DNA of 64,000 nucleotides from contig JBBRSP010000006.1 of NCBI GenBank assembly GCA_038245295.1, positions 160,001-224,000 on the forward strand. Direction: 5' to 3'. Below, piece by piece: positions 1 to 64,000 of this stretch. The stretch comes from Candidatus Binatia bacterium. Lineage in GTDB: Bacteria; Desulfobacterota; Binatia; HRBIN30. The notes under the pieces were generated by a model. The model had not been told where the DNA came from. It did not search any database and saw only the letters and a program-made list of their open reading frames with translations. The position numbers and the translations under genes were made by a program. Each line of letters starts with the position of its first letter. Position 1 is the first letter of the stretch.

Positions 1-1048
1 CCGCCGCCGCCCCCGCGTCGGCGTTGCGGCCGAGCTGCCCGGTCTCCGAAGCACCAAGCCCGTCGATGATGAGCCGCCCGGGCAGTAACGCCGCCAGGCT
101 TGCCTTCGTGGTCGGCGAGAACAGCGCGCCACCCGAGGCGATGGCCAGCAGCGACGAGATGTCGGCATCGGCGCGGCGCGCCGCGAACGCGTCGATCAGC
201 GGCACGGCCATCGCGTCGCCGACGATCACCAGGAGGTTCACCTTCTCACGCGCCAACAACTCCCAGATCGCCTCGGCGTCGAAGGCGCCGCCGCGAGCCA
301 GGACAAGTGTGCCGCCGGAAAAGAACTCGTGGAAGGCGAGCCACTGCGCCGCCGCGTGGATGAAAGGCGCCGCCGGGAACGCGACCATCGACATGCCGAG
401 CAAGCGGCCCGGAAGCTCTTCGGGTGAGCTGATGACCATGCCCATCTGCGCCGGGTCGCCGCCGCCCATCGCCGCGAAGAAGATGTCCTCGTGGCGCCAC
501 ACCACGCCCTTCGGCCGACCCGTCGTGCCACCCGTGTAGACGATGTAGAGGTCGTCACCGCTGCGCGGCGCGAAGTCGCGGCGCGGCGATGCGCCGGCCA
601 GGGCCGCCTCGTAATTGACAGCATTGTCGATCCCGACCACCGCGTCGCTGCCGTCGTCGACGACCACGACGTGCTTCAACCGCGGCACCTCGGATACGAC
701 CGGCGCGACGTTCGGCGCGAAGGCTCGATGCACGACGAGTCCGACGAGGTCGGCGTCATCAAAGACGTACCGCAGCTCGTCGGCGACGTAGCGGTAGTTT
801 ACGTTGATCGGCACCGCTCTCACCTTGTACGCCGCGAGCATGCCTTCCAGGTACTCGGTGCCGTTGTGCAACATCAGCCCGATGTGATCGCCGGCGCCGA
901 TGCCGAGACTCAGAAAGTGCTGCGCCAGTCGATTGATACGTTCGTCGAGCTGGCGATACGTCAGCCGCCGCTCCGCTGCGACAATCGCCTCACGGTCCGG
1001 AACCGTGTCGACGATGCTCTCGAAGAGGTCGGCAAGGTTGTAGGTCAT
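1..1048 (-). CDS. Acyl-CoA synthetase (FadD19-like), runs off the left edge
   Basis: Not in the ORF track. Manual translation from ATG 1048 gives MTYNLADLFESIVD... with AMP-binding motif YIVYTGGTTGRPKGVVWRHED. Start overlaps the stop of the upstream gene. Confidence 0.9.
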   Translation of the reverse strand, partial: MTYNLADLFESIVDTVPDREAIVAAERRLTYRQLDERINRLAQHFLSLGIGAGDHIGLMLHNGTEYLEGMLAAYKVRAVPINVNYRYVADELRYVFDDADLVGLVVHRAFAPNVAPVVSEVPRLKHVVVVDDGSDAVVGIDNAVNYEAALAGASPRRDFAPRSGDDLYIVYTGGTTGRPKGVVWRHEDIFFAAMGGGDPAQMGMVISSPEELPGRLLGMSMVAFPAAPFIHAAAQWLAFHEFFSGGTLVLARGGAFDAEAIWELLAREKVNLLVIVGDAMAVPLIDAFAARRADADISSLLAIASGGALFSPTTKASLAALLPGRLIIDGLGASETGQLGRNADAGAAA

Positions 1049-2484
1049 TCGTCGGTCGCCCCACGCTGCTCGGCCAACACACGCAACTCGGTGACCGCGG
1101 CGCCGAACCCCTCCGCCAGATCCCACACGTCGGGCACCGTATCGCGGGCCGCGACGACACCAAAGTCGAGCCGCCCCATGTTGGACAGCACCGTGATGTT
1201 GAGACCAACACCGTCGGCCACCGGCCCCATCGGGAAGGTGGCGAGCACCTGGGCGCCAGCGAAGTAAAGCGGGATCGGCGCGCCACGCATGTTCGAGACG
1301 ACGCAGTTCCACGGCAGCGTCAGGCGGTCGGCGAGCTTGAGCGATGTGAACAGTTGCGCCGCCGCATGGACCATCGGGCCGGGAGCCCAATCGAGCCAGC
1401 CGATCATGATTTCCGGATGTGATGCCTCGAACGCCCGCTTCGCCAGCTCGGTCTCTTCCTGAACCCGTCGCACGATATCGGCCGGATCGGCGAGATGGGT
1501 CGGCAGGTGCACCGTCATGACCGACACTTTGTTCGAGAACTGCCGCAGCTCGGCGTCGGACTTCACCGAAACCGGCACCGCACACGTAAGCGGCTGCACC
1601 GGCAGCGCGTTACGCGCCTCAAGATAACGCCGCAGCGCCAGCGTACACGCCGCCAGCACGGCATCATTGATCGTCACACCGAAGGCGTTCTTGACGAGCT
1701 TGAGATCATCGAGCGGCGCGCTGCCGAAGGCGACGCAGCGATCCGTGCCGGCCGAGCGGCTCCACGGGGTGGTCGGTGAGTCGGGGAAGAGAGAGGCGAC
1801 GCCTCCGGCCCACACGTTTTCTAAAAAGCTGACGGCACTGGACCGCGCCAGCTCCACCAGGTCGCGCGGATCGCGTCGGTTGGCGAGTGAGCTGCTCAGC
1901 AACTCCCAACCCGACGGCAACGGCCCCGGGTGGAAGGGCGGCGCCGGCGGGCTGCTGGCACCGGCTTCGAAGTCGAGCAGATTCGCCATCTGGCTGGCGC
2001 CCGAGGCTCCGTCGATCATGCAGTGATGCAGCTTGGTGACAACCGCCCGGCGCCCGTCCTCGAGACCATCGACGAGCCACATCTCCCACAGCGGTTTGCT
2101 GCGATCGAGGGGTTTGACGGCGATCTCCTCGACGACTTCGGCAAGCTCGCGCATCGTTCCGGGGCGCCGCGCCACGGTGCGGAATACGTGGTCTTCGACG
2201 CGGAAGTCAGGGTCGTCGGCGAGGACAGGGCTGCCGAGGCTGAACGGCACCTCGAGCAAGCGCTGGCGGAACGGCGGCATCAGATGGATGCGCTTCTTCA
2301 CGTGGCTGATGATGTGCGCGCGGTTGAAGTGGCCGCCCGGGACGGTGGCCGGATCGAGGATCAGCGTGCCCAGCGTGTGCATGAGCATCGTCGGTGTCTC
2401 GGCGTGGACGAAGATGGCGTCCTCTCCGGAGAGACGTCGCGGTTCGCTCGGAGTCGATGCCTGGGATCTTGAGCGGGAAGCCAT
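1045..2484 (-). CDS. Wax ester synthase/diacylglycerol acyltransferase (WS/DGAT)
   Basis: Catalytic HHCMIDG motif, PLDRSKPLWE, C-terminal VSNMRG..PLYFAGA. Confidence 0.93.
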   Translation of the reverse strand: MASRSRSQASTPSEPRRLSGEDAIFVHAETPTMLMHTLGTLILDPATVPGGHFNRAHIISHVKKRIHLMPPFRQRLLEVPFSLGSPVLADDPDFRVEDHVFRTVARRPGTMRELAEVVEEIAVKPLDRSKPLWEMWLVDGLEDGRRAVVTKLHHCMIDGASGASQMANLLDFEAGASSPPAPPFHPGPLPSGWELLSSSLANRRDPRDLVELARSSAVSFLENVWAGGVASLFPDSPTTPWSRSAGTDRCVAFGSAPLDDLKLVKNAFGVTINDAVLAACTLALRRYLEARNALPVQPLTCAVPVSVKSDAELRQFSNKVSVMTVHLPTHLADPADIVRRVQEETELAKRAFEASHPEIMIGWLDWAPGPMVHAAAQLFTSLKLADRLTLPWNCVVSNMRGAPIPLYFAGAQVLATFPMGPVADGVGLNITVLSNMGRLDFGVVAARDTVPDVWDLAEGFGAAVTELRVLAEQRGATDE

Positions 2485-2496
2485 GGGTCGTTCTCC

Positions 2497-3423
2497 TTAG
2501 GGCGCGGCAGCGGCGCACGCGGCGGCGCCTTCGGTTGGCAACACATCCGCAAGACACGGCGCCGCCTCGAACTTGCTGTGGCGAGTCGCTGACGCGGAAG
2601 AGCGTTTCCGTGGAGCGAGTTGGGCGAGCACAGCGGCGGCCATCGCCGTCTCGAAGCAAAGGTGGTGGCGGCCGTTCATGAAGTGCCCGGAGCACGCGAC
2701 CTTCACCTGGTGCGCCTGCGGCAGAACATCGGCCACGGCGGCGGCGTGACGGCTCGGGATCAACGCGTCGAGCTCGCCCCAGACGAAGGTCGACGGGATG
2801 CTCACCTGGGCCAGGCGTGTCCATGTGCCGTCGCGTCCGAAGGCGGGGTCGAGCCCCATCTCACGCGCCGCCGAAAGGAAGTGTGTGCGTGTGGCCGGAC
2901 ACGAAAGGTAGTAGGCGACGCGCACGCTGGCGCGCGCCAGCCAGTCGTTTTGGAGCTCCGGACGCGCGTCGAGCATTGACGAGATGCGCTGCAACAGCGG
3001 CCAGGCCCATTCAAGTGGAATTCGTTCCAGAGCCTTTGGGTTCATCCACCGCACAGCCGGCTGCGCCCAAGACGGCTCCCGTGCGGGCAGGAACGGCGCC
3101 ACCATGACGAGGCCGCGGAAGACGCGTGGTTCACGTAGGACGGCTTCCAGGGCGACGCGCCCGCCCATCGACATGCCGAGAATGACCGGACGCGTCTTGA
3201 GACGGCGCGCCAGCTCGATCACCGGCGTCGCCATGAGTGCCGCTGTGAGCGGCGCGTCGGGTCCGGGCGTGCGACCAAAGCCCGGCAGATCGGCGGCAAT
3301 CGTGTGCACGCCGCGCCGCGCCAGCAGGCGCCCAACGCCGCCGAAGGCGGTCGATTCGAGGCATAGCGGATGGAGCATGATCACCGGGCGCCCCTTGCCC
3401 CACTCCTGGGTGAACAGTGTCAT
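2497..3423 (-). CDS. Alpha/beta hydrolase
   Basis: DLPGFG, GMSMGG nucleophile elbow, WGELD, SGH. Confidence 0.88.
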   Translation of the reverse strand: MTLFTQEWGKGRPVIMLHPLCLESTAFGGVGRLLARRGVHTIAADLPGFGRTPGPDAPLTAALMATPVIELARRLKTRPVILGMSMGGRVALEAVLREPRVFRGLVMVAPFLPAREPSWAQPAVRWMNPKALERIPLEWAWPLLQRISSMLDARPELQNDWLARASVRVAYYLSCPATRTHFLSAAREMGLDPAFGRDGTWTRLAQVSIPSTFVWGELDALIPSRHAAAVADVLPQAHQVKVACSGHFMNGRHHLCFETAMAAAVLAQLAPRKRSSASATRHSKFEAAPCLADVLPTEGAAACAAAAP

Positions 3424-4340
3424 ACCGCCACCTCCCGCGCCGTGGTGCGCACGAAGTTGGCGACGAGAAGCGGCCAGGCGCGCACGTCGTCGAGGGTTTC
3501 GGCGACGTGCATGTCGGAGCGCGGCAACAACTCGCTGAGTCGCGCCGCGGTCGACACCGGGTGCGTCGGATCGCCGCGCCAGGCAAGGATGAGCGCCGGC
3601 ATGTGCAGTTGGGCGAGCTTAGTCGGGTCGGGCAGATCAGAGTCGGCAGCACCGCGCATGGCCGTCATCACCGCGTCCGCGTCGGCGTGCGCCAGGGATT
3701 CGACCAGGGCGCCCTGGAGGGAAGCGACCGGGCTGTTGCGGCCGGGGCCGGGCAGCGAGGCGAGGAGGCGGAACGGCGTCAGTCCGGTCCAACCGACCAA
3801 AGTACTGGCAACGCGGTAGAAGGCCGCCTGCCGCGGCCGCGTCTCCCAGGCTGTGGGCGGAGCGACAAGCACCAGACCGGAAACACGTTTGGGTGCCGCC
3901 ACCGCCGCATGCAGCGCCGTGGCGCAGCCCATGGAGACGCCGCCGAGGACGGCATGCGGCGCGGCGAACGCATCGAGGAGCCCGAGCATGTCGAGAGCCA
4001 ACTCGGGCCAGCGCAAGTGGGAAGGATCAGAGTCGAGTGCCGAGCGCCCGTGCGAGCGTGCATCGTAACGGATGAGTCGCGCATGCGCCGCAACCGCCGA
4101 CCAGTCGAGGAGCCGCACCGCGTCTTCCTGCGCCATGCTGCTGAGGAGGCCATGAGCCCAGACAAAAACGCGCCCCTTGTCGGCAGCGATTTTGCCCCCG
4201 GACTGACGCGTCGCCAATTCGACGCCGCGCACGGTTGCCCGGCCAATACGTTGTGGCTTCTGGCGCGTCGATTTTCGGAGCGCGCGATTCAATACGCCCA
4301 TACTGTGCAAAGCACGTGGCCGGCCAGGAAGGGTTAGCAC
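3420..4340 (-). CDS. Alpha/beta hydrolase (start uncertain)
   Basis: HGL, YDARSHGRS, GVSMG, GDPTHP. Confidence 0.85.
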   Translation of the reverse strand: MLTLPGRPRALHSMGVLNRALRKSTRQKPQRIGRATVRGVELATRQSGGKIAADKGRVFVWAHGLLSSMAQEDAVRLLDWSAVAAHARLIRYDARSHGRSALDSDPSHLRWPELALDMLGLLDAFAAPHAVLGGVSMGCATALHAAVAAPKRVSGLVLVAPPTAWETRPRQAAFYRVASTLVGWTGLTPFRLLASLPGPGRNSPVASLQGALVESLAHADADAVMTAMRGAADSDLPDPTKLAQLHMPALILAWRGDPTHPVSTAARLSELLPRSDMHVAETLDDVRAWPLLVANFVRTTAREVAV

Positions 4341-4420
4341 CGCCGCCGGTGCGCCGGGCTGCGCGGCTTTGTCAGGAATCAGAACCCCGGACGTCCGCGT
4401 TGCTAGATGCCGGAATACGT

Positions 4421-4495
4421 CGCAGGCTAAAGCCTGCGCCTACCGGTTCGATTCCACCTGCATAGGAGCTTGGTAGGCGCAGGCTTTAGCCTGCG
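4421..4495. repeat. Inverted pair of GTAG-type REP palindromes
   Basis: CGCAGGCTAAAGCCTGCGCCTACC (4421-4444) and its exact reverse complement (4472-4495). Confidence 0.8.
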
Positions 4496-4515
4496 GTCAG
4501 CTGAGCATCGGTCGA

Positions 4516-5340
4516 CTCACCTTCAGTTACGGCACCCACTATTGCATCGGCGCCGCGACAGTCTCGGCGGTCGGCCCAAACTCCCGCGCATCACGATTGG
4601 CGGCGGCGTAACACAACAGCACCTTTTTACCGGCTGGGATCGTCACTCCCCGCAGATCGACATCGCCCGTCGCCGTGCGCGCCAGGTTTTGCACCGGCGA
4701 GGTCAGGCGCAGTAGCTCTTCGACGGCGCCGGGGATGAGCTCGCGGTTACGCACCAGCTTGGCGCGCTGCTGCGGATGTTCGGTGAGCAGACAACAGGCG
4801 CCCGACAACATCCCGGCGATGGTATCGTTGCCACCGGTGATCATCGTGAAGGCGAAGCCGAGAATACGCGCGATCGACACGGTGTCTTCGCCCAGCCGCG
4901 TCAGATCGGAGACGATATCGTCGCCCGGTGTGATGCGCCGCCGCTGCACCAGGCCGGCAAAGTAGCCAAGCAACTCGGCGAACGGTTCGCGCGCAATGCG
5001 CGGATCACCACCGGCCGCCGCCTGCACGATCGCTTCGGTCCAACGATCAAACAAAGCACGATCTTCCTCCGGCACGCCGAGGTAGTGAGCGACGACATAA
5101 CTCGGCAGCGGCTTGAACAGTTCGGCGACAATGTCGGCCGCGCCGACGGCGCGCATCGCCTCGATGCGGTTGATGACGAAGCGCCGCACCGCAGGCTCGA
5201 TCGTCGCCACCTTGCGCGGCGACAGATCTCTGGTGACCAGGCGCCGGAACTCTGTGTGCTGCGGCGGATCGAGAAACACCATCGGCACCGCGGCGCCAAG
5301 CGCCGGCCACGGTCGATACACACGGTCACATGCTCGCGGC
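4516..5340 (-). pseudogene. Cytochrome P450 (CYP130-like) pseudogene
   Basis: DPPQHTEFRRLV, GGNDT (I-helix), EELLR (ExxR), AANRD. N-terminus missing, stop at 4539 before the heme motif, and the heme motif lies on the opposite strand. Confidence 0.85.
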
Positions 5341-5380
5341 TCCCGTTGGCTCGGCCGGCAATCCAGCATAAAGGAACGCC

Positions 5381-5782
5381 ATGGATTCCTCGAAAGCAAC
5401 CAACCTCTTCCTGCTCATCCTCGGCGTCATCTTCCTACCCTATGGGGTGTACTGCTTCTTCGCCCCCGGCTTCCTCGCCGAAGCAGCCGGCGTCGCCGGC
5501 ACGACGCCAACCGGGCTGACCGAGATTCGCGCCATGTATGGCGGCTTGCAGAGCGGTTTCGGACTGCTGCTCCTCGCCGCCGCGCGCGACCCGCGCCTGT
5601 CTCTCGCCGGACTCGCAGCCATCGCCTTCGTCCTCCCAGGTCTCGCCTCGGCACGCCTGCTCGGCGTCGTCTTTGAAGGCGGCCTGTCGGGTTACACCAT
5701 CGGCGCGCTGATCCTGGAAATCAGCTCGAGCGCAATCTCATTGACCCTGCTCCGCGCACGTCTCAGCTCGACGCGGCTGTAG
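5381..5782 (+). CDS. Small membrane protein (DUF4345-like)
   Basis: Four hydrophobic segments and EIRAMYGG motif. Confidence 0.75.
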   Translation: MDSSKATNLFLLILGVIFLPYGVYCFFAPGFLAEAAGVAGTTPTGLTEIRAMYGGLQSGFGLLLLAAARDPRLSLAGLAAIAFVLPGLASARLLGVVFEGGLSGYTIGALILEISSSAISLTLLRARLSSTRL

Positions 5783-5876
5783 TCTCAACCCTCCTGTGTA
5801 ACATGAGCTGGTGAGAGCAAGCCGCCCCCCTCTCCCAGCTCAACAGAATCGGCGACCTCCGGGAAAGGGTCGGGGG

Positions 5877-6184
5877 CAATGTCGTTAAGTTAGCGAGAGA
5901 AGTGCGTCGTCCCGGCCTCCGAGTCTGTCGACTTTCTCTGATTCATCGTTTGAAACAGCGCAAACACCCCCGTCATACCGGCGAAAGCCGGTATCTCCCC
6001 AGCATTCTTGGCCTTCCACTCGAGGAGATCCCGGCTTTCGCCGGGATGACGTTGCTTCATTTTGGTTTTACGACAGTCTCTTTCGCCGGAATGACGTTGC
6101 TTCATTTCAGTTTATCGACAGTCTCCGCCGCCGGGATGACGAGGCTCCGCATTGGCCCTCACCCTCGCTAACTTAACGACATTG
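5877..6184. mobile_element. MITE-like element with 21-bp terminal inverted repeats, filled with REP-like palindromes
   Basis: CAATGTCGTTAAGTTAGCGAG at 5877-5897 and its exact reverse complement at 6164-6184. Flanks GGGTCGGGGG / GGGTCCGGGT resemble a decayed target duplication. Confidence 0.7.
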
Positions 6185-6268
6185 GGGTCCGGGTGGGGGC
6201 AGCTCTGCGGATCCATCCAGCACATGGAACCCCAGTAATCGCCTGTTCCGGCCCCGCGCCGCCCGAGC

Positions 6269-6680
6269 TCACGCCACCAACCGATACACCGGAGGATACT
6301 CCCCCGGCACCACCTTCATCCGCCCCTGCTCGACGAACGATCGCAGCAACCTGTCGAGCACGGCGACGAGCGGCGCGTCGCCGTGCAACTCAAAGGGGCC
6401 GTTCTCCTCGATGGCACGAATGCCATTCTCCTTGACGTTGCCGGCGACGATCCCCCAGAACGCTCGACGCAGTGTTGCCAGCGCGTGCGGCGGCTTTGGC
6501 ATTGTCGATGTCACTGCCCGAGTTGAGCACCGCCAGCGTACACTTGCGAAACAGCGAGGACAGGCCGCCCTGCCCCGAATCGAGCAGCTTGGCGACCTCG
6601 GCCTGCGACAGATTTTCGAGACTACCCTGCGGCGTGACCCGCGCGTCAACCGCTTCCGGAAGAAGGATACTGGCTTCCAC
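6269..6680 (-). pseudogene. ppnN: Internally deleted nucleotide 5'-monophosphate nucleosidase
   Basis: N-terminal PQGSLENLSQAEV...LFRKCTLAVLNSG joined out of frame to C-terminal LRRAFWGIVAGNVKENGIRAIEENGPF...FVEQGRMK. Confidence 0.8.
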
Positions 6681-6808
6681 GCAAGCAACATGCTCCCAGG
6701 AAGAGGCGCGGCGCAACTGCCGAACATCGGCCATCGGGCCTTATGCTCCGTCTCCCGCATCGGGCCGAAAAGCTTCCCTTCGATAGCCGGCTGTGGCAGC
6801 ACGTACCG

Positions 6809-9550
6809 GTGCGATTTCTTACCTACCAAGATCTCGATATCGGTCCTTTTGCGACCAAGCTGGACAAGGTGCGCAGCGCCATTGAGCGCGACGATTTCCG
6901 GTCGGCGGATGTGAAGAAGCTGGTTGGCTCTGGTTACTACCGAGCCAAGCTCGATGACGCCTCGCGTTTGCTGCTGTCCTTCGTTCAGTTTCGCGGCGAA
7001 ACCGCTTGCCTGGCGCTCGAGGTCATTGCGCACCATGCGTACGACAAGTCTCGTTTTCTGCGCGGCGCCAGCGTAGATGAGACGTCACTGACCGACGTCC
7101 AGACCGCGGACAAGCTCGAGGCGGCGCCGATCCGCCATCTCCATACGACCCGCAGCACCTTTCACCATTTGGATAAGCCGCTGTCCTTCGACGACGCGCA
7201 GGCGGAGGTGTTGCAACATCCGTTGCCGCTGGTCTTGGTGGGCTCGGCTGGGAGCGGCAAGACGGCGCTCATGGTGCAGCGCCTGCGCACTGAGCCAGGG
7301 CGGGTTGCGTACATCACCGAGTCCTCCTGGTTGGCGCGGCTGGCGCGTGAGCTCTACGTCGCCTGCGGCTTCGATCCGGGCGAACAGGAAGCCGACTTCC
7401 TCAGCTACCAGCAGCTGCTCGAGACGGTGGAAGTTCCGAAGGGACGACCCGTGTTGTTCCGCGACTTCGCCGCCTTCTTCCAGCGGCATCGCCAGAAGAT
7501 CCGCTTTGCCGACGCACACCAATGCTTCGAGGAACTGCGCGGTGTCATCACCGCCGAGGCCGAGGGACCTCTGTCGACGCAAGCCTATCTACAGCTGGGT
7601 GTTCGCCAGAGCATTTTTGCGCCAGAGCAGCGCCAACTATTGTACCCGCTTTTTGAGGCGTGGCGCGCCTGGCTTTTGGCGAACGAGCTCTACGAGCCCA
7701 ATCTGGTGGCACACGCCTGCCTCGAGCGCATGACGGCGAGCTACGACTTCGTGGCGATCGACGAGGTGCAAGATCTGACCAATATCCAACTCACCCTGGT
7801 ACTACGCTCGCTGAAGCCTGGGGCGCGCTTCATCGTGGCGGGCGACGCCAACCAGGTCGTCCACCCGAACTTTTTTGCCTGGGCGAAGGTCAAGAGTCTC
7901 TTCTGGCGCGGCGCCGGGTTCGACGAAGCTCGTGACGTCTCCGTGTTGTCGATGAGCTACCGCAACAGCAATGCCGTAACCGCCGTGGCCAACCGGGTCC
8001 TCAAACTCAAACACGCGCGCTTTGGATCCGTCGATCGCGAGAGCACGGCATTGATGAAAAGCGCCGACAGTGTCGAGGGCGACGTTGCTTGCTTCGCCAC
8101 ATCGAGCCCTGCCGTCGCCGAGCTCGATGCGAAAACGAGCCGTTCGACCAAAGTGGCGGTTGTTGTGTTGCGTGATGAGCACAAGGCCGAGGCACGCGCG
8201 CGGTTTCGCACGCCGTTGGTCTTCTCGGTCGTCGAGACCAAGGGCCTCGAGTACGACAGCGTCATCCTGTTCCGCCTGATCGCCTGCGAGCGCCAGACCT
8301 TCGCCGCGTTATGCGAAAACGTCAGTACGGCGGACCTGCAGATCGAGGAGCTCGCGTATCGCCGCGCCCGCGACAAGAGCGACCGATCGCTGGAGGTATA
8401 CAAGTTCTTCGTCAACGCGCTGTACGTGGCGCTGACGCGTTCGGTCGAGAACGTGTATCTCGTTGAGGATGACCCCGAGCATCCTCTGCTGCGGCTTCTC
8501 GCCATTCGGCAGGAAGGCAGCACGGCAACGGTTCAGGCGCGGGCGGCGTCCATCGACGAATGGCAGCGTGAGGTGCACCGTCTGGAGCAACACGGAAAGC
8601 AGGAGCAAGCCGAAGCCATCCGGACCAAGGTGTTGCACCTAGCGCCCGTGCCCTGGAAGGTGCTGGAGGGGGAAACACTTGCACAGCTCGAGAAGGTGGC
8701 TCTCGCTCCGGGAAGTGTTTCATCGAAAGCCCGCCAGCAACTGCTCGACTTTGCGCTCTTTCATGTTGAAGACAATCTCGTCCTCAAGCTGCGCCCCGGC
8801 GACATGGATCACGTGGTCGATTGTCACAGGCTTCGGGCGCCGGTAAGGCGGCGCATGCTCGATGGCTTCGAAGCACGACACTTCAAGGGCGTACTGGACA
8901 AATGCGCCCACCACGGCGTTGATTTTCGCAATCCGCATAACCTGACGCCGCTCATGCTCGCGGCGGCCGCGGGCAATTGGCCACTCGTCGAGGCGCTGCT
9001 GGAAAGAGGTGCCAACCGCGATGCGCGCGACCACCTCGGACGCGCGGCGCTGCATTGGGCGATCGAGCGCGCCTACGACACTGCCGACTTTACGACCGGA
9101 GACTTTGGCCGTATCTATGATGCCCTGGCCGTGCCCTCGGTCGATTTACAGGTCGACGGAAGATTGATGCAGGTGGGACGCGAGCAGGGCGAGTACTTCG
9201 TGATGCAGGCATGTATCACCAACTACTCGCGTATCTTCGCGAGTGCCTGGTTCCGCCTGTACGGATTTTGTACCGCCCTCCTCATGCGCGACGCGTTCGA
9301 GCGTTTCCCCGAAGTCGTGGTGCGCGCGGCGCGGCGCAAACGCACATACCTGAATCACCTCTTCGCCCGAAACGAACGGGACGGATCGTACAAGCCGAAT
9401 CGCAAACTCTGGGTGCGAGCACGGCAAGGTTACTACATGTTCAATCCGGAGGTCAGTCTGAAGGTGCAGCAACGCGACGGCAGCGAAGCTTGGCTGCCCC
9501 TCCCCACTCTGGTTGGCCACGCGTGGTTGCAAAGCCACTCCTCACCGTGA
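6809..9550 (+). CDS. SF1 (UvrD-like) helicase with RelE-like N-terminus and ankyrin repeats
   Basis: GSAGSGKT, IDEVQD, GDANQ, YRNS, KGLEYD, YVALTRS; ankyrin TPLMLAA and AALHWA. GTG start inferred. Confidence 0.85.
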   Translation: MRFLTYQDLDIGPFATKLDKVRSAIERDDFRSADVKKLVGSGYYRAKLDDASRLLLSFVQFRGETACLALEVIAHHAYDKSRFLRGASVDETSLTDVQTADKLEAAPIRHLHTTRSTFHHLDKPLSFDDAQAEVLQHPLPLVLVGSAGSGKTALMVQRLRTEPGRVAYITESSWLARLARELYVACGFDPGEQEADFLSYQQLLETVEVPKGRPVLFRDFAAFFQRHRQKIRFADAHQCFEELRGVITAEAEGPLSTQAYLQLGVRQSIFAPEQRQLLYPLFEAWRAWLLANELYEPNLVAHACLERMTASYDFVAIDEVQDLTNIQLTLVLRSLKPGARFIVAGDANQVVHPNFFAWAKVKSLFWRGAGFDEARDVSVLSMSYRNSNAVTAVANRVLKLKHARFGSVDRESTALMKSADSVEGDVACFATSSPAVAELDAKTSRSTKVAVVVLRDEHKAEARARFRTPLVFSVVETKGLEYDSVILFRLIACERQTFAALCENVSTADLQIEELAYRRARDKSDRSLEVYKFFVNALYVALTRSVENVYLVEDDPEHPLLRLLAIRQEGSTATVQARAASIDEWQREVHRLEQHGKQEQAEAIRTKVLHLAPVPWKVLEGETLAQLEKVALAPGSVSSKARQQLLDFALFHVEDNLVLKLRPGDMDHVVDCHRLRAPVRRRMLDGFEARHFKGVLDKCAHHGVDFRNPHNLTPLMLAAAAGNWPLVEALLERGANRDARDHLGRAALHWAIERAYDTADFTTGDFGRIYDALAVPSVDLQVDGRLMQVGREQGEYFVMQACITNYSRIFASAWFRLYGFCTALLMRDAFERFPEVVVRAARRKRTYLNHLFARNERDGSYKPNRKLWVRARQGYYMFNPEVSLKVQQRDGSEAWLPLPTLVGHAWLQSHSSP

Positions 9551-9672
9551 CAATCTCCGGCGGCGGCGCCGGGTCTGGCGGGAATGTACGATCGAGACAG
9601 CAGGCAGCAGGAAAAAGCGGGACTCCTGTCTTTTGCCTACTGCCTCTCGCAGGTGGTCTTCGGTTTCCGGCT

Positions 9673-10335
9673 TCACCCGAACAACAGCGGGTGAAACCAA
9701 CGCAGCACGACGGTGACACCGATGGCGATCATCAATCGCAGCGCGCCAACTTCTTGCAGAGCCTTGCCAATGCCACCTCTGGTGAAGGGCAGGAACGGCG
9801 TGGCTTTCACGTACGCGTCGTAACCCTGCAAGCCGGCGGCGAGCTTGCGTTGATCCTGATGTCGGCAACCGACGATGGCGAACAGCGGCAGACCACCGAA
9901 GAAGGCAACGTCCGAGGCGAAACCATTGGGGACCATGTGCAATAGACCGAGCAAGCCGAAGCCCATGAATAACGGATGACGCGTGATGCGGGCGACGCCG
10001 CGCACGTCCATCGTGCCGCCGGTCATCGACGCCGGGCTCGGCTGCAGCAGGCCAAGCACCGCTAGCGACATCGCGATACCGATCAGCAAGTAAAGAAGCC
10101 CCTGCGTGCCCGGCCCGATCGGCACAGCCCAAAGCACGGGCCCGCTGTGTTTATGCCCCAGGTAGACCCTGACGAGCGGAACGAAGAAGGCGAGCGAGAT
10201 CAGCGAGTAGACTCCAAGAAAGGCGCGCTCACCGAGACGATCGACCAGCACGGCGCGCCAGCGGATACTCGACAAACCAATATGCGTCGCCGCAAACCCT
10301 AGCCACAGCAAGACGATCACGAGGGTGGCGTTCAT
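9673..10335 (-). CDS. NnrU family membrane protein
   Basis: FAATH, YSLISL, RITRHP, HQDQRK, TPFLPF. Confidence 0.85.
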   Translation of the reverse strand: MNATLVIVLLWLGFAATHIGLSSIRWRAVLVDRLGERAFLGVYSLISLAFFVPLVRVYLGHKHSGPVLWAVPIGPGTQGLLYLLIGIAMSLAVLGLLQPSPASMTGGTMDVRGVARITRHPLFMGFGLLGLLHMVPNGFASDVAFFGGLPLFAIVGCRHQDQRKLAAGLQGYDAYVKATPFLPFTRGGIGKALQEVGALRLMIAIGVTVVLRWFHPLLFG

Positions 10336-10446
10336 GAAGCCTCCGTTTCACCGCCAGCATTCCCCCAGGAACAGCCACGGCGCAACCGTCGCTACATTGG
10401 GCGGTGCGCGAAGATTTTCTAGGTACCGCATTTTGTCACCCTGACA

Positions 10447-10637
10447 TGTCATCCCGGCGAAGGAGACTGTCGATTTTCTCTGATTCATCGTTTGAAACAG
10501 CGCAAACACCCCCGTCATACCGGCGAAAGCCGGTATCTCCCCAGCATTTCCGGCCTTCCACTCGAGGAGATCCCGGCTTTCGCCGGGATGACGTTGCTTC
10601 ATTTCAGTTTATCGACAGTCTCTTCCGCCGGAATGAC
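10447..10637. repeat. REP-like palindrome cluster, near-identical to the interior of 5877-6184
   Basis: Shares GTCATACCGGCGAAAGCCGGTATC...GATCCCGGCTTTCGCCGGGATGAC and spacers with about 5925-6140. Confidence 0.85.
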
Positions 10638-10720
10638 GGAGGTAGGGCTCGTTGGCCTGAGTTGGTTCGGGCTGGAAGATGACGGCAACGGTTTCGCGCC
10701 GCTGGTGTTGGGACCAGACC

Positions 10721-11494
10721 CTACCGAGCTGGGTACCGGCCCCGGAAGAGACACACCACCTGCCGCAACCGATCGTCTAGGCGGGCGATCGCCTCGCGTT
10801 CGATCTCCGCCGGCACGCCGCCGTAGAATGCCTCGGCCACCGATCCGGTGATGCAGGTCAGCGTGTCGCTGTCGCCGCCCAGCGAGATGCCTAGGCGGAT
10901 GGCGTCCTCGAAGTCGGTAGACTCCAGGAACGCCGTCAGCGCCTCGGGCACCGTCTTCTGGCAGGTCTCGTTGAACGTGTACTTCGGACGGATCTCATCG
11001 CAGGAGCGCGACAGATCGTAGCCGGTATAGTCGATGACCCACTGACGAATCTCCGCTTTGCCGGCGTCATGGCGGCCCATAAAGATCGACCCGGCAACGG
11101 CCTGGGCGCCCTTGATGCCTTCCGGGTGATCGTGCGTCACAGCCGTGTAGAAGCGCGCCTGCTCCAGCGTCTCGCCGAGTGTCGCATAGGCCCAGCCTAC
11201 CGGGCTCACCCGCATGGCCGCGCCGTTGCCGAAGCTGTGGTACGGTCCCATCGATGGATCACCAAGCCAGCGCCGGAACATGCCGCCGTAGCCGGCGTCG
11301 GGGTAGCGCCGCCCGTAGGCGCGCATCAACGCCGCATAGTCTGCCTGCTCGAGAATGGCCTGCGCCAGCGCGATCGTCAGGACACTGTCGTCCGTGAAGA
11401 AACTGCGCTCGGTGAACAGCGGAAAATCCTTGGAGCGGTGATTGTTCCACTCGTACACAGAACCAACGATGTCGCCGACCAGAGCTCCCAGCAT
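10721..11494 (-). CDS. ADP-ribosylglycohydrolase family protein
   Basis: GALVGDIVGS, FTDD, SFGNGAAMR, THDHPEG, GGDSDT. Confidence 0.92.
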   Translation of the reverse strand: MLGALVGDIVGSVYEWNNHRSKDFPLFTERSFFTDDSVLTIALAQAILEQADYAALMRAYGRRYPDAGYGGMFRRWLGDPSMGPYHSFGNGAAMRVSPVGWAYATLGETLEQARFYTAVTHDHPEGIKGAQAVAGSIFMGRHDAGKAEIRQWVIDYTGYDLSRSCDEIRPKYTFNETCQKTVPEALTAFLESTDFEDAIRLGISLGGDSDTLTCITGSVAEAFYGGVPAEIEREAIARLDDRLRQVVCLFRGRYPAR

Positions 11495-11587
11495 CGGGAA
11501 ACGGTACCACATCGCGGCGCCTTTGCCCTGCCTCCTGACGCAACAGTCGTGGAGGCGGCAGATAGATGAGACTTCACCAACCGCTCT

Positions 11588-11694
11588 TTGCCACGGATGG
11601 ACACGGATGCACACAGATGAAGGCCCGTCGGGCCTGCGATGCTGGCGATGTCTGTTTACAAGCCATCGGTGTTCATCCCATTCATCTGTGGCAA
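11588..11694. repeat. Imperfect palindromic intergenic repeat built from CAC(A/G)GATG units
   Basis: TTGCCACGGATGGACACGGATGCACACAGATG ... CATCGGTGTTCATCCCATTCATCTGTGGCAA. Confidence 0.55.
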
Positions 11695-11885
11695 TAGGCC
11701 TGCGTTGGGTTGCGGGCAAAGCCCGCCTCGTGTCCTCCGTGGTGAAACAACCGCGGCGGTGCCTACCTGGGGAAAGTTGGACGGGGCACAACCGTTCTTT
11801 GTTGAGAAATTTCCTTGAGACCGGGTACGTTCGTGGCTAACTTAGAAGGCAGCGCTCGCAAGTGGCGCCGGTTCTTTCACAGTAT

Positions 11886-12260
11886 GGGGGCGCACTGGTT
11901 TCGACGGGGGTCTGGAAGGTTGCGGTTGCGTGCATGGGATCCTGGGTACCATTCAAAACCCCAGGGCTGCTTAACTGCAGACAATAATTTCGCACTCGCT
12001 GCTTAAGAGCAACGACGTTTCACCGGTCCGAGCCTGTAGGCCTGGCTGAAGCGACGCAAATCAGGATAAGCGGTGACCGGTGCTCGGGGGTCACTGACGA
12101 AAAATCACGAGCTGGCTCAACGGAATCTTGCCGTAAAAGCCCTCCATAGCCTCGGCGACGGAGGGTGGGAGTCCGGTGAGTAAGATTAAATCACGGAACT
12201 ACGCACGTAGACACTGTAGCTAACCGCCTTCGGACGGGGGTTCGATTCCCCCCGCCTCCA
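11886..12260 (+). ncRNA. ssrA: tmRNA, tag peptide (A)DNNFALAA
   Basis: 5' GGGGGCG pairs with 3' CGCCTCC-A (G3:U). T-arm GGGGGTTCGATTCCCCC. Tag frame GCA GAC AAT AAT TTC GCA CTC GCT GCT TAA. CCA not encoded. Confidence 0.96.
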
Positions 12261-13604
12261 TTTCCCTAACCCCTTAACTCTCTTGGGGTTTCTCTCATCC
12301 GAATGCCCCTTGGGGCCTATTTCGGGGCCTATTGTCTCGGGTTGGTCCTGCCCAAGGAAGTTCATCAACGATCGGCCATGCCCGCGACGCAGGCCCGGCA
12401 TCCAGTTGCGATAGTGACGGAAGATCATCTCTTCGGAGGTGCCGCACACCTGCGCAATCCAACCCGGGTCTTCGCCGGCGGACAAGGCCAGCGTGATGAA
12501 CGTGTCGCGGATATTGTACTGACCCCGGCCAATGACGCCGATGCTCGAAAGCGTGGGATGCCAGACGCGTTTGGCGAGCCATTCTTGCGAGAGCGGGCGA
12601 CCTTGCGAGTCCGTAAACACGTAGCCATGTAGTCCGTGGTCCAGACTGTCTTGGCGGCGGCGTTCCAACATCTCGAACAGTGCTGGATCGTAATCACACA
12701 CGACCTCGCGCTCTCCTGTCTTTGGCGCGGCTTCGAGGCCACCCAGTCGCGGCGAGCGTCCCTGGCGCAGCTCGACCACCTGACGCGCCGGAGACAACCA
12801 ATCGAAACGGAGTGCGACAATTTCGTTCGACCTCCATCCGGTGCGGAACCACATGTAGTACAGATCGCGGAGGGTCTGGCCACTCACGAACGCTTTGCCG
12901 CGCATGTCCACTTGTGGCGGCAGGTAATTGAGGAACTGTTGCACTTCCTCGACCGCCAGCGGCTTGCTCTGTTTCCGCAGATGCTTCGTGAACCGTCTGG
13001 CGCTCGCAAGCTTCGGCACCGGGTTGCTTGCGATGAGCTGTTCCTCGACCGCATCCTGCATCGCCTTGTGCAGGAGTCCCATGTGGTTGAGCACGGTCTT
13101 ACCGCTCAGCTTCGCATCCGTAAGCGAACGCTTGAAGTCCAAGCACGCCGAGGATGTGATCTCGGAGACCAACAACTCAGCCATGCGAAACTTCGGGTTC
13201 TTGAGCCACGCCTTGATGACCGAGCCCTCGTGCAACCATGTTGTCGGATGCAGATCCGCTTCAGGCATCAGCGTATTGTCCGGCCGAAATGGTGAACGAC
13301 GGGCGTACCATTTCTCGAACCACGCTCGCAGCGTGAGCTGCTTTCCGTGAGTTCCCACGCCGCCCGTAGGATAGAAGACACAGAGTTTCGTCCCGTTTGG
13401 GAACCAGGCCCTATAGTCAAACCGCTCGGCCTCGATCTCGGCATTGATCAGCTGAAGATGCACCGTCCACTTCTTCCGATACTCGGCAGTGTCGGGATCG
13501 GTGATGTACTCCTTGCAGCGTACGCCGCGCCACGTAAAGCTGAGGTAGAGATGACCGTGCTTTGCCCCGACGCCACTGCGGTTGCGGCGAACCCCTCTAG
13601 CCAT
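12186..13604 (-). CDS. Tyrosine integrase of the ssrA-inserted island
   Basis: Arm-binding N-terminus LYLSFTWRGVRCKEY; TGWRSNE, PKTG, YNIRDTF, FRHY. The C-terminus overlaps the ssrA 3' end. Confidence 0.92.
   Translation of the reverse strand: MARGVRRNRSGVGAKHGHLYLSFTWRGVRCKEYITDPDTAEYRKKWTVHLQLINAEIEAERFDYRAWFPNGTKLCVFYPTGGVGTHGKQLTLRAWFEKWYARRSPFRPDNTLMPEADLHPTTWLHEGSVIKAWLKNPKFRMAELLVSEITSSACLDFKRSLTDAKLSGKTVLNHMGLLHKAMQDAVEEQLIASNPVPKLASARRFTKHLRKQSKPLAVEEVQQFLNYLPPQVDMRGKAFVSGQTLRDLYYMWFRTGWRSNEIVALRFDWLSPARQVVELRQGRSPRLGGLEAAPKTGEREVVCDYDPALFEMLERRRQDSLDHGLHGYVFTDSQGRPLSQEWLAKRVWHPTLSSIGVIGRGQYNIRDTFITLALSAGEDPGWIAQVCGTSEEMIFRHYRNWMPGLRRGHGRSLMNFLGQDQPETIGPEIGPKGHSDERNPKRVKGLGKWRRGESNPRPKAVSYSVYVRSSVI
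12312..12333. repeat. Putative integrase arm-type sites
   Basis: Direct repeat GGGGCCTATT at 12312-12321 and 12324-12333, about 50 bp from the att core. Confidence 0.55.
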
Positions 13605-14052
13605 GGCTTCGCCCTCGGCGATGAAACGGCGCAACAGTTGTCGACGGCGCTGACGGTTCAGGTGTCTGCCGTAGCCACGCCTGGATCGCTGACCAGAAGA
13701 ACAGCAACTTCCTTCCCTTTCGCGCATAGTGCTCTCCTTGGCGAAGCTGGCCCGAAGAGACGATGGCGCGAAGCGTGCTCTCGCCCAACTTGATGCGTTC
13801 TGCCAGCTCGGCCAGCGTGAGGCACTCGTCAGGCCCAGACTGCGGCGTCGCGTTCAGGAGACGCGCCGCAAGTAAAGTCTGGATTGTCGCAAGCTCGGTC
13901 ATGAGCACTGGAATAGTCTCTCTCGATGCGTCCGTCACCACATCTTTCAGCGATTCAAGAAAGCTGGCGCTGATCGCTCCGCCGGTACGCGGATTGTCGC
14001 GCTGCGAGTCTGCGGAAGCGTCGGAGCTATGTGGTCGGATTGTCGAGTTCAT
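13597..14052 (-). CDS. Excisionase-like HTH protein
   Basis: LTLAELAERIKLGESTLR...G.HY.RKGRKLLF, overlaps the integrase start. Confidence 0.75.
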   Translation of the reverse strand: MNSTIRPHSSDASADSQRDNPRTGGAISASFLESLKDVVTDASRETIPVLMTELATIQTLLAARLLNATPQSGPDECLTLAELAERIKLGESTLRAIVSSGQLRQGEHYARKGRKLLFFWSAIQAWLRQTPEPSAPSTTVAPFHRRGRSHG

Positions 14053-14960
14053 CGGGATGGTGAGGGCAATAGCCGCGCATCGGGCGGACCTTTGCCCCTT
14101 GTGCTGCGGACGTTTTCTCCCGGCGTCCCTTCCTTACTGTAGGGAAGTCCGGCGAGCTCTCGTAAGGAATGCGGCACCGCGCTCGCGGCCGCTCGCCAGA
14201 TCGCTCCCGTGGGGTCGCTCGTCACATCGTGCAGCGAGGCAAACCACACCGGGAGGGACGCGCGCACGTGAGCCACTCGCGCCCGGTAGCGTTCAAGCCA
14301 GACGGGATCGTGTCCAACGACGAGGACGATTTCCGGTGTGTCGCTCGGCTGCCAGTGGCTCGCCGTATAGCCGTATACCTTCTTCAAGAACCGCTGCGGT
14401 GTTCTCGTCTGATGTTCGACCTCGAGAGCGAACGTTGCGTGGACCTGATCGTCCCAGCCTACATCGAAGTGCGCGTCGGGAACGATTCGTCGAAGGCGCG
14501 GCGTGCGCAGTTCCCAGTCAGACCGCCACGACAGGATCGCTCCGCCGGTTGCATCGAGCCCCCGCGCCAGGTGCACGCGGACCGTGTTGATCGCGAGGAG
14601 GTGCTCCAGGTTTCGGTCGAGGCCCCGTGGGACGCGGTAGCGCTCATCGGCCGCTCCTTCATTTGCGAGAACCAGTCGTCCCGAGTTCGCTAGACTATAG
14701 ACGTTGTCTCCCGAGAGGCTGCGTACCCACACGCGCACAAGGCCTGCGTTGAGCAATCGGCGCAGGCACTTGTTCGTCGCGGATCGCGTGCCGAAGCACA
14801 TGGTCTGGATCTGCGTCGTTGTGAGGAAGCGCATCTTCGCCAGTGCTTCGAGGAGCCACTGATCACGATCGGTCAGGCGCACACGCGCCGCGTTTGCTCG
14901 CTTGAGTGTGCGGCGAGTGCGGCAGCACTTTGACAGCAAAGCAATCGGTGTCTCGATCAT
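14049..14960 (-). CDS. Replication-relaxation family protein
   Basis: wHTH RLTDRD...RFLTTTQI, EHLLAIN, VPDA, FALEVE; ATGA overlaps at both ends. Confidence 0.82.
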   Translation of the reverse strand: MIETPIALLSKCCRTRRTLKRANAARVRLTDRDQWLLEALAKMRFLTTTQIQTMCFGTRSATNKCLRRLLNAGLVRVWVRSLSGDNVYSLANSGRLVLANEGAADERYRVPRGLDRNLEHLLAINTVRVHLARGLDATGGAILSWRSDWELRTPRLRRIVPDAHFDVGWDDQVHATFALEVEHQTRTPQRFLKKVYGYTASHWQPSDTPEIVLVVGHDPVWLERYRARVAHVRASLPVWFASLHDVTSDPTGAIWRAAASAVPHSLRELAGLPYSKEGTPGENVRSTRGKGPPDARLLPSPSR

Positions 14961-15280
14961 ACGCTCTGCACCGGGTTCTTGAGACCAACCCCGCATACCT
15001 GGCACGGAATGAAGGGCGGAGCGGCGCCGCAGACGGCGCAGCGCGTGAACGCAAAGCCATCAAACACGTATCGACAACGCCCGCATTCGAAACGACCGAC
15101 CAGACTAACTGGCGAACCGCATCCGAAGCAGGGCAACGCGTCCCGACGGGTCAGCACAACCGCGCCAGCGAGTTGCTTGGTCCAGCGGTAAAGACGACTC
15201 GCCACGCCGAATGGTAGCAGCACCGCCCAAAGGGCGAGCCGGATGGTCAGCAAGAGCGAGCGGAACATCAGATCTTCCAT
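14957..15280 (-). CDS. Membrane-anchored zinc-ribbon protein
   Basis: Hydrophobic N-terminus and four CxxC pairs; TGATG and ATGA coupling to neighbours. Confidence 0.7.
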   Translation of the reverse strand: MEDLMFRSLLLTIRLALWAVLLPFGVASRLYRWTKQLAGAVVLTRRDALPCFGCGSPVSLVGRFECGRCRYVFDGFAFTRCAVCGAAPPFIPCQVCGVGLKNPVQSV

Positions 15281-16887
15281 CAGCCGAGTCGTGGCCTTCC
15301 CCGCCGAGTTGGCGGAACGGGCTCTTGAGACACGACGACGATCGGCGGCCGAACAAGTTCCCGGAGGCGAGCTTTCCGCGCGGTGAGTTGGCGACGCAAC
15401 ACTTCTCTCGGGACGGCGAAACCGCCGTGGTCGATCCCCTGTTCCCTGATGAACGCGTCGAGCCGGTTCGCGGAGATCCCGATCCGCTCGTGTGGGGGCA
15501 CGAAGTCCGCGACTCGAACTTGGACTGCACGGTATGGTTTGCGACGATCGTACCAGTAGCACATGCGGTTCGGCAGCCGCTGTAGTTTCTCCATCAAGTG
15601 ACGGCGCATTTCGCTGCGACTGGGAACCTCCCCTGAGCGGCGCAGGGCGCTTCCCACCATTTCCGGGTCGACGTCGGGAAGGAAGTCACCGAAGAATTCG
15701 GCGTTCCGCCCCGACGTCCGAAACAGCGCCATGAGGTCGCAGTTCGCAAGCATCGTCTCCCGGAGCGCCGGCGGCACTTGCGAGAAGTTGTGCATGACGA
15801 GTGCCAGGTGCACACCGAAGCTCCGAAGCGTCGTGAGTGCCGTCGCGAAGCGGTCGGCCAGCGCCGGGGCGGCGAGCAGGTGGAAGAATTCATCGAGGAC
15901 GACGAGGTACGGACGATGTTTGCCTTCCGAGGCATAGGCCGCCTGGAACAACAGCTGAAGCAGCAGGCTGCCGAGCAAAGCCACCACCTCTTCTGGAATG
16001 CCGGCACCTTTGCCGAGAAATACGAGCAAAGGATCACCTCGTGAGATGACGTCGCTCAGATCGATGAGATCGTCCGCCCCGAGCATGAGGCGGACGTTCT
16101 CGGCGAGCAGCAATGCCTGCAGCCGAGCGGTGAGCGCATGCTTCGACGTCTCCGGGAGAATCGCGTACGTCCGAAAGAAGAACTCCTTCAGGCGTTGGTC
16201 CGCCGACCGCTCGACGAGCACACCGCGCAGCACGTCATCTTCCAGGACGGCAGGCGCCTCGACGAGCGACAGACCGGCCTCGGTGAGGAGCATCACCAAG
16301 TGACGGAGGATGTTCTCCATATGAATACTAAGCGAGGCCTCAAAGAGACGCGCGAATGCCAGGGTGACGTCGTAGGCCTGCACTTCGGCCGTCGATCCGG
16401 ATGGTACCCGGCAGATGTTCAAAGGCGGCAGCGCATCGCTGAATGGGTTGATGATCGCGAGTCGCTCAATGAAGGTGGTGCGATCCCCTGGGTTCATCTC
16501 CCACGCGATTGCGGCAGCTGACTGCAACACCATGTGAAAGAATCCCGACTTGCAATCGACGACGCCGATCGGTCGTCGTACCGAGAGTGCCCAGTCGACG
16601 CACGACGTAACGAAGGTCGTCTTGCCAGTACCGGTCCCACCCTGAACGAGCCAGTGCGCGGCGAAATCATCCGGGCTGAGTCGTAGACGCACCATTTTAC
16701 CGGCCGCGTCGCCCGCCGTGCCAATCTGCAGCGCAAGCTCTTTATCCTGACTAGTTGTAACAAAAGCGTCGTAGTCACCGACGGCTTCGCGAAACACCCG
16801 GGCGCTCGCCCTTGCCACCTCGGCTCGTGCCTTCTGGCGATCACGCGCATGGCCGCGCGCGACTTGAATCCAACGCTCAAGTGCCAT
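15280..16887 (-). CDS. VirD4/TraG/HerA-like coupling ATPase
   Basis: Walker A GGTGTGKT, Walker B VVLDEF, LRSFGVHLALVMH. Confidence 0.82.
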   Translation of the reverse strand: MALERWIQVARGHARDRQKARAEVARASARVFREAVGDYDAFVTTSQDKELALQIGTAGDAAGKMVRLRLSPDDFAAHWLVQGGTGTGKTTFVTSCVDWALSVRRPIGVVDCKSGFFHMVLQSAAAIAWEMNPGDRTTFIERLAIINPFSDALPPLNICRVPSGSTAEVQAYDVTLAFARLFEASLSIHMENILRHLVMLLTEAGLSLVEAPAVLEDDVLRGVLVERSADQRLKEFFFRTYAILPETSKHALTARLQALLLAENVRLMLGADDLIDLSDVISRGDPLLVFLGKGAGIPEEVVALLGSLLLQLLFQAAYASEGKHRPYLVVLDEFFHLLAAPALADRFATALTTLRSFGVHLALVMHNFSQVPPALRETMLANCDLMALFRTSGRNAEFFGDFLPDVDPEMVGSALRRSGEVPSRSEMRRHLMEKLQRLPNRMCYWYDRRKPYRAVQVRVADFVPPHERIGISANRLDAFIREQGIDHGGFAVPREVLRRQLTARKARLRELVRPPIVVVSQEPVPPTRRGRPRLG

Positions 16888-16895
16888 CTCGATCC

Positions 16896-17186
16896 TCAGT
16901 GGTCGCGCTGCTCATGTCGCCGTTCGGCAATCCCCGCCGGCCGACGCACCGGTGGAATGCGGAGCGGCTGTTCATCCTCGATCTCCACATGCCCATGCCG
17001 CCGTATGGTCATCCCCGCACCCAGGCATACCGCTACGATTCCCACGAGCAAGAGCCACGGCAGCACGACACTGATGACTAGAACGATTGCCTGGAAGGCG
17101 CAGCACATGAGCGGCTGCACGATGAGCAGCGCCACCACAAGCTCGACCAGCGTGTCCATCGATGCCCGGCCGCGCTCATCGTTCAT
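16896..17186 (-). CDS. Small membrane protein
   Basis: Two hydrophobic segments; ATGA overlap with the E1 gene. Confidence 0.65.
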   Translation of the reverse strand: MNDERGRASMDTLVELVVALLIVQPLMCCAFQAIVLVISVVLPWLLLVGIVAVCLGAGMTIRRHGHVEIEDEQPLRIPPVRRPAGIAERRHEQRDH

Positions 17187-18625
17187 CCGGAGGCGCCTTC
17201 CGCGTGGCCGACATCATCCAGACCAGGGATGACCGGTGGTAACTCACTCCTGCTCATGCGGTTCGGGCGCCAGGTCGGAACAAGATCACCCAGACCCAGC
17301 CGTCCTTCTGCGCTGCAGTGCAAACACCCCTTTGTTTCCGGCACGGTGATTGAGAAGATCTCCCCTTCGAGTTCGCGATAGACGAGGTACGGCCGCGGGT
17401 TCCGGTAGGGGGCGACGAGGTTGTGCAGCTCTGCCACAGCAAGCGAGGCCACCACACCGTTTAGGTGGTACACCGCGGGCGCAGCTACTCCGGTCAAGTA
17501 TCCGCGTTGCGTCAGAAGCGCCCGCTCCTCTGGTCGTGCCAGATCTTGTGCTGCACGCGTCGCGTCAAGCACACCTGCGCAGAGCAGGCACCACGCTCCC
17601 AGGGGCGGCACCACGACTTCGCCGCTGATATCGTCAAAGCGTCCGTCGTCGCCCACGCTGAGGTTGACCCCAGCGTGCAGAATCGGAATCAGATATTGCG
17701 CGGCCAAGGCGTTGAGCACGAGACGGGAAGCATCGTTGTCCGTGGCAGCGATCAAGACATCGCAACCACTGAGCGCCCTGAGCGAGCGCTCCGTGAACAC
17801 GGTACAACGCAGCGCCTTGATTTCCGCATCGTCGTCGATGCTGCGAATGTTTCGCGCCGCCACATCGACCTTGGCGATTTCTTCGGTCGCATCGGAGAGC
17901 GTGGTCGCGAGCAGTCGATTGAGGTTGCTGACTTCGACAATGTCCGGATCGACCAGCACCCAATCCCGCACCCCGAGTCGGGTGAGCTCCTCAACAATGA
18001 CACTGCCAATGCCACCCACGCCGACAATTCCCACGCGCAGCGCTCGCATCCGCGCCTGAAACCCTCTCCCAAAAGCGCCGATCTGCCGATCGAACCGAGC
18101 GGCGTCGACCGCTGACAAGCCCGCATCCCCATCGAACATCAGCATCGCTCCATCGAAGGACGGCGACGGAATTCGAACCGGCCTCGCTTCGTCATCGCGC
18201 ACCTCCCAAATGCGTGTGGCTGTGCTCGATGGATTGACGACGACCGAACCGTAAACCGTTTCAGGCAGGCGCTCCGCGAGGTAGGCAGCCATTACGAGTT
18301 CGTTTTGATCATCGATACACGAGAAATCGACGTGCGGGCCGTCACCGGGGTGCGAGTGGAAGTCGACCTGCGACAAACCCTCTTGGGCGGCCAGTTGCAG
18401 GACGTGCTGCTGCACCTCGGGTCGCAGGGTCAGACCGCCCGCCGATTGATGACTGAATGCCTCAGGCGGCATGAGTACGAGGTGACGTCCCAGAAGCCTC
18501 AGTTGTGTGCCTGTGCGGTGCAGGCCGCAGAGTACGATAGCCATTTGCTCACGCTCTCGATCGTGGAGCAGGTGCGTGCGGAGTTCTCCTCCCATGGTTG
18601 GTGGAAGGACGATTCGATAGTTCAT
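17183..18625 (-). CDS. JAB peptidase fused to ThiF/E1 adenylating enzyme
   Basis: JAB motif E...HSHP...FS..D; E1 motifs GVGGIG, DPD.VE.SNLNR, TDN..SR and two CxxC. Confidence 0.88.
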   Translation of the reverse strand: MNYRIVLPPTMGGELRTHLLHDREREQMAIVLCGLHRTGTQLRLLGRHLVLMPPEAFSHQSAGGLTLRPEVQQHVLQLAAQEGLSQVDFHSHPGDGPHVDFSCIDDQNELVMAAYLAERLPETVYGSVVVNPSSTATRIWEVRDDEARPVRIPSPSFDGAMLMFDGDAGLSAVDAARFDRQIGAFGRGFQARMRALRVGIVGVGGIGSVIVEELTRLGVRDWVLVDPDIVEVSNLNRLLATTLSDATEEIAKVDVAARNIRSIDDDAEIKALRCTVFTERSLRALSGCDVLIAATDNDASRLVLNALAAQYLIPILHAGVNLSVGDDGRFDDISGEVVVPPLGAWCLLCAGVLDATRAAQDLARPEERALLTQRGYLTGVAAPAVYHLNGVVASLAVAELHNLVAPYRNPRPYLVYRELEGEIFSITVPETKGCLHCSAEGRLGLGDLVPTWRPNRMSRSELPPVIPGLDDVGHAEGASG

Positions 18626-18636
18626 GACGGATGTCC

Positions 18637-19188
18637 TCAATTGTCGTTGGTCAACACGTCGCGCACGAGCGACAAGAAGGTCCACAGATTGTCGGAATCG
18701 CGGAAGTCGGCCGATGGCTGCCAACCGCCATCGTCAGGAGCCTTCGGCCAGACGCAATACCAGTGCCAACCTGCTGCCAGAAGATCGGGCGCACCATGAA
18801 ATGCGGAGCTGGTGAGATGTGGATCACCCCCGCCGTCGGCCAGAGGAAATTTCCTGTCGAGATAGAAACCGAGTGGCGGTGAGATCGGGTAGGTCTGTGG
18901 GAACACGACTAAGAGCTGCGCCCAGCGGTGCTGCCAGCGTTCCGGGAGCGCGAACTGTTGGATGCGAAGCCAATCGCCGTTCGCTTCGTCGAAGTCGACG
19001 CCACCGCGATCGCTGAAACGCGGCGCGATCATCAGGACCTCGTTCTGAATGCGCGTTGTGCGATCGTCGAACCCCGAGGGGCCAACGGCAGCCCGGCGCG
19101 CTGGCGCTCTGTCGGGCGTCACGTCGATCGCCGTATCATGGCCGTCTGGTATGAACAGTGCCTCAAGGACTCGGACGAATGTGCTCAT
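18637..19188 (-). CDS. Prokaryotic E2/UBC-fold protein
   Basis: WLRIQQFALPERW, LLVVFPQTYPISPPLGFY, WHWYC; lies between the Ubl and E1 genes. Confidence 0.8.
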   Translation of the reverse strand: MSTFVRVLEALFIPDGHDTAIDVTPDRAPARRAAVGPSGFDDRTTRIQNEVLMIAPRFSDRGGVDFDEANGDWLRIQQFALPERWQHRWAQLLVVFPQTYPISPPLGFYLDRKFPLADGGGDPHLTSSAFHGAPDLLAAGWHWYCVWPKAPDDGGWQPSADFRDSDNLWTFLSLVRDVLTNDN

Positions 19189-19412
19189 GAAAACCTCCCC
19201 CTGGCCTGCCCTTTGACCCGCGCCGGCGCATCGAGAAATACGTCCCCGTCGTTGATCGGAACTCTGCTGCCCTTCGGGATCATGAAGTTGCCTTCTCGCG
19301 TTCGGCGCATGAGATTGCGCTTGCCGTCGATGTTGCCGATCCGACGGATATCCGCATCGGAGGCTGACTCCGGCAAATTCACCTGACGACCGTTGATGAT
19401 TGCTGCTGCCAT
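19185..19412 (-). CDS. Ubiquitin-like (beta-grasp) protein, 75 aa
   Basis: IINGRQVNL...INDGDVF.DAP.RVKG; RBS AAGGGAG; ATGA overlap with E2. Confidence 0.7.
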   Translation of the reverse strand: MAAAIINGRQVNLPESASDADIRRIGNIDGKRNLMRRTREGNFMIPKGSRVPINDGDVFLDAPARVKGQARGRFS

Positions 19413-19452
19413 TTTGTGTTCTCCCTTTTTGTGTTGTGCTGCTGTTGAAGGA

Positions 19453-19662
19453 CTATCGGTTCCGCCCGCGGCGCTTCGGCGCGCCGCCGAAGAGTTGCTT
19501 GGCAACCTCATGGCCCAGCCCGCCAAGCTGTCGCGTCGCTTCGCCCTTGAAGCCTCGCAGTTGCCACTCGGCCTCGCGGCCAAAGCCGCGGAGCTGCCGA
19601 CTCGCTTCACGACGGATTTGGCGAACGAGCCCGCTCCGTCTGTCATCGCCTCGCTTTGCCAT
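19453..19662 (-). CDS. 69-aa basic protein with 11-aa repeats
   Basis: RBS GAGGAGG; repeats REASRQLRGFG / REAEWQLRGFK / GEATRQLGGLG / HEVAKQLFGG. Confidence 0.65.
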   Translation of the reverse strand: MAKRGDDRRSGLVRQIRREASRQLRGFGREAEWQLRGFKGEATRQLGGLGHEVAKQLFGGAPKRRGRNR

Positions 19663-19808
19663 TCTTGTCCTCCTCTCTTGTTTTTTGATCGGTCATGGCT
19701 CGCGTCGAAGCGCCGTACAGAACGCCTCACGTGTGACCGGATCCTAGAGCGGATTGAGAAAAGGGGTACGGTAACGACGGGGCTACGGAGAGGGATACTG
19801 AGGATAGG

Positions 19809-20678
19809 TCAAACGACCGCGAGGACGCGGCAGATTTGGCGAACGACGTCGGTGGCAATCGCGCTTTGGGCGTGCAGCAACTGGGACTCGGAGAAAGGGT
19901 AAGAGCTGGCCCACAGGACTTCTTGTTTCTTTGTGTCGGTCAACTCGACGTCGAGTCGAGCGACATCACCGTGCGCGCGAAGGATACCGATGAGCACGGC
20001 ACAGACTTCGTCGGCGCGAACGTCGCGCTGTCGGTTCTCAGCTTTACTGTGAGCTGCAATCTCGAGAACAGTGGCCAGATCCGCAGAAACAACTCGCAGT
20101 CCGCGGACGCTGGAAAGCTGCGCGAGAATGGTCGCACGAAAGCCGCCGGCCAAATCTGCGCCGAGTCGTTCACCTGTGGCCGCTTGGAATGCAGGCATGA
20201 GTAGACAGTGGTTGAACGAGACGCCAGCCGACTCGGCCCGCACGAGCTCGCGCCAGTCCACTCGCCACCCGACCCGCACGCTCAACACGTCGGCAAGTTT
20301 TACCAGCGAGCCACTCGTCGCTCGACCCCCGCTGCGCCACTTCTTGATCGTGCCTTCCGAAAGAAGCCGGCTCTCGAGCGCCAGTCCAGGTTCGTAGAGG
20401 TCGATGATTTTCAAGCCGGCCTGTCGGCAGAGCGTCTTGAGCTTGGGGTAGTCAACGGAGTAGCCGCGGCGATGCTCATCGTTTGCTGTTGTGGTGGCAC
20501 GCGATATCGCGCGCCCTCCGCCGCTCTTACCTTGTCGTGGTCGTGAAGATCGGGCAAGACGTCGTGTAGCCGCTCCCACCACGGTGGTTACTGGCGATAC
20601 CGGATCAGGAGCGACGAACCCTCGCGTTTCGTGCCGACGCTGCGCCGGCTCGGCTCCTTCTGATGCACGACGGTTCAT
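19809..20678 (-). CDS. HTH-like plus TolB-N-like domain protein (start uncertain)
   Basis: LSEGTIKKWRSG...SLVKLADVL; LAQLSSVRGLRVVS...LDVELTD....VLWASSY. Confidence 0.6.
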   Translation of the reverse strand: MNRRASEGAEPAQRRHETRGFVAPDPVSPVTTVVGAATRRLARSSRPRQGKSGGGRAISRATTTANDEHRRGYSVDYPKLKTLCRQAGLKIIDLYEPGLALESRLLSEGTIKKWRSGGRATSGSLVKLADVLSVRVGWRVDWRELVRAESAGVSFNHCLLMPAFQAATGERLGADLAGGFRATILAQLSSVRGLRVVSADLATVLEIAAHSKAENRQRDVRADEVCAVLIGILRAHGDVARLDVELTDTKKQEVLWASSYPFSESQLLHAQSAIATDVVRQICRVLAVV

Positions 20679-21763
20679 TGCCTGGCCTCCTTCCGAGGGC
20701 GAGTACTTTGACGGCGAGACGTTTGTCTCCTCGTGGAGGATTTTGGGGTCTTTCCTCTAGGTGACGAGACAGGGGCGATATGAGGGGCCTTCGGAACATC
20801 GCCAACGTCTGGAACCGCGGCGATTTCATCTATGCTCGACGGCGGTAGCAAGGTGACCTCTTCCTTAATGCCAGGACGCAGCCGTTCGGCGAGTTGCAAC
20901 CTGCGGCGAAACCATATGCGGTAGTCGGCTGACGACGCTCGCGGTATCGCGTCCACGCCACTCGCGACGAGCCACCCGTGGGCAGCTGCGAGTGTGGCAT
21001 TGAACTCCTCGATCAGTCCGTCGACCGGATCGTGTCGATCCAGCGGAAAGCCGCTCGTCTCGATTTCTTGCAGCAGCTCATCGCCAATCGGCAACAGGCG
21101 GTGAGTTGCGAATTGGACGAACCGGAGGGGCTCACCCACGGCGTGTGGGAGCAAGTATGAAACGAGTCGGAAATTCGCGTCGACAGCGTGCGGGACTTCA
21201 CCTAGCGCGAGCGCTGTCAGATAGTGGTAGCGACGACATTCGTTCCACAGGAGAAACGCATAGGCGGCCTGCTCGTTCGGCAAGAGCCCTTGAATTAGTA
21301 CGCCAGCCGCCGCCAACCGAAGAGCGGATTGGAGGTGGCGATCCAGTTGATCGCTGTACGCGACGACAACGATCCTTCTCTCCGGAAAAAACAGGGCGCC
21401 CATGCGCTCGGCTTCCTTTAGCGATCGCACAATTAGTTTGGATGGACCCATCCACGTCCACAAGCGATAGCGGCGATCACGGGTTTCAAAGAGGAGCGGA
21501 AGGTAGCGCACCTTCCGCGTCGAGCGCTGTTCGAGACGTCGCTCCTGTCGCAGAGCCTCTAGGCCGATCTTTCCGCCACCGTGAGCGCGGACAAATTCCG
21601 ACCGGTAGACTTTCTTGTACGCCGCCGAGTGACGCCGTCCCAAGCCGCGTTTAGTCACAAGCCTCTTCCTCTTCCTCTTCTCACCGCTTTCTGTTGATAC
21701 CGGTCGGCGCGCTTCACGGGGTGAGGCGGGCGGTGGGTTATGTTTGTTGTCGTCCATCGTCAT
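20675..21763 (-). CDS. Hypothetical protein
   Basis: 362-aa ORF with basic termini, stop coupled to the next gene. Confidence 0.5.
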   Translation of the reverse strand: MTMDDNKHNPPPASPREARRPVSTESGEKRKRKRLVTKRGLGRRHSAAYKKVYRSEFVRAHGGGKIGLEALRQERRLEQRSTRKVRYLPLLFETRDRRYRLWTWMGPSKLIVRSLKEAERMGALFFPERRIVVVAYSDQLDRHLQSALRLAAAGVLIQGLLPNEQAAYAFLLWNECRRYHYLTALALGEVPHAVDANFRLVSYLLPHAVGEPLRFVQFATHRLLPIGDELLQEIETSGFPLDRHDPVDGLIEEFNATLAAAHGWLVASGVDAIPRASSADYRIWFRRRLQLAERLRPGIKEEVTLLPPSSIDEIAAVPDVGDVPKAPHIAPVSSPRGKTPKSSTRRQTSRRQSTRPRKEARQ

Positions 21764-21941
21764 TCAGGGAAGCCGTCGAGTGCTTCACCATTCCTCTACT
21801 CGACAAACTACAGCACGCGCGCATCGCGTTCGACGGCCAGAACCGGTTGGACCGACACAACGCGACCCTTGTCGGCGTGACGAAACAAGCGGCGCTACAG
21901 GTCTTCCTGAAGCGCCGCTTTCGTATTGCTGCCCAAGGTCG

Positions 21942-22484
21942 TCACCTCCGCGATGCAGGGTGTCGTATGGGGAGGGAATGGTTGCCGTCAGCTGAATAGT
22001 AGTAAGTAAGGGCGAAAGAGACGGCATCGAAAATCGCCATCCGTTGGTCCTCGCTCATCCAGAGCTTGCGAATCGGCGGCACCGATACCGCTAAGGCAGG
22101 GAGATGTTCCGCAACGGTGCGGGCCATCCGGTCTTTGTTCGGTCGCTCTTCCCCTTTGAACATCTCGCGGACTTCCCGCGCCGAGACGATGTGAAGGTCA
22201 AGGCCAAGGTGGATGACGAGCCGCGAGATTCCTCGAATCAAGGCACGCGCGCGTCGTCGACGCCGACAGCTTGAGTCCGCGCAATTCTCAACGATGACGA
22301 TGTCCGGTTGGTACTGCTGAATGAGCTGGGTCACCTTCTGGAGTGCCACTCGTCGCGTACCACCACGGCTTCGACTCAGACCCCAATCTACAAGGTCACC
22401 CGGGCCTTCAAGGATTGCATACCCAAAACCACGCGAGAACGGATCCACCCCTAAGACCCGGCGCGTCATGCGCTCGCGTCTCAT
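21942..22484 (-). CDS. RuvC/RNase H-fold nuclease
   Basis: VLGVDP..RGFGYAIL, PDIVIVE, FDAVSFAL. Confidence 0.72.
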   Translation of the reverse strand: MRRERMTRRVLGVDPFSRGFGYAILEGPGDLVDWGLSRSRGGTRRVALQKVTQLIQQYQPDIVIVENCADSSCRRRRRARALIRGISRLVIHLGLDLHIVSAREVREMFKGEERPNKDRMARTVAEHLPALAVSVPPIRKLWMSEDQRMAIFDAVSFALTYYYSADGNHSLPIRHPASRR

Positions 22485-22846
22485 ACCGATGCATCGTTAT
22501 CGGTCTGATGCGCTCCTGCTGCGTTGGCGATCGCCGAAAGCGTCTCCAGTTTGCGCTGGTGTAGCGGACCGCCATGGCTGGTGGACAGACGTTGCACGAG
22601 CGCGTGCACACGTTGAATGACGTCGCTCGTGGCCCGCTCATGTGCGCCCGCAAAGAGCCGCTCCAGCGGTAGACGAAAAATGATGGCGCACGCAAACATC
22701 GTGGCGACGTTTGGGTGGCGTACGAATCGCTCGTAGCGCGATACTTTGCTGCCATGTTGGCAGCCGAGCAGGAAGGAAACCTCAGCCTGAGACAGGCCTG
22801 CCTCCCTCCGCGCTGCCCGAATGTAGTTCGGGAGCTTCTGAGGCAT
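22481..22846 (-). CDS. XRE-family HTH regulator
   Basis: IRAARREAGLSQAEVS...VSRYE...P. Confidence 0.85.
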   Translation of the reverse strand: MPQKLPNYIRAARREAGLSQAEVSFLLGCQHGSKVSRYERFVRHPNVATMFACAIIFRLPLERLFAGAHERATSDVIQRVHALVQRLSTSHGGPLHQRKLETLSAIANAAGAHQTDNDASV

Positions 22847-22982
22847 AGGTTCTACTTTTAGAAACTGTCGCCGCAGGGATGCGGCGACAAATGAATAATC
22901 TTTTCATTGTACGATGGCCGCCAGCCTTGTTGGAGGATATCCGTTGTGCCGTCAGCGGCAACTTGCAACGAGAGCCTGAACG

Positions 22983-23014
22983 AAAAAGAAGGCAAGCGGG
23001 GATGCTTGCCTTCT
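22983..23014 (-). terminator. Intrinsic terminator after the DUF932 gene
   Basis: 11-bp stem AGAAGGCAAGC/GCTTGCCTTCT followed by a U-run on the minus strand. Confidence 0.75.
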
Positions 23015-23019
23015 GTGCT

Positions 23020-23961
23020 TTAGTTGAGCGCCGCAGTCAGGAGCGATCCGCCGAAGCGTTCCATCTCGATGCGTCGCAGCGGTGCCAATGTTTGGGCCGC
23101 TCCGGTAAAGGCGTTGATGATCCCGAACCGATTCGCCTCGGGGTCGCCAATGTAGCGTGCCATGATTTCATCGGTGAGCTTCTGGCTCATCTTGCGCTCT
23201 TCGGCGATATTCCGGATGACGTCGAACGGATCAGCGATGGGCTCCTCCCTGGTCTTCAGGAATGCGTCGAGCACCTGGCTTGCTACCACGAAGCCGTCGC
23301 CAATCGCCTCGGCCATGCGGCGGGTGAGTTCGTTTGCCGTGAAGTGGATGTGCGCGTGCCGAAAGGCTTTCTCCTCGGCCACCACCAGGTCGTTCGTGCA
23401 TGCTTTGCGGAACACGAACGGCTCGACCGACACGCTTCCCATGCCGACCTCGGAATTGCCAATCATGATGCCAGCCTTCAGGCCACTGGTGGGCTCGACC
23501 AACTCCTCGGAGACGATCTTTAAGAAGCAGTGGGTCTCTTCGAGCACAAACGACTTGATCCGAAGGGTGTCGCTTCTGAGCAGCTCTTCCACCGTCTCGG
23601 CGATCTGCCGGTTGTCGAAAGCGACGTACTCGCCGGAGAGGAAGGCGCGCACGTGAGCGGCTTTGCCGCGCAAGAGAAAAGCTCGTTCACTCATTCGTGA
23701 GAAGTCGAAGTTCGCTACCTTGGCTCTCATGTCGTTCGGCAGCCGCCGGTAGTACGCCACCGGGATACTGAGGCGTTCGCACATTTGACTCGTTGCGAGA
23801 TCCGAGAGCGTCAAAGATTCCGGCGCAGGTCCTCCATTCTTCGCCAAGAGATCGCCGCGCTCACCGATCCAGAGCTGCGGGGTGGGCATCTTGCGATCCC
23901 ATTTTCCGACGTCGTCAGCGGAGATCCGCGTGGCAACGTCATTCCAGGTTACTCGGTCCAT
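23020..23961 (-). CDS. DUF932-like protein
   Basis: QMCERLSIPVAYY, RAFLSGEY..FDN, GIMIGNSEVG.GS, CTN; RBS AAGGAGG. Confidence 0.75.
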   Translation of the reverse strand: MDRVTWNDVATRISADDVGKWDRKMPTPQLWIGERGDLLAKNGGPAPESLTLSDLATSQMCERLSIPVAYYRRLPNDMRAKVANFDFSRMSERAFLLRGKAAHVRAFLSGEYVAFDNRQIAETVEELLRSDTLRIKSFVLEETHCFLKIVSEELVEPTSGLKAGIMIGNSEVGMGSVSVEPFVFRKACTNDLVVAEEKAFRHAHIHFTANELTRRMAEAIGDGFVVASQVLDAFLKTREEPIADPFDVIRNIAEERKMSQKLTDEIMARYIGDPEANRFGIINAFTGAAQTLAPLRRIEMERFGGSLLTAALN

Positions 23962-24283
23962 TGTTCTTTCCTCCTTTATTTGAACGATCTGGAGGGAAGC
24001 GTACGGCGAACGATGGATGCGTTGAAGAATGGTCCTTTTGCCGCTCGGGATCATGCCGCTTCTCTTGGCAAGTGAGGAGGTTGAGACACGAAGAGACAGG
24101 GAATTCTCGGCTGCTCACTTGTTGTCCTGTTGAACGGACATCCGCGTCTGAACCGTCCGCCTGGGCAGACAAGCCGTGCTGCGCCCTTGTCCATCAAACA
24201 ATAACCGCCACCGAACTACACAGGCGTAATTCTTGCTTCTAACGGAAGTCAAATTCTGGCTCGAATTAAAGGGGGCAAATTAA

Positions 24284-24766
24284 ATGTGGGCAAGACTGGC
24301 AGCGGTTATCTACTTCTTCTTGTCGCAAATCGGCGGGGGCGGGAGCCTACCTGCACAGAGCGGCATCGTCCTGAGCTGTGCGGGCGCCACGTGCACCCCG
24401 ACATCTACGCGCACACGAACGCCAACACGGACCCGGACACCGACCCCAACATGCACGGAAACACCGACGCCGATCGCAGAACCGGTGGTACACGCTGACA
24501 TCGCGTGCTGGAAAACAGGCGTTCAGTGCTACGCCTGCAACCGGGGCCCGGACGACGCAACGATTCACGGTTTCGTTACGCCCGCGACAATGCCGGCGAG
24601 CCCCGACTTCTCGATCTCGTGTGGCAGTACGCTTTTCGTTTGGGCGGCGGATGGCGCCTCGGATCCGGCATCTGTCACCTGCCTCGTTTCAGTGGTGGGG
24701 AATGGACCGAAGAACATCAGTTGCGGAACGGTGCCGGTATCCTCCTGCGACTGTCTTGCGCCGTGA
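24284..24766 (+). CDS. Secreted Cys-rich protein with Pro/Thr repeats
   Basis: Signal-like N-terminus, TPTRTRTPTPT linker, RBS AAGGGGG. Confidence 0.6.
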   Translation: MWARLAAVIYFFLSQIGGGGSLPAQSGIVLSCAGATCTPTSTRTRTPTRTRTPTPTCTETPTPIAEPVVHADIACWKTGVQCYACNRGPDDATIHGFVTPATMPASPDFSISCGSTLFVWAADGASDPASVTCLVSVVGNGPKNISCGTVPVSSCDCLAP

Positions 24767-24968
24767 CCATCAGAACTATCTCGTTGGGAAGCACACACTC
24801 ACCGGCTCGCAAGAGCCGGTGAGGACTGCTCCGAACGAGACGCGTCGACAGACCATCGATCGGGAACGGTCGGACCCTGAAGTCGTGTCGCCGGTCTCAA
24901 TTCCAAAGTAGCAGGAACGAGTCTACTACTTTGGAAAGCGCAAGGCTTTGCCAAAGCGGTGGACATTG

Positions 24969-25118
24969 GGTGACTTCAGGTGACTTTGGGTGACATTGAC
25001 CGGGCGGTGTCGACGGCACACCACGCAGCATCCCGAGCTGCCGCGCTGATTCGTCGAGCCTCGGTGGCCACCTCTCCGCTTCCCATCCTGAAGTCACCCA
25101 AAGTCACCTAACGTCACC
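24969..25118. repeat. Inverted iteron arrays (putative origin)
   Basis: GGTGAC at 24969, 24979, 24989 and GTCACC at 25093, 25103, 25113. Confidence 0.65.
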
Positions 25119-26458
25119 TGGTCGTCAGTTGGTGCTCGCTGCTCCGCGCCTTCGGCCAGGCCGTACTTCTCGCGCAGGCGCTGGAGCTTTGGGAAGTCTT
25201 CGAGGGCGATGACGTAGCTTCCTTGAACTCGTTGCGGCTTGAGACCAAGGCGCTTTCGTAGAATGCCGCCGATCCACTTGTTCGTCACCTTGCGCTCGTA
25301 TTCGTCACCAAAGCGTTCCGTAAACTCGGTCGTGATCTCTTTGACAGAAAGACGCGACTCGGCGCTGAGAAGCAACAGTTCATTGATGACGTCGACCACT
25401 TGCGCCTCGGTGCTCATCCCTCGCTCGGAAACGGTATCGTGCTGATAGCGGTGCGCGAGCTCCGTGATTTCCAGACGAACGGCCGCATCGTCGATGATGC
25501 TGAGCAAAGGCACGAAGACCTGATTGAGACGCGGTTCGAGGCTCCGGTCGACGAACGCTTCGTTCGGACGGCATCGGGGTAAAGTCCGGAAACGGAACAG
25601 CAGGAGCTTGTTCCGCAGCGCACGTGCTTCATTCTCAAATGCTTCGGGAAGGCTGATCGGAATGTCCTCGCGCAACGGACGTTGCCCCATGTCTTCGGTC
25701 AGGCAGCGACTCTCAAGAGCGTTGTCTTCAAAGAAGCCGCGGGTAGCGATAATCTTCGGCCCAAACACCGCATAGGCGCGCGGGTTGAATTCGCCCTTGC
25801 CGTTCGCCTCGCTCCTGAGCACGGGGAAGCCCCGGCCGTTCCCGTTGTTGAGGATCTTGACGACTTCAGCCTTCGCGTCGGTCTGGCGCCAATCGCTCTC
25901 GTCGACGACGAGAGTGCCGCGAAAGGTGTCGATCAGCCGAAAGATTGGCGAGACGGTTGAGGCGCCACTGGCGAAGATTGGTTTGTAGCAGAGCGATCCG
26001 ACGGTCAGGAGAAACCGGCTTTTGCCGCTGCCGGCGTCACCGCGGACGCGAAGGTATGGCAGCTCGTTGAACCGATCGTAGACCCACGTGAAGAGGATGT
26101 AGTAGCTCGCGATCTGTTCATAGATCGGGCTCAGATCAACGTAGCGATGCAGAAACGCCTGGAGTTCGTGGATCAAGTCAGACTCTGCACCGTACTCCTC
26201 GGGCGCAGACGGAAACATCACGACGCGATGTTTCACGAGGTTGTTGCTGGCGGCGTAGGGCACGAGAGTCTCGGAGGCACTGAGTTCAACGCGGGGCTGT
26301 TCGTGCCACGTGCCGTCGTTCCACACGGCGAAGGACGTCGAGACCTTCTCAGGGTCGTAGACCATTTCCACGACTCGCCCATCGGCAAGCACCGCAGATA
26401 CGGCCGGGACGCCGCGCGAGGTGGTCGGCTCTTGTTTGTCAAGCTGCTTCTCGTCCAT
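25094..26458 (-). CDS. Primase-associated P-loop replication ATPase
   Basis: GDAGSGKS, LVVDE, GPKIIATR, ALESRC, C-terminal wHTH-like region. Confidence 0.72.
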   Translation of the reverse strand: MDEKQLDKQEPTTSRGVPAVSAVLADGRVVEMVYDPEKVSTSFAVWNDGTWHEQPRVELSASETLVPYAASNNLVKHRVVMFPSAPEEYGAESDLIHELQAFLHRYVDLSPIYEQIASYYILFTWVYDRFNELPYLRVRGDAGSGKSRFLLTVGSLCYKPIFASGASTVSPIFRLIDTFRGTLVVDESDWRQTDAKAEVVKILNNGNGRGFPVLRSEANGKGEFNPRAYAVFGPKIIATRGFFEDNALESRCLTEDMGQRPLREDIPISLPEAFENEARALRNKLLLFRFRTLPRCRPNEAFVDRSLEPRLNQVFVPLLSIIDDAAVRLEITELAHRYQHDTVSERGMSTEAQVVDVINELLLLSAESRLSVKEITTEFTERFGDEYERKVTNKWIGGILRKRLGLKPQRVQGSYVIALEDFPKLQRLREKYGLAEGAEQRAPTDDQVTLGDFG

Positions 26459-27407
26459 CGGTTTGAGAGTGAAGGTTTTCCAAAAACTCAAGCGCTTTCA
26501 GGAACGGTAACCGCTCGACGGCGATCACGAACGTGATCACGTCACCGTACCGGCCGCAGCCGTAGCAGCGGAACCGACCGGCCTCGGGGTACACCATGAG
26601 CGAGGGGTAGTGGTCTTCGTGGAAGGGGCACCGGCCACGCAGACTCGCGCCGGACGGGCGCAGTTGGATGTAGCGCTCGATCAGATCGCCAATGGGAACC
26701 GCCGCCTTTACGTCAGCAACGCGACGACTCACTTCGTTGAAGGGACGCGAAAGACCAGACGACGGTATCACCGGTAGGGTCACGGGAAGCACGGGTACCG
26801 GCGTCGCTCGCTCAAGGAGCCCGAGAAAGTCTTCGCGCGTGTGTTGAAGTCGCACGAAGAAGTCGGTGATGTCACCGGCCGGACCCACCTCGTCGGGTAA
26901 CTGGACGATTTTTGCATGTGGCAGGAATTGGCCGACGCGCAGCGCTCCAGCCCGGCCGGCGCCGTCGAGATCAAAGCAGAGGTAGATCTCCGGAATTGGT
27001 GCGAGATCATCAACCCACTCGGTACGGAGGGTACCCGCGCCACCGGTCGACGTCACGGCCGCGAAGCCGTGCGACTCCAAGACCAGTCGATCGAACTCGC
27101 CTTCGCAAATGATGAGGCGGCACGGTTTCGCGAGCACACGCTCCCAACCGTAGAGTTCTACTGACCCGCCGCGCGACGTCAGCATTTTTGGATCGTCGTT
27201 GCTGCCTTCCGGATCCCTCGCCAGTTTGAAGCAAACCACTTCGTCCAAGCGGTTGCGGATCGGAATCGTAATGCGCCGACCGTTCCAACCGAGCTGATGG
27301 AGTGTGATCACCTCGTCCGCGATACCGCGCGCCACAAGATACGTGCGAATGCGGTCGGGCAGCGCTTCGTGGTACCGAATGGCTTGGGCGCGAAGGTCGT
27401 CATGCAT
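26439..27407 (-). CDS. DNA primase (Toprim plus C-terminal CHC2 zinc finger)
   Basis: ICEGEFD, FDLDGAG, DITDF, CPFHEDHYPS...CYGC. Confidence 0.88.
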   Translation of the reverse strand: MHDDLRAQAIRYHEALPDRIRTYLVARGIADEVITLHQLGWNGRRITIPIRNRLDEVVCFKLARDPEGSNDDPKMLTSRGGSVELYGWERVLAKPCRLIICEGEFDRLVLESHGFAAVTSTGGAGTLRTEWVDDLAPIPEIYLCFDLDGAGRAGALRVGQFLPHAKIVQLPDEVGPAGDITDFFVRLQHTREDFLGLLERATPVPVLPVTLPVIPSSGLSRPFNEVSRRVADVKAAVPIGDLIERYIQLRPSGASLRGRCPFHEDHYPSLMVYPEAGRFRCYGCGRYGDVITFVIAVERLPFLKALEFLENLHSQTDGREAA

Positions 27408-27688
27408 GATTCGCACGGTACGACAGTCTACTACGTGGCCGAAGGCGGCGCGGTATGGCGACAACGGCAAGTCGGCCAGTCTTCGGTGCATTGAGGACGA
27501 CGCGTAGGATGGACGCATGTCTACTCGCTTGCCTTACATTTCACGTCTTGAAGCGTGTCTTGAACCCCCAATCCCTGAGCGCTCAGCCGGGGTGCGATCT
27601 GGTCAACTTGCGCGAGTGGGTGGTACCCTGTGGGTACCCACGGGTGGCGGGCTAGCCTCCTCCCGGTGTTGCTCATCGACAACTTAAT

Positions 27689-27916
27689 ATGGCGGTTGAA
27701 CGACGCGAACTGACTTCGCTCCGTCATCTCCTCACCCTAGGAGAGGTGGCGGAGTTTCTGCGCATCTCAAAAACCAGCGTCTATCGGCTCGTCGATCGGC
27801 GCGAACTTTCCTGCTGCCGTGTCGGTCGCAGCCTCAGGTTCACGATCCACGATGTAGATACCTACTTGCGTAGTCAACGCATCGGACCAACTGCCGCTGA
27901 TCAAGACAACCTATGA
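27689..27916 (+). CDS. Excisionase-like HTH protein
   Basis: LLTLGEVAEFLRISKTSVYRL...RVGRSLRF. Confidence 0.85.
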   Translation: MAVERRELTSLRHLLTLGEVAEFLRISKTSVYRLVDRRELSCCRVGRSLRFTIHDVDTYLRSQRIGPTAADQDNL

Positions 27917-29100
27917 GCGCACGGAAAATAGGACACTCCTGGTGGGTGGATTTCCGACACGCTCACCAGAGAATTAGAAAACGAAGTCCAGACAACAGTC
28001 GCGCTGGCGCTGCGGTATTCGAGGCGACGCTGCGCGGTCGCTTGGCTCGCGGAGAACCGCTGTTTCCAGCGGTGCACCGACCCCAGCCAAAGCCGCGCTT
28101 CGAAGTGTTCGCCTGGCACTGGTACGACGTCTATGTGAAGACCAACAACAAGCCGTCCGAGCAGCGGACGAAGCGAATAGTCCTCCGAAGGCACCTCGTA
28201 CCGTGTTTTGGGAAGTCCGCTCTCGACGCGATCACGGCGCTCCACATCGAGCAATTCAAGGCGTCGCAACTTAAGTCGGGCCTTGCCCCAAAGACTGTCA
28301 ACAACTCCCTAGCGATCCTTGGAAAATGCCTTCGAACCGCAGAAGAATGGGGCGAGGTTGTTCGCATGCCCAAGATCAAGCCGTTGCAGGTGCCGCCGCA
28401 GAAGTTCGACTTCCTGTCGGTCGAAGAAGCGAATCGGCTCATCCGCGCAGGGAACGATCCTCAGTGGCGAGCGATGGTCGTAGTCGCACTTCGAACCGGT
28501 CTCCGGCTCGGCGAGCTACTCGCGCTCGATTGGACAGATATCGATCTGGAAGCCTCGAGACTCACGGTACGGCGGTCGGTCTTCGGGAACCAGTTCGTTT
28601 CGCCGAAGAGCAACCGCATCCGGCACATTCCGCTCACAGATCAGACGCTACGGGTGCTCTGCGCGATCAAACAACCGGCCGGTCTTGTTTTCAAGCGCCG
28701 CGGTCCCGGACCTCTGAATCGTAAGACCCCAGCAAGAGTGATTTCGCTCCTTTGCACCGCAGCGGGCATTCGCCAAATCGGATGGCACGTCCTCCGACAT
28801 ACATTCGCCAGTCACCTGGCGATGGGCGGCGTTAGCATGAAGGCAATTCAGGAACTGCTTGGCCATTCAGACATTCGAACGACGATGCGCTACGCCCATC
28901 TGACTCCATCGATACTGCAGGACGCAGTGCGCGTTCTCGAGTCCGAGCCGACGCCAGCGGACACGCTTGTTGGGCAACCGGCGGGCAACGCTTTTGTAGC
29001 CGCCGTGGAGGACAAACAAAAACACCCCAGTATACGGGGCGTTTCTGCGGAATTTGTTGGCTCGGGAGGTGGGATTCGAAACGCCGGGCACGACGTTTGA
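27913..29100 (+). CDS. Tyrosine integrase (second)
   Basis: TGLRLGE, PKS, HVLRHTFASH, LLGHSD...TMRY. Confidence 0.95.
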   Translation: MSARKIGHSWWVDFRHAHQRIRKRSPDNSRAGAAVFEATLRGRLARGEPLFPAVHRPQPKPRFEVFAWHWYDVYVKTNNKPSEQRTKRIVLRRHLVPCFGKSALDAITALHIEQFKASQLKSGLAPKTVNNSLAILGKCLRTAEEWGEVVRMPKIKPLQVPPQKFDFLSVEEANRLIRAGNDPQWRAMVVVALRTGLRLGELLALDWTDIDLEASRLTVRRSVFGNQFVSPKSNRIRHIPLTDQTLRVLCAIKQPAGLVFKRRGPGPLNRKTPARVISLLCTAAGIRQIGWHVLRHTFASHLAMGGVSMKAIQELLGHSDIRTTMRYAHLTPSILQDAVRVLESEPTPADTLVGQPAGNAFVAAVEDKQKHPSIRGVSAEFVGSGGGIRNAGHDV

Positions 29101-29219
29101 GAAGTACTGCAAATCAACAACTATCGCGGTACGACATAGGTGATCATCATTTGCAGTGATCTGCACATGGAACACCCTGTCGCCACCATTTGTCACCTCG
29201 TGGGCAACAGATGGGCAAC
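28971..29219. other. Putative intact attP: tRNA-3'-end core flanked by arm repeats
   Basis: Minus strand 29080-29058 reads TTCGAATCCCACCTCCCGAGCCA. Paired (T/C)GGGCAAC repeats at 28971-28989 and 29201-29219. Confidence 0.6.
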
Positions 29220-29292
29220 ACATCTGGGAGGGTGACGAATGCGGAATGCAAAGGGCGGAGCTACGGCTCCGTTCTTTGCATTCCGCGACGGA

Positions 29293-32280
29293 TTACGAGT
29301 GCTCGCCCGCTGAGGCGTCACCAATTGCTTGCCCCCAACGAAGACGGTATCGGCGTTCGCGTTCCAGAAATGCACGCTCACCACCTTCGAGGATATCGCA
29401 AACAAGCCGGCGAATTGTCGGGTGCTCCAGCGATCCGCTTCGATACGACATCGTTGGCAGGCCACCTGTTGGACTGGACGTGACCGCCGCAACGATCACT
29501 TGGTCGACGTCGGCGTTGACGACAAGGTTCGCGTTGTGGGTGACGATGATCACCTGTCGCCGCTTCCGAGCTTGGCGAAAGTGGGGCACCAACTCCCGGA
29601 ACACGGAGTTCGGATCAAGGTTTTCTTCGGGTTGGTCGATGATCAATGGGCGTCGATCATGATGGTCGACCGCCAAATACAGAAGCAGGAGAACGATTCC
29701 GCGCGTTCCGGGCGATAGTTGCTCAATCGGCACACCGTCGTATTCAATACTGTAGCGAACTCGCAGATGATGGGTTCCGTAGAGCCATGCCCCGACTTGC
29801 TGGTTCCATCGAGGGCGGTTCTCGGTTGCAATAGTGCCGGGTCTGCCGGCAACGATGTCCTTACCGAAGTGCTCCCGAAAACCTTCTATCGCGCGCGCAA
29901 CCTCTTCAGACGTGCCGCCCCGCCACGGTTTGAGCAGGTACATTTGTGCATGATTGGCGAGGGAACCTTGTCCTCGGAACTCTCCGGCATTTCGGAGGTC
30001 GAGCAACTGTTCTCCCTCCGATGCCCACGAGACGATATCAACTGAGCGCTGGACGACGAACTTGAGCTTGCTTAGTGCACCCGTGGATTGATGAAAGGAG
30101 GCCGCCAGCGGGAGATAGAGGGTACGCAGCGCCTCCTCTTCTTCGACAAATGTGTCGACGACGCTGGTATACGTCTCCTTCCGTAGATCCAGTAGGGTTC
30201 GACGCCGCATGTCCGCCCCTTCGGCATGTTTAATCTCCTCGTGCAGCCGACCAAGCTTGAGATCGTTCTCGTTCACAGCTCGTTGGAGGATGTCGAAGGT
30301 TCTCTGCTTCCCAGCGTCGGCGCCTACGTCTTTCTTGAGCTGATCTCGATGTCGGCGGAGGACGATCACCGGCCAGTCTACCGTCGGTGGCAGTGTCTCG
30401 TTGACGACGAGACCAGGCTTGCCATTGATCAGGGAATCAATGGTTTGATCAAGTTCTTGTAGTTTCTTCGTAAGCAAAGCCGCCACGTCACCCTTGAACA
30501 CCATCTGAAACAAGTCCCAATCGGCCAACTCAAGACCGGCCGCGTTGAACCGACGTCGCATCTCCGACACTCGCGACGGCTCGTTCGCAAGAATGCGTTG
30601 CGTTTCTGCACGAAGGTCGTCCGCTGACTTCCTTCGTAGCCGCAAGTTCTCCACCTGCGCTTCCGCGGCTCGACATACTGTCTCGACGCGGGACAGCTCT
30701 CGGCCTCGCTCCTGCATTCCCTTTGGGAGGATCTGGCCTAGTTGTTTGCGGTCACTCTCCAGCTGCTTCTCCAAAACGACACATGCCTTCTTCTGGTCCG
30801 GTAACCGGTCCTTCAGCGACTCCTCACGGGCAACCTCATCGGAGATCCTGTCAATTGCTTTCTGGAGTTCACCGCGTCGCTCCCTGATAGGATTGACCGC
30901 GGTGTCGACGAGTTGATCAAACGACTCCGCTTCTAGACGGTCCGTAGGATCAGTCTCCAAGAAGACGAGTCGTTCCATTTCCTTCCGAAGCTCACTCGCC
31001 AGACCGGCCGAGGAGCACAGTTCCTCTACAAAGTGTTGCGACAAATACCGCGCGTTTTCGTCTTGGAGATCGTCGGTCTGCCAGGGAGGACCCAACGCTT
31101 TGGCCGCCGATGTCTCTCCGGAATACCACGTCAGTTGTACCTGTTCCTCGAGGAGTTGCTCTGCTGCGCGGTACAAGAACGACGACGCACCGGGTGAGTT
31201 CGTCATGGCACCGGCGCCGACGGCGATGATATCCGCGAGGGCTGTCTTCCCCGATCCACGAGGGCCGATGATCGCGATCATTCCTTGGTTGAGATCAAGT
31301 GACTTGTTTTCGATCCATGGAGCACCGAAAATTTCCACGCGTGAAATGCATGACGAAGACGGCGGTGGAGTCGGCGGCTCTGCCCCTATCCAGACACGTT
31401 CCTCGGGCTCAAGAACCGCTTGACGCAACGCCTCGAAGGACAGGTCTCCCTTGATCCAGCAAAACCGATCTTGAGCTGGAGCAGCAACCAGGTCGAGTCG
31501 ATGGGCGTCCGACCCATGGAGACACGGCTTCAGGCTTCCGAAGGTTTCCTCGATCCAGGCAGGAGGACTTCCCTCCTTCTGGCCGAGCCAAAACGTTCGC
31601 TCGCTCGGAGTCCCGGCAAAGATGACGTGCGCGGTACGTAGGATCTCCTGGCGAAACGAGGCGAACGAATCGTCATGTTGAATGCCAGCCGTTCCATCAG
31701 TGGAACTCGCGCAGGCAGCGATCAAGCAGTTTTGCTGTAGCCAGTCGTCGCTTCGGAAGACTTGTTTTAGCTGCGCCAGCGAGACCTTGAATTGATTCGC
31801 GCCTTCACTCACGGCCGTCGCCCCGCTCACTCCTGGAATGTGTTTCTTGCCAAGTCTTGCCAGATCATCTCGAACGCAGGCGAAGGTTTCGCCGTCAACT
31901 TCAATGGTGAATCGACGAAGAGTGCGTTCGATACGCTCTTCGTGGTCGGAATCGAATGGTGAGAAGAGGAGATGGAGGTTGATGCCTGGTCCCTTCTCAG
32001 TTTTCACATCTAAGCGAACTTCGACGTTCGGGAAGAGAAGCTGAATGCCTGGCAATCGGCCTTCCGCTTTGCGCCGTCGGACTTCACGGTAGGTCTGGAT
32101 TCCGAAGTAGTCCGTCACTCCGAGAGCGCTGATCAGCGGCGATGCATTCTCTAGTGCTTGTAGGTATCCTTCCCAATCGCCCCCGAACTCGTCGTTCAAA
32201 AGAGTGCCTGGCGCATGTATATGCGGATCCCAGCGGCGCCATTCGGAGCCGCGCGAGGTTTCAAGGTCGGGATGGTTCAT
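29293..32280 (-). CDS. PHP phosphoesterase plus ABC/AAA ATPase (TrlF/Ppl-like defence protein)
   Basis: WDPHIHAPGT, TDYF, GSDAH, GPRGSGKT, coiled coil, LSPG, IIDQPEENLD, VTHNAN. Confidence 0.88.
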   Translation of the reverse strand: MNHPDLETSRGSEWRRWDPHIHAPGTLLNDEFGGDWEGYLQALENASPLISALGVTDYFGIQTYREVRRRKAEGRLPGIQLLFPNVEVRLDVKTEKGPGINLHLLFSPFDSDHEERIERTLRRFTIEVDGETFACVRDDLARLGKKHIPGVSGATAVSEGANQFKVSLAQLKQVFRSDDWLQQNCLIAACASSTDGTAGIQHDDSFASFRQEILRTAHVIFAGTPSERTFWLGQKEGSPPAWIEETFGSLKPCLHGSDAHRLDLVAAPAQDRFCWIKGDLSFEALRQAVLEPEERVWIGAEPPTPPPSSSCISRVEIFGAPWIENKSLDLNQGMIAIIGPRGSGKTALADIIAVGAGAMTNSPGASSFLYRAAEQLLEEQVQLTWYSGETSAAKALGPPWQTDDLQDENARYLSQHFVEELCSSAGLASELRKEMERLVFLETDPTDRLEAESFDQLVDTAVNPIRERRGELQKAIDRISDEVAREESLKDRLPDQKKACVVLEKQLESDRKQLGQILPKGMQERGRELSRVETVCRAAEAQVENLRLRRKSADDLRAETQRILANEPSRVSEMRRRFNAAGLELADWDLFQMVFKGDVAALLTKKLQELDQTIDSLINGKPGLVVNETLPPTVDWPVIVLRRHRDQLKKDVGADAGKQRTFDILQRAVNENDLKLGRLHEEIKHAEGADMRRRTLLDLRKETYTSVVDTFVEEEEALRTLYLPLAASFHQSTGALSKLKFVVQRSVDIVSWASEGEQLLDLRNAGEFRGQGSLANHAQMYLLKPWRGGTSEEVARAIEGFREHFGKDIVAGRPGTIATENRPRWNQQVGAWLYGTHHLRVRYSIEYDGVPIEQLSPGTRGIVLLLLYLAVDHHDRRPLIIDQPEENLDPNSVFRELVPHFRQARKRRQVIIVTHNANLVVNADVDQVIVAAVTSSPTGGLPTMSYRSGSLEHPTIRRLVCDILEGGERAFLERERRYRLRWGQAIGDASAGEHS

Positions 32281-32746
32281 AATTGTGAGAGGTTGGTGAC
32301 CGAAGCCCCGGTCTTCAGAAGTTTAGCGCTCATCTTTATTTCCCCCTGCGTGGTATTTCACACCTTTGAGCGCACTTCGTAAAGCGTTCTGGGGCAATCT
32401 CTCGAATCGGCAGCGGCCAGGGACTCTTGATGGTGATCGCATAGTCGGCAGTCCCGCATTGGCAACTGCCGCAAAGTCTCACCACCTGCCAAAAGATCAG
32501 CGCATAAAGCGATCTGTCGAGATCCAACGGTCCTTCTCACTGATCTCGCCTCGAGCGCCGAACCAGTCGAGTACCGTACTGATGAGATCCGCAGCGACAG
32601 TGGGCATCCATTGCACGACGACGTCGAGCGTTTGCCGTAAGCGGATTCCGGATCAGCCCCTGCGTGAAAGGATCAGCGATCCTCGCTTCGCAGATTTTAA
32701 CGAAGGCGCTAGGTGGGACTCGGTAGGAGGTGGCGTTTGCGTGGCA

Positions 32747-33406
32747 ATGACTATTGAAGATGTCGAGCAACGTGCCGGTCGCGTTCTCAACGCGCAACTC
32801 CGAAACCCGAATCGCGATGTTCAGGACGCGATGTTTCGCGTGCTATGCGCCAGAGTCGTAAAATTTGGCAACGCTGCCAGCATGCTGCGATCAGCGGGAT
32901 ATGCTGAGCCAGCAATGGTAATGTTGCGATGCATTTACGAGACCTATCTGTGGACTCGTTGGATTCTGATAGATCCGAAAAACGCGCAGCAATATTGGGA
33001 TATCGGCAAGCGAGAAGCGGCCCGATTAACTGGAAAAATGGTTGGACAATACGAGATCAAGATCCGTGACTTTCCAAAGGACTCGCACGTACGCCAGGCC
33101 TATAGTGACCGCCAGGCGAAGAGTATCGACCTTCCTGATCCATCGCGCCTAGCTGCAACTGTGGGGGTGCAGCGCCTTCACGACGCCGTCTATCCGCTTC
33201 TCTCGTGGATGACACATGGGAACATTCTTTCGCTCGGCGAAGGCATGCTTGCGTCGACGAACGGCCAGTCTGTTCCGACGGGGGCAAGCGAGCTGAACGT
33301 CATGTTGTTCGACGTCATGGCGGCAAGAGTCGGTGAGGCATGCGTCGAAATCCTCGAGACCTGGTCCGAACGCCACGAGGTTGCACCGCCGTTCATTTGG
33401 AAATGA
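32747..33406 (+). CDS. DUF5677/HEPN-like protein
   Basis: A.VMLRCIYE and Y.LLSWMTHG motifs; start inferred. Confidence 0.6.
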   Translation: MTIEDVEQRAGRVLNAQLRNPNRDVQDAMFRVLCARVVKFGNAASMLRSAGYAEPAMVMLRCIYETYLWTRWILIDPKNAQQYWDIGKREAARLTGKMVGQYEIKIRDFPKDSHVRQAYSDRQAKSIDLPDPSRLAATVGVQRLHDAVYPLLSWMTHGNILSLGEGMLASTNGQSVPTGASELNVMLFDVMAARVGEACVEILETWSERHEVAPPFIWK

Positions 33407-33744
33407 GCGCAAGTCGATCTAGCTGCACCGGGCGATCAGCTGACGTGGGGCACCCTGAACGGGGTGGTTACTGAAGCCCGACACTAGGTTCCGAACACGA
33501 AGTCTGTAGCCAACTCTGGGTCCAACGGCTCGACCGAAGCGCACAACTCTCCATACAGCGCCTCCCAGAGATCGCGCTCGCGACCCACCGCAGGTCGATC
33601 AAGCACGCGGCCCAACAGGCACCGAACTCAACCATGACCGTTGGACTGCAGAACTCCTTGAAATGCTCAACCTCATAGCGCCCCGGCATTGGCCCGTTCC
33701 ACGTGACTGGGCGGAAATCCTCCTGCGTCACCGGAATCCGATAC

Positions 33745-36630
33745 TCACCCTCGAACTCCGGTGGGGTTACCGCAACTTAGAGATCGGTCGACAGCCCGAT
33801 CCGCGCGATCTGGAGGGCGGTTTCCTTGTCGCGCCAATTCGCAGCCGTTCAGCGCGTTGTTTACCGCCGCAATGATCTCGTTGATCGTGATGTCGCCCGA
33901 CCCATCAATGTCGCCGGCAGCGCAGGCGGAGACATTCGCGTTTCCGAGAGCAATGTTGACCATCGTGATGATGTCGTTCACCGTGACGTCGCCCTCCTGG
34001 TCGCAGTTGCCCGCGCACGAGATTGGCGTGCGGGTTGGACTCGGAGAACCGGTCGCGGTGGGCGTAGGGATTCTTGACGGTGACGCTGTCGCGGTGGCAG
34101 TCGGCGTTCCGGTCGCGGACGCACTGGGCGTAGGCGTGGCGGTATAGGTCGGGGTGATCGTCGCCGTTGCCGTTGGTATCGCCGTCGGTGTCTGCGTACC
34201 GGTCGCCGTGGGCGAGGTCGTTAGCGTTGCGGTCCCAGTCACCGTTGGTGTTGGTGTCGCGGTGAACGTCGCTGAGGGCGTGGCGGTAAGCGTCTGAGTT
34301 GGTGTCGCCGTAGCAGTAGCTGTTGGCGTCTGGCTCGGCGTCGCGGTACGCGTCCCCGTAGAGCTCGCCGTTACCGATGGCGTCGCGGTGAACGTTTGCG
34401 TCAATGTTGCGCTGAGTGTCGGCGTCGAACTCGGCGTAGCCGTTACCGTCGGTGTGTTGGATCTCGTTCCTGTTGGCGTTGGCGTGCCGGTCGGTGTGGA
34501 CGTAGCTGTAACGGTGGCGGTCGATGTGTTCGATGGCGTAGCCGTGAATGTGCGTGTCGGCGTGGGAGTCTGGGTTGCTGTCCGCGTGGCGGTTGGCGTT
34601 GCGACCACCCCGAACGAGCTGACAGCGCTCTGCGTCTTGCGTCCCGCAACGTCGACCGCCTTCACAAACCACGTATGGGGACCAATGGTCAGCGGCACCA
34701 AGGGAACAAAGGCCGTCTGCAACACCGCGACGATGCACGGCGCACATTGGCCACCGGCGCCGCTGTCGATCCAGACTTCGTAGTTGGCAAGGCCGCTGCC
34801 GACATCGCTCGACGCCAACCACGAGAAAGTGGGGAGAGACCCGGTGATGGTTGCCTGATCGGGCGGACTGACGAGCATGAAGGACGTTGGCGGTTGGGTG
34901 TCGACGTAGAACGTGAACGTTTCGAGCGAACGCGCTGTGTTGCCCACTTTGTCGAACGCCTCAATATACCACTGGTACGCGCCATCGGTGAGAGCCGATG
35001 GCGGCGTGGTGCAGGTACTCGATACAGTAATGTTGTCCCGGATGAGCGTGCCACCAAAGTAGAGGCGGTAGCCGACCACTCCAGAGACAGCATCCGTGGC
35101 GCCCGTCCAGCAAATCTGTGGCGTCAGACTCGACACAATCGCGCCATCGGCGGTACCAGGACTGAGACCGTTGAGGCGCAGGCCGGTGGGGGCGGTCGTA
35201 TCGACTAGAAACGAAAACAGGTTGGTGCTGCTCGAATTGCCAGCTTGGTCGGTTGCGAGCACGGACCAATGGTGCAGTCCGTCGGCAAGCTTCATCGGAA
35301 ACGTAAAGCTCGACGCCGCGAGCCCGGGATCAAAGACAGGGAAGGAATCGAGGTACACTCCTTGGCGGGCAAGGCCGCTCTCGGTGTCAGACGCGATCTG
35401 CCACTGGACGGTTGGCATTTGGTTTGTGATGTAAGACCCATGTGCGGGCGCCGGACTAAACGCCGGGAAGACCGGTGCGGTCGAATCGATGCGCACGGTA
35501 CGGGCCGGCGCTGTGGCGCTGTTGCCAACTTTATCCACCGCAGAGGCAGACCAGGTATGCGTGCCGTTCGTCAGGGCCGAGAAAACGCCGAAAGTGAACG
35601 AGGAGGCATTCGTCTCCGCTGCCGGTACGGTTGTTCGAACCTGTCCATCGATTGTCAGGTCGTAGTGATCCAATCCGGACGGTGAGGGGCTGGCTCCGTC
35701 GCTCGTCGGTGCCCACTGGAAGCTAAACGCAGAGTTCCCGGATTTCCATGCCAGGTCGTCGGGAGCCGTCAGTGCAAAAGGCGCGGGCGGCGTGGCGTCA
35801 ACGTTCACGGTGAACGTATTGGGAGACTGCGTACACGTCCCGAGTGAATCACAGGCTTGGATCGTCCAGGCATGCACCCCTTCGCTCAATTGTTCGGAGA
35901 CGGTGAGCGTATAGCTTTGAATCGTTGGCGGGATGTTGTTCTTCTGCACCGCTCCATCTACTCGAAGGACATACTTGGCCACCGAGAAATCTGAAGGAGG
36001 CTCCGCCCAGATGAACGTGCAGGACCGCCTGCAGAATCCGTTCTGGACGGGTTGGATCAAATCGAGGGGCGGCGACGTGTTCAAGAAGCTGGTGAAGTAC
36101 GTGTTCATGTAGGACCCGCCCGAGCCATTTTCGACCGCCACCGCGATCAGATTCGTTTCACCCGGAATGAGATCCGCACTGATGTCGAGATTGATCCGAG
36201 AACCGGAACAACCTCCGGTGTTGCCAACGCATCCAAAACCGAAGCAATTGCCGCCCCAGTGCCCTTTGTAGGCGTTGTTCACGTAAACATCGATCCCGTC
36301 GTCGCTGTCGAAAGAGATTGTCGCATTGGCCAGGCCGCCGGGGACAAATGTCCCGCGGTAGAAGCGCGTCCGGCTTCCCGGAATGTCGTTGTGGGCAGGA
36401 AGCGAGATTGCGCTCCACGACGAGTCGTCGAAGGCGGGATGGTACCAAGCGTTGCCGGCGCCATCGGTTGGTCCACTGCAGCTGGTGCTGATGGGTGAAG
36501 CACGCCAAATAATCGTTGGCGCGGCCATCGTCGGATTGCAGAGAGGTCCGACACACAAGCCAGCGACTGCGGTCGCGACAACCGACCAGAAGAACAACCG
36601 ATGAAGAAGAACCCGGGCAACTCTCGTCAT
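33745..36630 (-). CDS. Secreted surface protein: beta-sandwich, Ig-like repeats, Thr/Pro stalk, dockerin-like C-terminus
   Basis: Signal peptide; repeated G.H.W.V.A.D..GN and D.T.P; long TPT tract; [23 protein letters not shown]. Confidence 0.85.
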
Positions 36631-36693
36631 TTGCTCCCCCTAAACTGTGCTCGCTCGTGTCATTCACCGCAGTGACCAAGCCCGAGACGCCGA

Positions 36694-36715
36694 GCTTCTA
36701 CACATGTGTAGAAGC
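36694..36715. promoter_or_regulatory. 22-bp perfect palindrome, likely operator
   Basis: GCTTCTACACATGTGTAGAAGC between divergent genes. Confidence 0.6.
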
Positions 36716-36735
36716 AAATCAAGCACTCTAGATTG

Positions 36736-36975
36736 ATGCGGAGAACATCGGGCTTTCTGGCGGTGCGTTTGGCGCGAGGGTTGGCAGGGTTTCGCGGCGA
36801 CGCCTCGCAGAATCAGTTTGCCAAGAAACTTGGCATTTCAAATGCCTCGCTGAACCGGATCGAGAATCGCAGTCAGAACGTGTCCCTGAAAACTCTCGAG
36901 ACGCTCTGCCGGCGTCTCAACTGCGACATTGCCGATCTGTTTCCGTCGGAAGACCCGCCGAGAAGCACGCGATAG
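36736..36975 (+). CDS. XRE-family HTH regulator
   Basis: SQNQFAKKLGISNASLNRIEN..QNVSL. Confidence 0.85.
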   Translation: MRRTSGFLAVRLARGLAGFRGDASQNQFAKKLGISNASLNRIENRSQNVSLKTLETLCRRLNCDIADLFPSEDPPRSTR

Positions 36976-36993
36976 AGAGCGCGCCCCAACGAG

Positions 36994-37230
36994 CTAGCCC
37001 GGCGTCCATCCGCGGACTTTCATGCACCGCACGAACATCTCCTTCCGCAGGGCGGGGCCGAACGGATTGTTCGCCGGCTGCGCTTGCCTCGCCTGGAGCT
37101 CGCACTCGTAAGCGTCCTTATCGAGATCGGCTTGCGACCAATTTGGTTTCGTCCAGGTGGCCGTGGATACGCAGCCACTACTCAAGAGAAGTGTGATCAC
37201 TGTGAGACGGACGAACAGCCTGCTCCGCAC
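36994..37230 (-). CDS. Small lipoprotein
   Basis: Lipobox LSSGC; D.YEC...F..CMK.RGW. Confidence 0.7.
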   Translation of the reverse strand: MRSRLFVRLTVITLLLSSGCVSTATWTKPNWSQADLDKDAYECELQARQAQPANNPFGPALRKEMFVRCMKVRGWTPG

Positions 37231-37427
37231 AATGCTCTCCTAGATTGAGCGGCACCGCTCCAGGCGGCCAAACTCTTTCCAATGGGATGCCAAATAGCAC
37301 TTATGCAGTGTGTTGGCAATCCATTTTGCATCGCAATGCAGTGCATATTGGCGCTTTGGCAATGCGACGCACTGTGGCCGACAGACCCCGATTCATTCCA
37401 TCTTCAGGTTCCCCGGAGGTAGCCAGG

Positions 37428-37748
37428 ATGGACAACCGAGTGGCACTTGGCCTGCGAATCAAGGAGTTGCGAAAAGCGCGTTCGCTCTCTCAGGAAGCCT
37501 TGGCGGAGAAGATGGAGGTACATCCCAAGTACCTCGGATCGGTCGAACGCGGCGAGCAGAATCCCACCATGGAGTTTCTCGAGAAAACAGCGCTTGCGCT
37601 TAGAGTCGACCTATCGGCGCTGTTCAATTGTCCCTGGCAGAGGATGAATGAGAGTGACCTCAAGAAGAAGCTCCACGCCCTTGTCGAAAAGTCGACCCTG
37701 GAGAGCCTTCGCGAAGTCTTAGCTATCCTGAAGTCGCGAGAGTTATAG
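37428..37748 (+). CDS. XRE-family HTH regulator (C-protein-like)
   Basis: LGLRIKELRKARSLSQEALAE...YLGSVERGEQNPT. Confidence 0.88.
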   Translation: MDNRVALGLRIKELRKARSLSQEALAEKMEVHPKYLGSVERGEQNPTMEFLEKTALALRVDLSALFNCPWQRMNESDLKKKLHALVEKSTLESLREVLAILKSREL

Positions 37749-37890
37749 TCGAGAGTTCCGGCGCGAGTGTGCCGGCGAGATCGGAATGCTCCTTGTCATC
37801 GGGTGTGCTTAGACTCCATGTTTGTTGCCTACCCCGCCATTGGTCGCGCGAGGCCGCTCCCGGAAGGCGTCTGCGTCAAGGGGTAACGAG

Positions 37891-38592
37891 GTGAATTCGG
37901 ACGTCGACCCCGACCTTCAACCGATCGAGTTGGCTGTCCGGCTGCTTCAGAATCGCTGGGCCGGAATCTTCGGCGCAGTTGCCGCCGTCCATCCAAGCGT
38001 ACAATTCGATTGGGTGGACGAGGCCCGTGCGCAGGGTATGTCCCCGGTACGCAGAGCGGACTTTATTGGCGGACGACTCGCGGCGAGGCAGGCATTGGTT
38101 GCAGCTGGTTTGGTCGACGGAACCATCTCAGTTGATGATGACGGTGGCCCGATTTTCCCTCGCGGCTATACTGGCAGTATCGCGCATAAGCATGGTCGGG
38201 CGGTCGCCGTCGTGGGGCGAACAGGGAGCTACGACGGCATCGGTGTTGACCTGGAGTATGATGAGGACCGTGATGAGGATAAGTTGGCGGCAGAGGTTGT
38301 CACCGCGTCGGAGGAGCGCCGGCTGCTGGACCTGCGCGCCGTCGAACCGATTCTCTCCTCGCCCGCGACACTGATTCTCGCCGCAAAGGAGGCCGTATAC
38401 AAGGCCGCCTTCCCGATCACCCGGAAGGACTTCTCGTTCGACGAGGTGGAACTGATCTTCGCGTCGGACTCCCGATCTTTTGATGCCGTTTGCTTTCCCG
38501 GTTACGAGCTGGTCTCCGTCTCTGGGTCGTACGAAATCGTGAGTCGGTGGATTGTGACGATAGCCGTCGCCCTCCCAGGTTCATACGTTTGA
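37891..38592 (+). CDS. 4'-phosphopantetheinyl transferase (EntD/Sfp type)
   Basis: RRADF..GR.AAR.AL, P.FP.G..GSIAH, GIGVDLE, AKEAVYKA. Confidence 0.9.
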   Translation: MNSDVDPDLQPIELAVRLLQNRWAGIFGAVAAVHPSVQFDWVDEARAQGMSPVRRADFIGGRLAARQALVAAGLVDGTISVDDDGGPIFPRGYTGSIAHKHGRAVAVVGRTGSYDGIGVDLEYDEDRDEDKLAAEVVTASEERRLLDLRAVEPILSSPATLILAAKEAVYKAAFPITRKDFSFDEVELIFASDSRSFDAVCFPGYELVSVSGSYEIVSRWIVTIAVALPGSYV

Positions 38593-38633
38593 CAATCAAA
38601 CAAGTCTCTGCCATTATGTTCGACATTCGAACA
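38589..38633 (+). promoter_or_regulatory. Sigma70-type promoter with overlapping palindromic operator
   Basis: TTGACA (38589), 17-bp spacer, TG-n-CATTAT (38612); TGTTCGA-cat-TCGAACA at 38617-38633. Confidence 0.65.
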
Positions 38634-38649
38634 GACGTGGAGGGCGCGA

Positions 38650-39009
38650 ATGTCGCTCAAATACACCCCGACGATCAACAAGCAAGAATTCGATGCAGTG
38701 GCGGAAGAACTGAGGAAGCGTTTGAAGCTCAGATACGAGATGTCGAAGAACGACGCGGATAAACCTCCGATCAACCCGGCAACGATGGGTGCCTTTGATC
38801 ACCTGCCTGATCTCGATTCCAAGACTGTCGCGCGGTGGTCTTCCGACGTGCAGACATTTCTAGGTTGCAAGCTCAATCCTCGGTTAATCCGAAAGGGTGG
38901 GTACAATTCGTTTGATGATTTCTGGACAGACGTGTCTGCGAAGCTACGTGAGACGTGTTCTGAAGTCCGTAGCACGTTCACGTCAGAGCAAGCAGGAGCT
39001 GCACTATGA
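38650..39009 (+). CDS. Acyl-carrier-protein-like protein
   Basis: DLDSKTV (putative Ppant Ser) then ACP-like spacing LGCKL...YNSFDDF; adjacent to a PPTase. Confidence 0.55.
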   Translation: MSLKYTPTINKQEFDAVAEELRKRLKLRYEMSKNDADKPPINPATMGAFDHLPDLDSKTVARWSSDVQTFLGCKLNPRLIRKGGYNSFDDFWTDVSAKLRETCSEVRSTFTSEQAGAAL

Positions 39010-39338
39010 GCGATGAGAAACGCAAGAAATTGGCCGAACGCCTGCGAATGGCGCGCGAGGCGGCGAAACTCTCACAGGATGATGTTGCCCGAGAGCTCCT
39101 ACTTCCTCGCCCGGCTATCTCACAGATCGAGAATGGGCATCGACGCGTGGAGGCGTTGGAACTGGCGCGCCTCGCGAAGCTTTATGGACGTCCCCTCGGC
39201 TTTTTTGCGGACGAAGAACCAATGGGTGCCGATGCGCTGTACCGCACTACGGCGGCCCTTTCGGAAAAGGATCGCGCCGAGGTGCTTCGATTCGCCGAGT
39301 TCCTTCGTCAAAAGGCCGATGACACGGGGGAGCCGTGA
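39006..39338 (+). CDS. XRE-family HTH repressor
   Basis: LRMAREAAKLSQDDVA...ISQIENGHRRV. Confidence 0.9.
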   Translation: MSDEKRKKLAERLRMAREAAKLSQDDVARELLLPRPAISQIENGHRRVEALELARLAKLYGRPLGFFADEEPMGADALYRTTAALSEKDRAEVLRFAEFLRQKADDTGEP

Positions 39339-40345
39339 TGGTCGAAGTTGTGCGAGAGGCGATTCTGCGTGGCATAGGCGGTGCTGCGGAGGCTCATGAT
39401 GCTTTCAGGTTTCGGCAGCGCCATGAGGATGGCCTGCGTGCAATCGATGTCTTCGGCGTCATCGCGGAGCTAAAGCTCCCACTTGCGTTTCAGGCTCTCG
39501 ACGAATTGTTGGGCGCGTGTATCAGGGTGAGCAGCAGTGAAGTTGGAATCCTTGTCACTTCGCAACGTGATCTACACATGCAGCGTTTCACTGCGGCTCA
39601 TGAGCTTGGGCACTTCGTCTTGGAGCATGAAGGCAGCCTAGACCGCGAGATCCGGTTGCCCGGCGATACGAAGGGGCGTGATCCGCGCGAGATCGAAGCC
39701 GACGCATTCGCCGCGGAATTCTTGATGCCCAAATGGCTCGTCAAAGCTGCGGCCCAGCGACGGCATTGGTGGGGTGACGACCTGTTGCGGATCCCGGAAG
39801 TCGTCTACCAACTCTCACTCCGACTTGCCGTCAGCTATGAGGCTACATGTTGGGGATTGGCTGCCCACGACTTTGTCCGACGTGATGTAGCAAGAGCCCT
39901 CACTGTCAAAAAACTGAAGGACGTCAAGAAGAAGGTCCTTAGAGGTGTTCCGCTAGGCGACCCATGGGCCGACGTTTGGCAACTCGGTTCGGGAGACGAT
40001 GGTGCTCAGCTCGACGCTGGCCCAAACGATCTCTTCGTCTTCGAACTCGCGGAAAGGGCCGCATCGGGATTCCGATGGGATGTGCAATCCGCAATCGATA
40101 CGGGCTTCGCCCTTCTCGCCGACACGAGCGAGTTCGACGAGCGGGTGGTTGGTGGACAAAGCGAGCGGCGTTTGGTCCTCAGCGCGCCTCCGCCAGGCAC
40201 TTATGAGCTTCACTTGCCGTTGCGGCGCTCCTTTGAGGCAACACCAGCCAACGGAACAGCGTTCAGTATCTCGATTTGTACGATCGGAACTCGACGCGAC
40301 GAGTATCCGGCGGAGTTTTCTACGGCGGTAAGCACAGTGCACTAA
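39335..40345 (+). CDS. ImmA/IrrE metallopeptidase with C-terminal chagasin (I42)-like domain
   Basis: RFTAAHELGH, EIEADAFAAEFLMP; C-terminal F.FEL.E.AASGFRW...VGG...RRSFE. Confidence 0.85.
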   Translation: MMVEVVREAILRGIGGAAEAHDAFRFRQRHEDGLRAIDVFGVIAELKLPLAFQALDELLGACIRVSSSEVGILVTSQRDLHMQRFTAAHELGHFVLEHEGSLDREIRLPGDTKGRDPREIEADAFAAEFLMPKWLVKAAAQRRHWWGDDLLRIPEVVYQLSLRLAVSYEATCWGLAAHDFVRRDVARALTVKKLKDVKKKVLRGVPLGDPWADVWQLGSGDDGAQLDAGPNDLFVFELAERAASGFRWDVQSAIDTGFALLADTSEFDERVVGGQSERRLVLSAPPPGTYELHLPLRRSFEATPANGTAFSISICTIGTRRDEYPAEFSTAVSTVH

Positions 40346-40968
40346 TGGAAGTGATCCACGTGCTGCCTTCGGTTCGGGATCAGGGTGAGAGGGGAACTTG
40401 CCTCAGTATCGCAATGACCGACGGACATCACGCGTCGCGCGCTGAGCCGCCCCCGCTGGCTGTCGACTTCCTGCATTTCAATGCGTCAACCCTCGCCGGG
40501 GTTGGTATCAATGATGCGGTCCCTGTGACCGCCGCGATGCTGGCACTCGAGGACGATGGCCAACCGATGGAGTCGGAGTGTCCATACTCCCCTATTGCGC
40601 TCCCAAGTACGTGGCTACCGCCGAAGACAATTGGCAAAATCTGGCGCCAGAAGACGGCCGTGCAATACAAGCATCCATGGGCGGTTATTGCAGCGCACGT
40701 CGGCATCGGCCAAGCGGCCGTCCTCGCGTTGAAAATCGACGACGCCTTTTGGAGCCCGGTGAATGGAGTCATTGATACCCCGATTGGTCCACCTCGGGCA
40801 TTGCACGCCGTCCTCGCTGTAACCGCGGCCACTACTCCTCCGACTCGTGTTCTTGTGCGCAATAGCTGGGGTCCGAATTGGGGCGTCGGCGGTTACTCGT
40901 GGCTTTCCTCAGCATACGTGGCGGCATACTGTTTAGCGGTGATCACATTCCAAGGAGCGATTGAATGA
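40345..40968 (+). CDS. Papain-like (C1) cysteine peptidase, no signal peptide
   Basis: VRDQGERGTC, HAV, VRNSWGPNWG..GY; TAATG coupling. Confidence 0.9.
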   Translation: MEVIHVLPSVRDQGERGTCLSIAMTDGHHASRAEPPPLAVDFLHFNASTLAGVGINDAVPVTAAMLALEDDGQPMESECPYSPIALPSTWLPPKTIGKIWRQKTAVQYKHPWAVIAAHVGIGQAAVLALKIDDAFWSPVNGVIDTPIGPPRALHAVLAVTAATTPPTRVLVRNSWGPNWGVGGYSWLSSAYVAAYCLAVITFQGAIE

Positions 40969-41765
40969 CACCAATAGTTCAGACGACCTGCGAACTCGCT
41001 TGGCTTGAGGCAGCCGAACACCTTGCGCAGGTCAGCGACAATAGTGAGTACAACCTTGTCGTCGAAATCGCGAAGCCGACGTGGCATACGGCTGCAGACC
41101 TGCGCGTGCGCGCGACGGTCGACCAGTTTCTTCGTCGCCACAACACCCACCCGATCTCTACCGTGGCGGGCACTATATTTCCGGCGGCCGAGTACGTAAA
41201 TCACGGCGTTCGTGGAGTGTATGAATTCTACCCCGAGCAGGTATATCCCGCGATCAAGGAATCCACGGAATGGGGCCGATATGCGTACCGCCTGGTCCGC
41301 TGGGAGACTGCCTCGGGTAGAGTCATTAACCCTCTCGAGATCCTCATTGGGAAGATGAAGCAGCAACTCACGAATGGCAGACGCATGAGGGCGTGCTATG
41401 AGCTGTCCCTCGCGGATTCGGCGATTGACCTTCCGCTCTATGATCCGACTATTGATGCTCATCAAGCTCGTGGTGGTCCTTGCCTCTCCCATGTGAGTTT
41501 GAAGCTCGGCGCAGCGGACACCCTCTACCTCACGGCGTTGTACCGCTCGCACTCGTACGTCGCGCGAGCGCTTGGGAATTTTCTTGGACTTGCAGATCTT
41601 CAAGCGTTCATCTGTGAACAGACGGGACTCTCCCCAGGACCGCTGATGAGCGTCTCGAGTTACTCCCGGCTTGAGACCGACGGCGGATGGTCGCGGGGGG
41701 AGGCGCTCCATCTCGTGAGGGATGCGCGCTCAGCATTCAACGGGGCAGTTCATGCGGCTGCGTGA
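40965..41765 (+). CDS. Thymidylate-synthase-fold enzyme (divergent)
   Basis: PCLSHVSLK, LYLTALYRSH, ALGNFLGL, PGPLMSVS. Confidence 0.75.
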   Translation: MTPIVQTTCELAWLEAAEHLAQVSDNSEYNLVVEIAKPTWHTAADLRVRATVDQFLRRHNTHPISTVAGTIFPAAEYVNHGVRGVYEFYPEQVYPAIKESTEWGRYAYRLVRWETASGRVINPLEILIGKMKQQLTNGRRMRACYELSLADSAIDLPLYDPTIDAHQARGGPCLSHVSLKLGAADTLYLTALYRSHSYVARALGNFLGLADLQAFICEQTGLSPGPLMSVSSYSRLETDGGWSRGEALHLVRDARSAFNGAVHAAA

Positions 41766-42792
41766 ATACCAAGCGGCAGCCAAGAGCACCGATCAGTTCC
41801 CGAAAACGAAAGCGATCAAGGGGGCGAACAGCTCGCTTCAAAAGGCCGAACTGGTGCCACTCCTCGGCTTGACTGGCGAGATCGGTGCGTTGCTTTCCGA
41901 GTACAAGAAACTGCTTCGAGATGGTCCCATTCATCTGCGGTTTTCTGATCGTCTCAAAGAGGAACTCGGCGACATCCTTTGGTATGTGGCGACTGTAGCG
42001 ACAAAGTTCGATCTGCCCCTGGAGGAGATCGCTCGTCTGAACCTAAAGAAAGTGGCCGACCGATGGTCAAAGCCTCGACGCCGTGAGCCGTTGGACACAT
42101 CCTACCCGCCCAACGAACGGCTGCCGCGAAGGTTTACGTACCGGTTCACCTACGAACATCGGAAGGACCTAACGCGGGGCGTTGCTGTCGTCGATCACGA
42201 CGGCACGCGCATCGGCGACCTGCTTACGGACAACGCTCACGAGAACGATGGCTATCGATTTCACGACGTCATGCATTTCGCGTTCGTGGCGTTGCTTGGT
42301 TGGTCGCCTGTCGTACGCAAGCTTTTGCAGAGAAAACGCAAGAGCATCCGGAGCTCGGACGAAGTTGAGGACGGGGGGCGGGCAGGAGTCGTAGACGAAG
42401 CGATTGTGGCGATGGTGTTCGACTATATTCAGCATGACCTCGCTTCAACAACCGGAATGACCCGTATCGACTCCGATACTCTCCGCAGCATTCGCGCCCT
42501 TACCCGAGGGTTTGAAGTCAACGTGCGAACCGAAGCGGAGTGGGAAGAGGCGATCCTGAAGGGCATCGAGGTATGGCGGCAGATCGAGGCTCACGATGGC
42601 GGAACAGTGGTCGGAGACTTTACGCGTCGCTCCTTCACGTTCAGTCCGAAGGGTGGACGAAGTCGAAGGAGATCTGCTCACGTCGCGAACCCCGTGCCGC
42701 GCCGTCGTAGGGCAAAGGAGCCCCGTTCAACTTCCACTTCGGTGGGTAGAACTGGGGTAGCGGATCGAGACTCGGCGAGAAGTTCTGTTTGA
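41752..42792 (+). CDS. MazG-like nucleotide pyrophosphohydrolase with second MazG-like domain
   Basis: LGLTGEIG..EYKK..RDG, EELGDILWY, NLKK; IGD.LTDN...DGYRFHDVMH, DEVEDGGRA. Confidence 0.88.
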   Translation: MRLREYQAAAKSTDQFPKTKAIKGANSSLQKAELVPLLGLTGEIGALLSEYKKLLRDGPIHLRFSDRLKEELGDILWYVATVATKFDLPLEEIARLNLKKVADRWSKPRRREPLDTSYPPNERLPRRFTYRFTYEHRKDLTRGVAVVDHDGTRIGDLLTDNAHENDGYRFHDVMHFAFVALLGWSPVVRKLLQRKRKSIRSSDEVEDGGRAGVVDEAIVAMVFDYIQHDLASTTGMTRIDSDTLRSIRALTRGFEVNVRTEAEWEEAILKGIEVWRQIEAHDGGTVVGDFTRRSFTFSPKGGRSRRRSAHVANPVPRRRRAKEPRSTSTSVGRTGVADRDSARSSV

Positions 42793-43696
42793 TGCGTGTT
42801 CGGCCCGAAATGCCGACGCATTCGGGATGCGCCACACGGGCATATTTGCTCACCTCGCAAAAGAGATTCTGGTGATCAATTAGTTGTAAGGGGCGAATAC
42901 CCCCCAGCTTGTCAAACTGGAGGCCCAGCCGATCAAATTCGACTTCGGCGATCGAAGCGACGTAGCCGATTATTTCGCTCTCGGCCATTCCGGAAGTGTT
43001 GCTGAAGCACTTCACAATTCCGTCGAGCGCACCAGGTCCTGGAACTACGAAATCCATTTCGGAAAAATCGGTTAGTTCGCTGTAGTTGACGTCAATCGCA
43101 TACTGGAACGCGAGAAATGCACCCAGCGATGGGTAGCTGCGGAGGATTGCAAAAACCTCCTCAAGAGACTTAGCCCTACCGACTCGACTTGGAGTACCGT
43201 CGCGCATCATTCGTTCAAGAAGCTGAAGATGATTGCGATGTTTCCGAGGACTGCCGAACGGAGGCGACGGCATGATGTACGCAGCAGAGTAAAGACGCTG
43301 ACCCCGCGCATAGGCGGCGTCTAGGATCCGACCATATCTCTCCTCGTCGAAGCCGTACCACGCCGGAAGTTCTCCGAGTTGGTTGATCAGGAGCTCCCAA
43401 GTCCCGATGCGGTTAAAGAATTTGAAAAGAAGAATTCGAAAGAAGACGTCATCCGCATGCTGAGACCCTTCGTAGATCACATGCCGAATCAGATACTGAC
43501 TTACCCGATCCGATGCGCGGTAGGCATTTGTGAACCGGTGCGAAGCAATGATCGGATCGCTGCTCCACGGCAGCGACGCACCCTCAACGCGACGCATGAA
43601 GACTGCTTGTCGCTCGGCCGCAAAGCGCCAATAGGTATCAAAGACAGGCGTAGCTTCGACCGCCCGCCTGTAGGTTGCCTGAAGCAATCGTCCCAA
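42641..43696 (-). CDS. aGPT-Pplase1 / 5-hmdU DNA kinase family protein
   Basis: YWRFAAERQ, WSSDPI...RFTNAYRASDRVSQYLI, YSAAYIM, FLAFQYAID.NYS, GPGALDG, QNLFCEVSKY. TTG start after GGAGGAGG. Confidence 0.85.
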   Translation of the reverse strand: MGRLLQATYRRAVEATPVFDTYWRFAAERQAVFMRRVEGASLPWSSDPIIASHRFTNAYRASDRVSQYLIRHVIYEGSQHADDVFFRILLFKFFNRIGTWELLINQLGELPAWYGFDEERYGRILDAAYARGQRLYSAAYIMPSPPFGSPRKHRNHLQLLERMMRDGTPSRVGRAKSLEEVFAILRSYPSLGAFLAFQYAIDVNYSELTDFSEMDFVVPGPGALDGIVKCFSNTSGMAESEIIGYVASIAEVEFDRLGLQFDKLGGIRPLQLIDHQNLFCEVSKYARVAHPECVGISGRTRIKQNFSPSLDPLPQFYPPKWKLNGAPLPYDGAARGSRREQISFDFVHPSD

Positions 43697-43859
43697 CCGA
43701 ACACCCTCCTCCGTCCCCGACGAGCGAAGCAAGGATATCCGCAGATGGCTTGGAGGTCCACCGCAAGACGTGGTGTTTTTGAGCTTCGCAGCAAAAGGTG
43801 CGAAGCGATCTGACGCGACGAAAGAACGAACCCGATCGGAGGGTCCGTTTTGTTTCGCG

Positions 43860-44385
43860 TCATTGCGCCTGGAATTTGACGAGGTCCGTTGCGCTTGTGC
43901 GTCGTTGCCGAGACACATGGCAGCCTTCAGCGCTTTCCAGAATTGACCCGGGCCTGCTCGTCAAAAGTGACCCACCAAAATATCGCGACCAACCCTTCCA
44001 GAGACCATCGAACGCCGCCTTGATGTTCGATACCGCAGTGCTCGGACGCGTCAAGCGCCCGTCGATCAGCGTGCCATATTGCAGCGTAGTTTCGGGCGCT
44101 TGACCCATCCTGCGCGCCGCGGCCTGAGTCTTTAGGCGGCTTGGCTCGTAGTGTTCGGATTTCGGCAAAAATGAAGCGAACGATTGGCGCGCGCCAATTG
44201 TTCGCAGGTGGGTCAATTCTGACGAGCGAAGGTGGGTCAATTCCGGCGAGCGCTGAAGTACAGTAGCTGCACCAGCGGCCGAGTCGGCGATAAAGCTGCG
44301 TGGCTCGATTTCGTGAACGACGAGGCATCCTACGCGATGTATTTCTTTGAGATCGCCGGGTTCGCGACGACTCGCCTGCCCACTC
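43860..44385 (-). pseudogene. Degenerate copy of the 3' end of the PD-(D/E)XK gene at 49850-50656, split by a MITE
   Basis: CAGTAGCTGCACCAGCGGCCG occurs at 44261 and 49923 (YRR.GRWCSYC), with further similarity on both sides of the MITE. Confidence 0.7.
43925..44258. mobile_element. Non-autonomous IS21-like element
   Basis: About 50-bp imperfect terminal inverted repeats, CTTCAGCGCT..AATTGACCC..GCTCGTCA.AA.TGACCCACC, each with two internal TGACCC sites; no transposase. Confidence 0.72.
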
Positions 44386-44725
44386 AGTCAGAAAGATCGC
44401 ATCGGAGGCGACATTCGACTGATTGAGAAGGTCATTGAAATGCGCGAGCGGTATCCCGATCCCGTTGCCGCCGTCCCCTCCACCCGCACTTGCTAATCGA
44501 CAAGACCTTCGAAGGTGTCGGTAAACTGAAGAAGGAACAGCGCGAACTTTGTTGTCACCACAGGCAAGGAAGCGATGGGAAAATGCATCGGCGAGACCGG
44601 CATGCGCGAGCTGCGCAAGAGGGGCTTCATCAAGTAACGAAAAGTAGCGAGCTTCGGCTGCCCCAGAATGCGGCCCGCGGCACGAAGTGCCCTGTCACCA
44701 TCCCTCTATACCTCGACACCGATGC

Positions 44726-47065
44726 CTATCGTCGAAGGAGTCGGTCGAGCCACGAGCGCCGATGTGGCGTAGCTTCGGACGGTTGTGACAACTCACCCCG
44801 GATTTGCCCCGGGCTTGGAGGGCTAGCACTCTTCGATACGACGACGCCGGGAGACCGATACGCCTCTGCTGGTGGAATCGGTTCCCCGCTTGCCCGGGCG
44901 ATGGCCTGACCGTAGATCGACCAAGCCGTTTCGACATCTTTCGACAGCGGTTCCGCAATCCTCCCGAAGCCCGAACGGCCAAATTGATCAACAGTTGGCG
45001 CCTGACCAAGTGCTTCCGACAGCTGAAGGTACCACAATGACTCTTCGGCCAAGCGCTTGAGCTGATGGTTACGCTGTTGTGCTTCGACCTGCACCTTGGC
45101 TTCTTCGGGGTTTGCCACTAGGCTCCTTCGCTCGAACGGTTGTCCACCAAGCGCACAGAAAACCGACCACGTGAATCCGACGCGATCCGCCGGCATGATG
45201 GTCTCGCGTGTCGGCATTCGCGGGGCCTTCTCTCGGATGGTTGCATACAGCCCGCTGACGTCACCACCGAACCAATGGTTCGTGGCTCCCGCGCCGAATT
45301 TCATGAACTGCTTGAGAGTCGGAGGCTTTCCTCGATCCGCGAGCATACGATGGAATCGCTCTGCGGCACCTCGGATCTCCGTCTCCCAGCGGGCATGCAG
45401 GTAGCTATCAAGATACCCCTCGGCCCATGCGCGACGATGCTTGGTGATGATGTCGCGCAGGAACTCGAATCCTTCCCGCCGTGTACCACTGGAGGTCTGT
45501 ATGCGTATTGAGACACCGGGGAATACCTCTGTTTTCGAGGATCGGTCGACGATCTCTTGTGGAGGCCCGAGCTTCGTCTCACCCAGACGGAGTTCTTCAA
45601 AAAGGTCCCTCGGTATTGGGCACTGAAGCTCCTGGAGGATGTCGACGTCCGCCGCATGGTACTGCGACAGACCTGCCATGTCGGTGCGCGAGGATGGACC
45701 CTCGCAAAGAAACCATGCTGTGAGAGCGCAGCCGTGCCAGACCCTGAGCGCGGCTCCAAAGGTCTGCGCCATGGCGGTATGCGGAAACGGCTCACTTACG
45801 ACCCGATCTGGAAAGCGTTCTAAAACGGTCGTACCCCAGAGACGATCAATCTCCACGATAAGGTCTGCGGATAGGAAATCGCGGTAAAGGCCAGGCGTGT
45901 AGGGAGAACGCCACACGTCGTCAAACGTGATGAAGCCGCCCTCGTCGACAAGGCCCCAGAGTGACGGTTTCCCGGGGAGCTGCCGAGCATGCACCTCGTC
46001 GAACGCACTCCAGTACTTCCGCAGCGCAGCAACGCGTCGCTCAACCGGCGAAGACGTCCCAGTCTCCGCCCAGTAGGTGGAGAGGATATCTCGCACAGCG
46101 TCGGGAGAAACTCCCTGAGCCGCCGCGATTTCTTTCACCTGCCTCTTCGCCCTGACAAAGGGGCGAACTTTGGGGAGTGCCGTAATGATCTGCTCGTCCG
46201 GATGCGGTGGCTCGCCAATATATTCGAGAAACGCCAACCAGCTCCCACCGAAGAACGCTGAAAGTAGGCGCTGGTACGGTTTGGTCAAAACCTGTTTCTT
46301 TTTTGGGGCGCCGTTGCGGGCGCTTTCGTAGTAACGCTGGACGAGTGTGACAAGAGCGGACGCTCGATAATGCTTGGCCTTGTCCACGCCAACCTGGTTT
46401 CCGAGCGCGCTCAAGAGCGCCCGCTTCACGTCCAGCTGCTCGGCAATCGCCATCGTGCTCCAATCGCGACCAGATCGCATCGGGCTGAGTTGATCCCCGA
46501 CCTGGAAACCCATCGCACTCAGGTTCTCCGTCGCAGATGCCCACGCTCGTTGCGCGTCCTCCCGACTCATCGTGCCGGAACGATGTCCACGAAGAGCGAA
46601 CACTTCGAACAAGCGCTCGAACAAGGGTTCGAGCATTGCCCAGGAGAACACGGCGTCTGATGCAGTCTTGAAGATCACGCTCGCTTTCTCGGCGATTGTG
46701 GCTCCCCAGGCGAAGCGATCCTGCTGTCGGAAGTGAGCAGGAAAGTTCGCCATGCCGATTGAGACGCTTGCCCTCTCCGGGAAGTACCAGGCACCTTGAG
46801 AGTTCTGACCTTCAAGGCTGAAGACGCTATCCAGAAACTTCCGCTGCCGAGTGTCGAGGCCCGCGACACTCACGTCGTCGTTCCCGCGCGGACCGCCACG
46901 ATGCGTAATGACCGTCTCACCATGAAGTCCTCGCGCCAGCACGGTAGCAACAACCTCATCGATTTCTTCGAATACGATGCCAGCACGGTGCTCGACCTCG
47001 AGCGCCAATAGCTGCGATGGCTGAGCAAGAATCATTCGCCCAAAGGTGTCCAAGCGATCACTCAT
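44726..47065 (-). CDS. Hypothetical protein, 779 aa
   Basis: Long ORF, ATGA-coupled to the helicase. Confidence 0.8.
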   Translation of the reverse strand: MSDRLDTFGRMILAQPSQLLALEVEHRAGIVFEEIDEVVATVLARGLHGETVITHRGGPRGNDDVSVAGLDTRQRKFLDSVFSLEGQNSQGAWYFPERASVSIGMANFPAHFRQQDRFAWGATIAEKASVIFKTASDAVFSWAMLEPLFERLFEVFALRGHRSGTMSREDAQRAWASATENLSAMGFQVGDQLSPMRSGRDWSTMAIAEQLDVKRALLSALGNQVGVDKAKHYRASALVTLVQRYYESARNGAPKKKQVLTKPYQRLLSAFFGGSWLAFLEYIGEPPHPDEQIITALPKVRPFVRAKRQVKEIAAAQGVSPDAVRDILSTYWAETGTSSPVERRVAALRKYWSAFDEVHARQLPGKPSLWGLVDEGGFITFDDVWRSPYTPGLYRDFLSADLIVEIDRLWGTTVLERFPDRVVSEPFPHTAMAQTFGAALRVWHGCALTAWFLCEGPSSRTDMAGLSQYHAADVDILQELQCPIPRDLFEELRLGETKLGPPQEIVDRSSKTEVFPGVSIRIQTSSGTRREGFEFLRDIITKHRRAWAEGYLDSYLHARWETEIRGAAERFHRMLADRGKPPTLKQFMKFGAGATNHWFGGDVSGLYATIREKAPRMPTRETIMPADRVGFTWSVFCALGGQPFERRSLVANPEEAKVQVEAQQRNHQLKRLAEESLWYLQLSEALGQAPTVDQFGRSGFGRIAEPLSKDVETAWSIYGQAIARASGEPIPPAEAYRSPGVVVSKSASPPSPGQIRGELSQPSEATPHRRSWLDRLLRR

Positions 47066-49140
47066 GAATCGAGTTCTTTGATGATCTCTAAGTATTGCTC
47101 GAACGTGACCGGCTCGGGCGAGTTTTGCGCATAGACTGCGTAACGCTGCGCAAGGGCTTCGCGTTCACGTTCTTGCCGGCGCTGCTCCACGCGTCGCTCG
47201 TCATGCACCAGTCGCTCTTCAACGGCCCCACGCTGGAAGACCACAAACGTTTCTGGGCGCCCCGCTGCGTCCTGCCCACGCGTACCCGGCAGGTCCTCCG
47301 TGGCGGACACACGACTCCATTCGGGCGGAATTTCATGGCTCGTGAGTGGGTCCATGTCGTTCTCTCGGTAGATTGTATCGATATGCTCGTCGAGACCCAG
47401 TTCCGCATGGTAGATGACGTCGAGAAACTGCTGATGTCCATCGGTCCGACCCACAAGCGCAGGATGCGTCAGCACTCGTATTCCGCGGCCGACAAACTGA
47501 TAGAATTCGCTGAAGCTGTTGTACGGCCGCATCGGGACGATGACGGTAACAGGGGGAAAGTCATATCCCTGCCCCAGCATGCGTAGCTGGACGATCCCTT
47601 GCAGGTCGCCGGACTCTTGCTCAAAACGATCCCGGATCGCTGTGATTCGAGCATCCGTCATCGAGTGGTGCAGATGGGCGCACGGTATCCCGTGCTCTTC
47701 GGCGATCCGAGCGATTTGTTCGGCGTGGCGTTCTCCCAGGGCAGAGAAAAGAACGCGAGGCTTGATGGGATAGAGGGCCGATGTCTGTGCGTCCAGCGCC
47801 CCTCGGACGGCGCGCATTACTTGGCGGATTGGCTCGGTCGATTTCGCTGTGATGCGCGCAAGCTTCCGCTCGTCCTGGATGAGTTCGAGAATCGCATCCC
47901 TACCCGCAATCTCCTCGCGTGCTCCGTCGGGCCATACTAACTCGTAGGTTGTCTGGGTCGGGTCCGGCGCGAATCGATACACCCGAAGATTCTTGGCGTT
48001 TCCATCGGCGATCGCGTCGATGAGCCGGTAGCGATACACAACATCGGCATCGATGGACTTCCCGTCTAGCCGCTGAAAACACGCGGACATGAGAAGTGTG
48101 CGTGCGCCGGCAAAATGACGAAACGTCCTCTGGTACGATTCGGCCGCTGCGATGTGCGCTTCGTCAATGACGATGAAATCGATGTCGTCCGGTCGCAACT
48201 TCATCAAGAGGTCGTCCGCGTCTCCGCCGGTTCCAAGAGAGTGGAAGTTCGTCACGACTACGTCGGCACCGAGAAGCTGCTCGCGCGTGACATCGCGGAT
48301 CGCCGCTTCATCTCGATCGAGAACCCGTACCTTTGGGGGGGGAGTGCCCGGAATCAGTGGGCCACCCGGGAGCCCATATAGGACGTTGCCAACGGCGCTG
48401 TGATCGAACGCTTTGGCGAACGTGCCGCGGATGACACTGCCGGGCGTTACGACCAGCGCGCGCTTCCGAGTGAAGGCCAATGATGCCACAACGGCCAAGG
48501 CGGTCTTGCCGGATCCAACCGACATTACGCAGGCTGCTCTGGTCCCACCGGAGCGCAGATAGTTTGCCAGCGCAACTACCGCCTCCCTCTGACAGCTGCG
48601 GAGGGTGCGCTGATTGAGCTTGTCGCGTACCTGGTCGAAGTAGGTCATGGGTGCGCCGTTTCTCGATAGTTCCCCATCCCACCCGAAGGGACGCAGCGCC
48701 TTGAGCCGATCTGGATCCATCTCGGGCGTCTCCACGACCGGATCGCGAAGCAACAAGACTTGGAGTGCGGGATCTGTAGCGAGAATCGTTTGGAGTTGGG
48801 AAACGCATCGACCCGTCTCTCGACGAATCGAGTCGTACGAAAATCTGACAACGACCCTCCCAGAACCCTGGAGGTCGTTCTGTCGCATGCGGTCGTAGCT
48901 AAAAGCTGAACGATGTCCATGAAACTCGAACCCGTCGAGCTCGATGATGAAGGTCTTCTCGTCGCCCTGGATTTCATAATCGACCCGATAGCACCGTGTG
49001 CCGATCTCCAGCTCTCGCTGCGGAACCACGCGGGCACGGATCTCCCGTCTAGCGGCAGGCGCGAGGACCCAACGCAGGAACGCGTACTCGAGGAATGAGC
49101 TTGCCGCGACGTCCTCATAAAGTTTCGCATCATCCGGCAT
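47062..49140 (-). CDS. DUF559/Vsr-like endonuclease fused to SF2 (Res-like) helicase
   Basis: IELDGFEFH...DRMRQNDL...VVRF; SVGSGKT, DEAH, MSA, MLGQGYDFP, QFVGRGIR. Confidence 0.85.
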   Translation of the reverse strand: MPDDAKLYEDVAASSFLEYAFLRWVLAPAARREIRARVVPQRELEIGTRCYRVDYEIQGDEKTFIIELDGFEFHGHRSAFSYDRMRQNDLQGSGRVVVRFSYDSIRRETGRCVSQLQTILATDPALQVLLLRDPVVETPEMDPDRLKALRPFGWDGELSRNGAPMTYFDQVRDKLNQRTLRSCQREAVVALANYLRSGGTRAACVMSVGSGKTALAVVASLAFTRKRALVVTPGSVIRGTFAKAFDHSAVGNVLYGLPGGPLIPGTPPPKVRVLDRDEAAIRDVTREQLLGADVVVTNFHSLGTGGDADDLLMKLRPDDIDFIVIDEAHIAAAESYQRTFRHFAGARTLLMSACFQRLDGKSIDADVVYRYRLIDAIADGNAKNLRVYRFAPDPTQTTYELVWPDGAREEIAGRDAILELIQDERKLARITAKSTEPIRQVMRAVRGALDAQTSALYPIKPRVLFSALGERHAEQIARIAEEHGIPCAHLHHSMTDARITAIRDRFEQESGDLQGIVQLRMLGQGYDFPPVTVIVPMRPYNSFSEFYQFVGRGIRVLTHPALVGRTDGHQQFLDVIYHAELGLDEHIDTIYRENDMDPLTSHEIPPEWSRVSATEDLPGTRGQDAAGRPETFVVFQRGAVEERLVHDERRVEQRRQEREREALAQRYAVYAQNSPEPVTFEQYLEIIKELDS

Positions 49141-49732
49141 CTTCGGACTCGATTTGGCGCAGCCGCTCCGTGATTTCCTCGCGTTCCTCGGATCCCTGAC
49201 CAAGCCGTTCTGCAGCTTCCGCAACCTTTAAAGCCTCGCGAAGATACCCTTCGTTCTGGTAAAGCCGAAGCAGATGGGAGAACGACAGAATCCCGAACTG
49301 GCGCACCACACCGTCGGCTTCGTAGGATACGGCCTCCGGAAGGGATTCGGCGAGGCTAATGTCGAGCCAGCAAAGGCGTTCGACTTCTACAAGAACTGAG
49401 GGTTCCTCTATCCTTCGCTTCCAGAGCTGATCGGCGACACCTTGGATCGCGAAGTGGTATTCACTCCCCGTTCCGGGCAGTTCGAGAACCTCGGACAGAT
49501 GTCGGAGTAGTCCGACGGTTGATGCTTCCGAAGAGGAGTGCTGCGAAGCTGGAGACGCTGATGTCTTCCCGTTGCCGGTGAGCAGTGGCCAGCTCAAAGA
49601 TTCCTCACGTTTGCCTTCCATATCGAAGACGTGACGCTCCGGAACGGCATTCTGCCCTGGAAGCCTCCCAGTACGTGTCCCTTGATAGGTCACACCGGGA
49701 ATGTCAGCGAAGCGTTTGAACCACTGAGGCAT
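49130..49732 (-). CDS. Hypothetical protein, helical C-terminus
   Basis: 200-aa ORF whose stop overlaps the helicase start. Confidence 0.7.
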   Translation of the reverse strand: MPQWFKRFADIPGVTYQGTRTGRLPGQNAVPERHVFDMEGKREESLSWPLLTGNGKTSASPASQHSSSEASTVGLLRHLSEVLELPGTGSEYHFAIQGVADQLWKRRIEEPSVLVEVERLCWLDISLAESLPEAVSYEADGVVRQFGILSFSHLLRLYQNEGYLREALKVAEAAERLGQGSEEREEITERLRQIESEDAG

Positions 49733-49796
49733 GGTAGGCCATTATTCACACGTGCTTGGAAGGCGGCAAGCGCACGCGACCTTTTCATTTCGAGAG

Positions 49797-49838
49797 AAAG
49801 AAAAGAAGAGCCCGATCGGAGTGATCCGTCGGGCTCGT
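49797..49838 (-). terminator. Intrinsic terminator
   Basis: GAGCCCGA(T)CGGA-gtga-TCCGTCGGGCTC hairpin followed by a U-rich tract on the minus strand. Confidence 0.65.
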
Positions 49839-49849
49839 TTGTGGTTGCG

Positions 49850-50656
49850 TCACGGGGCTAGAACTTTGACCAAGGTCCGCTCGGCAAGAGCTTCGTCGCC
49901 AAGGCACACGGGCAGGTAGTCGCAGTAGCTGCACCAGCGGCCGGGACGACGATAGAATCGCTCGGCCGTGATTTCTTGAGCGACATATCCGGCCTTCGCG
50001 ATGTATCGGGTGAGATCGGCCGGTTCACGGCGACTGAGGTGCCATTCGATTTTGGGTTGAGTCGTTTTCACGAGGACACAGAGCGCCGTTTGGGTCGCAT
50101 CGGGCTCCGCGAGTTGATACGCGGTCAGTTGATCGGACAACGCGGCTTCAAACGGGGGGTACGTTGTGGCTGAAGTCTTGAAGTCGAGGACGGTTCGTTG
50201 GCCGTCGACATCGGCGACGAGATCGATGATGCCAACAAGTTTGAGCGAGAGACTGGTCACCGTCACGGTAAACGGTCGTTCCACGGCCCTGACCGTCGTG
50301 ATGCGGCCGACATCCGTGCGCGCGAACTGTTCCATGAGGGTGACGCCGATGGCGAGGAGCTTGTCCCAAGACTCGCGGTCTTTGTAGCGAACCGGAGCTT
50401 GTCGGATCGCGTTCCACTGCGTACGGAAGGTGACCACCGGATCCTCGCCGCCCCGAAACAACGCCTCGAGGGCAGCGTGCACGATCTTGCCGAACACCAA
50501 ACTCGCGTCTGGCACCCGGCGCCGCAGATTCTCGTGATAATACAGCCGATATTGCTCGGGGCAGTGCAGATATCGGCTGACGCGCGAATGGGAGAGATGA
50601 GGCGCCTGTTTTGAAACGCCTCCATTCTGTGTCCGTTCTTGCTCTGGTGCGTCCAC
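49850..50656 (-). CDS. PD-(D/E)XK nuclease (AddB/Cas4-like, Fe-S)
   Basis: SHSRVSRYLHCP, G.IVH, GIIDLV, LDFKT, QLTAY, WCSYCDYLPVC. Confidence 0.88.
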   Translation of the reverse strand: MDAPEQERTQNGGVSKQAPHLSHSRVSRYLHCPEQYRLYYHENLRRRVPDASLVFGKIVHAALEALFRGGEDPVVTFRTQWNAIRQAPVRYKDRESWDKLLAIGVTLMEQFARTDVGRITTVRAVERPFTVTVTSLSLKLVGIIDLVADVDGQRTVLDFKTSATTYPPFEAALSDQLTAYQLAEPDATQTALCVLVKTTQPKIEWHLSRREPADLTRYIAKAGYVAQEITAERFYRRPGRWCSYCDYLPVCLGDEALAERTLVKVLAP

Positions 50657-50658
50657 GG

Positions 50659-51555
50659 TCAATCCCTTCGCACGGCGCGAAGCGGAGGTGCTGAGAGCGG
50701 CGGGAGTACCTGAGCGACGTTGGTGTAGCGGCCATCCGGACTTGGCTGTGTCGTGACTCCACAAGGGATGTTCAGGATCGTGCCTTCGGTGAGCGGTTGC
50801 GGCGCGACGTAGCCGGCGGTCTCGATATGCTGCCGCAGCTGATCGGCCGAACCGAAGAGCTTAGAAGTGCGACCACCGATGTCGACAGTGACGAAGAGGC
50901 GCCGTCCCCATCTGCCGTCCATTCCGCCGACGTCCACGAGTCGCGCCGGGACCGCGTTGTTGTTCCCGGTTGGCGGAGCGCCTTGCTCGCGTCGCACCGG
51001 CGGCGGTGTTGATGCTCCATTACCATTGCGTTGCCGGTTCGGCCCAAGAAAGCGTGACACGATTCCCGACTGCACGAGTAGCATGTGATCGGCTTGGCTT
51101 TGAATCGAGTCGATGGTCAGCTGCTCGATCGGCGCGGAGAACTCAATCGAGAGCGAGTCGATTCTGCCATCCGGGCTGACACTACGCTTGAGCACCATCT
51201 GCGTTCCGCTGCCATGACCGTTGCCGTTCCCATTGGTCGTGGTCTTGCGTCTCCGCGGCGCGGGTGGCTCGTTTTGAATCGCGTTGCGCTCTGCCTGATC
51301 GTACGTGGCGAGCGGGCCAGAGCTAGTTCCGTGGAGCTGGTGCAGCACCGCCTGAACATGGGCGCAGTACTCACCCGTATGTGCATTCGCCTGAAACTCG
51401 GCGCATGTGCATTGCGGCACATCGGCACTGCCTGTCACCAGAAACTGTTGCCGCGGGTCGCTCGGCGCGTAAACGCGCCAGCCGTTCTCTGTTTCGCTGA
51501 TGACGAGCGGCTCCTCTTGGTTCGCCAACGGTCGGGTTGATGTTGCGTGGTTCAT
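50659..51555 (-). CDS. SWIM zinc-finger protein
   Basis: CTC.EF.......CAHV; RBS AAGGAGG. Confidence 0.75.
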   Translation of the reverse strand: MNHATSTRPLANQEEPLVISETENGWRVYAPSDPRQQFLVTGSADVPQCTCAEFQANAHTGEYCAHVQAVLHQLHGTSSGPLATYDQAERNAIQNEPPAPRRRKTTTNGNGNGHGSGTQMVLKRSVSPDGRIDSLSIEFSAPIEQLTIDSIQSQADHMLLVQSGIVSRFLGPNRQRNGNGASTPPPVRREQGAPPTGNNNAVPARLVDVGGMDGRWGRRLFVTVDIGGRTSKLFGSADQLRQHIETAGYVAPQPLTEGTILNIPCGVTTQPSPDGRYTNVAQVLPPLSAPPLRAVRRD

Positions 51556-51704
51556 TTCTCTTCCTCCTTCTGAAATTGGTTGGTGTGAAAGAACTGAGAG
51601 GAAGTGTGCGGCGGACAGACGAACACCCGTAGGATGGCAGTAGTGCCGCTTGCGGCAATCGTCAGATCCTTCGTGGACGGTGCCGAGTCGCCGACAATGA
51701 GGGG

Positions 51705-52970
51705 ATGATCACGACCCTTGGCTTGACCACCTTCCGCGACGATCGCCGGCCATTCGGTATCCGGCGCGAAGATCGACGGGCGCACATCTACGCGATCGGG
51801 CAAACTGGCACAGGAAAGTCGACACTCCTGGAGACGATGATTCTCCAAGACCTCGCCGTCGGCGAAGGGCTGGCCCTTCTCGATCCGCACGGTGACCTGG
51901 TTGAGCGTGTGGTTTTGCGCGCGCCAGAGAACCGCCGCGAAGACATCATCTACTTCGACGCACCCAACCCGACGCAGCCGTGGGGCTTCAACCCGCTTGC
52001 CAATGTCCCGGCAGGCAAACGAGCGCTGGCGGCGTCAGCACTCCTCGGTGCGTTCAAAAAACAGTGGGCCGAGTCCTGGGGACCGCGAACAGAGCACCTG
52101 TTGCGGAACAGCTTGCTCGCTCTGCTCGATCAGCCCAATGCGACGCTGGCTGACGTCTTGCGCCTCCTCTCCGACGAAGACTACCGCCGTAACGCAATGG
52201 CGAATGTCCAAAGCAGGACGGTGCGGAACTTTTGGCTGCGTGAGTACCGCGACTACACGGCGCGGCTAAGGGCGGAAGCTATTGCCCCACTCCAGAATAA
52301 GATCGGAGCTTTTCTCGCCGACCCGCTCCTCCACCGTATTCTCACCGAGCCCGAGCAACTGCTCGATCTCCGCGCCATCATGGACAAGGGCCAAGTGCTG
52401 TTGGTGAACCTCTCGAAGGGAAGGCTCGGCGAAGACACCGCCGCCCTCCTGGGATCGCTCTTGGTCGCAAGCCTTGGGGCAGCGGCGTTCGGTCGCGCGG
52501 AACAAGAACCCGATCAACGCCGCGATTTCTGGGTCTACCTCGATGAGTTCCACAATTTCACGACGCTCAGTCTCGCGACGATGCTCTCTGAGCTGCGGAA
52601 ATTCCATGTCGGTTTTATTCTGGTACACCAGTACATCGCTCAGCTCGGCGATGAGGTACGGGCCGCGGTCTTCGGAAACGTGGGAACGATCTGTTGCTTT
52701 CGCGTCGGCGCCGATGATGCCGAAGCGTTGGCGCCGCAGTTCGCGCCAGTCGTTACGTCACACGATTTGGTTCGCGTGCCAAATCATCACATGTACGTGC
52801 GCCTAATGGTCGATGGAAAACCGACTGAGCCATTCAGTGCAGAGGCAAGATTACCGACAGTATATAAGGGAGGTAGCGGTGCTCTCTTGCCCGTTTTTGC
52901 CGCTTCATCCACAGCAGACGTGCACGTTGTTGACGACGACAATGGGGCTTGCGCTGCGATCGACGCGTAA
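51705..52970 (+). CDS. Type IV coupling-protein-like ATPase (TraD/TrwB-like)
   Basis: H.Y.IGQTGTGKSTLL, LDPHGD, YLDEFHNF, ELRKF, HQY. Confidence 0.88.
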   Translation: MITTLGLTTFRDDRRPFGIRREDRRAHIYAIGQTGTGKSTLLETMILQDLAVGEGLALLDPHGDLVERVVLRAPENRREDIIYFDAPNPTQPWGFNPLANVPAGKRALAASALLGAFKKQWAESWGPRTEHLLRNSLLALLDQPNATLADVLRLLSDEDYRRNAMANVQSRTVRNFWLREYRDYTARLRAEAIAPLQNKIGAFLADPLLHRILTEPEQLLDLRAIMDKGQVLLVNLSKGRLGEDTAALLGSLLVASLGAAAFGRAEQEPDQRRDFWVYLDEFHNFTTLSLATMLSELRKFHVGFILVHQYIAQLGDEVRAAVFGNVGTICCFRVGADDAEALAPQFAPVVTSHDLVRVPNHHMYVRLMVDGKPTEPFSAEARLPTVYKGGSGALLPVFAASSTADVHVVDDDNGACAAIDA

Positions 52971-53186
52971 AGCTGCTTGGGACTCGAATATAAATGATTC
53001 TGGAGCACCCCGTCCAGACCCATTTGCGAGTGTCGTTTTTTTGACGAACCGACAAACCGGATCCGAGCCTCTCGCACCCGTCCGCACCCGTCTGAGAGTC
53101 ATTGACTTTGAGGCAATTGCCGTGCAAACTGTCGGGTCCAAGATGCCCCAGAGCTGAAGTGATCGTCTCTACTGCAATGTGGCGAC

Positions 53187-56100
53187 TTGGGAAGGGGGTC
53201 ACCAGTGGATCTCAGCAACCCGCCCGCATCGAGTTCCGCGGCCGTACGGTGGGCAGCACTTTTCCCACTGCGGGCTCTCATGGCTCTGATTCGGCGAGTG
53301 GTACGGCTAGCGGGGCGTCCCGTCTTACTCCTTCTGTTCAACGCTGCTTTCCTCCCCGATGTTGAATCAGCTGCAGCCAGTACGATAGCTGGCCAGATTC
53401 GCTATTTCGGAAGCGGACTGCCTGTCAGCGGTGTGACCTTGCAACTGCTTGGCTCAAATATAGCGTTCGTGCAGACCGACGGGAACGGCAAATACGCATT
53501 TACCAACGTGGGTCCCGGCGACTGGCGTGTAGAGCCACAGAAATTTGGGGACGCACACGGCGCCCTGACGGCTCTAGATGCAGTTTGGGCGCTACAAGCT
53601 GTCGTCGGTCTTCGAACCATTGACTCCTACAATCGAGTTGCTTGTGACACTGACGGAACCGGCTTTCTGAGCGCAGTCGATGCAGTGTTCATCCTTCAGT
53701 ACAAGGTCGGCCTGATCAATATGTTGCCTTCGACTGAGACCTGTGGGTCGGAGTGGGCCTTTGACCCTGTGCCTTTTCCAGTCACCAATCAGCAGATCGA
53801 CCGTCCGCAAGCAATGCCAGCGGGGTGCCGCCATGGCGACATTGCTTATCGCCCTCTGGTCGAGGACGTGGACAATCAAGATTTTCTTGCAATACTCGTA
53901 GGCGACTGCAACGGAAGCTGGCAAGGCGTTCCTGCCACGCCAACGCTAACGGTAAGTGCCTCGCCTTCTCCTACTCCTACGTTCGGTCCCGTATGTTTGA
54001 CTTCCACCACCGTCGCGTTCTTTGACCCTATTCAAATGGGCGGGGACTCCATCAGTAGCAACCGTATTGAAGACGGCCTCGCTGCCGCCGCAAAGATAAC
54101 ACGCGGCGTCCTCATTCAAGGGTACTACGGACAACACACTGCGCCGCGCGAAGCTCGGCTGCGCGGGTTTGAGGTTGCGGCAAATGCCTCTCTGAATGGC
54201 ACAGAAAATGATGCTACGGAGCTTGGGCTACTCGCCCAAGACACAAATACTGGAGTCGTCCAGTTTCCGATGGTAGGTGGATCAAACGCCATCACGGATC
54301 AACACCTTAGCGAATCATATATCGGAACCCAACTCGCAACGTTCCGCCGGTTAATTGCCGCAAATACATTGGTGGGCATGTCTGAACGCGCAAGCACAAT
54401 GCTCGACACGACCCATCTTTCGTTCTTCGGTGCGACAGCTACTACGTCACCGGATGTTCTTGTTGCATCGATTCTTCCACAGATCTCGGGTGTAATAAGC
54501 CCTGTAGCTGGTCGGGATGCAGTTTTCAGCACCATTAACCAACTGCGACAGGCTTATCCGACAAAACCTCAGTACTATCTAGTCGGTTGGTCTACAACCG
54601 GCAGCTCTGTGACGGAACAATCGTCCTTTGTACGGCTCGTGCTAGCAGCCCAGTCGGAACTCAAGAGCCAAGGTAATCTGGTTGATATTTGGTGGTACAA
54701 CAACGAGGATGAACAGTGGCTGACCGCATACAGCAGGATTCTCGGTGGTTTCGGATTTGAATTTGAGAGCGATTTCTCGACGAAAGACCCATCTCTTTTT
54801 TCGAGCGCATGCTTACAAACTGCTCCGTTCAGCCCCCCGACCGTTACGCCGATTATGTCACCCTTACGAACGACTACCCAGGCAGCGCCGCAGACAACGT
54901 CTGGCCCATCAACCTCGACACCGATTCTGACTGCTACCGGCGTGTTTACACATAACATCATGGGGCCGACACCGTCAGCCACTCCCAGTCCTACCTCCAT
55001 CCCCACACCGCCAGATCTCACTTGGACTTCTCGGGGTGACGGATTGGCAGGCGGACAGGTTGAGACCAGTGTCATGTGGGGAGACAATCTCTACGCATTC
55101 GGGCTTGGTTCTCCAACCAGCCTTTATATCTTGAATACGGTCAGTAACGTTTGGCGCGAAGGGACTCCCACGCTCCAACAGGTGAACACCGGCAGCGCGG
55201 CAGCCTGGAATGGGGAGATTTTCGTTTTGTCGGGGTACGGCGAGCAACGCCTCCAGGTTTACACTGCAGCTACCGGACGTTGGCGCCTGGCCGCTCAACT
55301 GCCTGCCAGCCATCTTGGATACCCCGGGACGATGCTTATAGCCTTTGGTGCCAAGGTCTATGCGTTCGGAGGCATCCTTACGGATCAACTCAGCATCTAC
55401 GATATCGCGACCGACAGTTGGAGTGCCGGGCACGCAATGCCGATGGCTCGCAGCTTGGCTGTCACCGCGGTGCTCCGCGACAAGCTGTACCTAGTTGGTG
55501 GTCAAACGTCCTTCGGGTTGTCTAGCCAAGTCGTCGTCTATGATCCTGCTTCGGAGGGCTACACCGTAGCGGATAACTCGACTGGAGATTGGACAACGCT
55601 CGACGGGCTTGTCGTCACCCGGCGCACTGCTTCGATAGGCGTAGTGGCAGACGATCAGATTTTTGTACTTGGTGGCCTCGAATTCTCTCAAGGGTTCGGG
55701 CAGGCGACTGCAATGGTCGAGTCTTATGATCCGAGCGCTCCTCCTTGGACTCGCTGGCGACGTCATGCTCCGTTACTCAGAAGCCGCGCTCATCTCGCAG
55801 GGGGTTCGATCGGGAACAAACTCTATGTCGCGGCGGGACAGGATCTGGCGAGCGATATATCCTCCACAGAGGAAGGAACGCTCATTTACGTCCCGACCGC
55901 AACACCAACACCGCTCCCTTCTCAAACACCAACACCCACACCCACAGTCTTCTATTTAAATCTCATCGTAACGGATACGTATCTAGTAAATGTCGCGACT
56001 GGAAAACGAGTGGACAGTCCACTCTTGGGACAACAGGTTCGCCCTTGCGTCGAATGGTTCGCCGAAGGGCCAAGTAGCTCGTCTATCGATCACGACGTCG

Positions 56101-58184
56101 CCACCTGGTATGATAGCGTGCCTAACGAAGTGCCCGCTGCTCGGGTATCGGATCAAGGTGGCAATTACAATAGCTATTGTCGAGGCGATGGGTTCGTCGT
56201 CACCGCGGGCTTCCACACCGCATCTGTCGATATCGACCCTCGCAACGAGGTTCCCGAACCCGCGGACCAAGACAATGTCGGCTCGATCAGTTGGTTGAGT
56301 TGGACCGGTCCGAGCCCGACACCGACGATACCGTTACCGGTGACGCCCTATAACCTTGTCGTGGATGAGGTTTGGGTAGAGGACCTCGCCGGAGCTCGAG
56401 TGAGTTCGCCCGGAGTCGGCGACACGATCCGGGTTGCTGCACGATGGCACGTGGAAGGATCGGGAGTGGCAAGCTTCACTATCCGAGCCTCCGTAAGTGG
56501 CCACATCCTCGATGACGTAACCAACTACGTCGCGGCTGCAAACCAGTCTTTTACAATGAGAACATCGCTCACGCACGTGATTTTAACCGACGGACCAATC
56601 ACTGCGAGTTGGGAGCTTGATCCGCAGAACGCCCGCAATGAACCGAACGAAGACGACAATTCACGACAGTTTACCTGGATTGCACGGGACGATGGGCCTG
56701 CCGATATTGCTGTCGCCCGCGTGATCGTTAGCGATGCGGCATCACCTGACGCTAGCTTGAATACTTCCAACAGTCTAGGCCCAGAGGGACTACTAGCAGA
56801 GCGAGTCTCAGGTGACCTCTCGAACAGCTCCGCGGCATCTTCACCTGTTAGAGTTACGCCGCTCCTCAGTGACTCGGTGGTATTAGATACTGCCTTGACG
56901 GCGGTGCGACTGCCCCGAGGGGGGACAATCACACTGACAGCGTATCTGAGACCGACAGGCACACCTGAACTCAATTGCGGGACGCAAACGATTTCCACCG
57001 ACCAAGTCACCACGGGAACCGTGTATTTGAGCGTCGTCTGTGACACAACCTTTGCAAATCCAAATGTCTCCTACCTCCCATTGGTCAAAGCGACCGTTTC
57101 CAACTTCACCGACATCGACCCAACGAACAACGAGACGGCTGGAGATAAACTCATAACACCCCAGTCGCGACCAGGAGGAAACGTACGATTCAGCTCCTCG
57201 TTCCTGCCTCTAAAAGATGTCACGCTCTATACGTTGGCTGGCGTGCAGATTGGCGGTCCGCGCACGGCGCTTGCCGACGGTCGAGTGTTTACTACGATCG
57301 ATAATGGCAGTTATCTTGTTGGCGTCACAACAATGATCGGTACCCCACTGTATGACAACTCCGCGACTGGGAGTCCAGCATATTTTCTTGATGTCGCGCC
57401 AACGGGCAACACTGCAGTCTCGTTCGACGACGCTACCCCGCAAAGTTGTCCACTCGGGAGGTGCGCCAAACTGACCGTGGGAGGTGAAGCCACGGTCATA
57501 AGCGGCCTCGAAGGTATGAAGCGTCGCGTCTTATGGGAAGCGGCCTATGCCATGAACGGATGCCAAAACAACGGTGGAAACCCGAGAACGGGTTGCGTCA
57601 CTGCGACAACGCCGTACAAGGACAACATCGTCGGCAACACAACATATGCGACGTTTTCTTATCTTGCAAGCGATGAGACCGCCGCGAAGGCTGCTTTTTC
57701 TGATGACGCATTGCACGGAACATGTTACAATCATAGCTATCCGCCCATCTCTACATATGACTGTTCAGTCCAACACGATCCCGTGACCGAAGTGCTTCAA
57801 TATTCTAGGCATCCAGGACGAGATTCGGAGGGGGTCTACTCACGTGGTGGTCAGTGTAAAAAATTTGTCGCGCTGGTTCTATATCGGAGCGGGATTCGCC
57901 ATACAGTAGCCGGATCGTTCAGTCGTCTACCTGAGGATGCAAAGATTAGTAACGATCTCGTGATGTTTCCTGTTGTTGCTATCCCACATCCAGGAGATAT
58001 CTTACGCCGCCCGAATGGGCACGCCTTGATTGTTGCGGCATCTATTGCGGGGTTGGGCCTGATAGCCGTCGATTCAAATTATTCCGGGGGCGATGGCCAC
58101 GAACGCATCGCCGTTCATTTAATGGGGCCCGCGAGCTTGGTCGAATATCACAACTTGAACTGCGTATACACAGGAGCATGCTGA
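53187..58184 (+). CDS. Large secreted multidomain protein: dockerin-like, GH17-like, Kelch, CARDB, C-terminal CHAP-like (start uncertain)
   Basis: TDGNGKYAF; CDTDG.G.LSAVDA; Kelch repeats Y..GG...YD; DP.NEV.E..ED.N; GQCKKFV...PGDI...GHALIV. Confidence 0.8.
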   Translation: MGRGSPVDLSNPPASSSAAVRWAALFPLRALMALIRRVVRLAGRPVLLLLFNAAFLPDVESAAASTIAGQIRYFGSGLPVSGVTLQLLGSNIAFVQTDGNGKYAFTNVGPGDWRVEPQKFGDAHGALTALDAVWALQAVVGLRTIDSYNRVACDTDGTGFLSAVDAVFILQYKVGLINMLPSTETCGSEWAFDPVPFPVTNQQIDRPQAMPAGCRHGDIAYRPLVEDVDNQDFLAILVGDCNGSWQGVPATPTLTVSASPSPTPTFGPVCLTSTTVAFFDPIQMGGDSISSNRIEDGLAAAAKITRGVLIQGYYGQHTAPREARLRGFEVAANASLNGTENDATELGLLAQDTNTGVVQFPMVGGSNAITDQHLSESYIGTQLATFRRLIAANTLVGMSERASTMLDTTHLSFFGATATTSPDVLVASILPQISGVISPVAGRDAVFSTINQLRQAYPTKPQYYLVGWSTTGSSVTEQSSFVRLVLAAQSELKSQGNLVDIWWYNNEDEQWLTAYSRILGGFGFEFESDFSTKDPSLFSSACLQTAPFSPPTVTPIMSPLRTTTQAAPQTTSGPSTSTPILTATGVFTHNIMGPTPSATPSPTSIPTPPDLTWTSRGDGLAGGQVETSVMWGDNLYAFGLGSPTSLYILNTVSNVWREGTPTLQQVNTGSAAAWNGEIFVLSGYGEQRLQVYTAATGRWRLAAQLPASHLGYPGTMLIAFGAKVYAFGGILTDQLSIYDIATDSWSAGHAMPMARSLAVTAVLRDKLYLVGGQTSFGLSSQVVVYDPASEGYTVADNSTGDWTTLDGLVVTRRTASIGVVADDQIFVLGGLEFSQGFGQATAMVESYDPSAPPWTRWRRHAPLLRSRAHLAGGSIGNKLYVAAGQDLASDISSTEEGTLIYVPTATPTPLPSQTPTPTPTVFYLNLIVTDTYLVNVATGKRVDSPLLGQQVRPCVEWFAEGPSSSSIDHDVATWYDSVPNEVPAARVSDQGGNYNSYCRGDGFVVTAGFHTASVDIDPRNEVPEPADQDNVGSISWLSWTGPSPTPTIPLPVTPYNLVVDEVWVEDLAGARVSSPGVGDTIRVAARWHVEGSGVASFTIRASVSGHILDDVTNYVAAANQSFTMRTSLTHVILTDGPITASWELDPQNARNEPNEDDNSRQFTWIARDDGPADIAVARVIVSDAASPDASLNTSNSLGPEGLLAERVSGDLSNSSAASSPVRVTPLLSDSVVLDTALTAVRLPRGGTITLTAYLRPTGTPELNCGTQTISTDQVTTGTVYLSVVCDTTFANPNVSYLPLVKATVSNFTDIDPTNNETAGDKLITPQSRPGGNVRFSSSFLPLKDVTLYTLAGVQIGGPRTALADGRVFTTIDNGSYLVGVTTMIGTPLYDNSATGSPAYFLDVAPTGNTAVSFDDATPQSCPLGRCAKLTVGGEATVISGLEGMKRRVLWEAAYAMNGCQNNGGNPRTGCVTATTPYKDNIVGNTTYATFSYLASDETAAKAAFSDDALHGTCYNHSYPPISTYDCSVQHDPVTEVLQYSRHPGRDSEGVYSRGGQCKKFVALVLYRSGIRHTVAGSFSRLPEDAKISNDLVMFPVVAIPHPGDILRRPNGHALIVAASIAGLGLIAVDSNYSGGDGHERIAVHLMGPASLVEYHNLNCVYTGAC

Positions 58185-58262
58185 TCAGTAGTCTGGTGGC
58201 GGTTCACATCGGGTATATTACTCACCGTAGATATCGGAGGTTAAACTATAAGCGTGTAGTGT

Positions 58263-59060
58263 ATGGAGCATTCATGTGTGTTACGCGCGCTGTCGCTGCG
58301 CTCGAGTGTTGTCGTATTCGTAGTCGGCGTCGCTATCGGCGTTGTGGCCGTCAGGGCGGAGGCGCTGTTGACATTTGGCTCCAGGGATTCCGGCTCGATG
58401 TCTGCTGTCACCGTTCCGGTTGCTCCTGACCTGAGCCCGGAATATTTCTCAACGACGGTCGTCCCGCACACTCAAGTAGAGTTTGCTCGTGAAAAGCTGC
58501 CCGCGGGAATTGAGTGGGCAATAACAGATGACGCGGATGTGAGGCATGGCGACACGACGGAGGGCATGACTCTGGTTGGAGCGATACGGATGAAAGTAGC
58601 TGGTGCGGACTTGAGGGACCTCGTCAACAGAGCCATCGATCCTGGAAAGCAAGACTACGACCCAAACTTATTGTATTCGTTTTGTACACTTGGGCCCAGG
58701 GTGATTACCGTGATGCAACCAAAGGCGGGATCGATAGGCTTGGAGGACTATTTGAGGAGAGAACGCGATGCGTCAAGCAGCGACTTCGAGAATGCTGCCG
58801 ATAGCGGCATGATGACATCCATAAACGGGAAGGATGTGTTGTTCTATCGGAGCGGAGACGAATCGGGCAATGAATTGTTGATCGCCTTGATGAATATTGG
58901 CTCATCCATCGTTAAAGTGATTCAAACCAAAGGCGATTGCGAGCGAGTGAAGGAATTTGACCGAGTCCCGCTGTCAATAACGCGCAACCTGTCACGTGTC
59001 TCGGATTATGCATTTTATCGCGTCGTTAAGTCTATTGCATTTCTCAACGTTGTCAAATGA
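58263..59060 (+). CDS. Exported hypothetical protein
   Basis: N-terminal hydrophobic segment; follows the large gene. Confidence 0.6.
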   Translation: MEHSCVLRALSLRSSVVVFVVGVAIGVVAVRAEALLTFGSRDSGSMSAVTVPVAPDLSPEYFSTTVVPHTQVEFAREKLPAGIEWAITDDADVRHGDTTEGMTLVGAIRMKVAGADLRDLVNRAIDPGKQDYDPNLLYSFCTLGPRVITVMQPKAGSIGLEDYLRRERDASSSDFENAADSGMMTSINGKDVLFYRSGDESGNELLIALMNIGSSIVKVIQTKGDCERVKEFDRVPLSITRNLSRVSDYAFYRVVKSIAFLNVVK

Positions 59061-59188
59061 ATGATTATGTGTCGTCTGGCGAGCTGTGAAGGCAGTGTCC
59101 CCGGTTCGGAGCATTTGCGATATTTACGATATATGTCTCTCGGTACGACGGAGCCCGTCAATGAAAGTGAGACACTCCCGTTCATAAT

Positions 59189-60310
59189 TTAGTGTATCGC
59201 CGCCTCTGGCGGCGATTGGTGTTTCAGCCGCGCGCTGGCGCGATTTGAAGCAGCGCCGTCGACCTCAACTGAAGGCGGATCGGTGCTCACGGGGCTTCCC
59301 AGAGCGCCGCCTTTGTCGGCAGCGCCGCCTTGGATCGCGGTTGGTGGGTTGATGTACACCGCGGTCGGCAATGTTGGTGACAGGGGTTTGTGTCCTTTAA
59401 AGCGTTGCGGGTTTCGCTCAAAAGCTTGGTCGAGTGCAACCGTTCGGATGGCGATGAGCCGTTGCGCATCGTCGTAGTGCACGACCTGCGGCGTCAGAAA
59501 GCCGAGACCGCTGTGATGGTGTTTGGTGTTGTACCAGGAAAAAAATTCACGCCCGAAAGCCATGGCCTGCTGGTTGGTAGCAAAGCGGTCGGGAAACTCG
59601 GGCCGGTACTTGGTGGTTTTGAACAACGCTTCGCTGAACGGGTTGTCGTTGCTGGTGTAAGGGCGACTGTGGGTCTTGGTGATGCCCAGATCCCCCATCA
59701 TCTGCGCCACGCCCTTGGATGTCATGCTCGGGCCGCGGTCGCTGTGCACAGTGAGCTGCCCGGGCTCGACGCCTTGCTTGTGAGCGCTCTCGGAGATCAG
59801 GCGCTGCGCCAGTGCCGAGCATTCGCGCTCGGCCACCAACCAGCCGACCACGTAGCGGCTGAAGATGTCCATGAGCACGTAGAGATAGAAGTAGCTCCAC
59901 TTGGCCGGCCCCATCAGCTTGGTGATGTCCCACGACCACACCTGATTGGGTGCGGTAGCAATCAGCTCGGGCTTGGCCACCGGCGGATGCGTCAGTTGGC
60001 GGCGGCGTTCGCGAACTTCCTGGTGGCGAGCGAGCAGGCGATACATCGTGCGCGCCGAACACAGATATTGCCCTTCATCGAGCAACGTGGCGTGAATCTC
60101 CGCCGGTGCGTCGTTCACGAAGCGCTCGCAGTGCAGGATGTCGAGTATAACTTGTTCCTCGCTCCTGCTGAGCGCCAACGGTGGGCGCGGTCGCAGCGCT
60201 GGTGGGAGCTTGGGCTGGTTTCGACGATAGAACGTCGGACGTGCCACGCCCAGGGCGGTGCACGCCGGACGCACCCCGACCCGATTGGCCAGATCAATGG
60301 TGGCTATCAT
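59189..60310 (-). CDS. IS3 transposase OrfB (DDE)
   Basis: WSWDIT, DIFSRYVVGW, HSDRG, DNPFSEALFKT. Confidence 0.93.
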   Translation of the reverse strand: MIATIDLANRVGVRPACTALGVARPTFYRRNQPKLPPALRPRPPLALSRSEEQVILDILHCERFVNDAPAEIHATLLDEGQYLCSARTMYRLLARHQEVRERRRQLTHPPVAKPELIATAPNQVWSWDITKLMGPAKWSYFYLYVLMDIFSRYVVGWLVAERECSALAQRLISESAHKQGVEPGQLTVHSDRGPSMTSKGVAQMMGDLGITKTHSRPYTSNDNPFSEALFKTTKYRPEFPDRFATNQQAMAFGREFFSWYNTKHHHSGLGFLTPQVVHYDDAQRLIAIRTVALDQAFERNPQRFKGHKPLSPTLPTAVYINPPTAIQGGAADKGGALGSPVSTDPPSVEVDGAASNRASARLKHQSPPEAAIH

Positions 60311-60780
60311 GAGGCGCTCCCGTCGCTCGGGTCCGTTGCCAGGAGCGCCGCCACTTTTTTTTGGACGTCGATGATGATCTCGGCTTTCTCCAGCTTGGCC
60401 TGGAGACGCGCGTTCTCACGTTCGAGTTGGGCGACGCGAGCGGCAAGCGGATTGGCAGTGGGCTTGCGGCCACGCCGTTTGGGCTCAAGGCTCTGCGCTT
60501 GTTGCTCGCGCCAGTTGGACAGGTGCGAGGAGTACAAGCCCTCGCGGCGCAACAGCGCTCCGATCGCTCCCGGTGACGTGCAGCGCTCTGCTTCACGCAC
60601 GATGCGAAGTTTGTAGTCGGCGCTGAATCGCCGGCGTGCCGCTTTGGCGCTGCTCACCTCCGGGTCCCGTCGCGCCGCCGCAGCAGGAGCTGACTGCGCT
60701 CCGGTCGCTATCGCTCCCTTCGCTCCGTCAGCCCCTGCTGCGGCCCCGTTGGTAGGTCTCCCGTCCGTACTGCCATGCAT
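60307..60780 (-). CDS. IS3 transposase OrfA
   Basis: RRRFSADYKLRIV, LLRREGLYSSHL, QKK. Confidence 0.9.
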   Translation of the reverse strand: MHGSTDGRPTNGAAAGADGAKGAIATGAQSAPAAAARRDPEVSSAKAARRRFSADYKLRIVREAERCTSPGAIGALLRREGLYSSHLSNWREQQAQSLEPKRRGRKPTANPLAARVAQLERENARLQAKLEKAEIIIDVQKKVAALLATDPSDGSAS

Positions 60781-60973
60781 TTGCTTGATTCGATTCTCCG
60801 CCCTCTACAGTAATTTCCCCAAGGGGAAATGTCTCACTGTCATTGGCAGAGAGGGCGATCTTCTCGCGAGCTCCTTTGACATCAGCGCCAAACGGCGTCG
60901 CTTCGAGGACCCGCCGCACGGTGATTGATTTCGGCCGAAGGAAGCCGGAAGACGGATCCCTAGATGCGTTGGG

Positions 60974-62089
60974 TTGCTGCCGCCGAGCAAGACGGTCATG
61001 CTAAGATCAGTGATGAGCAAGACAGACGATCGGTTCCTCCAACAAGCCCCCAGTTTCATCGATCAGGCCCTCGCGGCTCTCGGCGTAGGAGCCATGGTCG
61101 ACCTGCCGCCCATCGACAACTTGCCAAGTCCCGTCAACCCAGTCTGTGTTCGCGACCTTCTGCAGGTGTCCGATGAAGAGAAGGCTGATCTTGCAAGGAT
61201 GTTCTATGGCAGACAAGGCGTGGCGGCGTTCAGCTTGGCGAAACCCAGTTATGCTCGCAAGCACCCCCTGATAGAACTCGCTAGTCAGCTATCGGATGCG
61301 TTGCCGCTAATGTATCCAATCGCTCATCCTGGTGAGTCGGATAGAGGAGCTCTGACGCATTTTGGCAGCCCCGATGGCACCCTGAAAGTCTTTCAGCGAT
61401 CCGATCAAAAAACCTCGCTTCAGTCCGAAGAGTTGCACTTGCACCAGGATGGAGTCGGATTGGCGGGTGCTGTGGTAGCGGTCGGCCTGTATTGTGAAAG
61501 TGGGCCGCTTTGGGGTGGGCTGACGTGCTTTCAAAATGCGTTGCGTCTGGTCGTCGAACTCGCGCGGATCGATCTATCGGCCTTTGCATCCCTCTTTCTT
61601 CCCAGTGCGCTGACGATCCTTAGAACGGGAGGTAGGGCTCTTCAGGTCACAGGCCCCGTGCTTTACTTGAACACGATGGGGCAGCCGCAGTTATTCCTGA
61701 GAGCCGAAGGTGGAGAGTACGAGATGCGCTGGTTAAGCGACCCTGCAATATCACGGGCGAGGGACTTTCTGAGATATTATCTGCGACCTTTGGCGCCTTC
61801 ATCTAACTTTGTGCAGCTATCAGTGGAGGGCCAAGGCTGCTTTATTCGCAATGCGGTGGTACTGCATGGACGAACTCGGTTCGTGGAGGGCGATTCGCGA
61901 AAACGCATTTTGGCGAGAAAGTGGTTTGCGCTCACGGCGGCTGAAGCATTGATGAAGCAGGTTCCTGGTCTGCGAATCCTTGACGCGTATGCGGTCTTAC
62001 GCCCCGATCTCTTCGGGAAGGAGGTCTTGAGCGGCCACTGGAGATACGATGAAGCCGCCTTAGCGAACGTGGCACAAAAGTCCGAGTGA
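60974..62089 (+). CDS. TauD/clavaminate-synthase-like Fe(II)/2-oxoglutarate dioxygenase (start uncertain)
   Basis: LHQDG (HxD), LYC....GG.T, N..VLHGRT.F, R.L.R. Confidence 0.78.
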   Translation: MLPPSKTVMLRSVMSKTDDRFLQQAPSFIDQALAALGVGAMVDLPPIDNLPSPVNPVCVRDLLQVSDEEKADLARMFYGRQGVAAFSLAKPSYARKHPLIELASQLSDALPLMYPIAHPGESDRGALTHFGSPDGTLKVFQRSDQKTSLQSEELHLHQDGVGLAGAVVAVGLYCESGPLWGGLTCFQNALRLVVELARIDLSAFASLFLPSALTILRTGGRALQVTGPVLYLNTMGQPQLFLRAEGGEYEMRWLSDPAISRARDFLRYYLRPLAPSSNFVQLSVEGQGCFIRNAVVLHGRTRFVEGDSRKRILARKWFALTAAEALMKQVPGLRILDAYAVLRPDLFGKEVLSGHWRYDEAALANVAQKSE

Positions 62090-64000
62090 AGTGTCGAAAG
62101 AACGGGATGCCACGGCTGGGCTCAAGAGATCGGCTTCTTATCTTTTGCGGTGCCGGGATTTCTGTCGACGGACCTTCCCACCTGCCGAAGGCGGAAGAGC
62201 TCTCGCATCGGGTACTCGACATGCTTGTTGACCCCGGTGATCGAGTGGTGGACGCGCAAAGCCTTGAGCACCTTCGCTCGGCTGCCGACACGCTAAGGCT
62301 TGAGCTTGTTCTGGAACTGCTTGCTGATCACATGGATCCGCGGGTTCTGGTCGAGGTCTTCGCAATGTTACGATCGGCGCAGCCAAACCCAAATCATTTC
62401 GCGCTTGCCGCTGGGCAGTTTGATATTCTTACGACCAACCAAGATCTCTTGATCGAAGCTGCTGCTGCCACCCTGGATCTTCCATCGAACGTGCTGCATC
62501 TCCATGGTCGATGCGATCGACCAACAACCATAATCACTTTGATCAGCCAATATGTTGCGGGCCTTCCAGAACCGCTGTCGCGTCAATTCAAACAGAAACT
62601 CGAGGAGAGGCATGTTCTTGTTCTCGGCTACAGCGGACGCGATCGCGATATCATGCCATTGATTGAGCACTCATCAGCCAAGCACATCGAGTGGATACTA
62701 CATCCTGGCGCACCTGAATCGCCAGAACTGCGACGCCTTCGAAGCCGCCTGGGTGACCGCATAACCGTATGCTCGGAGTGGGCGTGTATGAGCCTCATGC
62801 GTCTGTTGACGTTGCGTCAACGCGCCATGGTGCTCCGCGGGGTCAAAAAGCTTACGATGGAACCGGCCCTCCACGATCAGGTTCAGGTTTCAACACAATT
62901 TGCCTCAATCGGACGTCTGGAGCGAAATCTCGGGCTTGCCGCTGTCTTGCGGCATGCCTCATTTTACCGTGATGCTGAGCGAATATATGCGGCACTCGGC
63001 GGCACAGAAGATAACGCCCCCGCGTCGCTGCGCCTTGCAATCGCGTCGTCGCGCCTGTTTCAGCAGCACTTCGACGACGCTGTTTCGGGTTTTGACAGGG
63101 TGCTATCTACGCCCGGCGCTGGCTTTCATGAGCGCGCGGACGCACTACTTGGGAAAGTTGAGGCATTCCGCAATACCTCGCAGGGTGTTGCTGCGGTTCG
63201 CTCGTTGCGCGACTTGTTGCGGATTGCCGCCAAGATGCCGCGGGGCCGAAAGCGTGCTCGGTGTTTTGGGCGAGCAGCCAGTCACGCTGGCGGAATCGCC
63301 AGGGTCGACGGTAACCTTGCCGAAGCGGCCGTACAGTATTCCTCCGCAGTCGCCTGGTTTCGTCGCAGTAGAGATCTCGACGAGCAGCTAGAGAATAAAT
63401 GCTGGCGAGGAGACGTTCTGAGGATGCGTGGACATTATCGACGCGCCCATGCCATGGTTTCAGACGTTCTCGAAGATTCGATGCTTTACGTCCGCCACCG
63501 CGTGCGTGCGTGGGCGTACCTCGTGAGCGCAGACATAGACTGTGGACGCGGCCAGATAGTGGAATCTGCTCGCTGGCTAGCACTTGCGGCCCAAGAGTTC
63601 AGTTCCTCGGAGAACCCTCAAGGCCTCGTGTGGACCGATCTCGTTCGAGCAACGTTATTGCGGACGAGGGGGGATCTCAGTGAGGCAGAGGGAGCACTCG
63701 ACGATGCCGAGCGACGGAGTCGCGATGGCGCGGCTCCTCGGCATCTCGCGCAGGCGCGGTTGCATCTTGAGCGGGCCGAAGTGGCCCGAGGCAAGCATCA
63801 GGGGGACATGATCGGCCACCATCTTCGACAGCTGACGGACCTTCTCCACTCGTCAAAACACTTCTCGACAAGACCTGAGTATCTCTACCTTCAAGCAGCG
63901 CTCGTGAACGCAGAATTCGAGCGTGATCGAGGTCGCGATATGGCAAACGACCTCTCTTCTCTTGGCGTGAAATTCGAAAGGCTCGGACTCAAGGGGTTAT
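62086..64000 (+). CDS. SIR2-like domain plus TPR-like helical repeats, runs off the right edge
   Basis: Not in the ORF track. Manual translation is open to the window end: IFCGAGISV, TTNQD, LHLHG, VLGYSGRD. GTGA overlap with the TauD stop; alternative ATG at 62107. Confidence 0.85.
   Translation, partial: MKCRKNGMPRLGSRDRLLIFCGAGISVDGPSHLPKAEELSHRVLDMLVDPGDRVVDAQSLEHLRSAADTLRLELVLELLADHMDPRVLVEVFAMLRSAQPNPNHFALAAGQFDILTTNQDLLIEAAAATLDLPSNVLHLHGRCDRPTTIITLISQYVAGLPEPLSRQFKQKLEERHVLVLGYSGRDRDIMPLIEHSSAKHIEWILHPGAPESPELRRLRSRLGDRITVCSEWACMSLMRLLTLRQRAMVLRGVKKLTMEPALHDQVQVSTQFASIGRLERNLGLAAVLRHASFYRDAERIYAALGGTEDNAPASLRLAIASSRLFQQHFDDAVSGFDRVLSTPGAGFHERADALLGKVEAFRNTSQGVAAVRSLRDLLRIAAKMPRGRKRARCFGRAASHAGGIARVDGNLAEAAVQYSSAVAWFRRSRDLDEQLENKCWRGDVLRMRGHYRRAHAMVSDVLEDSMLYVRHRVRAWAYLVSADIDCGRGQIVESARWLALAAQEFSSSENPQGLVWTDLVRATLLRTRGDLSEAEGALDDAERRSRDGAAPRHLAQARLHLERAEVARGKHQGDMIGHHLRQLTDLLHSSKHFSTRPEYLYLQAALVNAEFERDRGRDMANDLSSLGVKFERLGLKGL

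What the first reader, a model, noticed from the sequence alone, without database searches (positions are those of the whole stretch)
12186..19662. Ubiquitin-like conjugation module in the same operon as mobilisation and integration genes
Seen: repeat peptide > Ubl > E2 > JAB-E1 > membrane protein > VirD4-like ATPase > Zn-ribbon > replication-relaxation > excisionase > integrase, all on one strand with overlaps or gaps of 40 bp or less. Known: bacterial Ubl/E1/E2/JAB operons (Bil, Bub, CBASS Cap2/3) are mostly studied in anti-phage contexts. Inference: here protein conjugation may regulate or tag the DNA transfer/excision machinery or its membrane partners.
Basis: partly seen in the sequence, partly recalled or inferred. 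Interest (0 to 1): 0.8.

Follow-up and report, generated by a model that had tools for sequence, protein, structure and literature searches.

The report
Ubiquitin-like tagging genes inside a mobile element
A complete ubiquitin-like protein-tagging gene set sits in the same operon as the DNA-mobilisation and excision genes of a small integrated mobile element, and the same pairing recurs in distantly related bacteria, but what the tag is attached to remains unknown.

Summary
Ten minus-strand genes (19662 to 12186) lie with overlaps or gaps of 40 nt or less.

- **Conjugation half:** a small repeat protein, a 68-aa beta-grasp Ubl with a 7-residue tail, a stand-alone E2 and a JAB-E1 fusion.
- **Mobility half:** a 2-TM protein, an FtsK/HerA/TrwB-type ATPase, a membrane-anchored double zinc ribbon, a MOB_C (Replic_Relax) relaxase, an excisionase and a tyrosine integrase that abuts the tmRNA gene.

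The Ubl, E2 and JAB-E1 each match solved Type I Bub (6E) proteins best. The set differs from Bub: separate genes, an invariant E2 cysteine, no DUF6527 protease, and usually an NYN RNase gene upstream (not here).

The linkage is not unique. Of 21 distinct assessable relatives, window included, 10 carry ATPase, relaxase and zinc ribbon directly downstream of JAB-E1. These show three gene orders and often overlapping stop and start codons. Ten others carry none of these genes; five genome loci lie beside type III CRISPR-Cas genes.

So the cassette is a long-standing resident of one family of integrative mobilisable elements, yet it also works without them. I favour an element-borne conflict function (0.45) over control of the element's own transfer (0.3). 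This is a new variant of a known kind.

The parts
11886..12260 (+). tmRNA gene (tag ADNNFALAA); integration site of the element
   Evidence: ARAGORN. The integrase ORF ends 75 nt inside it.
12186..13727 (-). Tyrosine integrase. Start is 13727 or the ATG at 13604. The last ~25 residues are read from the complement of the tmRNA 3' end.
   Evidence: Pfam Arm-DNA-bind_2 1.1e-12 and Phage_int_SAM_5 4.9e-6. PHROG 1 integrase 2.2e-29.
13597..14052 (-). Excisionase-type HTH protein
   Evidence: Pfam HTH_17 2.9e-6. TIGR01764 excise 5e-4, below cut-off. PHROG excisionase families.
14049..15005 (-). MOB_C-type (Replic_Relax, PD-(D/E)XK fold) relaxase
   Evidence: Pfam PF13814 1.1e-17, above cut-off. Invariant PD177, E195 and nearly invariant D197, K209 in A4. 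PF13814 equals the MobC superfamily in PMC5357655 (passages).
14957..15280 (-). Membrane-anchored double zinc ribbon (one N-terminal TM helix, four CxxC motifs)
   Evidence: Sequence; start. Homologues in L003, L024 and L104 hit Pfam DZR, all three below the curated cut-off. ZNR HMM hits.
15280..16887 (-). FtsK/HerA/TrwB-superfamily P-loop ATPase without its own TM segment; candidate coupling protein
   Evidence: Sub-threshold Pfam TrwB_AAD_bind, TraG-D_C and T4SS-DNA_transf. PADLOC mad8 2.1e-15. Walker A GxxGxGKT and Walker B DE invariant. PDB profile hits to HerA, FtsK, TrwB and DotL.
16896..17186 (-). 96-aa protein with two predicted TM helices; possible membrane anchor of the ATPase
   Evidence: Sequence. 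Conserved in L001 and L017, weakly in L032, L033 and L035. The TM reading is by eye from the hydrophobic runs.
17183..18625 (-). JAB (JAMM) peptidase fused to an E1 adenylating domain
   Evidence: Pfam ThiF 6.4e-35 and Prok-JAB 6e-4. Best PDB sequence hit is Citrobacter BubCD, 8.1e-39. Invariant E59, H123, H125, S135, D138, two CxxC pairs and R407-G408-Y409.
18637..19188 (-). Stand-alone E2 (Prok-E2_E) with invariant Cys145
   Evidence: Pfam PF14462 7.8e-7. 70 homologues. Invariant columns include D122, H124 and C145, with no Ser or Thr. Model pLDDT 73; best fold hit is Citrobacter BubB 9eae_C, E 3.5e-4.
19185..19412 (-). Ubl precursor: 68-aa beta-grasp ending in Gly68, followed by a 7-residue tail (QARGRFS)
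   Evidence: Alignment A6 has invariant G68; 14 of 22 sequences stop right after it and 8 carry tails of 1 to 8 residues. Model pLDDT 89. Best fold hits are Citrobacter and E. coli multi-ubiquitin (Bub) proteins, TM 0.77 and 0.62, then ThiS.
19453..19662 (-). 69-aa basic protein with four 11-residue repeats of the type (R/G)EAxxQLRGFG; function unknown. It holds the place that an NYN RNase gene holds in most relatives.
   Evidence: No family in Pfam, NCBIfam, PADLOC or PHROGs. Atlas scores of 0.80 or less.
21942..22846 (-). Element backbone: XRE-type HTH (22846-22481) and RuvC-like nuclease (22484-21942)
   Evidence: Pfam HTH_3 and RuvC. Both recur upstream of the cassette in L004 and L029.
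25094..27518 (-). Element replication module: primase (27518-26439) and helicase-like protein (26491-25094)
Evidence: Pfam Zn_ribbon_DnaG and Toprim. 51% and 58% identical to genes upstream of the cassette in L029.

Best explanation
The stretch is one translationally coupled operon of a small integrative mobilisable element inserted at the 3' end of the tmRNA gene. The element runs from about 12.26 kb to about 27.6 kb. Its right end was not found.

**First half: a protein-conjugation cassette.** It is a distinct relative of Type I Bub (6E) systems. The inferred chemistry is:
1. The JAB domain trims the 7-residue tail of the Ubl and exposes Gly68.
2. The E1 domain adenylates Gly68 and takes it onto Tyr409. 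This is the Bub-type 'RGY(L/I)TGV' tyrosine.
3. The Ubl passes to Cys145 of the E2 and then to a lysine on a target.

**Second half: a coupling-ATPase / relaxase / excisionase / integrase module.** This is the layout typical of integrative mobilisable elements that borrow another element's mating pore.

The two halves have been inherited together over a deep divergence.

**Preferred function (inferred, not shown).** The cassette is a conflict system that serves the element. It could defend against phages or rival elements, exclude them, or make the host dependent on the element. It would be expressed together with the transfer genes without acting on them.
For: **Cassette identity.**
- JAB-E1 matches BubCD best (E 8.1e-39). 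The JAMM residues, the CxxC pairs and the RGY tyrosine are invariant in 11 sequences.
- The E2 fold is closest to BubB. Its only invariant nucleophile is Cys145.
- The Ubl model is a beta-grasp closest to Bub Ubls. Gly68 is invariant and followed by variable tails.

**Mobility module.**
- PF13814 relaxase is above cut-off, with HTH_17 and an integrase beside the tmRNA gene.
- The compact order coupling protein, relaxase, excisionase, integrase is described for such elements in PMC5357655 (passages).
- None of the 62 window ORFs scanned matched a mating-pore family.

**Co-inheritance.**
- ATPase, relaxase and Zn ribbon follow JAB-E1 in 10 of 21 distinct assessable close-family loci, window included.
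- They occur in three gene orders. Stop and start codons overlap in the window, L001, L017 and L003.
- L001 and L017 keep the eight-gene block at 43-70% identity (L001 by tblastn; L017 ATPase 65% and relaxase 54%). Their integrase shows no detectable similarity to this one.
- L029 also shares the primase, helicase, HTH and RuvC-like genes.
- On the quick JAB-E1 tree, all branches outside the well-supported 21-row clade are mobility-linked.
- The ATPase tree splits into two types that follow the two JAB-E1 groups.

**Conflict reading.**
- Most relatives carry an NYN RNase gene directly upstream.
- Five of the 12 genome loci lie beside type III CRISPR-Cas genes.
- A figure legend in PMC10910872 lists NYN, ThiS and Prok-E2 among putative CRISPR auxiliary genes (legend only).
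- Bub operons are reported in mobile elements at tRNA genes and with defence-type regulators (PMC11601596, passages).
- The E2 occurs in 1 of 401 genomes sampled from the window's phylum. That pattern fits an accessory, horizontally moved gene.
Against: - No experiment shows defence by any Bub-type system. PMC11601596 states that the authors found no phage protection.
- The window's clade has lost the NYN gene, the obvious candidate effector, yet keeps Ubl, E2 and JAB-E1 welded to the mobility genes. That fits a role directed at those genes at least as well.
- Cargo in element hot spots usually turns over faster than the backbone. Here the cassette is better conserved than the ATPase and relaxase (JAB-E1 48-59% against ATPase 20-26% and relaxase 24-33% to L003 and L004).
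- PADLOC gives only partial E1 hits to CBASS E1-E2 models and nothing for the E2 or Ubl.
- The E2 Cys/Ser equivalence and the Tyr-to-Cys relay are inferred. They rest on a sequence alignment, residue spacing and a model of pLDDT 73.
- The JAB-E1 tree is the quick version. The careful search did not finish.
- Element borders were not found. No repeat of the tmRNA 3' end of 11 nt or more lies where an element end could be (two 11-nt chance-length matches at 4445 and 55800).
Confidence: 0.45

Rival explanations
1. The Ubl cascade modifies the element's own transfer or excision proteins (ATPase, 2-TM anchor, Zn-ribbon protein, relaxase, excisionase, integrase), or the helper element's mating apparatus. 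In that way it times or licenses excision and mobilisation.
For: - Operon fusion with overlapping stop and start codons between JAB-E1 and the next mobility gene occurs in several lineages.
- The linkage is kept through three gene orders and two ATPase types.
- An FtsK/HerA/TrwB-type ATPase is the most constant downstream partner. It is present in all 11 distinct linked loci, including L002, which has no relaxase.
- The NYN gene is lost in the window's clade while the linkage is kept.
- In relaxase-anchored searches, the hits at E below 1e-20 were the window, L003's genome and one decayed remnant.
Against: - The evidence is neighbourhood only.
- 10 of 21 distinct assessable loci, and all 22 assessable rows of the distant subfamily, keep NYN-Ubl-E2-E1 with none of these mobility genes.
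- No gene fusion between a cassette protein and a mobility protein was found. The search for longer E2 relatives returned nothing, which is weak evidence.
- A full-text search returned no paper reporting ubiquitin-like control of a relaxase or coupling protein, judged from titles and abstract starts of 10 listed papers.
Confidence: 0.3
2. The ATPase, the PD-(D/E)XK 'relaxase' and the Zn-ribbon protein are not mobilisation proteins. They would be the effector arm of the conjugation system: a HerA-like motor plus a nuclease, as in several defence systems. The whole eight-gene block would then be one defence system carried by the element.
For: - The ATPase hits PADLOC mad8 (2.1e-15) and HerA models.
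- The ATPase profile matches HerA structures as well as it matches TrwB.
- Replic_Relax has a restriction-endonuclease fold (PMC3424549, passages).
- Coupling-protein Pfam hits are all below cut-off.
Against: - The block always ends in excisionase plus integrase where sequence allows: L001, L017, L024, L028 and the L104 remnant.
- That is exactly the coupling protein, relaxase, excisionase, integrase layout of known mobilisable elements (PMC5357655).
- A decayed ATPase, relaxase, Zn ribbon, excisionase, integrase remnant exists with no Ubl genes in the 9 kb upstream.
Confidence: 0.1
3. The small beta-grasp protein is only a sulfur carrier, or the E1 modifies a peptide such as the repeat protein. 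In that case no protein conjugates form.
For: - The E1 domain scores well against ThiF and MoeB models, all far below their cut-offs.
- ThiS is among the fold hits for the Ubl.
- A small repeat protein of unknown role precedes the Ubl.
Against: - An E2 with an invariant Cys and an intact JAMM peptidase are conserved in every locus.
- The Ubl ends in KG with variable removable tails, not in a free GG.
- No thiamine, molybdopterin or sulfurtransferase gene is in the neighbourhood.
- The closest solved relatives form protein conjugates in vitro and in cells (PMC11601596).
- The repeat protein is present only in the window's small clade.
Confidence: 0.05
4. Chance or recent hitch-hiking: the cassette landed next to the mobility genes in this genome only.
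For: The E2 occurs in only 1 of 401 genomes sampled from the phylum, so the cassette is clearly mobile.
Against: The same adjacency is seen in 9 further distinct loci with E2 identity down to about 48%, and in more than one phylum by record title: Candidatus Binatia, Syntrophorhabdaceae and others.
Confidence: 0.03

Closest known systems
Type I Bub (6E.1 / DUF6527) operons: BubAB, BubCD, BubE (PMC11601596; 10.1101/2024.11.21.623966)
   Same: - JAB-E1 fusion; BubCD is the best solved match (E 8.1e-39).
- The E1 'RGY(I/L)TGV' tyrosine is conserved.
- The E2 fold is closest to BubB and the Ubl fold is closest to Bub multi-ubiquitin proteins.
- The Ubl needs C-terminal trimming.
- Location in a mobile element at a tRNA-like gene.
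   Different: - Ubl and E2 are separate genes and the Ubl has a single beta-grasp.
- The E2 has an invariant Cys and no invariant Ser or accompanying His at +2.
- No DUF6527 (BubE) protease was seen in any locus.
- An NYN RNase gene usually sits upstream.
- The cassette is fused into one operon with ATPase, relaxase, excisionase and integrase genes.
Operon type 6e of Iyer, Burroughs and Aravind 2006 (PMC1779556)
   Same: - Ubl, E2-like protein and JAB-E1 fusion.
- Sporadic, mobile distribution.
- The authors already speculated on an addiction or defence role and noted carriage on conjugative elements.
   Different: - In 6e the E2-like protein was called inactive or RWD-like, and the Ubl is mostly a tandem poly-Ubl.
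- The extra 6e gene is a 'metal-binding protein Y'.
- No relaxase or coupling-ATPase linkage is described in the passages read.
Integrative mobilisable elements with a coupling protein, MobC (PF13814) relaxase, excisionase and integrase module (IME_Class_8 of PMC5357655); CloDF13 MobB/MobC (recalled, not checked)
   Same: - The same compact gene order and the same relaxase superfamily.
- The element encodes its own coupling-type ATPase but no mating pore.
   Different: - A tyrosine rather than a serine integrase.
- The ATPase is not a recognisable VirD4 and lacks its own TM segment.
- An extra double zinc-ribbon membrane protein.
- A Ubl conjugation cassette is fused upstream.
CRISPR-linked NYN / ThiS / Prok-E2 module (PMC10910872; Fig. 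6D legend only)
   Same: The Chloroflexota relatives of this cassette (NYN, Ubl, E2, JAB-E1) lie beside type III CRISPR-Cas genes.
   Different: The window has no NYN gene and no CRISPR-Cas genes nearby. I saw only the legend, so it is an assumption that the published module is the same family.
Type II CBASS Cap2/Cap3 and Bil systems
   Same: E1, E2 and JAB chemistry used in bacterial conflict systems.
   Different: - Cap2 is an E2-E1 fusion that conjugates a cyclase and has no Ubl.
- Bil has a separate JAB and a two-domain E1 with a catalytic Cys.
- PADLOC CBASS E1-E2 models match only the adenylation core here.

Membership tests
Type I Bub (6E.1) | JAB/JAMM peptidase fused to the N-terminus of the E1 | tested here: met
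   Pfam Prok-JAB plus ThiF in one ORF. Collinear match to BubCD over residues 36-442. JAMM residues invariant.
Type I Bub (6E.1) | E1 catalytic tyrosine on the crossover loop, with no catalytic cysteine | tested here: met
   'RGYLTGV' aligns with BubCD 'RGYITGV'. R407, G408 and Y409 are invariant in 11 sequences. Four of the six invariant Cys are the two CxxC pairs; the other two are C66 in the JAB domain and C321. That the aligned tyrosine is the published Y370 is inferred from a 2-residue numbering offset.
Type I Bub (6E.1) | E2 catalytic serine with nearby His and Asp, and no cysteine | tested here: not met
   The 24-sequence alignment has invariant C145, D122 and H124 and no invariant Ser or Thr. 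By spacing from the aligned PPxGFYL motif, C145 falls within 2-5 residues of where BubB has Ser333 (inferred).
Type I Bub (6E.1) | Ubl-E2 fusion pre-protein (BubAB) | tested here: not met
   Separate genes with an ATGA overlap. The Ubl is a separate ORF in every locus read. No longer E2 relative was found (weak evidence).
Type I Bub (6E.1) | DUF6527 (BubE) serine protease gene in the operon | tested here: not met
   No PF20137 hit in any ORF set scanned. ORFs were picked greedily by length, so a small gene could have been missed.
Integrative mobilisable element | Site-specific recombinase and excisionase next to a tRNA-type integration site | tested here: met
   The integrase abuts the tmRNA 3' end. 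HTH_17 excisionase.
Integrative mobilisable element | Relaxase of a recognised MOB superfamily | tested here: met
   PF13814 at 65.2 bits against a cut-off of 25.3. PD..ExD..K motif conserved. PF13814 is equated with MobC in PMC5357655. Nicking activity and oriT were not tested.
Integrative mobilisable element | Coupling protein of the VirD4 or TcpA type | tested here: inconclusive
   All coupling-protein Pfam hits are below cut-off. NCBIfam VirD4-like CD1115 scores 27.9 bits against a cut-off of 250. Walker motifs are intact. The assignment holds at superfamily level only.
Integrative mobilisable element | No mating-pore (type IV secretion) genes of its own | tested here: met
   None among the 62 window ORFs scanned.
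Integrative mobilisable element | Flanking att direct repeats | tested here: not met
   No second copy of the tmRNA 3' end with up to 3 mismatches in 25 nt. The only exact matches of 11 nt or more were two 11-nt ones at 4445 and 55800, neither where an element end would lie. The right border may be short, degenerate or outside the window.
ThiS/MoaD-type sulfur carrier system | Free C-terminal Gly-Gly, sulfurtransferase partner and cofactor-synthesis neighbours, with no E2 or peptidase | tested here: not met
   The C-terminus is KG plus variable tails. An E2 and a JAB are present. No cofactor genes lie nearby.

The most novel reading that the evidence does not exclude
A ubiquitin-like conjugation cascade is a built-in controller of horizontal DNA transfer. 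The element's E2 would tag its own coupling ATPase or relaxosome, or the helper element's mating apparatus, to license or time excision and mobilisation. The cascade would use a hybrid relay, from an E1 tyrosine oxyester to an E2 cysteine thioester, not seen in any characterised pathway.
Probability: 0.25. Interest if true: 0.85.

Novelty: new variant of a known kind. Interest (0 to 1): 0.6.

Why it matters
- **An open function.** Bub/6E systems are proven conjugation machines with no known target or biological role. Their discoverers report no phage protection (PMC11601596).
- **A concrete, testable context.** This clade is welded into the transfer operon of a small mobile element in about half of its distinct assessable loci. 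Candidate substrates are encoded a few hundred bases away. Simple read-outs exist: excision, mobilisation, element stability, and phage or plasmid challenge.
- **A possible chemical intermediate.** The clade appears to pair the Bub-type E1 tyrosine with an E2 cysteine. That would sit between Bub systems, which use no cysteine, and canonical ubiquitination.
- **If the target is the transfer machinery,** this would be the first ubiquitin-like control of bacterial DNA transfer.
- **If the function is defence,** it adds a new, compact, element-borne system with a swappable upstream gene (NYN RNase, repeat protein or HTH).

Tried and rejected
- **Element borders.** I found no att repeat. There is no second copy of the tmRNA 3' end, and the only exact matches of 11 nt or more were two 11-nt ones at 4445 and 55800.
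- **Public reads.** Three runs were listed, all DNA contigs from one study, and no RNA holder was listed. I laid two of them. Depth was even, about 13, on the flank and on the element, and no contig joined across the element. Loose ends at 12227-12260 probably come from other organisms' tmRNA genes. This gives nothing on expression or excision.
- **Complex prediction.** Complex prediction for E2 against the ATPase was not available, so binding was not tested.
- **Viral contigs.** No relatives of the E2, relaxase or ATPase were found.
- **Plasmids.** The E2 matched only three cyanobacterial records of the distant subfamily, at 33% identity over half its length. The relaxase had no match.
- **Fused forms.** The search for longer E2 relatives returned none (weak evidence).
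- **Converse survey.** In 401 genomes of the window's phylum, 5 including the window's own had a relaxase relative at E of 1e-5 or less.
  - The best other hit is a frameshifted ATPase, relaxase, Zn ribbon, excisionase, integrase-fragment remnant without Ubl genes.
  - The other three genomes have distant Replic_Relax genes in other settings.
  - A second phylum search centred on L003's genome drew on the same phylum and returned the same contigs, so it added nothing.
  - This sample is too small to say how often the mobility module occurs without the cassette.
- **Zn ribbon as an E3-like adaptor.** I dropped this idea because Zn-ribbon genes accompany the relaxase even where no Ubl genes are present (L104 and L106).
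- **Repeat protein.** No family was found and Atlas scores were 0.80 or less.
- **JAB-E1 tree.** The careful tree search did not finish in the time allowed, so I used the quick tree.

Full report
**1. What is in the window**

Between 19662 and 12186 there are ten minus-strand genes, separated by overlaps or by gaps of at most 40 nt (junction read). In transcription order they are:
- a 69-aa basic repeat protein (19662-19453);
- a 75-aa Ubl precursor (19412-19185);
- an E2 (19188-18637);
- a JAB-E1 fusion (18625-17183);
- a 96-aa protein with two hydrophobic helices (17186-16896);
- a 535-aa P-loop ATPase (16887-15280);
- a membrane-anchored double zinc ribbon (15280-14957);
- a Replic_Relax protein (15005-14049);
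- an HTH_17 excisionase (14052-13597);
- a tyrosine integrase (13727 or 13604 to 12186).

The integrase ORF ends 75 nt inside a tmRNA gene at 11886-12260. Family assignments come from Pfam, PADLOC, NCBIfam and PHROGs. Four junctions are ATGA or TGATG overlaps. No strong terminator-like site lies inside the stretch.

**2. The conjugation cassette**

*JAB-E1.* The best match among all solved structures is Citrobacter BubCD (E 8.1e-39, residues 36-442). In an 11-sequence alignment these features are invariant:
- the JAMM residues E59, H123, H125, S135 and D138;
- the nucleotide-binding glycines;
- two CxxC pairs;
- R407-G408-Y409.

The last motif aligns with BubCD 'RGYITGV'. That segment holds the catalytic tyrosine described in PMC11601596 (passages read). 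I infer the residue identity from a 2-residue numbering offset.

*E2.* It hits Pfam Prok-E2_E and has 70 homologues. A 24-sequence alignment shows invariant D122, H124 and C145 and no invariant Ser or Thr. Its AlphaFold model (pLDDT 73) finds Citrobacter BubB first (E 3.5e-4) and classical E2s next. By spacing from the aligned PPxGFYL motif, Cys145 falls within a few residues of the BubB catalytic serine. This is an inference, because I had no residue-level structural alignment.

*Ubl.* It has no family hit. Its model (pLDDT 89) is a beta-grasp closest to the Citrobacter and E. coli multi-ubiquitin (Bub) proteins (TM 0.77 and 0.62), then ThiS. In 22 sequences Gly68 is invariant. Fourteen stop right after it and eight carry tails of 1 to 8 residues; the window has seven. 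This is the pattern of a Ubl precursor that needs trimming.

*How it compares with Bub.* The set is a relative of Type I Bub, but it fails three defining features:
- Ubl and E2 are separate genes.
- The E2 nucleophile is Cys, not Ser.
- No DUF6527 protease gene was seen in any ORF set scanned.

**3. The mobility module**

- PF13814 is above its cut-off. The alignment keeps a PD..ExD..K motif.
- PMC5357655 (passages) equates PF13814 with the MobC relaxase superfamily. It also describes the compact order coupling protein, relaxase, excisionase, integrase as typical of integrative mobilisable elements.
- PMC3424549 (passages) places the family in the PD-(D/E)XK fold.
- The ATPase has intact Walker A and B motifs. 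It is assignable only to the FtsK/HerA/TrwB superfamily, so 'VirD4-like' is too specific.
- The ATPase has no TM segment. The 2-TM protein encoded 8 nt upstream may supply one (inference).
- None of the 62 window ORFs scanned is a mating-pore component. The element would therefore need a helper.
- Upstream lie an XRE HTH, a RuvC-like nuclease, DUF932, a helicase-like protein and a primase. An earlier scan note, e1-1202619, reads an iteron origin there.
- I found no att repeat of the tmRNA 3' end where a right border could lie, so that border (about 27.6 kb) is unproven.

**4. Is the linkage more than chance?**

An E2 profile retrieved 12 genome loci and 80 metagenome loci. I scanned all of them, six frames, with HMMs built from window and locus proteins. 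The ATPase, relaxase and Zn-ribbon HMMs were built from the window, L001, L003 and L004, so those four match by construction.

*Close family (52 loci including the window).* Twenty-three rows have a full JAB-E1 and at least 2.5 kb downstream. Two pairs have identical E2s, which leaves 21 distinct loci.
- Ten carry ATPase, relaxase and Zn ribbon directly after JAB-E1: the window, L001, L017, L032, L035, L003, L004=L029, L024, L026 and L028.
- One (L002) has only an 855-aa ATPase, 3.4 kb away.
- Ten have none.

*Distant E2 subfamily.* None of its 22 assessable rows has these genes.

*Features of the linked loci.*
- Three gene orders occur.
- Stop and start codons overlap between JAB-E1 and the next gene in the window, L001, L017 and L003.
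- Pfam confirms the families in L001, L003 and L004, and the excisionase and integrase ends in L001, L017, L024 and L028.
- L001 and L017 keep the whole eight-gene block at 43-70% identity, but with an integrase that has no detectable similarity to the window's.
- L029 also shares the primase (51%), helicase (58%), HTH and RuvC-like genes.

*Trees.* On a quick JAB-E1 tree, all branches outside the well-supported 21-row clade are mobility-linked, and the unlinked Chloroflexota clade is nested inside. The careful search did not finish and the root is at the midpoint. An ATPase tree splits into two types that follow the two JAB-E1 groups. The two halves have therefore been inherited together for a long time.

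**5. The cassette without mobility genes**

- In most relatives an NYN RNase gene lies directly upstream of the Ubl. Pfam shows this in 8 of 12 genome loci and the HMM shows it widely.
- The window's clade has the repeat protein there instead. L024 and L035 have HTH or other small genes.
- Five genome loci (L005, L007, L009, L010, L011) lie beside Cas6, RAMP or Cmr3 genes.
- The Fig. 6D legend of PMC10910872 lists NYN, ThiS and Prok-E2 among putative CRISPR auxiliary genes (legend only).
- The E2 was found in 1 of 401 genomes sampled from the window's phylum. It was not found in viral contigs. On plasmids only the distant type appears, in three cyanobacterial records.

**6. Reading**

Shown:
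- a complete, apparently active Ubl/E2/JAB-E1 set;
- its operon fusion with an ATPase, relaxase, excisionase and integrase module at a tmRNA gene;
- the recurrence and co-inheritance of this pairing.

Inferred:
- the relay of JAB trimming, E1 Tyr409 and E2 Cys145;
- the coupling-protein role of the ATPase;
- any biological function.

I give 0.45 to an element-borne conflict role (defence, exclusion or addiction). The points in favour are the NYN and CRISPR company, the cassette's independence from mobility genes in half of the loci, and the known ecology of Bub and 6E systems (PMC1779556 and PMC11601596, passages).

It gains from the tight, ancient operon fusion. It also gains from the loss of NYN in the very clade where the fusion is tightest. 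The remaining weight goes to smaller rivals:
- the ATPase and nuclease as an effector arm of the system (0.1);
- a sulfur-carrier or peptide-modification role (0.05);
- chance adjacency (0.03).

**7. What could not be settled**

- No RNA run holds the stretch. The DNA contigs show even depth and no excision joint.
- The relaxase-anchored survey was too small to be informative. Five of 401 genomes had a relative, and the best other hit is a decayed remnant without Ubl genes. One search resampled the same phylum.
- A full-text search for ubiquitin-like systems together with relaxases or coupling proteins listed 10 papers. None was relevant by title or abstract start. The Burroughs 2011 paper that defined the Prok-E2 families is not in the library, so I did not read it.

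Noticed in passing
window 49850-52970: A PD-(D/E)XK/Cas4-like gene, a 298-aa gene and a second TrwB-like ATPase (Pfam TrwB_AAD_bind 8.5e-13, above cut-off). They are 54%, 42% and 61% identical to a trio that lies immediately upstream of the Ubl operon in metagenome locus L024. The window's island may therefore hold parts of two related elements, or one element stretched by insertions.
   Followed up: partly
window 27689-29100: A second excisionase and integrase pair on the plus strand lies right after the primase. This integrase is closer (28-31%) to the integrases of L001, L017, L024 and L028 than the tmRNA-adjacent one is. It suggests elements integrated in tandem.
   Followed up: partly
window 12186-12260: The integrase ORF reads through the element end into the complement of the tmRNA 3' end, so its last ~25 residues are host-encoded.
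   Followed up: no
window 10328-10991: Summed contig depth is about 887 here against about 13 on both sides in run X1, with many rearranged contig joints. This is a short, highly repeated sequence just upstream of the tmRNA gene.
   Followed up: no
L057-L096, for example L066:8522-12868: A distant subfamily has the order NYN, a 108-aa gene, a ThiS-like Ubl, a Prok-E2_E E2, an E1 and DUF6748. It keeps the WYC cysteine motif. It also occurs on three cyanobacterial plasmids. No mobility genes lie downstream in any of its 22 assessable rows.
   Followed up: partly
L002:11924-16798: Here JAB-E1 is followed by a protein with a cold-shock domain and a weak bacterial HORMA hit, then DUF2637, two unknown genes and an 855-aa TraG-D_C-type ATPase. 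No relaxase is present.
   Followed up: no
L012:2409-5594: The JAB-E1 reading frame continues into an enolase C-terminal-like domain, giving a 1061-aa ORF. It could be a real fusion or an assembly or frame artefact.
   Followed up: no
L104 (G169:C16:9100-13200): A decayed copy of the mobility module between housekeeping genes. The ATPase is in four fragments, the relaxase is frameshifted, and a double zinc ribbon, an HTH_17 gene and only the N-terminal part of an integrase remain. No Ubl, E2 or E1 genes lie in the 9 kb upstream.
   Followed up: yes
L005, L010, L011 (type III CRISPR neighbours): The large RAMP-family proteins next to the NYN-Ubl cassette in L005 and L011 carry cold-shock (CSD) domains.
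   Followed up: no

What the first reader, a model, noticed from the sequence alone, without database searches (positions are those of the whole stretch)
60974..64000. TauD-like dioxygenase translationally coupled to a SIR2-TPR protein
The SIR2 gene is missing from the ORF track. SIR2 NADases are common defence effectors (Thoeris, DSR, SIR2-HerA) and TPRs are common sensors. I do not know a described system pairing one with an Fe/2OG oxygenase. The oxygenase might make or destroy a signal or modify a nucleotide (inference). Further genes may lie beyond the window.
Basis: partly seen in the sequence, partly recalled or inferred. Interest (0 to 1): 0.7.

Follow-up and report, generated by a model that had tools for sequence, protein, structure and literature searches.

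The report
Oxygenase paired with SIR2-TPR NADase
A rare iron/2-oxoglutarate oxygenase gene and a gene for an NAD-cleaving SIR2 enzyme fused to a TPR sensor travel together as a mobile two-gene unit that looks like an undescribed bacterial anti-virus system, though its function has never been tested.

Summary
Both genes are real. The TauD-like oxygenase lies at 60974-62089. The SIR2-TPR gene starts at 62086 or 62107 and ends 149 bases beyond the window, giving 687 or 680 aa. The oxygenase keeps its HxD...H iron triad. The SIR2 domain keeps GAGIS, TTNQD and HLHG.

The pair sits between an IS3 element and a serine recombinase gene. Neither gene was found full-length in 400 other genomes of the phylum.

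The pairing recurs. DNA shows it in two metagenome loci, there in reversed gene order. Partner identities covary, but the window's SIR2-TPR comes from a divergent lineage.

Neighbours are often defence or mobility genes: pAgo, restriction enzymes, integrases and a Ppl-like gene.

More distant oxygenase relatives pair with other proteins: a methyltransferase-like TPR protein plus a Qng1-like glycosylase, EamA exporters, or NRPS genes.

My best reading is a new SIR2-based defence candidate whose oxygenase makes or removes a small-molecule cue (about 0.45). No model in PADLOC 2.0.0 or NCBIfam fits the pair, and no searched paper describes it. The mechanism is inferred.

The parts
59159..60845 (-). 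IS3-type insertion sequence forming the left flank; not part of the unit. It holds orfA at 60307-60780 and orfB at 59189-60310.
   Evidence: Pfam rve, rve_3 and HTH_Tnp_1. Terminal inverted repeats at 59159-59179 and 60825-60845. A 27-nt stretch at 60830-60856, overlapping the right-hand repeat arm, recurs on contig C74 of the same genome.
60974..62089 (+). TauD/CAS-like Fe(II)/2-oxoglutarate oxygenase. Length is 371 aa from TTG 60974, 363 aa from ATG 60998 (the source's gene call), or 358 aa from ATG 61013.
   Evidence: Pfam TauD at 26.9 bits. H149, D151, H290 and R303/R307 are invariant in 24 family members. AlphaFold model pLDDT 90.6. VIA-align Z 20.8 to TmpA and 18-19 to BBOX1, KDO1 and clavaminate synthase.
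61442..61450 (+). Codons of the HxD iron ligands, H149-Q-D151 in numbering of the 363-aa form. The third ligand, H290, is at 61865-61867.
62086..62089 (+). GTGA junction, where a candidate GTG start of the SIR2-TPR gene overlaps the TGA stop of the oxygenase gene. The alternative start is ATG 62107.
   Evidence: N-termini of homologues.
62086..62900 (+). SIR2_2 (NADase-type sirtuin-like) domain of the SIR2-TPR protein.
   Evidence: Pfam SIR2_2 at 40.1 bits. GAGIS at residues 22-26; TTNQD (N118), HLHG (H140) and GYSGRDRD are invariant in 28 sequences. A family profile aligns these motifs with PDB 9v0g_E (E 1.8e-9), the SPARSA Sir2 8in8 and KomC 8zsf.
62900..64000 (+). TPR-like helical-repeat region of the SIR2-TPR protein. 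It continues 149 nt past the window end to the stop at window coordinate 64149 (L003 4149).
   Evidence: Pfam TPR_MalT E 1e-7 and TPR_12 E 1.3e-3, both below cutoff. The family profile hits consensus TPR proteins, OGT, IFIT1 and the TPR sensor 6mfv. The full ORF is seen.

Best explanation
This is a horizontally mobile two-gene conflict module, most likely anti-phage.

The 680-687-aa protein is the effector and sensor. Its N-terminal SIR2_2 domain would destroy NAD+ once its TPR-like C-terminal part is switched on, as in other SIR2 defence proteins.

The TauD-like enzyme is an active Fe(II)/2-oxoglutarate oxygenase acting on a small polar molecule. It would work with the SIR2-TPR protein by making, or continuously removing, the ligand that gates the NADase.

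Shown here: both genes are intact with catalytic residues, the linkage recurs and co-varies, and the unit is mobile and very patchy in distribution. Inferred: NADase activity, the defence role, that the oxygenase substrate is a small molecule, and the gating logic.
For: (1) Integrity. The HxD...H triad and 2OG-binding Arg candidates are invariant in 24 family members. GAGIS, TTNQD, HLHG and GYSGRDRD are conserved in 28 SIR2-TPR proteins and align with PDB SIR2 chains that include the NADase KomC and a Sir2 superfamily protein (8in8).

(2) Linkage. Of the 23 related loci fetched, tblastn finds a SIR2-TPR only in L006 and L007. These are the only two close relatives (54-57% identity) whose upstream side is on the contig. 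In both, the SIR2-TPR gene lies directly upstream on the same strand, so the order is reversed relative to the window. The 361 nt upstream of the pair in L007 are non-coding, and no flanking gene is shared.

(3) Contig-length matches put 6 of 12 close oxygenase clusters on the same contig as a SIR2-TPR cluster: 250005, 43652, 18718, 153128, 5447 and 4847 bases.

(4) Among the five non-window pairs, identities covary (oxygenase 56-82%, SIR2-TPR 47-68%). Over all 15 comparisons Spearman rho is 0.69.

(5) In a quick tree the three DNA-verified oxygenases fall in one 13-row clade (SH-aLRT 96) and span both of its halves.

(6) Patchiness. The oxygenase occurs in 1 of 401 genomes of the phylum, and that one is the window's own genome. 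No full-length SIR2-TPR was found in the other 400. Each gene is single-copy in its own genome.

(7) Setting. The window pair lies between an IS3 element and a serine recombinase, inside an island that also holds an integrase, a Ppl-like gene (PADLOC E 1.3e-30), a helicase-nuclease and a Cas4-like nuclease. The L006 pair lies between a class II pAgo gene (E 1.2e-47) and an integrase plus a helicase resembling a type IV restriction enzyme.

(8) The window's SIR2-TPR diverges more than its oxygenase from the five paired relatives: 30-33% against 54-62% identity.
Against: There is no functional data.

The oxygenase's structural neighbours are all small-molecule hydroxylases of ordinary metabolism or antibiotic biosynthesis. 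Relatives at 32-41% identity sit beside EamA exporters with a LysR regulator, or in an NRPS region of an Agrobacterium plasmid.

Neither protein matches a PADLOC system model; there are only weak hits to the SIR2 domain.

The closest relatives of the window's own SIR2-TPR (P0016-P0022, 42-59% identity, on contigs up to 122 kb) share no contig length with any listed oxygenase. The SIR2-TPR family has 45 and 36 clusters in the two searches against 12 close oxygenase clusters. The SIR2-TPR protein therefore probably also works without this oxygenase.

Three of the six pairs rest on contig length alone, not on DNA.

No fused oxygenase-SIR2 protein exists among the best 150 of 343 hits in 1.84 billion representatives.
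Confidence: 0.45

Rival explanations
1. A metabolic or natural-product module rather than immunity. The oxygenase hydroxylates an amino-acid-like or quaternary-amine metabolite. The SIR2-TPR protein is a regulator or an NAD-dependent deacylase/ADP-ribosyl transferase tied to that pathway. The unit merely rides on mobile elements.
For: The best fold matches are TmpA, BBOX1, lysine, arginine and asparagine hydroxylases and clavaminate synthase (Z 17-21). Family members lie next to EamA exporters and LysR (L016, L018, L021, L025, L026), next to a radical SAM enzyme (L008) and in an NRPS/desaturase region of plasmid pAtG3_79b.
Against: The close clade that pairs with SIR2-TPR shows no transporter, regulator or further pathway enzyme in the window, L006 or L007. 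The SIR2 domain belongs to the SIR2_2 type, and its motifs align with SIR2 chains that include the NADase KomC. Its neighbours are pAgo, restriction, integrase and IS genes. It was found in 1 of 401 genomes of the phylum.
Confidence: 0.25
2. The SIR2-TPR protein is a self-sufficient single-gene defence protein in the manner of DSR proteins, sensing a phage protein with its repeats. The oxygenase is an independent second effector or accessory that shares the operon but does not control the NADase.
For: By the contig-length proxy, many SIR2-TPR family members have no oxygenase of this family on their contig. SIR2_2-plus-TPR architectures are common in the ESM Atlas. The window's SIR2-TPR comes from a different lineage than those of the other pairs, as if partners were interchangeable.
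Against: Identities covary in five pairs, and the pairing persists through a change of gene order and of SIR2-TPR lineage. Gene spacing is tight: overlap or 17 nt in the window, about 10 nt in L006.
Confidence: 0.15
3. The oxygenase acts on protein rather than on a small molecule. It would bind the TPR region and hydroxylate either the SIR2-TPR protein or a phage protein held by it, or act as a bound inhibitor (antitoxin-like) that is released on infection.
For: Tight gene linkage and possible translational coupling. TPR repeats are typical protein- and peptide-binding modules (established knowledge). The oxygenase has a conserved N-terminal helical extension, H8-27.
Against: All structural neighbours with Z above 16 act on small molecules. 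No interaction test could be run.
Confidence: 0.1

Closest known systems
DSR2 / DSR1 (defence-associated sirtuins)
   Same: An N-terminal SIR2 NADase domain followed by a long helical-repeat sensor region in one polypeptide. (The architecture of DSR2 is taken from the abstracts of PMC11850899 and PMC11263360 as shown in the search listing.)
   Different: No sequence match beyond the SIR2 motifs. PADLOC gives no DSR hit. This protein is about 685 aa. It is encoded next to a conserved oxygenase partner, which DSR proteins, as single-gene systems, lack (the single-gene nature is recalled).
Kongming (KomABC) and Thoeris: enzyme-made small molecule activates a SIR2 NADase
   Same: The proposed logic is the same: a co-encoded enzyme produces the ligand for a SIR2 effector. 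The KomC SIR2 domain aligns with this family (PDB 8zsf, E 1.8e-6).
   Different: No TIR, SLOG, deaminase or HAM1-type partner was found. The partner here is an Fe/2OG oxygenase, a class not found in any defence signalling pathway in my searches. The mechanisms of Kongming and Thoeris are recalled, not read here.
SPARSA (short pAgo with SIR2-APAZ)
   Same: The best PADLOC hits of the SIR2 domain are to pAgo-associated SIR2 models, at E 1.5e-4 to 3e-3. In L006 a class II pAgo gene lies 1.6 kb upstream.
   Different: No APAZ domain is present, and there is no pAgo next to the pair in the window or in L007. The two genes between the pAgo and the pair in L006 are not shared with other loci.
TauD/clavaminate-synthase-like small-molecule hydroxylases (TmpA, BBOX1, KDO1, VioC, AsnO)
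   Same: Same fold (Z 17-21 over about 250 residues) and the same HxD...H iron triad.
   Different: Only 13-19% identity. The family is a small, sharply separate branch: 60 representatives at E<=1e-30 among 1.84 billion. Its substrate is unknown.

Membership tests
TauD/TfdA family (Pfam PF02668) / clavaminate-synthase-like Fe(II)/2OG oxygenases | Whole-protein score at or above Pfam's gathering cutoff (27 bits) | tested here: inconclusive
   The window protein scores 26.9 bits, 0.1 below the cutoff. Most full-length relatives pass at 31.7-44.1 bits, but two full-length ones fall below (L008 19.8 bits, L021 24.2 bits). The precomputed Pfam label PF02668 is attached to 13 of 14 clusters.
TauD/TfdA family (Pfam PF02668) / clavaminate-synthase-like Fe(II)/2OG oxygenases | Double-stranded beta-helix fold of the TauD/CAS type | tested here: met
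   Model pLDDT 90.6. Foldseek E 3e-12 to BBOX1. VIA-align Z 20.8, rmsd 3.1 over 251 residues to TmpA 6npb_A.
TauD/TfdA family (Pfam PF02668) / clavaminate-synthase-like Fe(II)/2OG oxygenases | HxD/E...H iron-binding triad and a basic residue for the 2OG C5 carboxylate | tested here: met
   H149, D151, H290, R303 and R307 are invariant in 24 sequences. Which Arg binds 2OG was not determined.
SIR2_2 (Pfam PF13289) NADase-type SIR2 domains | Score above the cutoff, plus the GAGxS, TxN(x)D and HG catalytic motifs | tested here: met
   40.1 bits against a cutoff of 24.5. GAGIS at 22-26; N118, D120, H140 and G141 invariant. The motifs align with 9v0g_E and KomC.
DSR1/DSR2 | Homology to the DSR proteins over the sensor region, or a hit to DSR models | tested here: not met
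   PADLOC lists only pAgo-associated SIR2 models and one generic SIR2 model, all weak. No DSR chain appears among the 60 best of 105 PDB hits.
Thoeris | A TIR-domain ThsB gene and a SLOG (or other signal-binding) domain on ThsA | tested here: not met
   No TIR or SLOG domain was found in either protein or in flanking ORFs. ThsA 8wc0 matches only at E 5.8e-3 over 34 residues.
SIR2-HerA | Adjacent HerA-type ATPase gene | tested here: not met
   The neighbours are an IS3 transposase and a serine recombinase.
Avs / STAND NTPase sensors with SIR2 effector | A central STAND NTPase (P-loop) domain between the effector and the TPR region | tested here: not met
   No NTPase family at E<=0.1 in Pfam. 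SIR2 motifs end near residue 190, and TPR-like matches run from about 270.
SPARSA (short pAgo + SIR2-APAZ) | An APAZ domain on the SIR2 protein and an adjacent short pAgo gene | tested here: not met
   PADLOC matches cover only 25-98 residues of the SIR2 core. No pAgo lies beside the pair in the window or L007. The pAgo in L006 lies 1.6 kb upstream, separated from the pair by two unrelated genes.

The most novel reading that the evidence does not exclude
An Fe(II)/2-oxoglutarate oxygenase is the signal-making or signal-erasing enzyme of a bacterial immune pathway that fires a SIR2 NADase. This would add oxidative small-molecule chemistry, and possibly sensing of 2-oxoglutarate, iron or oxygen status, to immune signalling.

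The same rare oxygenase family would also be a shared core that evolution has plugged into two different 'enzyme-head plus TPR' partners. One is SIR2-TPR. The other is a methyltransferase-like TPR protein accompanied by a Qng1/MutY-like glycosylase. In both, a partner is a family known for cleaving N-glycosidic bonds of nucleotides.
Probability: 0.2. Interest if true: 0.85.

Novelty: new variant of a known kind. Interest (0 to 1): 0.62.

Why it matters
SIR2 NADases are among the commonest effectors of bacterial immunity, and what switches them on is the key question for each system. A conserved oxygenase partner would be a new kind of upstream component.

If the oxygenase makes or destroys a ligand, that ligand would be a new immune messenger, and one that can be found: compare LC-MS profiles of reactions with wild-type and H149A/D151A enzyme.

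The same oxygenase family also sits in a separate three-gene cassette with a methyltransferase-like TPR protein and a Qng1-like glycosylase. That gives a second, independent handle on its substrate.

Even if the unit proves not to be defensive, the oxygenase family is a distinct, unstudied branch of a much-used biocatalyst superfamily.

Tried and rejected
- Complex prediction (oxygenase with the TPR part of the SIR2-TPR protein) was not available. No interaction test was made.
- Neither family was found in viral contigs.
- In plasmids there was no SIR2-TPR and one oxygenase relative at 41% identity, in an NRPS region.
- No full-length SIR2-TPR was found among 401 genomes of a class-level sample that included G401. 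Two genomes matched at E<=1e-20, both only over the N-terminal SIR2 part. Only 2 candidates per genome were scored.
- A profile-profile comparison of SIR2-TPR with the 750-aa partner of the sister cassette gave probability 4%, so no homology is claimed.
- No fused oxygenase was found among the best 150 of 343 representative hits. One unrelated 1498-aa protein matched weakly in 8 short stretches.
- NCBIfam gave no hit for any of four proteins.
- The 265-aa ORF upstream of the IS (58263-59060) has no counterpart in any related locus. I rejected it as a third component.
- The three genes upstream of the pair in L006 are not shared with L007 or the window.
- Sequencing runs: no RNA holder is listed. 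The only holder is a DNA run that may be the source of this DNA.
- Earlier scan notes hold nothing similar by sequence or words.
- The careful tree search did not finish in the time allowed, so the quick tree is reported.
Full report
**What is in the sequence**

With open ends allowed, one search lists a 371-aa ORF at 60974..62089 (+) and an ORF from 62086 that runs off the window. I located the window on contig C6 of its genome and fetched 20 kb from there. The second ORF ends 149 nt beyond the window and encodes 687 aa.

The junction reads GAG TGA AGT..., so a GTG start overlaps the TGA stop (GTGA). An ATG 17 nt further on is an equally good or better start, judged from the N-termini of homologues. 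Tight linkage is a fact; translational coupling is an inference.

The source's own gene call for the second gene (594 aa, P0015) starts at M94. It would remove the GAGIS NAD-binding motif that homologues conserve, so I read it as a mis-called start.

**Identity of the two proteins**

- **Gene 1** scores 26.9 bits on Pfam TauD, against a cutoff of 27. Most full-length relatives pass at about 32-44 bits. An AlphaFold model built on a 24-sequence alignment has pLDDT 90.6. It matches the TauD/clavaminate-synthase-like fold: Foldseek E about 1e-12 to BBOX1, TmpA and GlaH. VIA-align gives Z 20.8 to TmpA, 18-19 to BBOX1, KDO1 and clavaminate synthase, and 17-18 to AsnO and VioC, at 13-19% identity. 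H149, D151, H290, R303 and R307 are invariant, so it looks like an active oxygenase. Every close structural neighbour acts on a small molecule.
- **Gene 2** has a SIR2_2 domain (40.1 bits, cutoff 24.5) and sub-threshold TPR matches. In 28 aligned family members TTNQD (N118), HLHG (H140), SQY and GYSGRDRD are invariant, and GAGIS is present in most. A family profile aligns these motifs with PDB 9v0g_E (E 1.8e-9), the SPARSA Sir2 protein 8in8 and the Kongming NADase KomC 8zsf. No NTPase, TIR, SLOG or APAZ domain is present.

**Rarity and mobility**

- The oxygenase family is tiny. A word-indexed search of 5.8 billion clusters returned 14. A profile search of 1.84 billion representatives returned 343 at E<=1e-3, 91 at <=1e-10 and 60 at <=1e-30, with no family member among the best 150 longer than 387 aa.
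- In 401 genomes of the window's phylum only the window's own genome has the oxygenase. None of the other 400 has a full-length SIR2-TPR; five matched only over the TPR part.
- Each gene is single-copy in its own genome.
- The pair lies between an IS3 element with inverted repeats at 59159-59179 and 60825-60845 and a large serine recombinase followed by an IstB-like ATPase.
- Further left in the window are an integrase, a primase-like gene, a Ppl-like ATPase (PADLOC E 1.3e-30), a 5-hmdU DNA kinase homologue, a DUF559-helicase, a Cas4-like nuclease and a TrwB-like coupling protein. Earlier notes of this scan had read parts of this island as defence candidates. I checked only the domain content.

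**Is the pairing conserved?**

I fetched 23 related loci, 2 from genomes and 21 from metagenomes.

- tblastn with the window's SIR2-TPR hits 2 of the 23, L006 and L007. In both the SIR2-TPR gene lies immediately upstream of the oxygenase gene on the same strand, so the order is reversed relative to the window.
- These two are the only close oxygenase relatives (54-57% identity) whose upstream side is on the contig. L015 and L023 (56% and 50% over partial matches) are cut by the contig start.
- No flanking gene is shared among the three loci, and the 361 nt upstream of the L007 pair are non-coding. The conserved unit is therefore two genes.
That is 6 of the 12 oxygenase clusters at 54-100% identity. 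The last three pairs rest on this proxy only.
- Among the five non-window pairs the identities covary (oxygenase 56-82%, SIR2-TPR 47-68%). The window is an outlier at 54-62% against 30-33%.
- In a quick maximum-likelihood tree of 50 family proteins of at least 300 aa, the three DNA-verified oxygenases lie in one 13-row clade (SH-aLRT 96) and span both of its halves. The careful search did not finish.

My reading is that the pairing is ancestral to that clade, and that the window carries a version in which the SIR2-TPR comes from a divergent lineage and the gene order is inverted.

**Evidence against a strict pairing**

The nearest relatives of the window's own SIR2-TPR (P0016-P0022, 42-59% identity) sit on contigs of up to 122 kb. 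None of those lengths matches any listed oxygenase contig. The SIR2-TPR family also has many more clusters than the paired oxygenase clade: 45 and 36, overlapping. The SIR2-TPR protein therefore probably also exists without this oxygenase. I could not fetch those contigs.

**What the rest of the oxygenase family does**

- Relatives at 38-45% identity sit in a different conserved cassette, seen in L004, L005, L009, L010, L011 and L014, and partly in L012 and L024. It comprises a protein of about 750 aa, the oxygenase and a protein of about 330 aa.
- The 330-aa protein has motifs ICHQxNWD, DPLxKKS and PAIDYHxxRLYLRTGRV, plus four C-terminal cysteines. Its model (pLDDT 85.1) matches the queuosine-5'-monophosphate glycosylase Qng1/DUF2419 (Foldseek E 8e-8, TM 0.60) and then MutY (E about 1e-3).
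- The 750-aa protein has no Pfam family. In three members it carries an N-terminal SIGGGDG...FEGDA pattern that I read as methyltransferase-like. The ESM Atlas points to class I methyltransferase and TPR clusters at scores of 0.81-0.86, which are leads only. It is not detectably homologous to SIR2-TPR (hhalign probability 4%).
- More distant relatives (32-35% identity) sit beside EamA exporters. One sits behind a radical SAM gene, and one at 41% identity lies in an NRPS/desaturase region of an Agrobacterium plasmid.
- The family is therefore a small-molecule oxygenase recruited into several contexts. In the two best-conserved contexts, the SIR2 domain and the Qng1-like protein belong to families known to cleave N-glycosidic bonds of nucleotides (established knowledge). 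In each, the large partner also carries TPR-like repeats.

**Neighbourhoods of the related loci**

- L006: a class II pAgo C-terminus (PADLOC E 1.2e-47) lies 1.6 kb upstream, and an integrase and a helicase resembling a type IV restriction enzyme lie downstream.
- L009: an integrase and a type IIG restriction-modification enzyme.
- L004: a type II methyltransferase.
- L010: HipA.
- L015: a CHAT protease-like gene.
- L023: AbiEii.
- L008: type IV secretion genes and an integrase.

These are the surroundings typical of defence islands and mobile elements. This is association, not proof.

**Mechanism**

- The best-supported reading is a mobile conflict module in which SIR2-TPR is an NAD+-consuming effector with a repeat sensor. 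The oxygenase would make or remove a small-molecule ligand that gates it. The logic parallels Thoeris and Kongming, whose mechanisms I recall rather than read here.
- Shown: intact active sites, recurrent and co-varying linkage, mobility, and defence-type neighbours.
- Inferred: NADase activity, the defence role, and the gating.
- I put the defence reading at about 0.45 overall, and any specific gating model lower.
- Rivals are a metabolic or natural-product role (0.25), an independent accessory to a self-sufficient DSR-like protein (0.15), and a protein-directed or antitoxin-like oxygenase bound to the TPR region (0.10).

**Novelty**

- PADLOC 2.0.0 has no model for either protein beyond weak SIR2-core hits. 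NCBIfam has none.
- Full-text searches for SIR2 + TauD + anti-phage (0 papers) and for SIR2 + dioxygenase + defense systems + phage (4 papers) found no description of such a pair. From the second search I read passages of one preprint, 10.1101/2025.01.08.631966, which does not concern this pair.
- Searches for SIR2/tetratricopeptide/NADase/phage defense (listing only), for 2-oxoglutarate/oxygenase/defense island/anti-phage (1 unrelated review) and for TauD/defense system/phage (17 papers, 15 listed, all unrelated by title and abstract) also found nothing.
- I file it as a new variant of a known kind: SIR2-effector immunity with a new partner class. It remains a candidate until tested.

Noticed in passing
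L004 5682-10115; L005 7986-12422; L009 708-5177; L010 1764-5560; L011 7857-12276; L014 7845-12330: A separate conserved three-gene cassette built around the same oxygenase family. It comprises an unannotated protein of about 750 aa (N-terminal methyltransferase-like motif in three members, helical repeats in the C-terminal part), the oxygenase, and a 330-aa protein with a Qng1/DUF2419-like, MutY-like fold and four C-terminal cysteines. It occurs in an Acidobacteriota MAG, an Actinomycetota MAG and soil metagenomes, with varying gene order. The combination of methyltransferase-like protein, oxygenase and glycosylase is unexplained.
   Followed up: partly
L006 1-1873: A class II prokaryotic Argonaute gene (C-terminal 123 aa visible, PADLOC E 1.2e-47) followed by two overlapping unknown genes (119 and 380 aa) lies directly upstream of the SIR2-TPR/oxygenase pair on the same strand. 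Whether these genes work with the pair or are only neighbours is open; they are absent from L007 and the window.
   Followed up: partly
window 62086-62365: The source's gene call for the SIR2-TPR protein (594 aa) starts at M94 and omits the conserved N-terminal GAGIS region. Three close homologues (P0017-P0019) are likewise called about 54 residues short.
   Followed up: partly
window 53187-58184: A 1665-aa ORF with Kelch beta-propeller repeats and a CarboxypepD_reg-like N-terminal domain, followed by a 265-aa ORF (58263-59060) that has a hydrophobic N-terminus, no family and no counterpart in related loci.
   Followed up: no
L003 7309-9639 (- strand; window coordinates 67309-69639, beyond the window): A 776-aa protein that combines SAM (sterile alpha motif), an adenylate/guanylate cyclase catalytic domain and an AAA_16 ATPase domain, just past the recombinase and the IstB remnant.
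   Followed up: no
window 42641-43918 (- strand): A strong match to the 5-hmdU DNA kinase helical domain (PF18723, E 5.9e-108), pointing to thymidine hypermodification genes in the same island.
   Followed up: no
L032 8962-10092 (Agrobacterium tumefaciens plasmid pAtG3_79b): The only plasmid-borne relative of the oxygenase (41% identity). It sits among an NRPS gene, a prephenate-dehydrogenase-like gene, a fatty acid desaturase and a homocitrate-synthase-like gene, which looks like a natural-product cluster.
   Followed up: no
L015 720-4313: Downstream of a partial close oxygenase relative lie a 607-aa TPR protein with no SIR2 match, on the opposite strand, and a CHAT protease-like gene.
   Followed up: no
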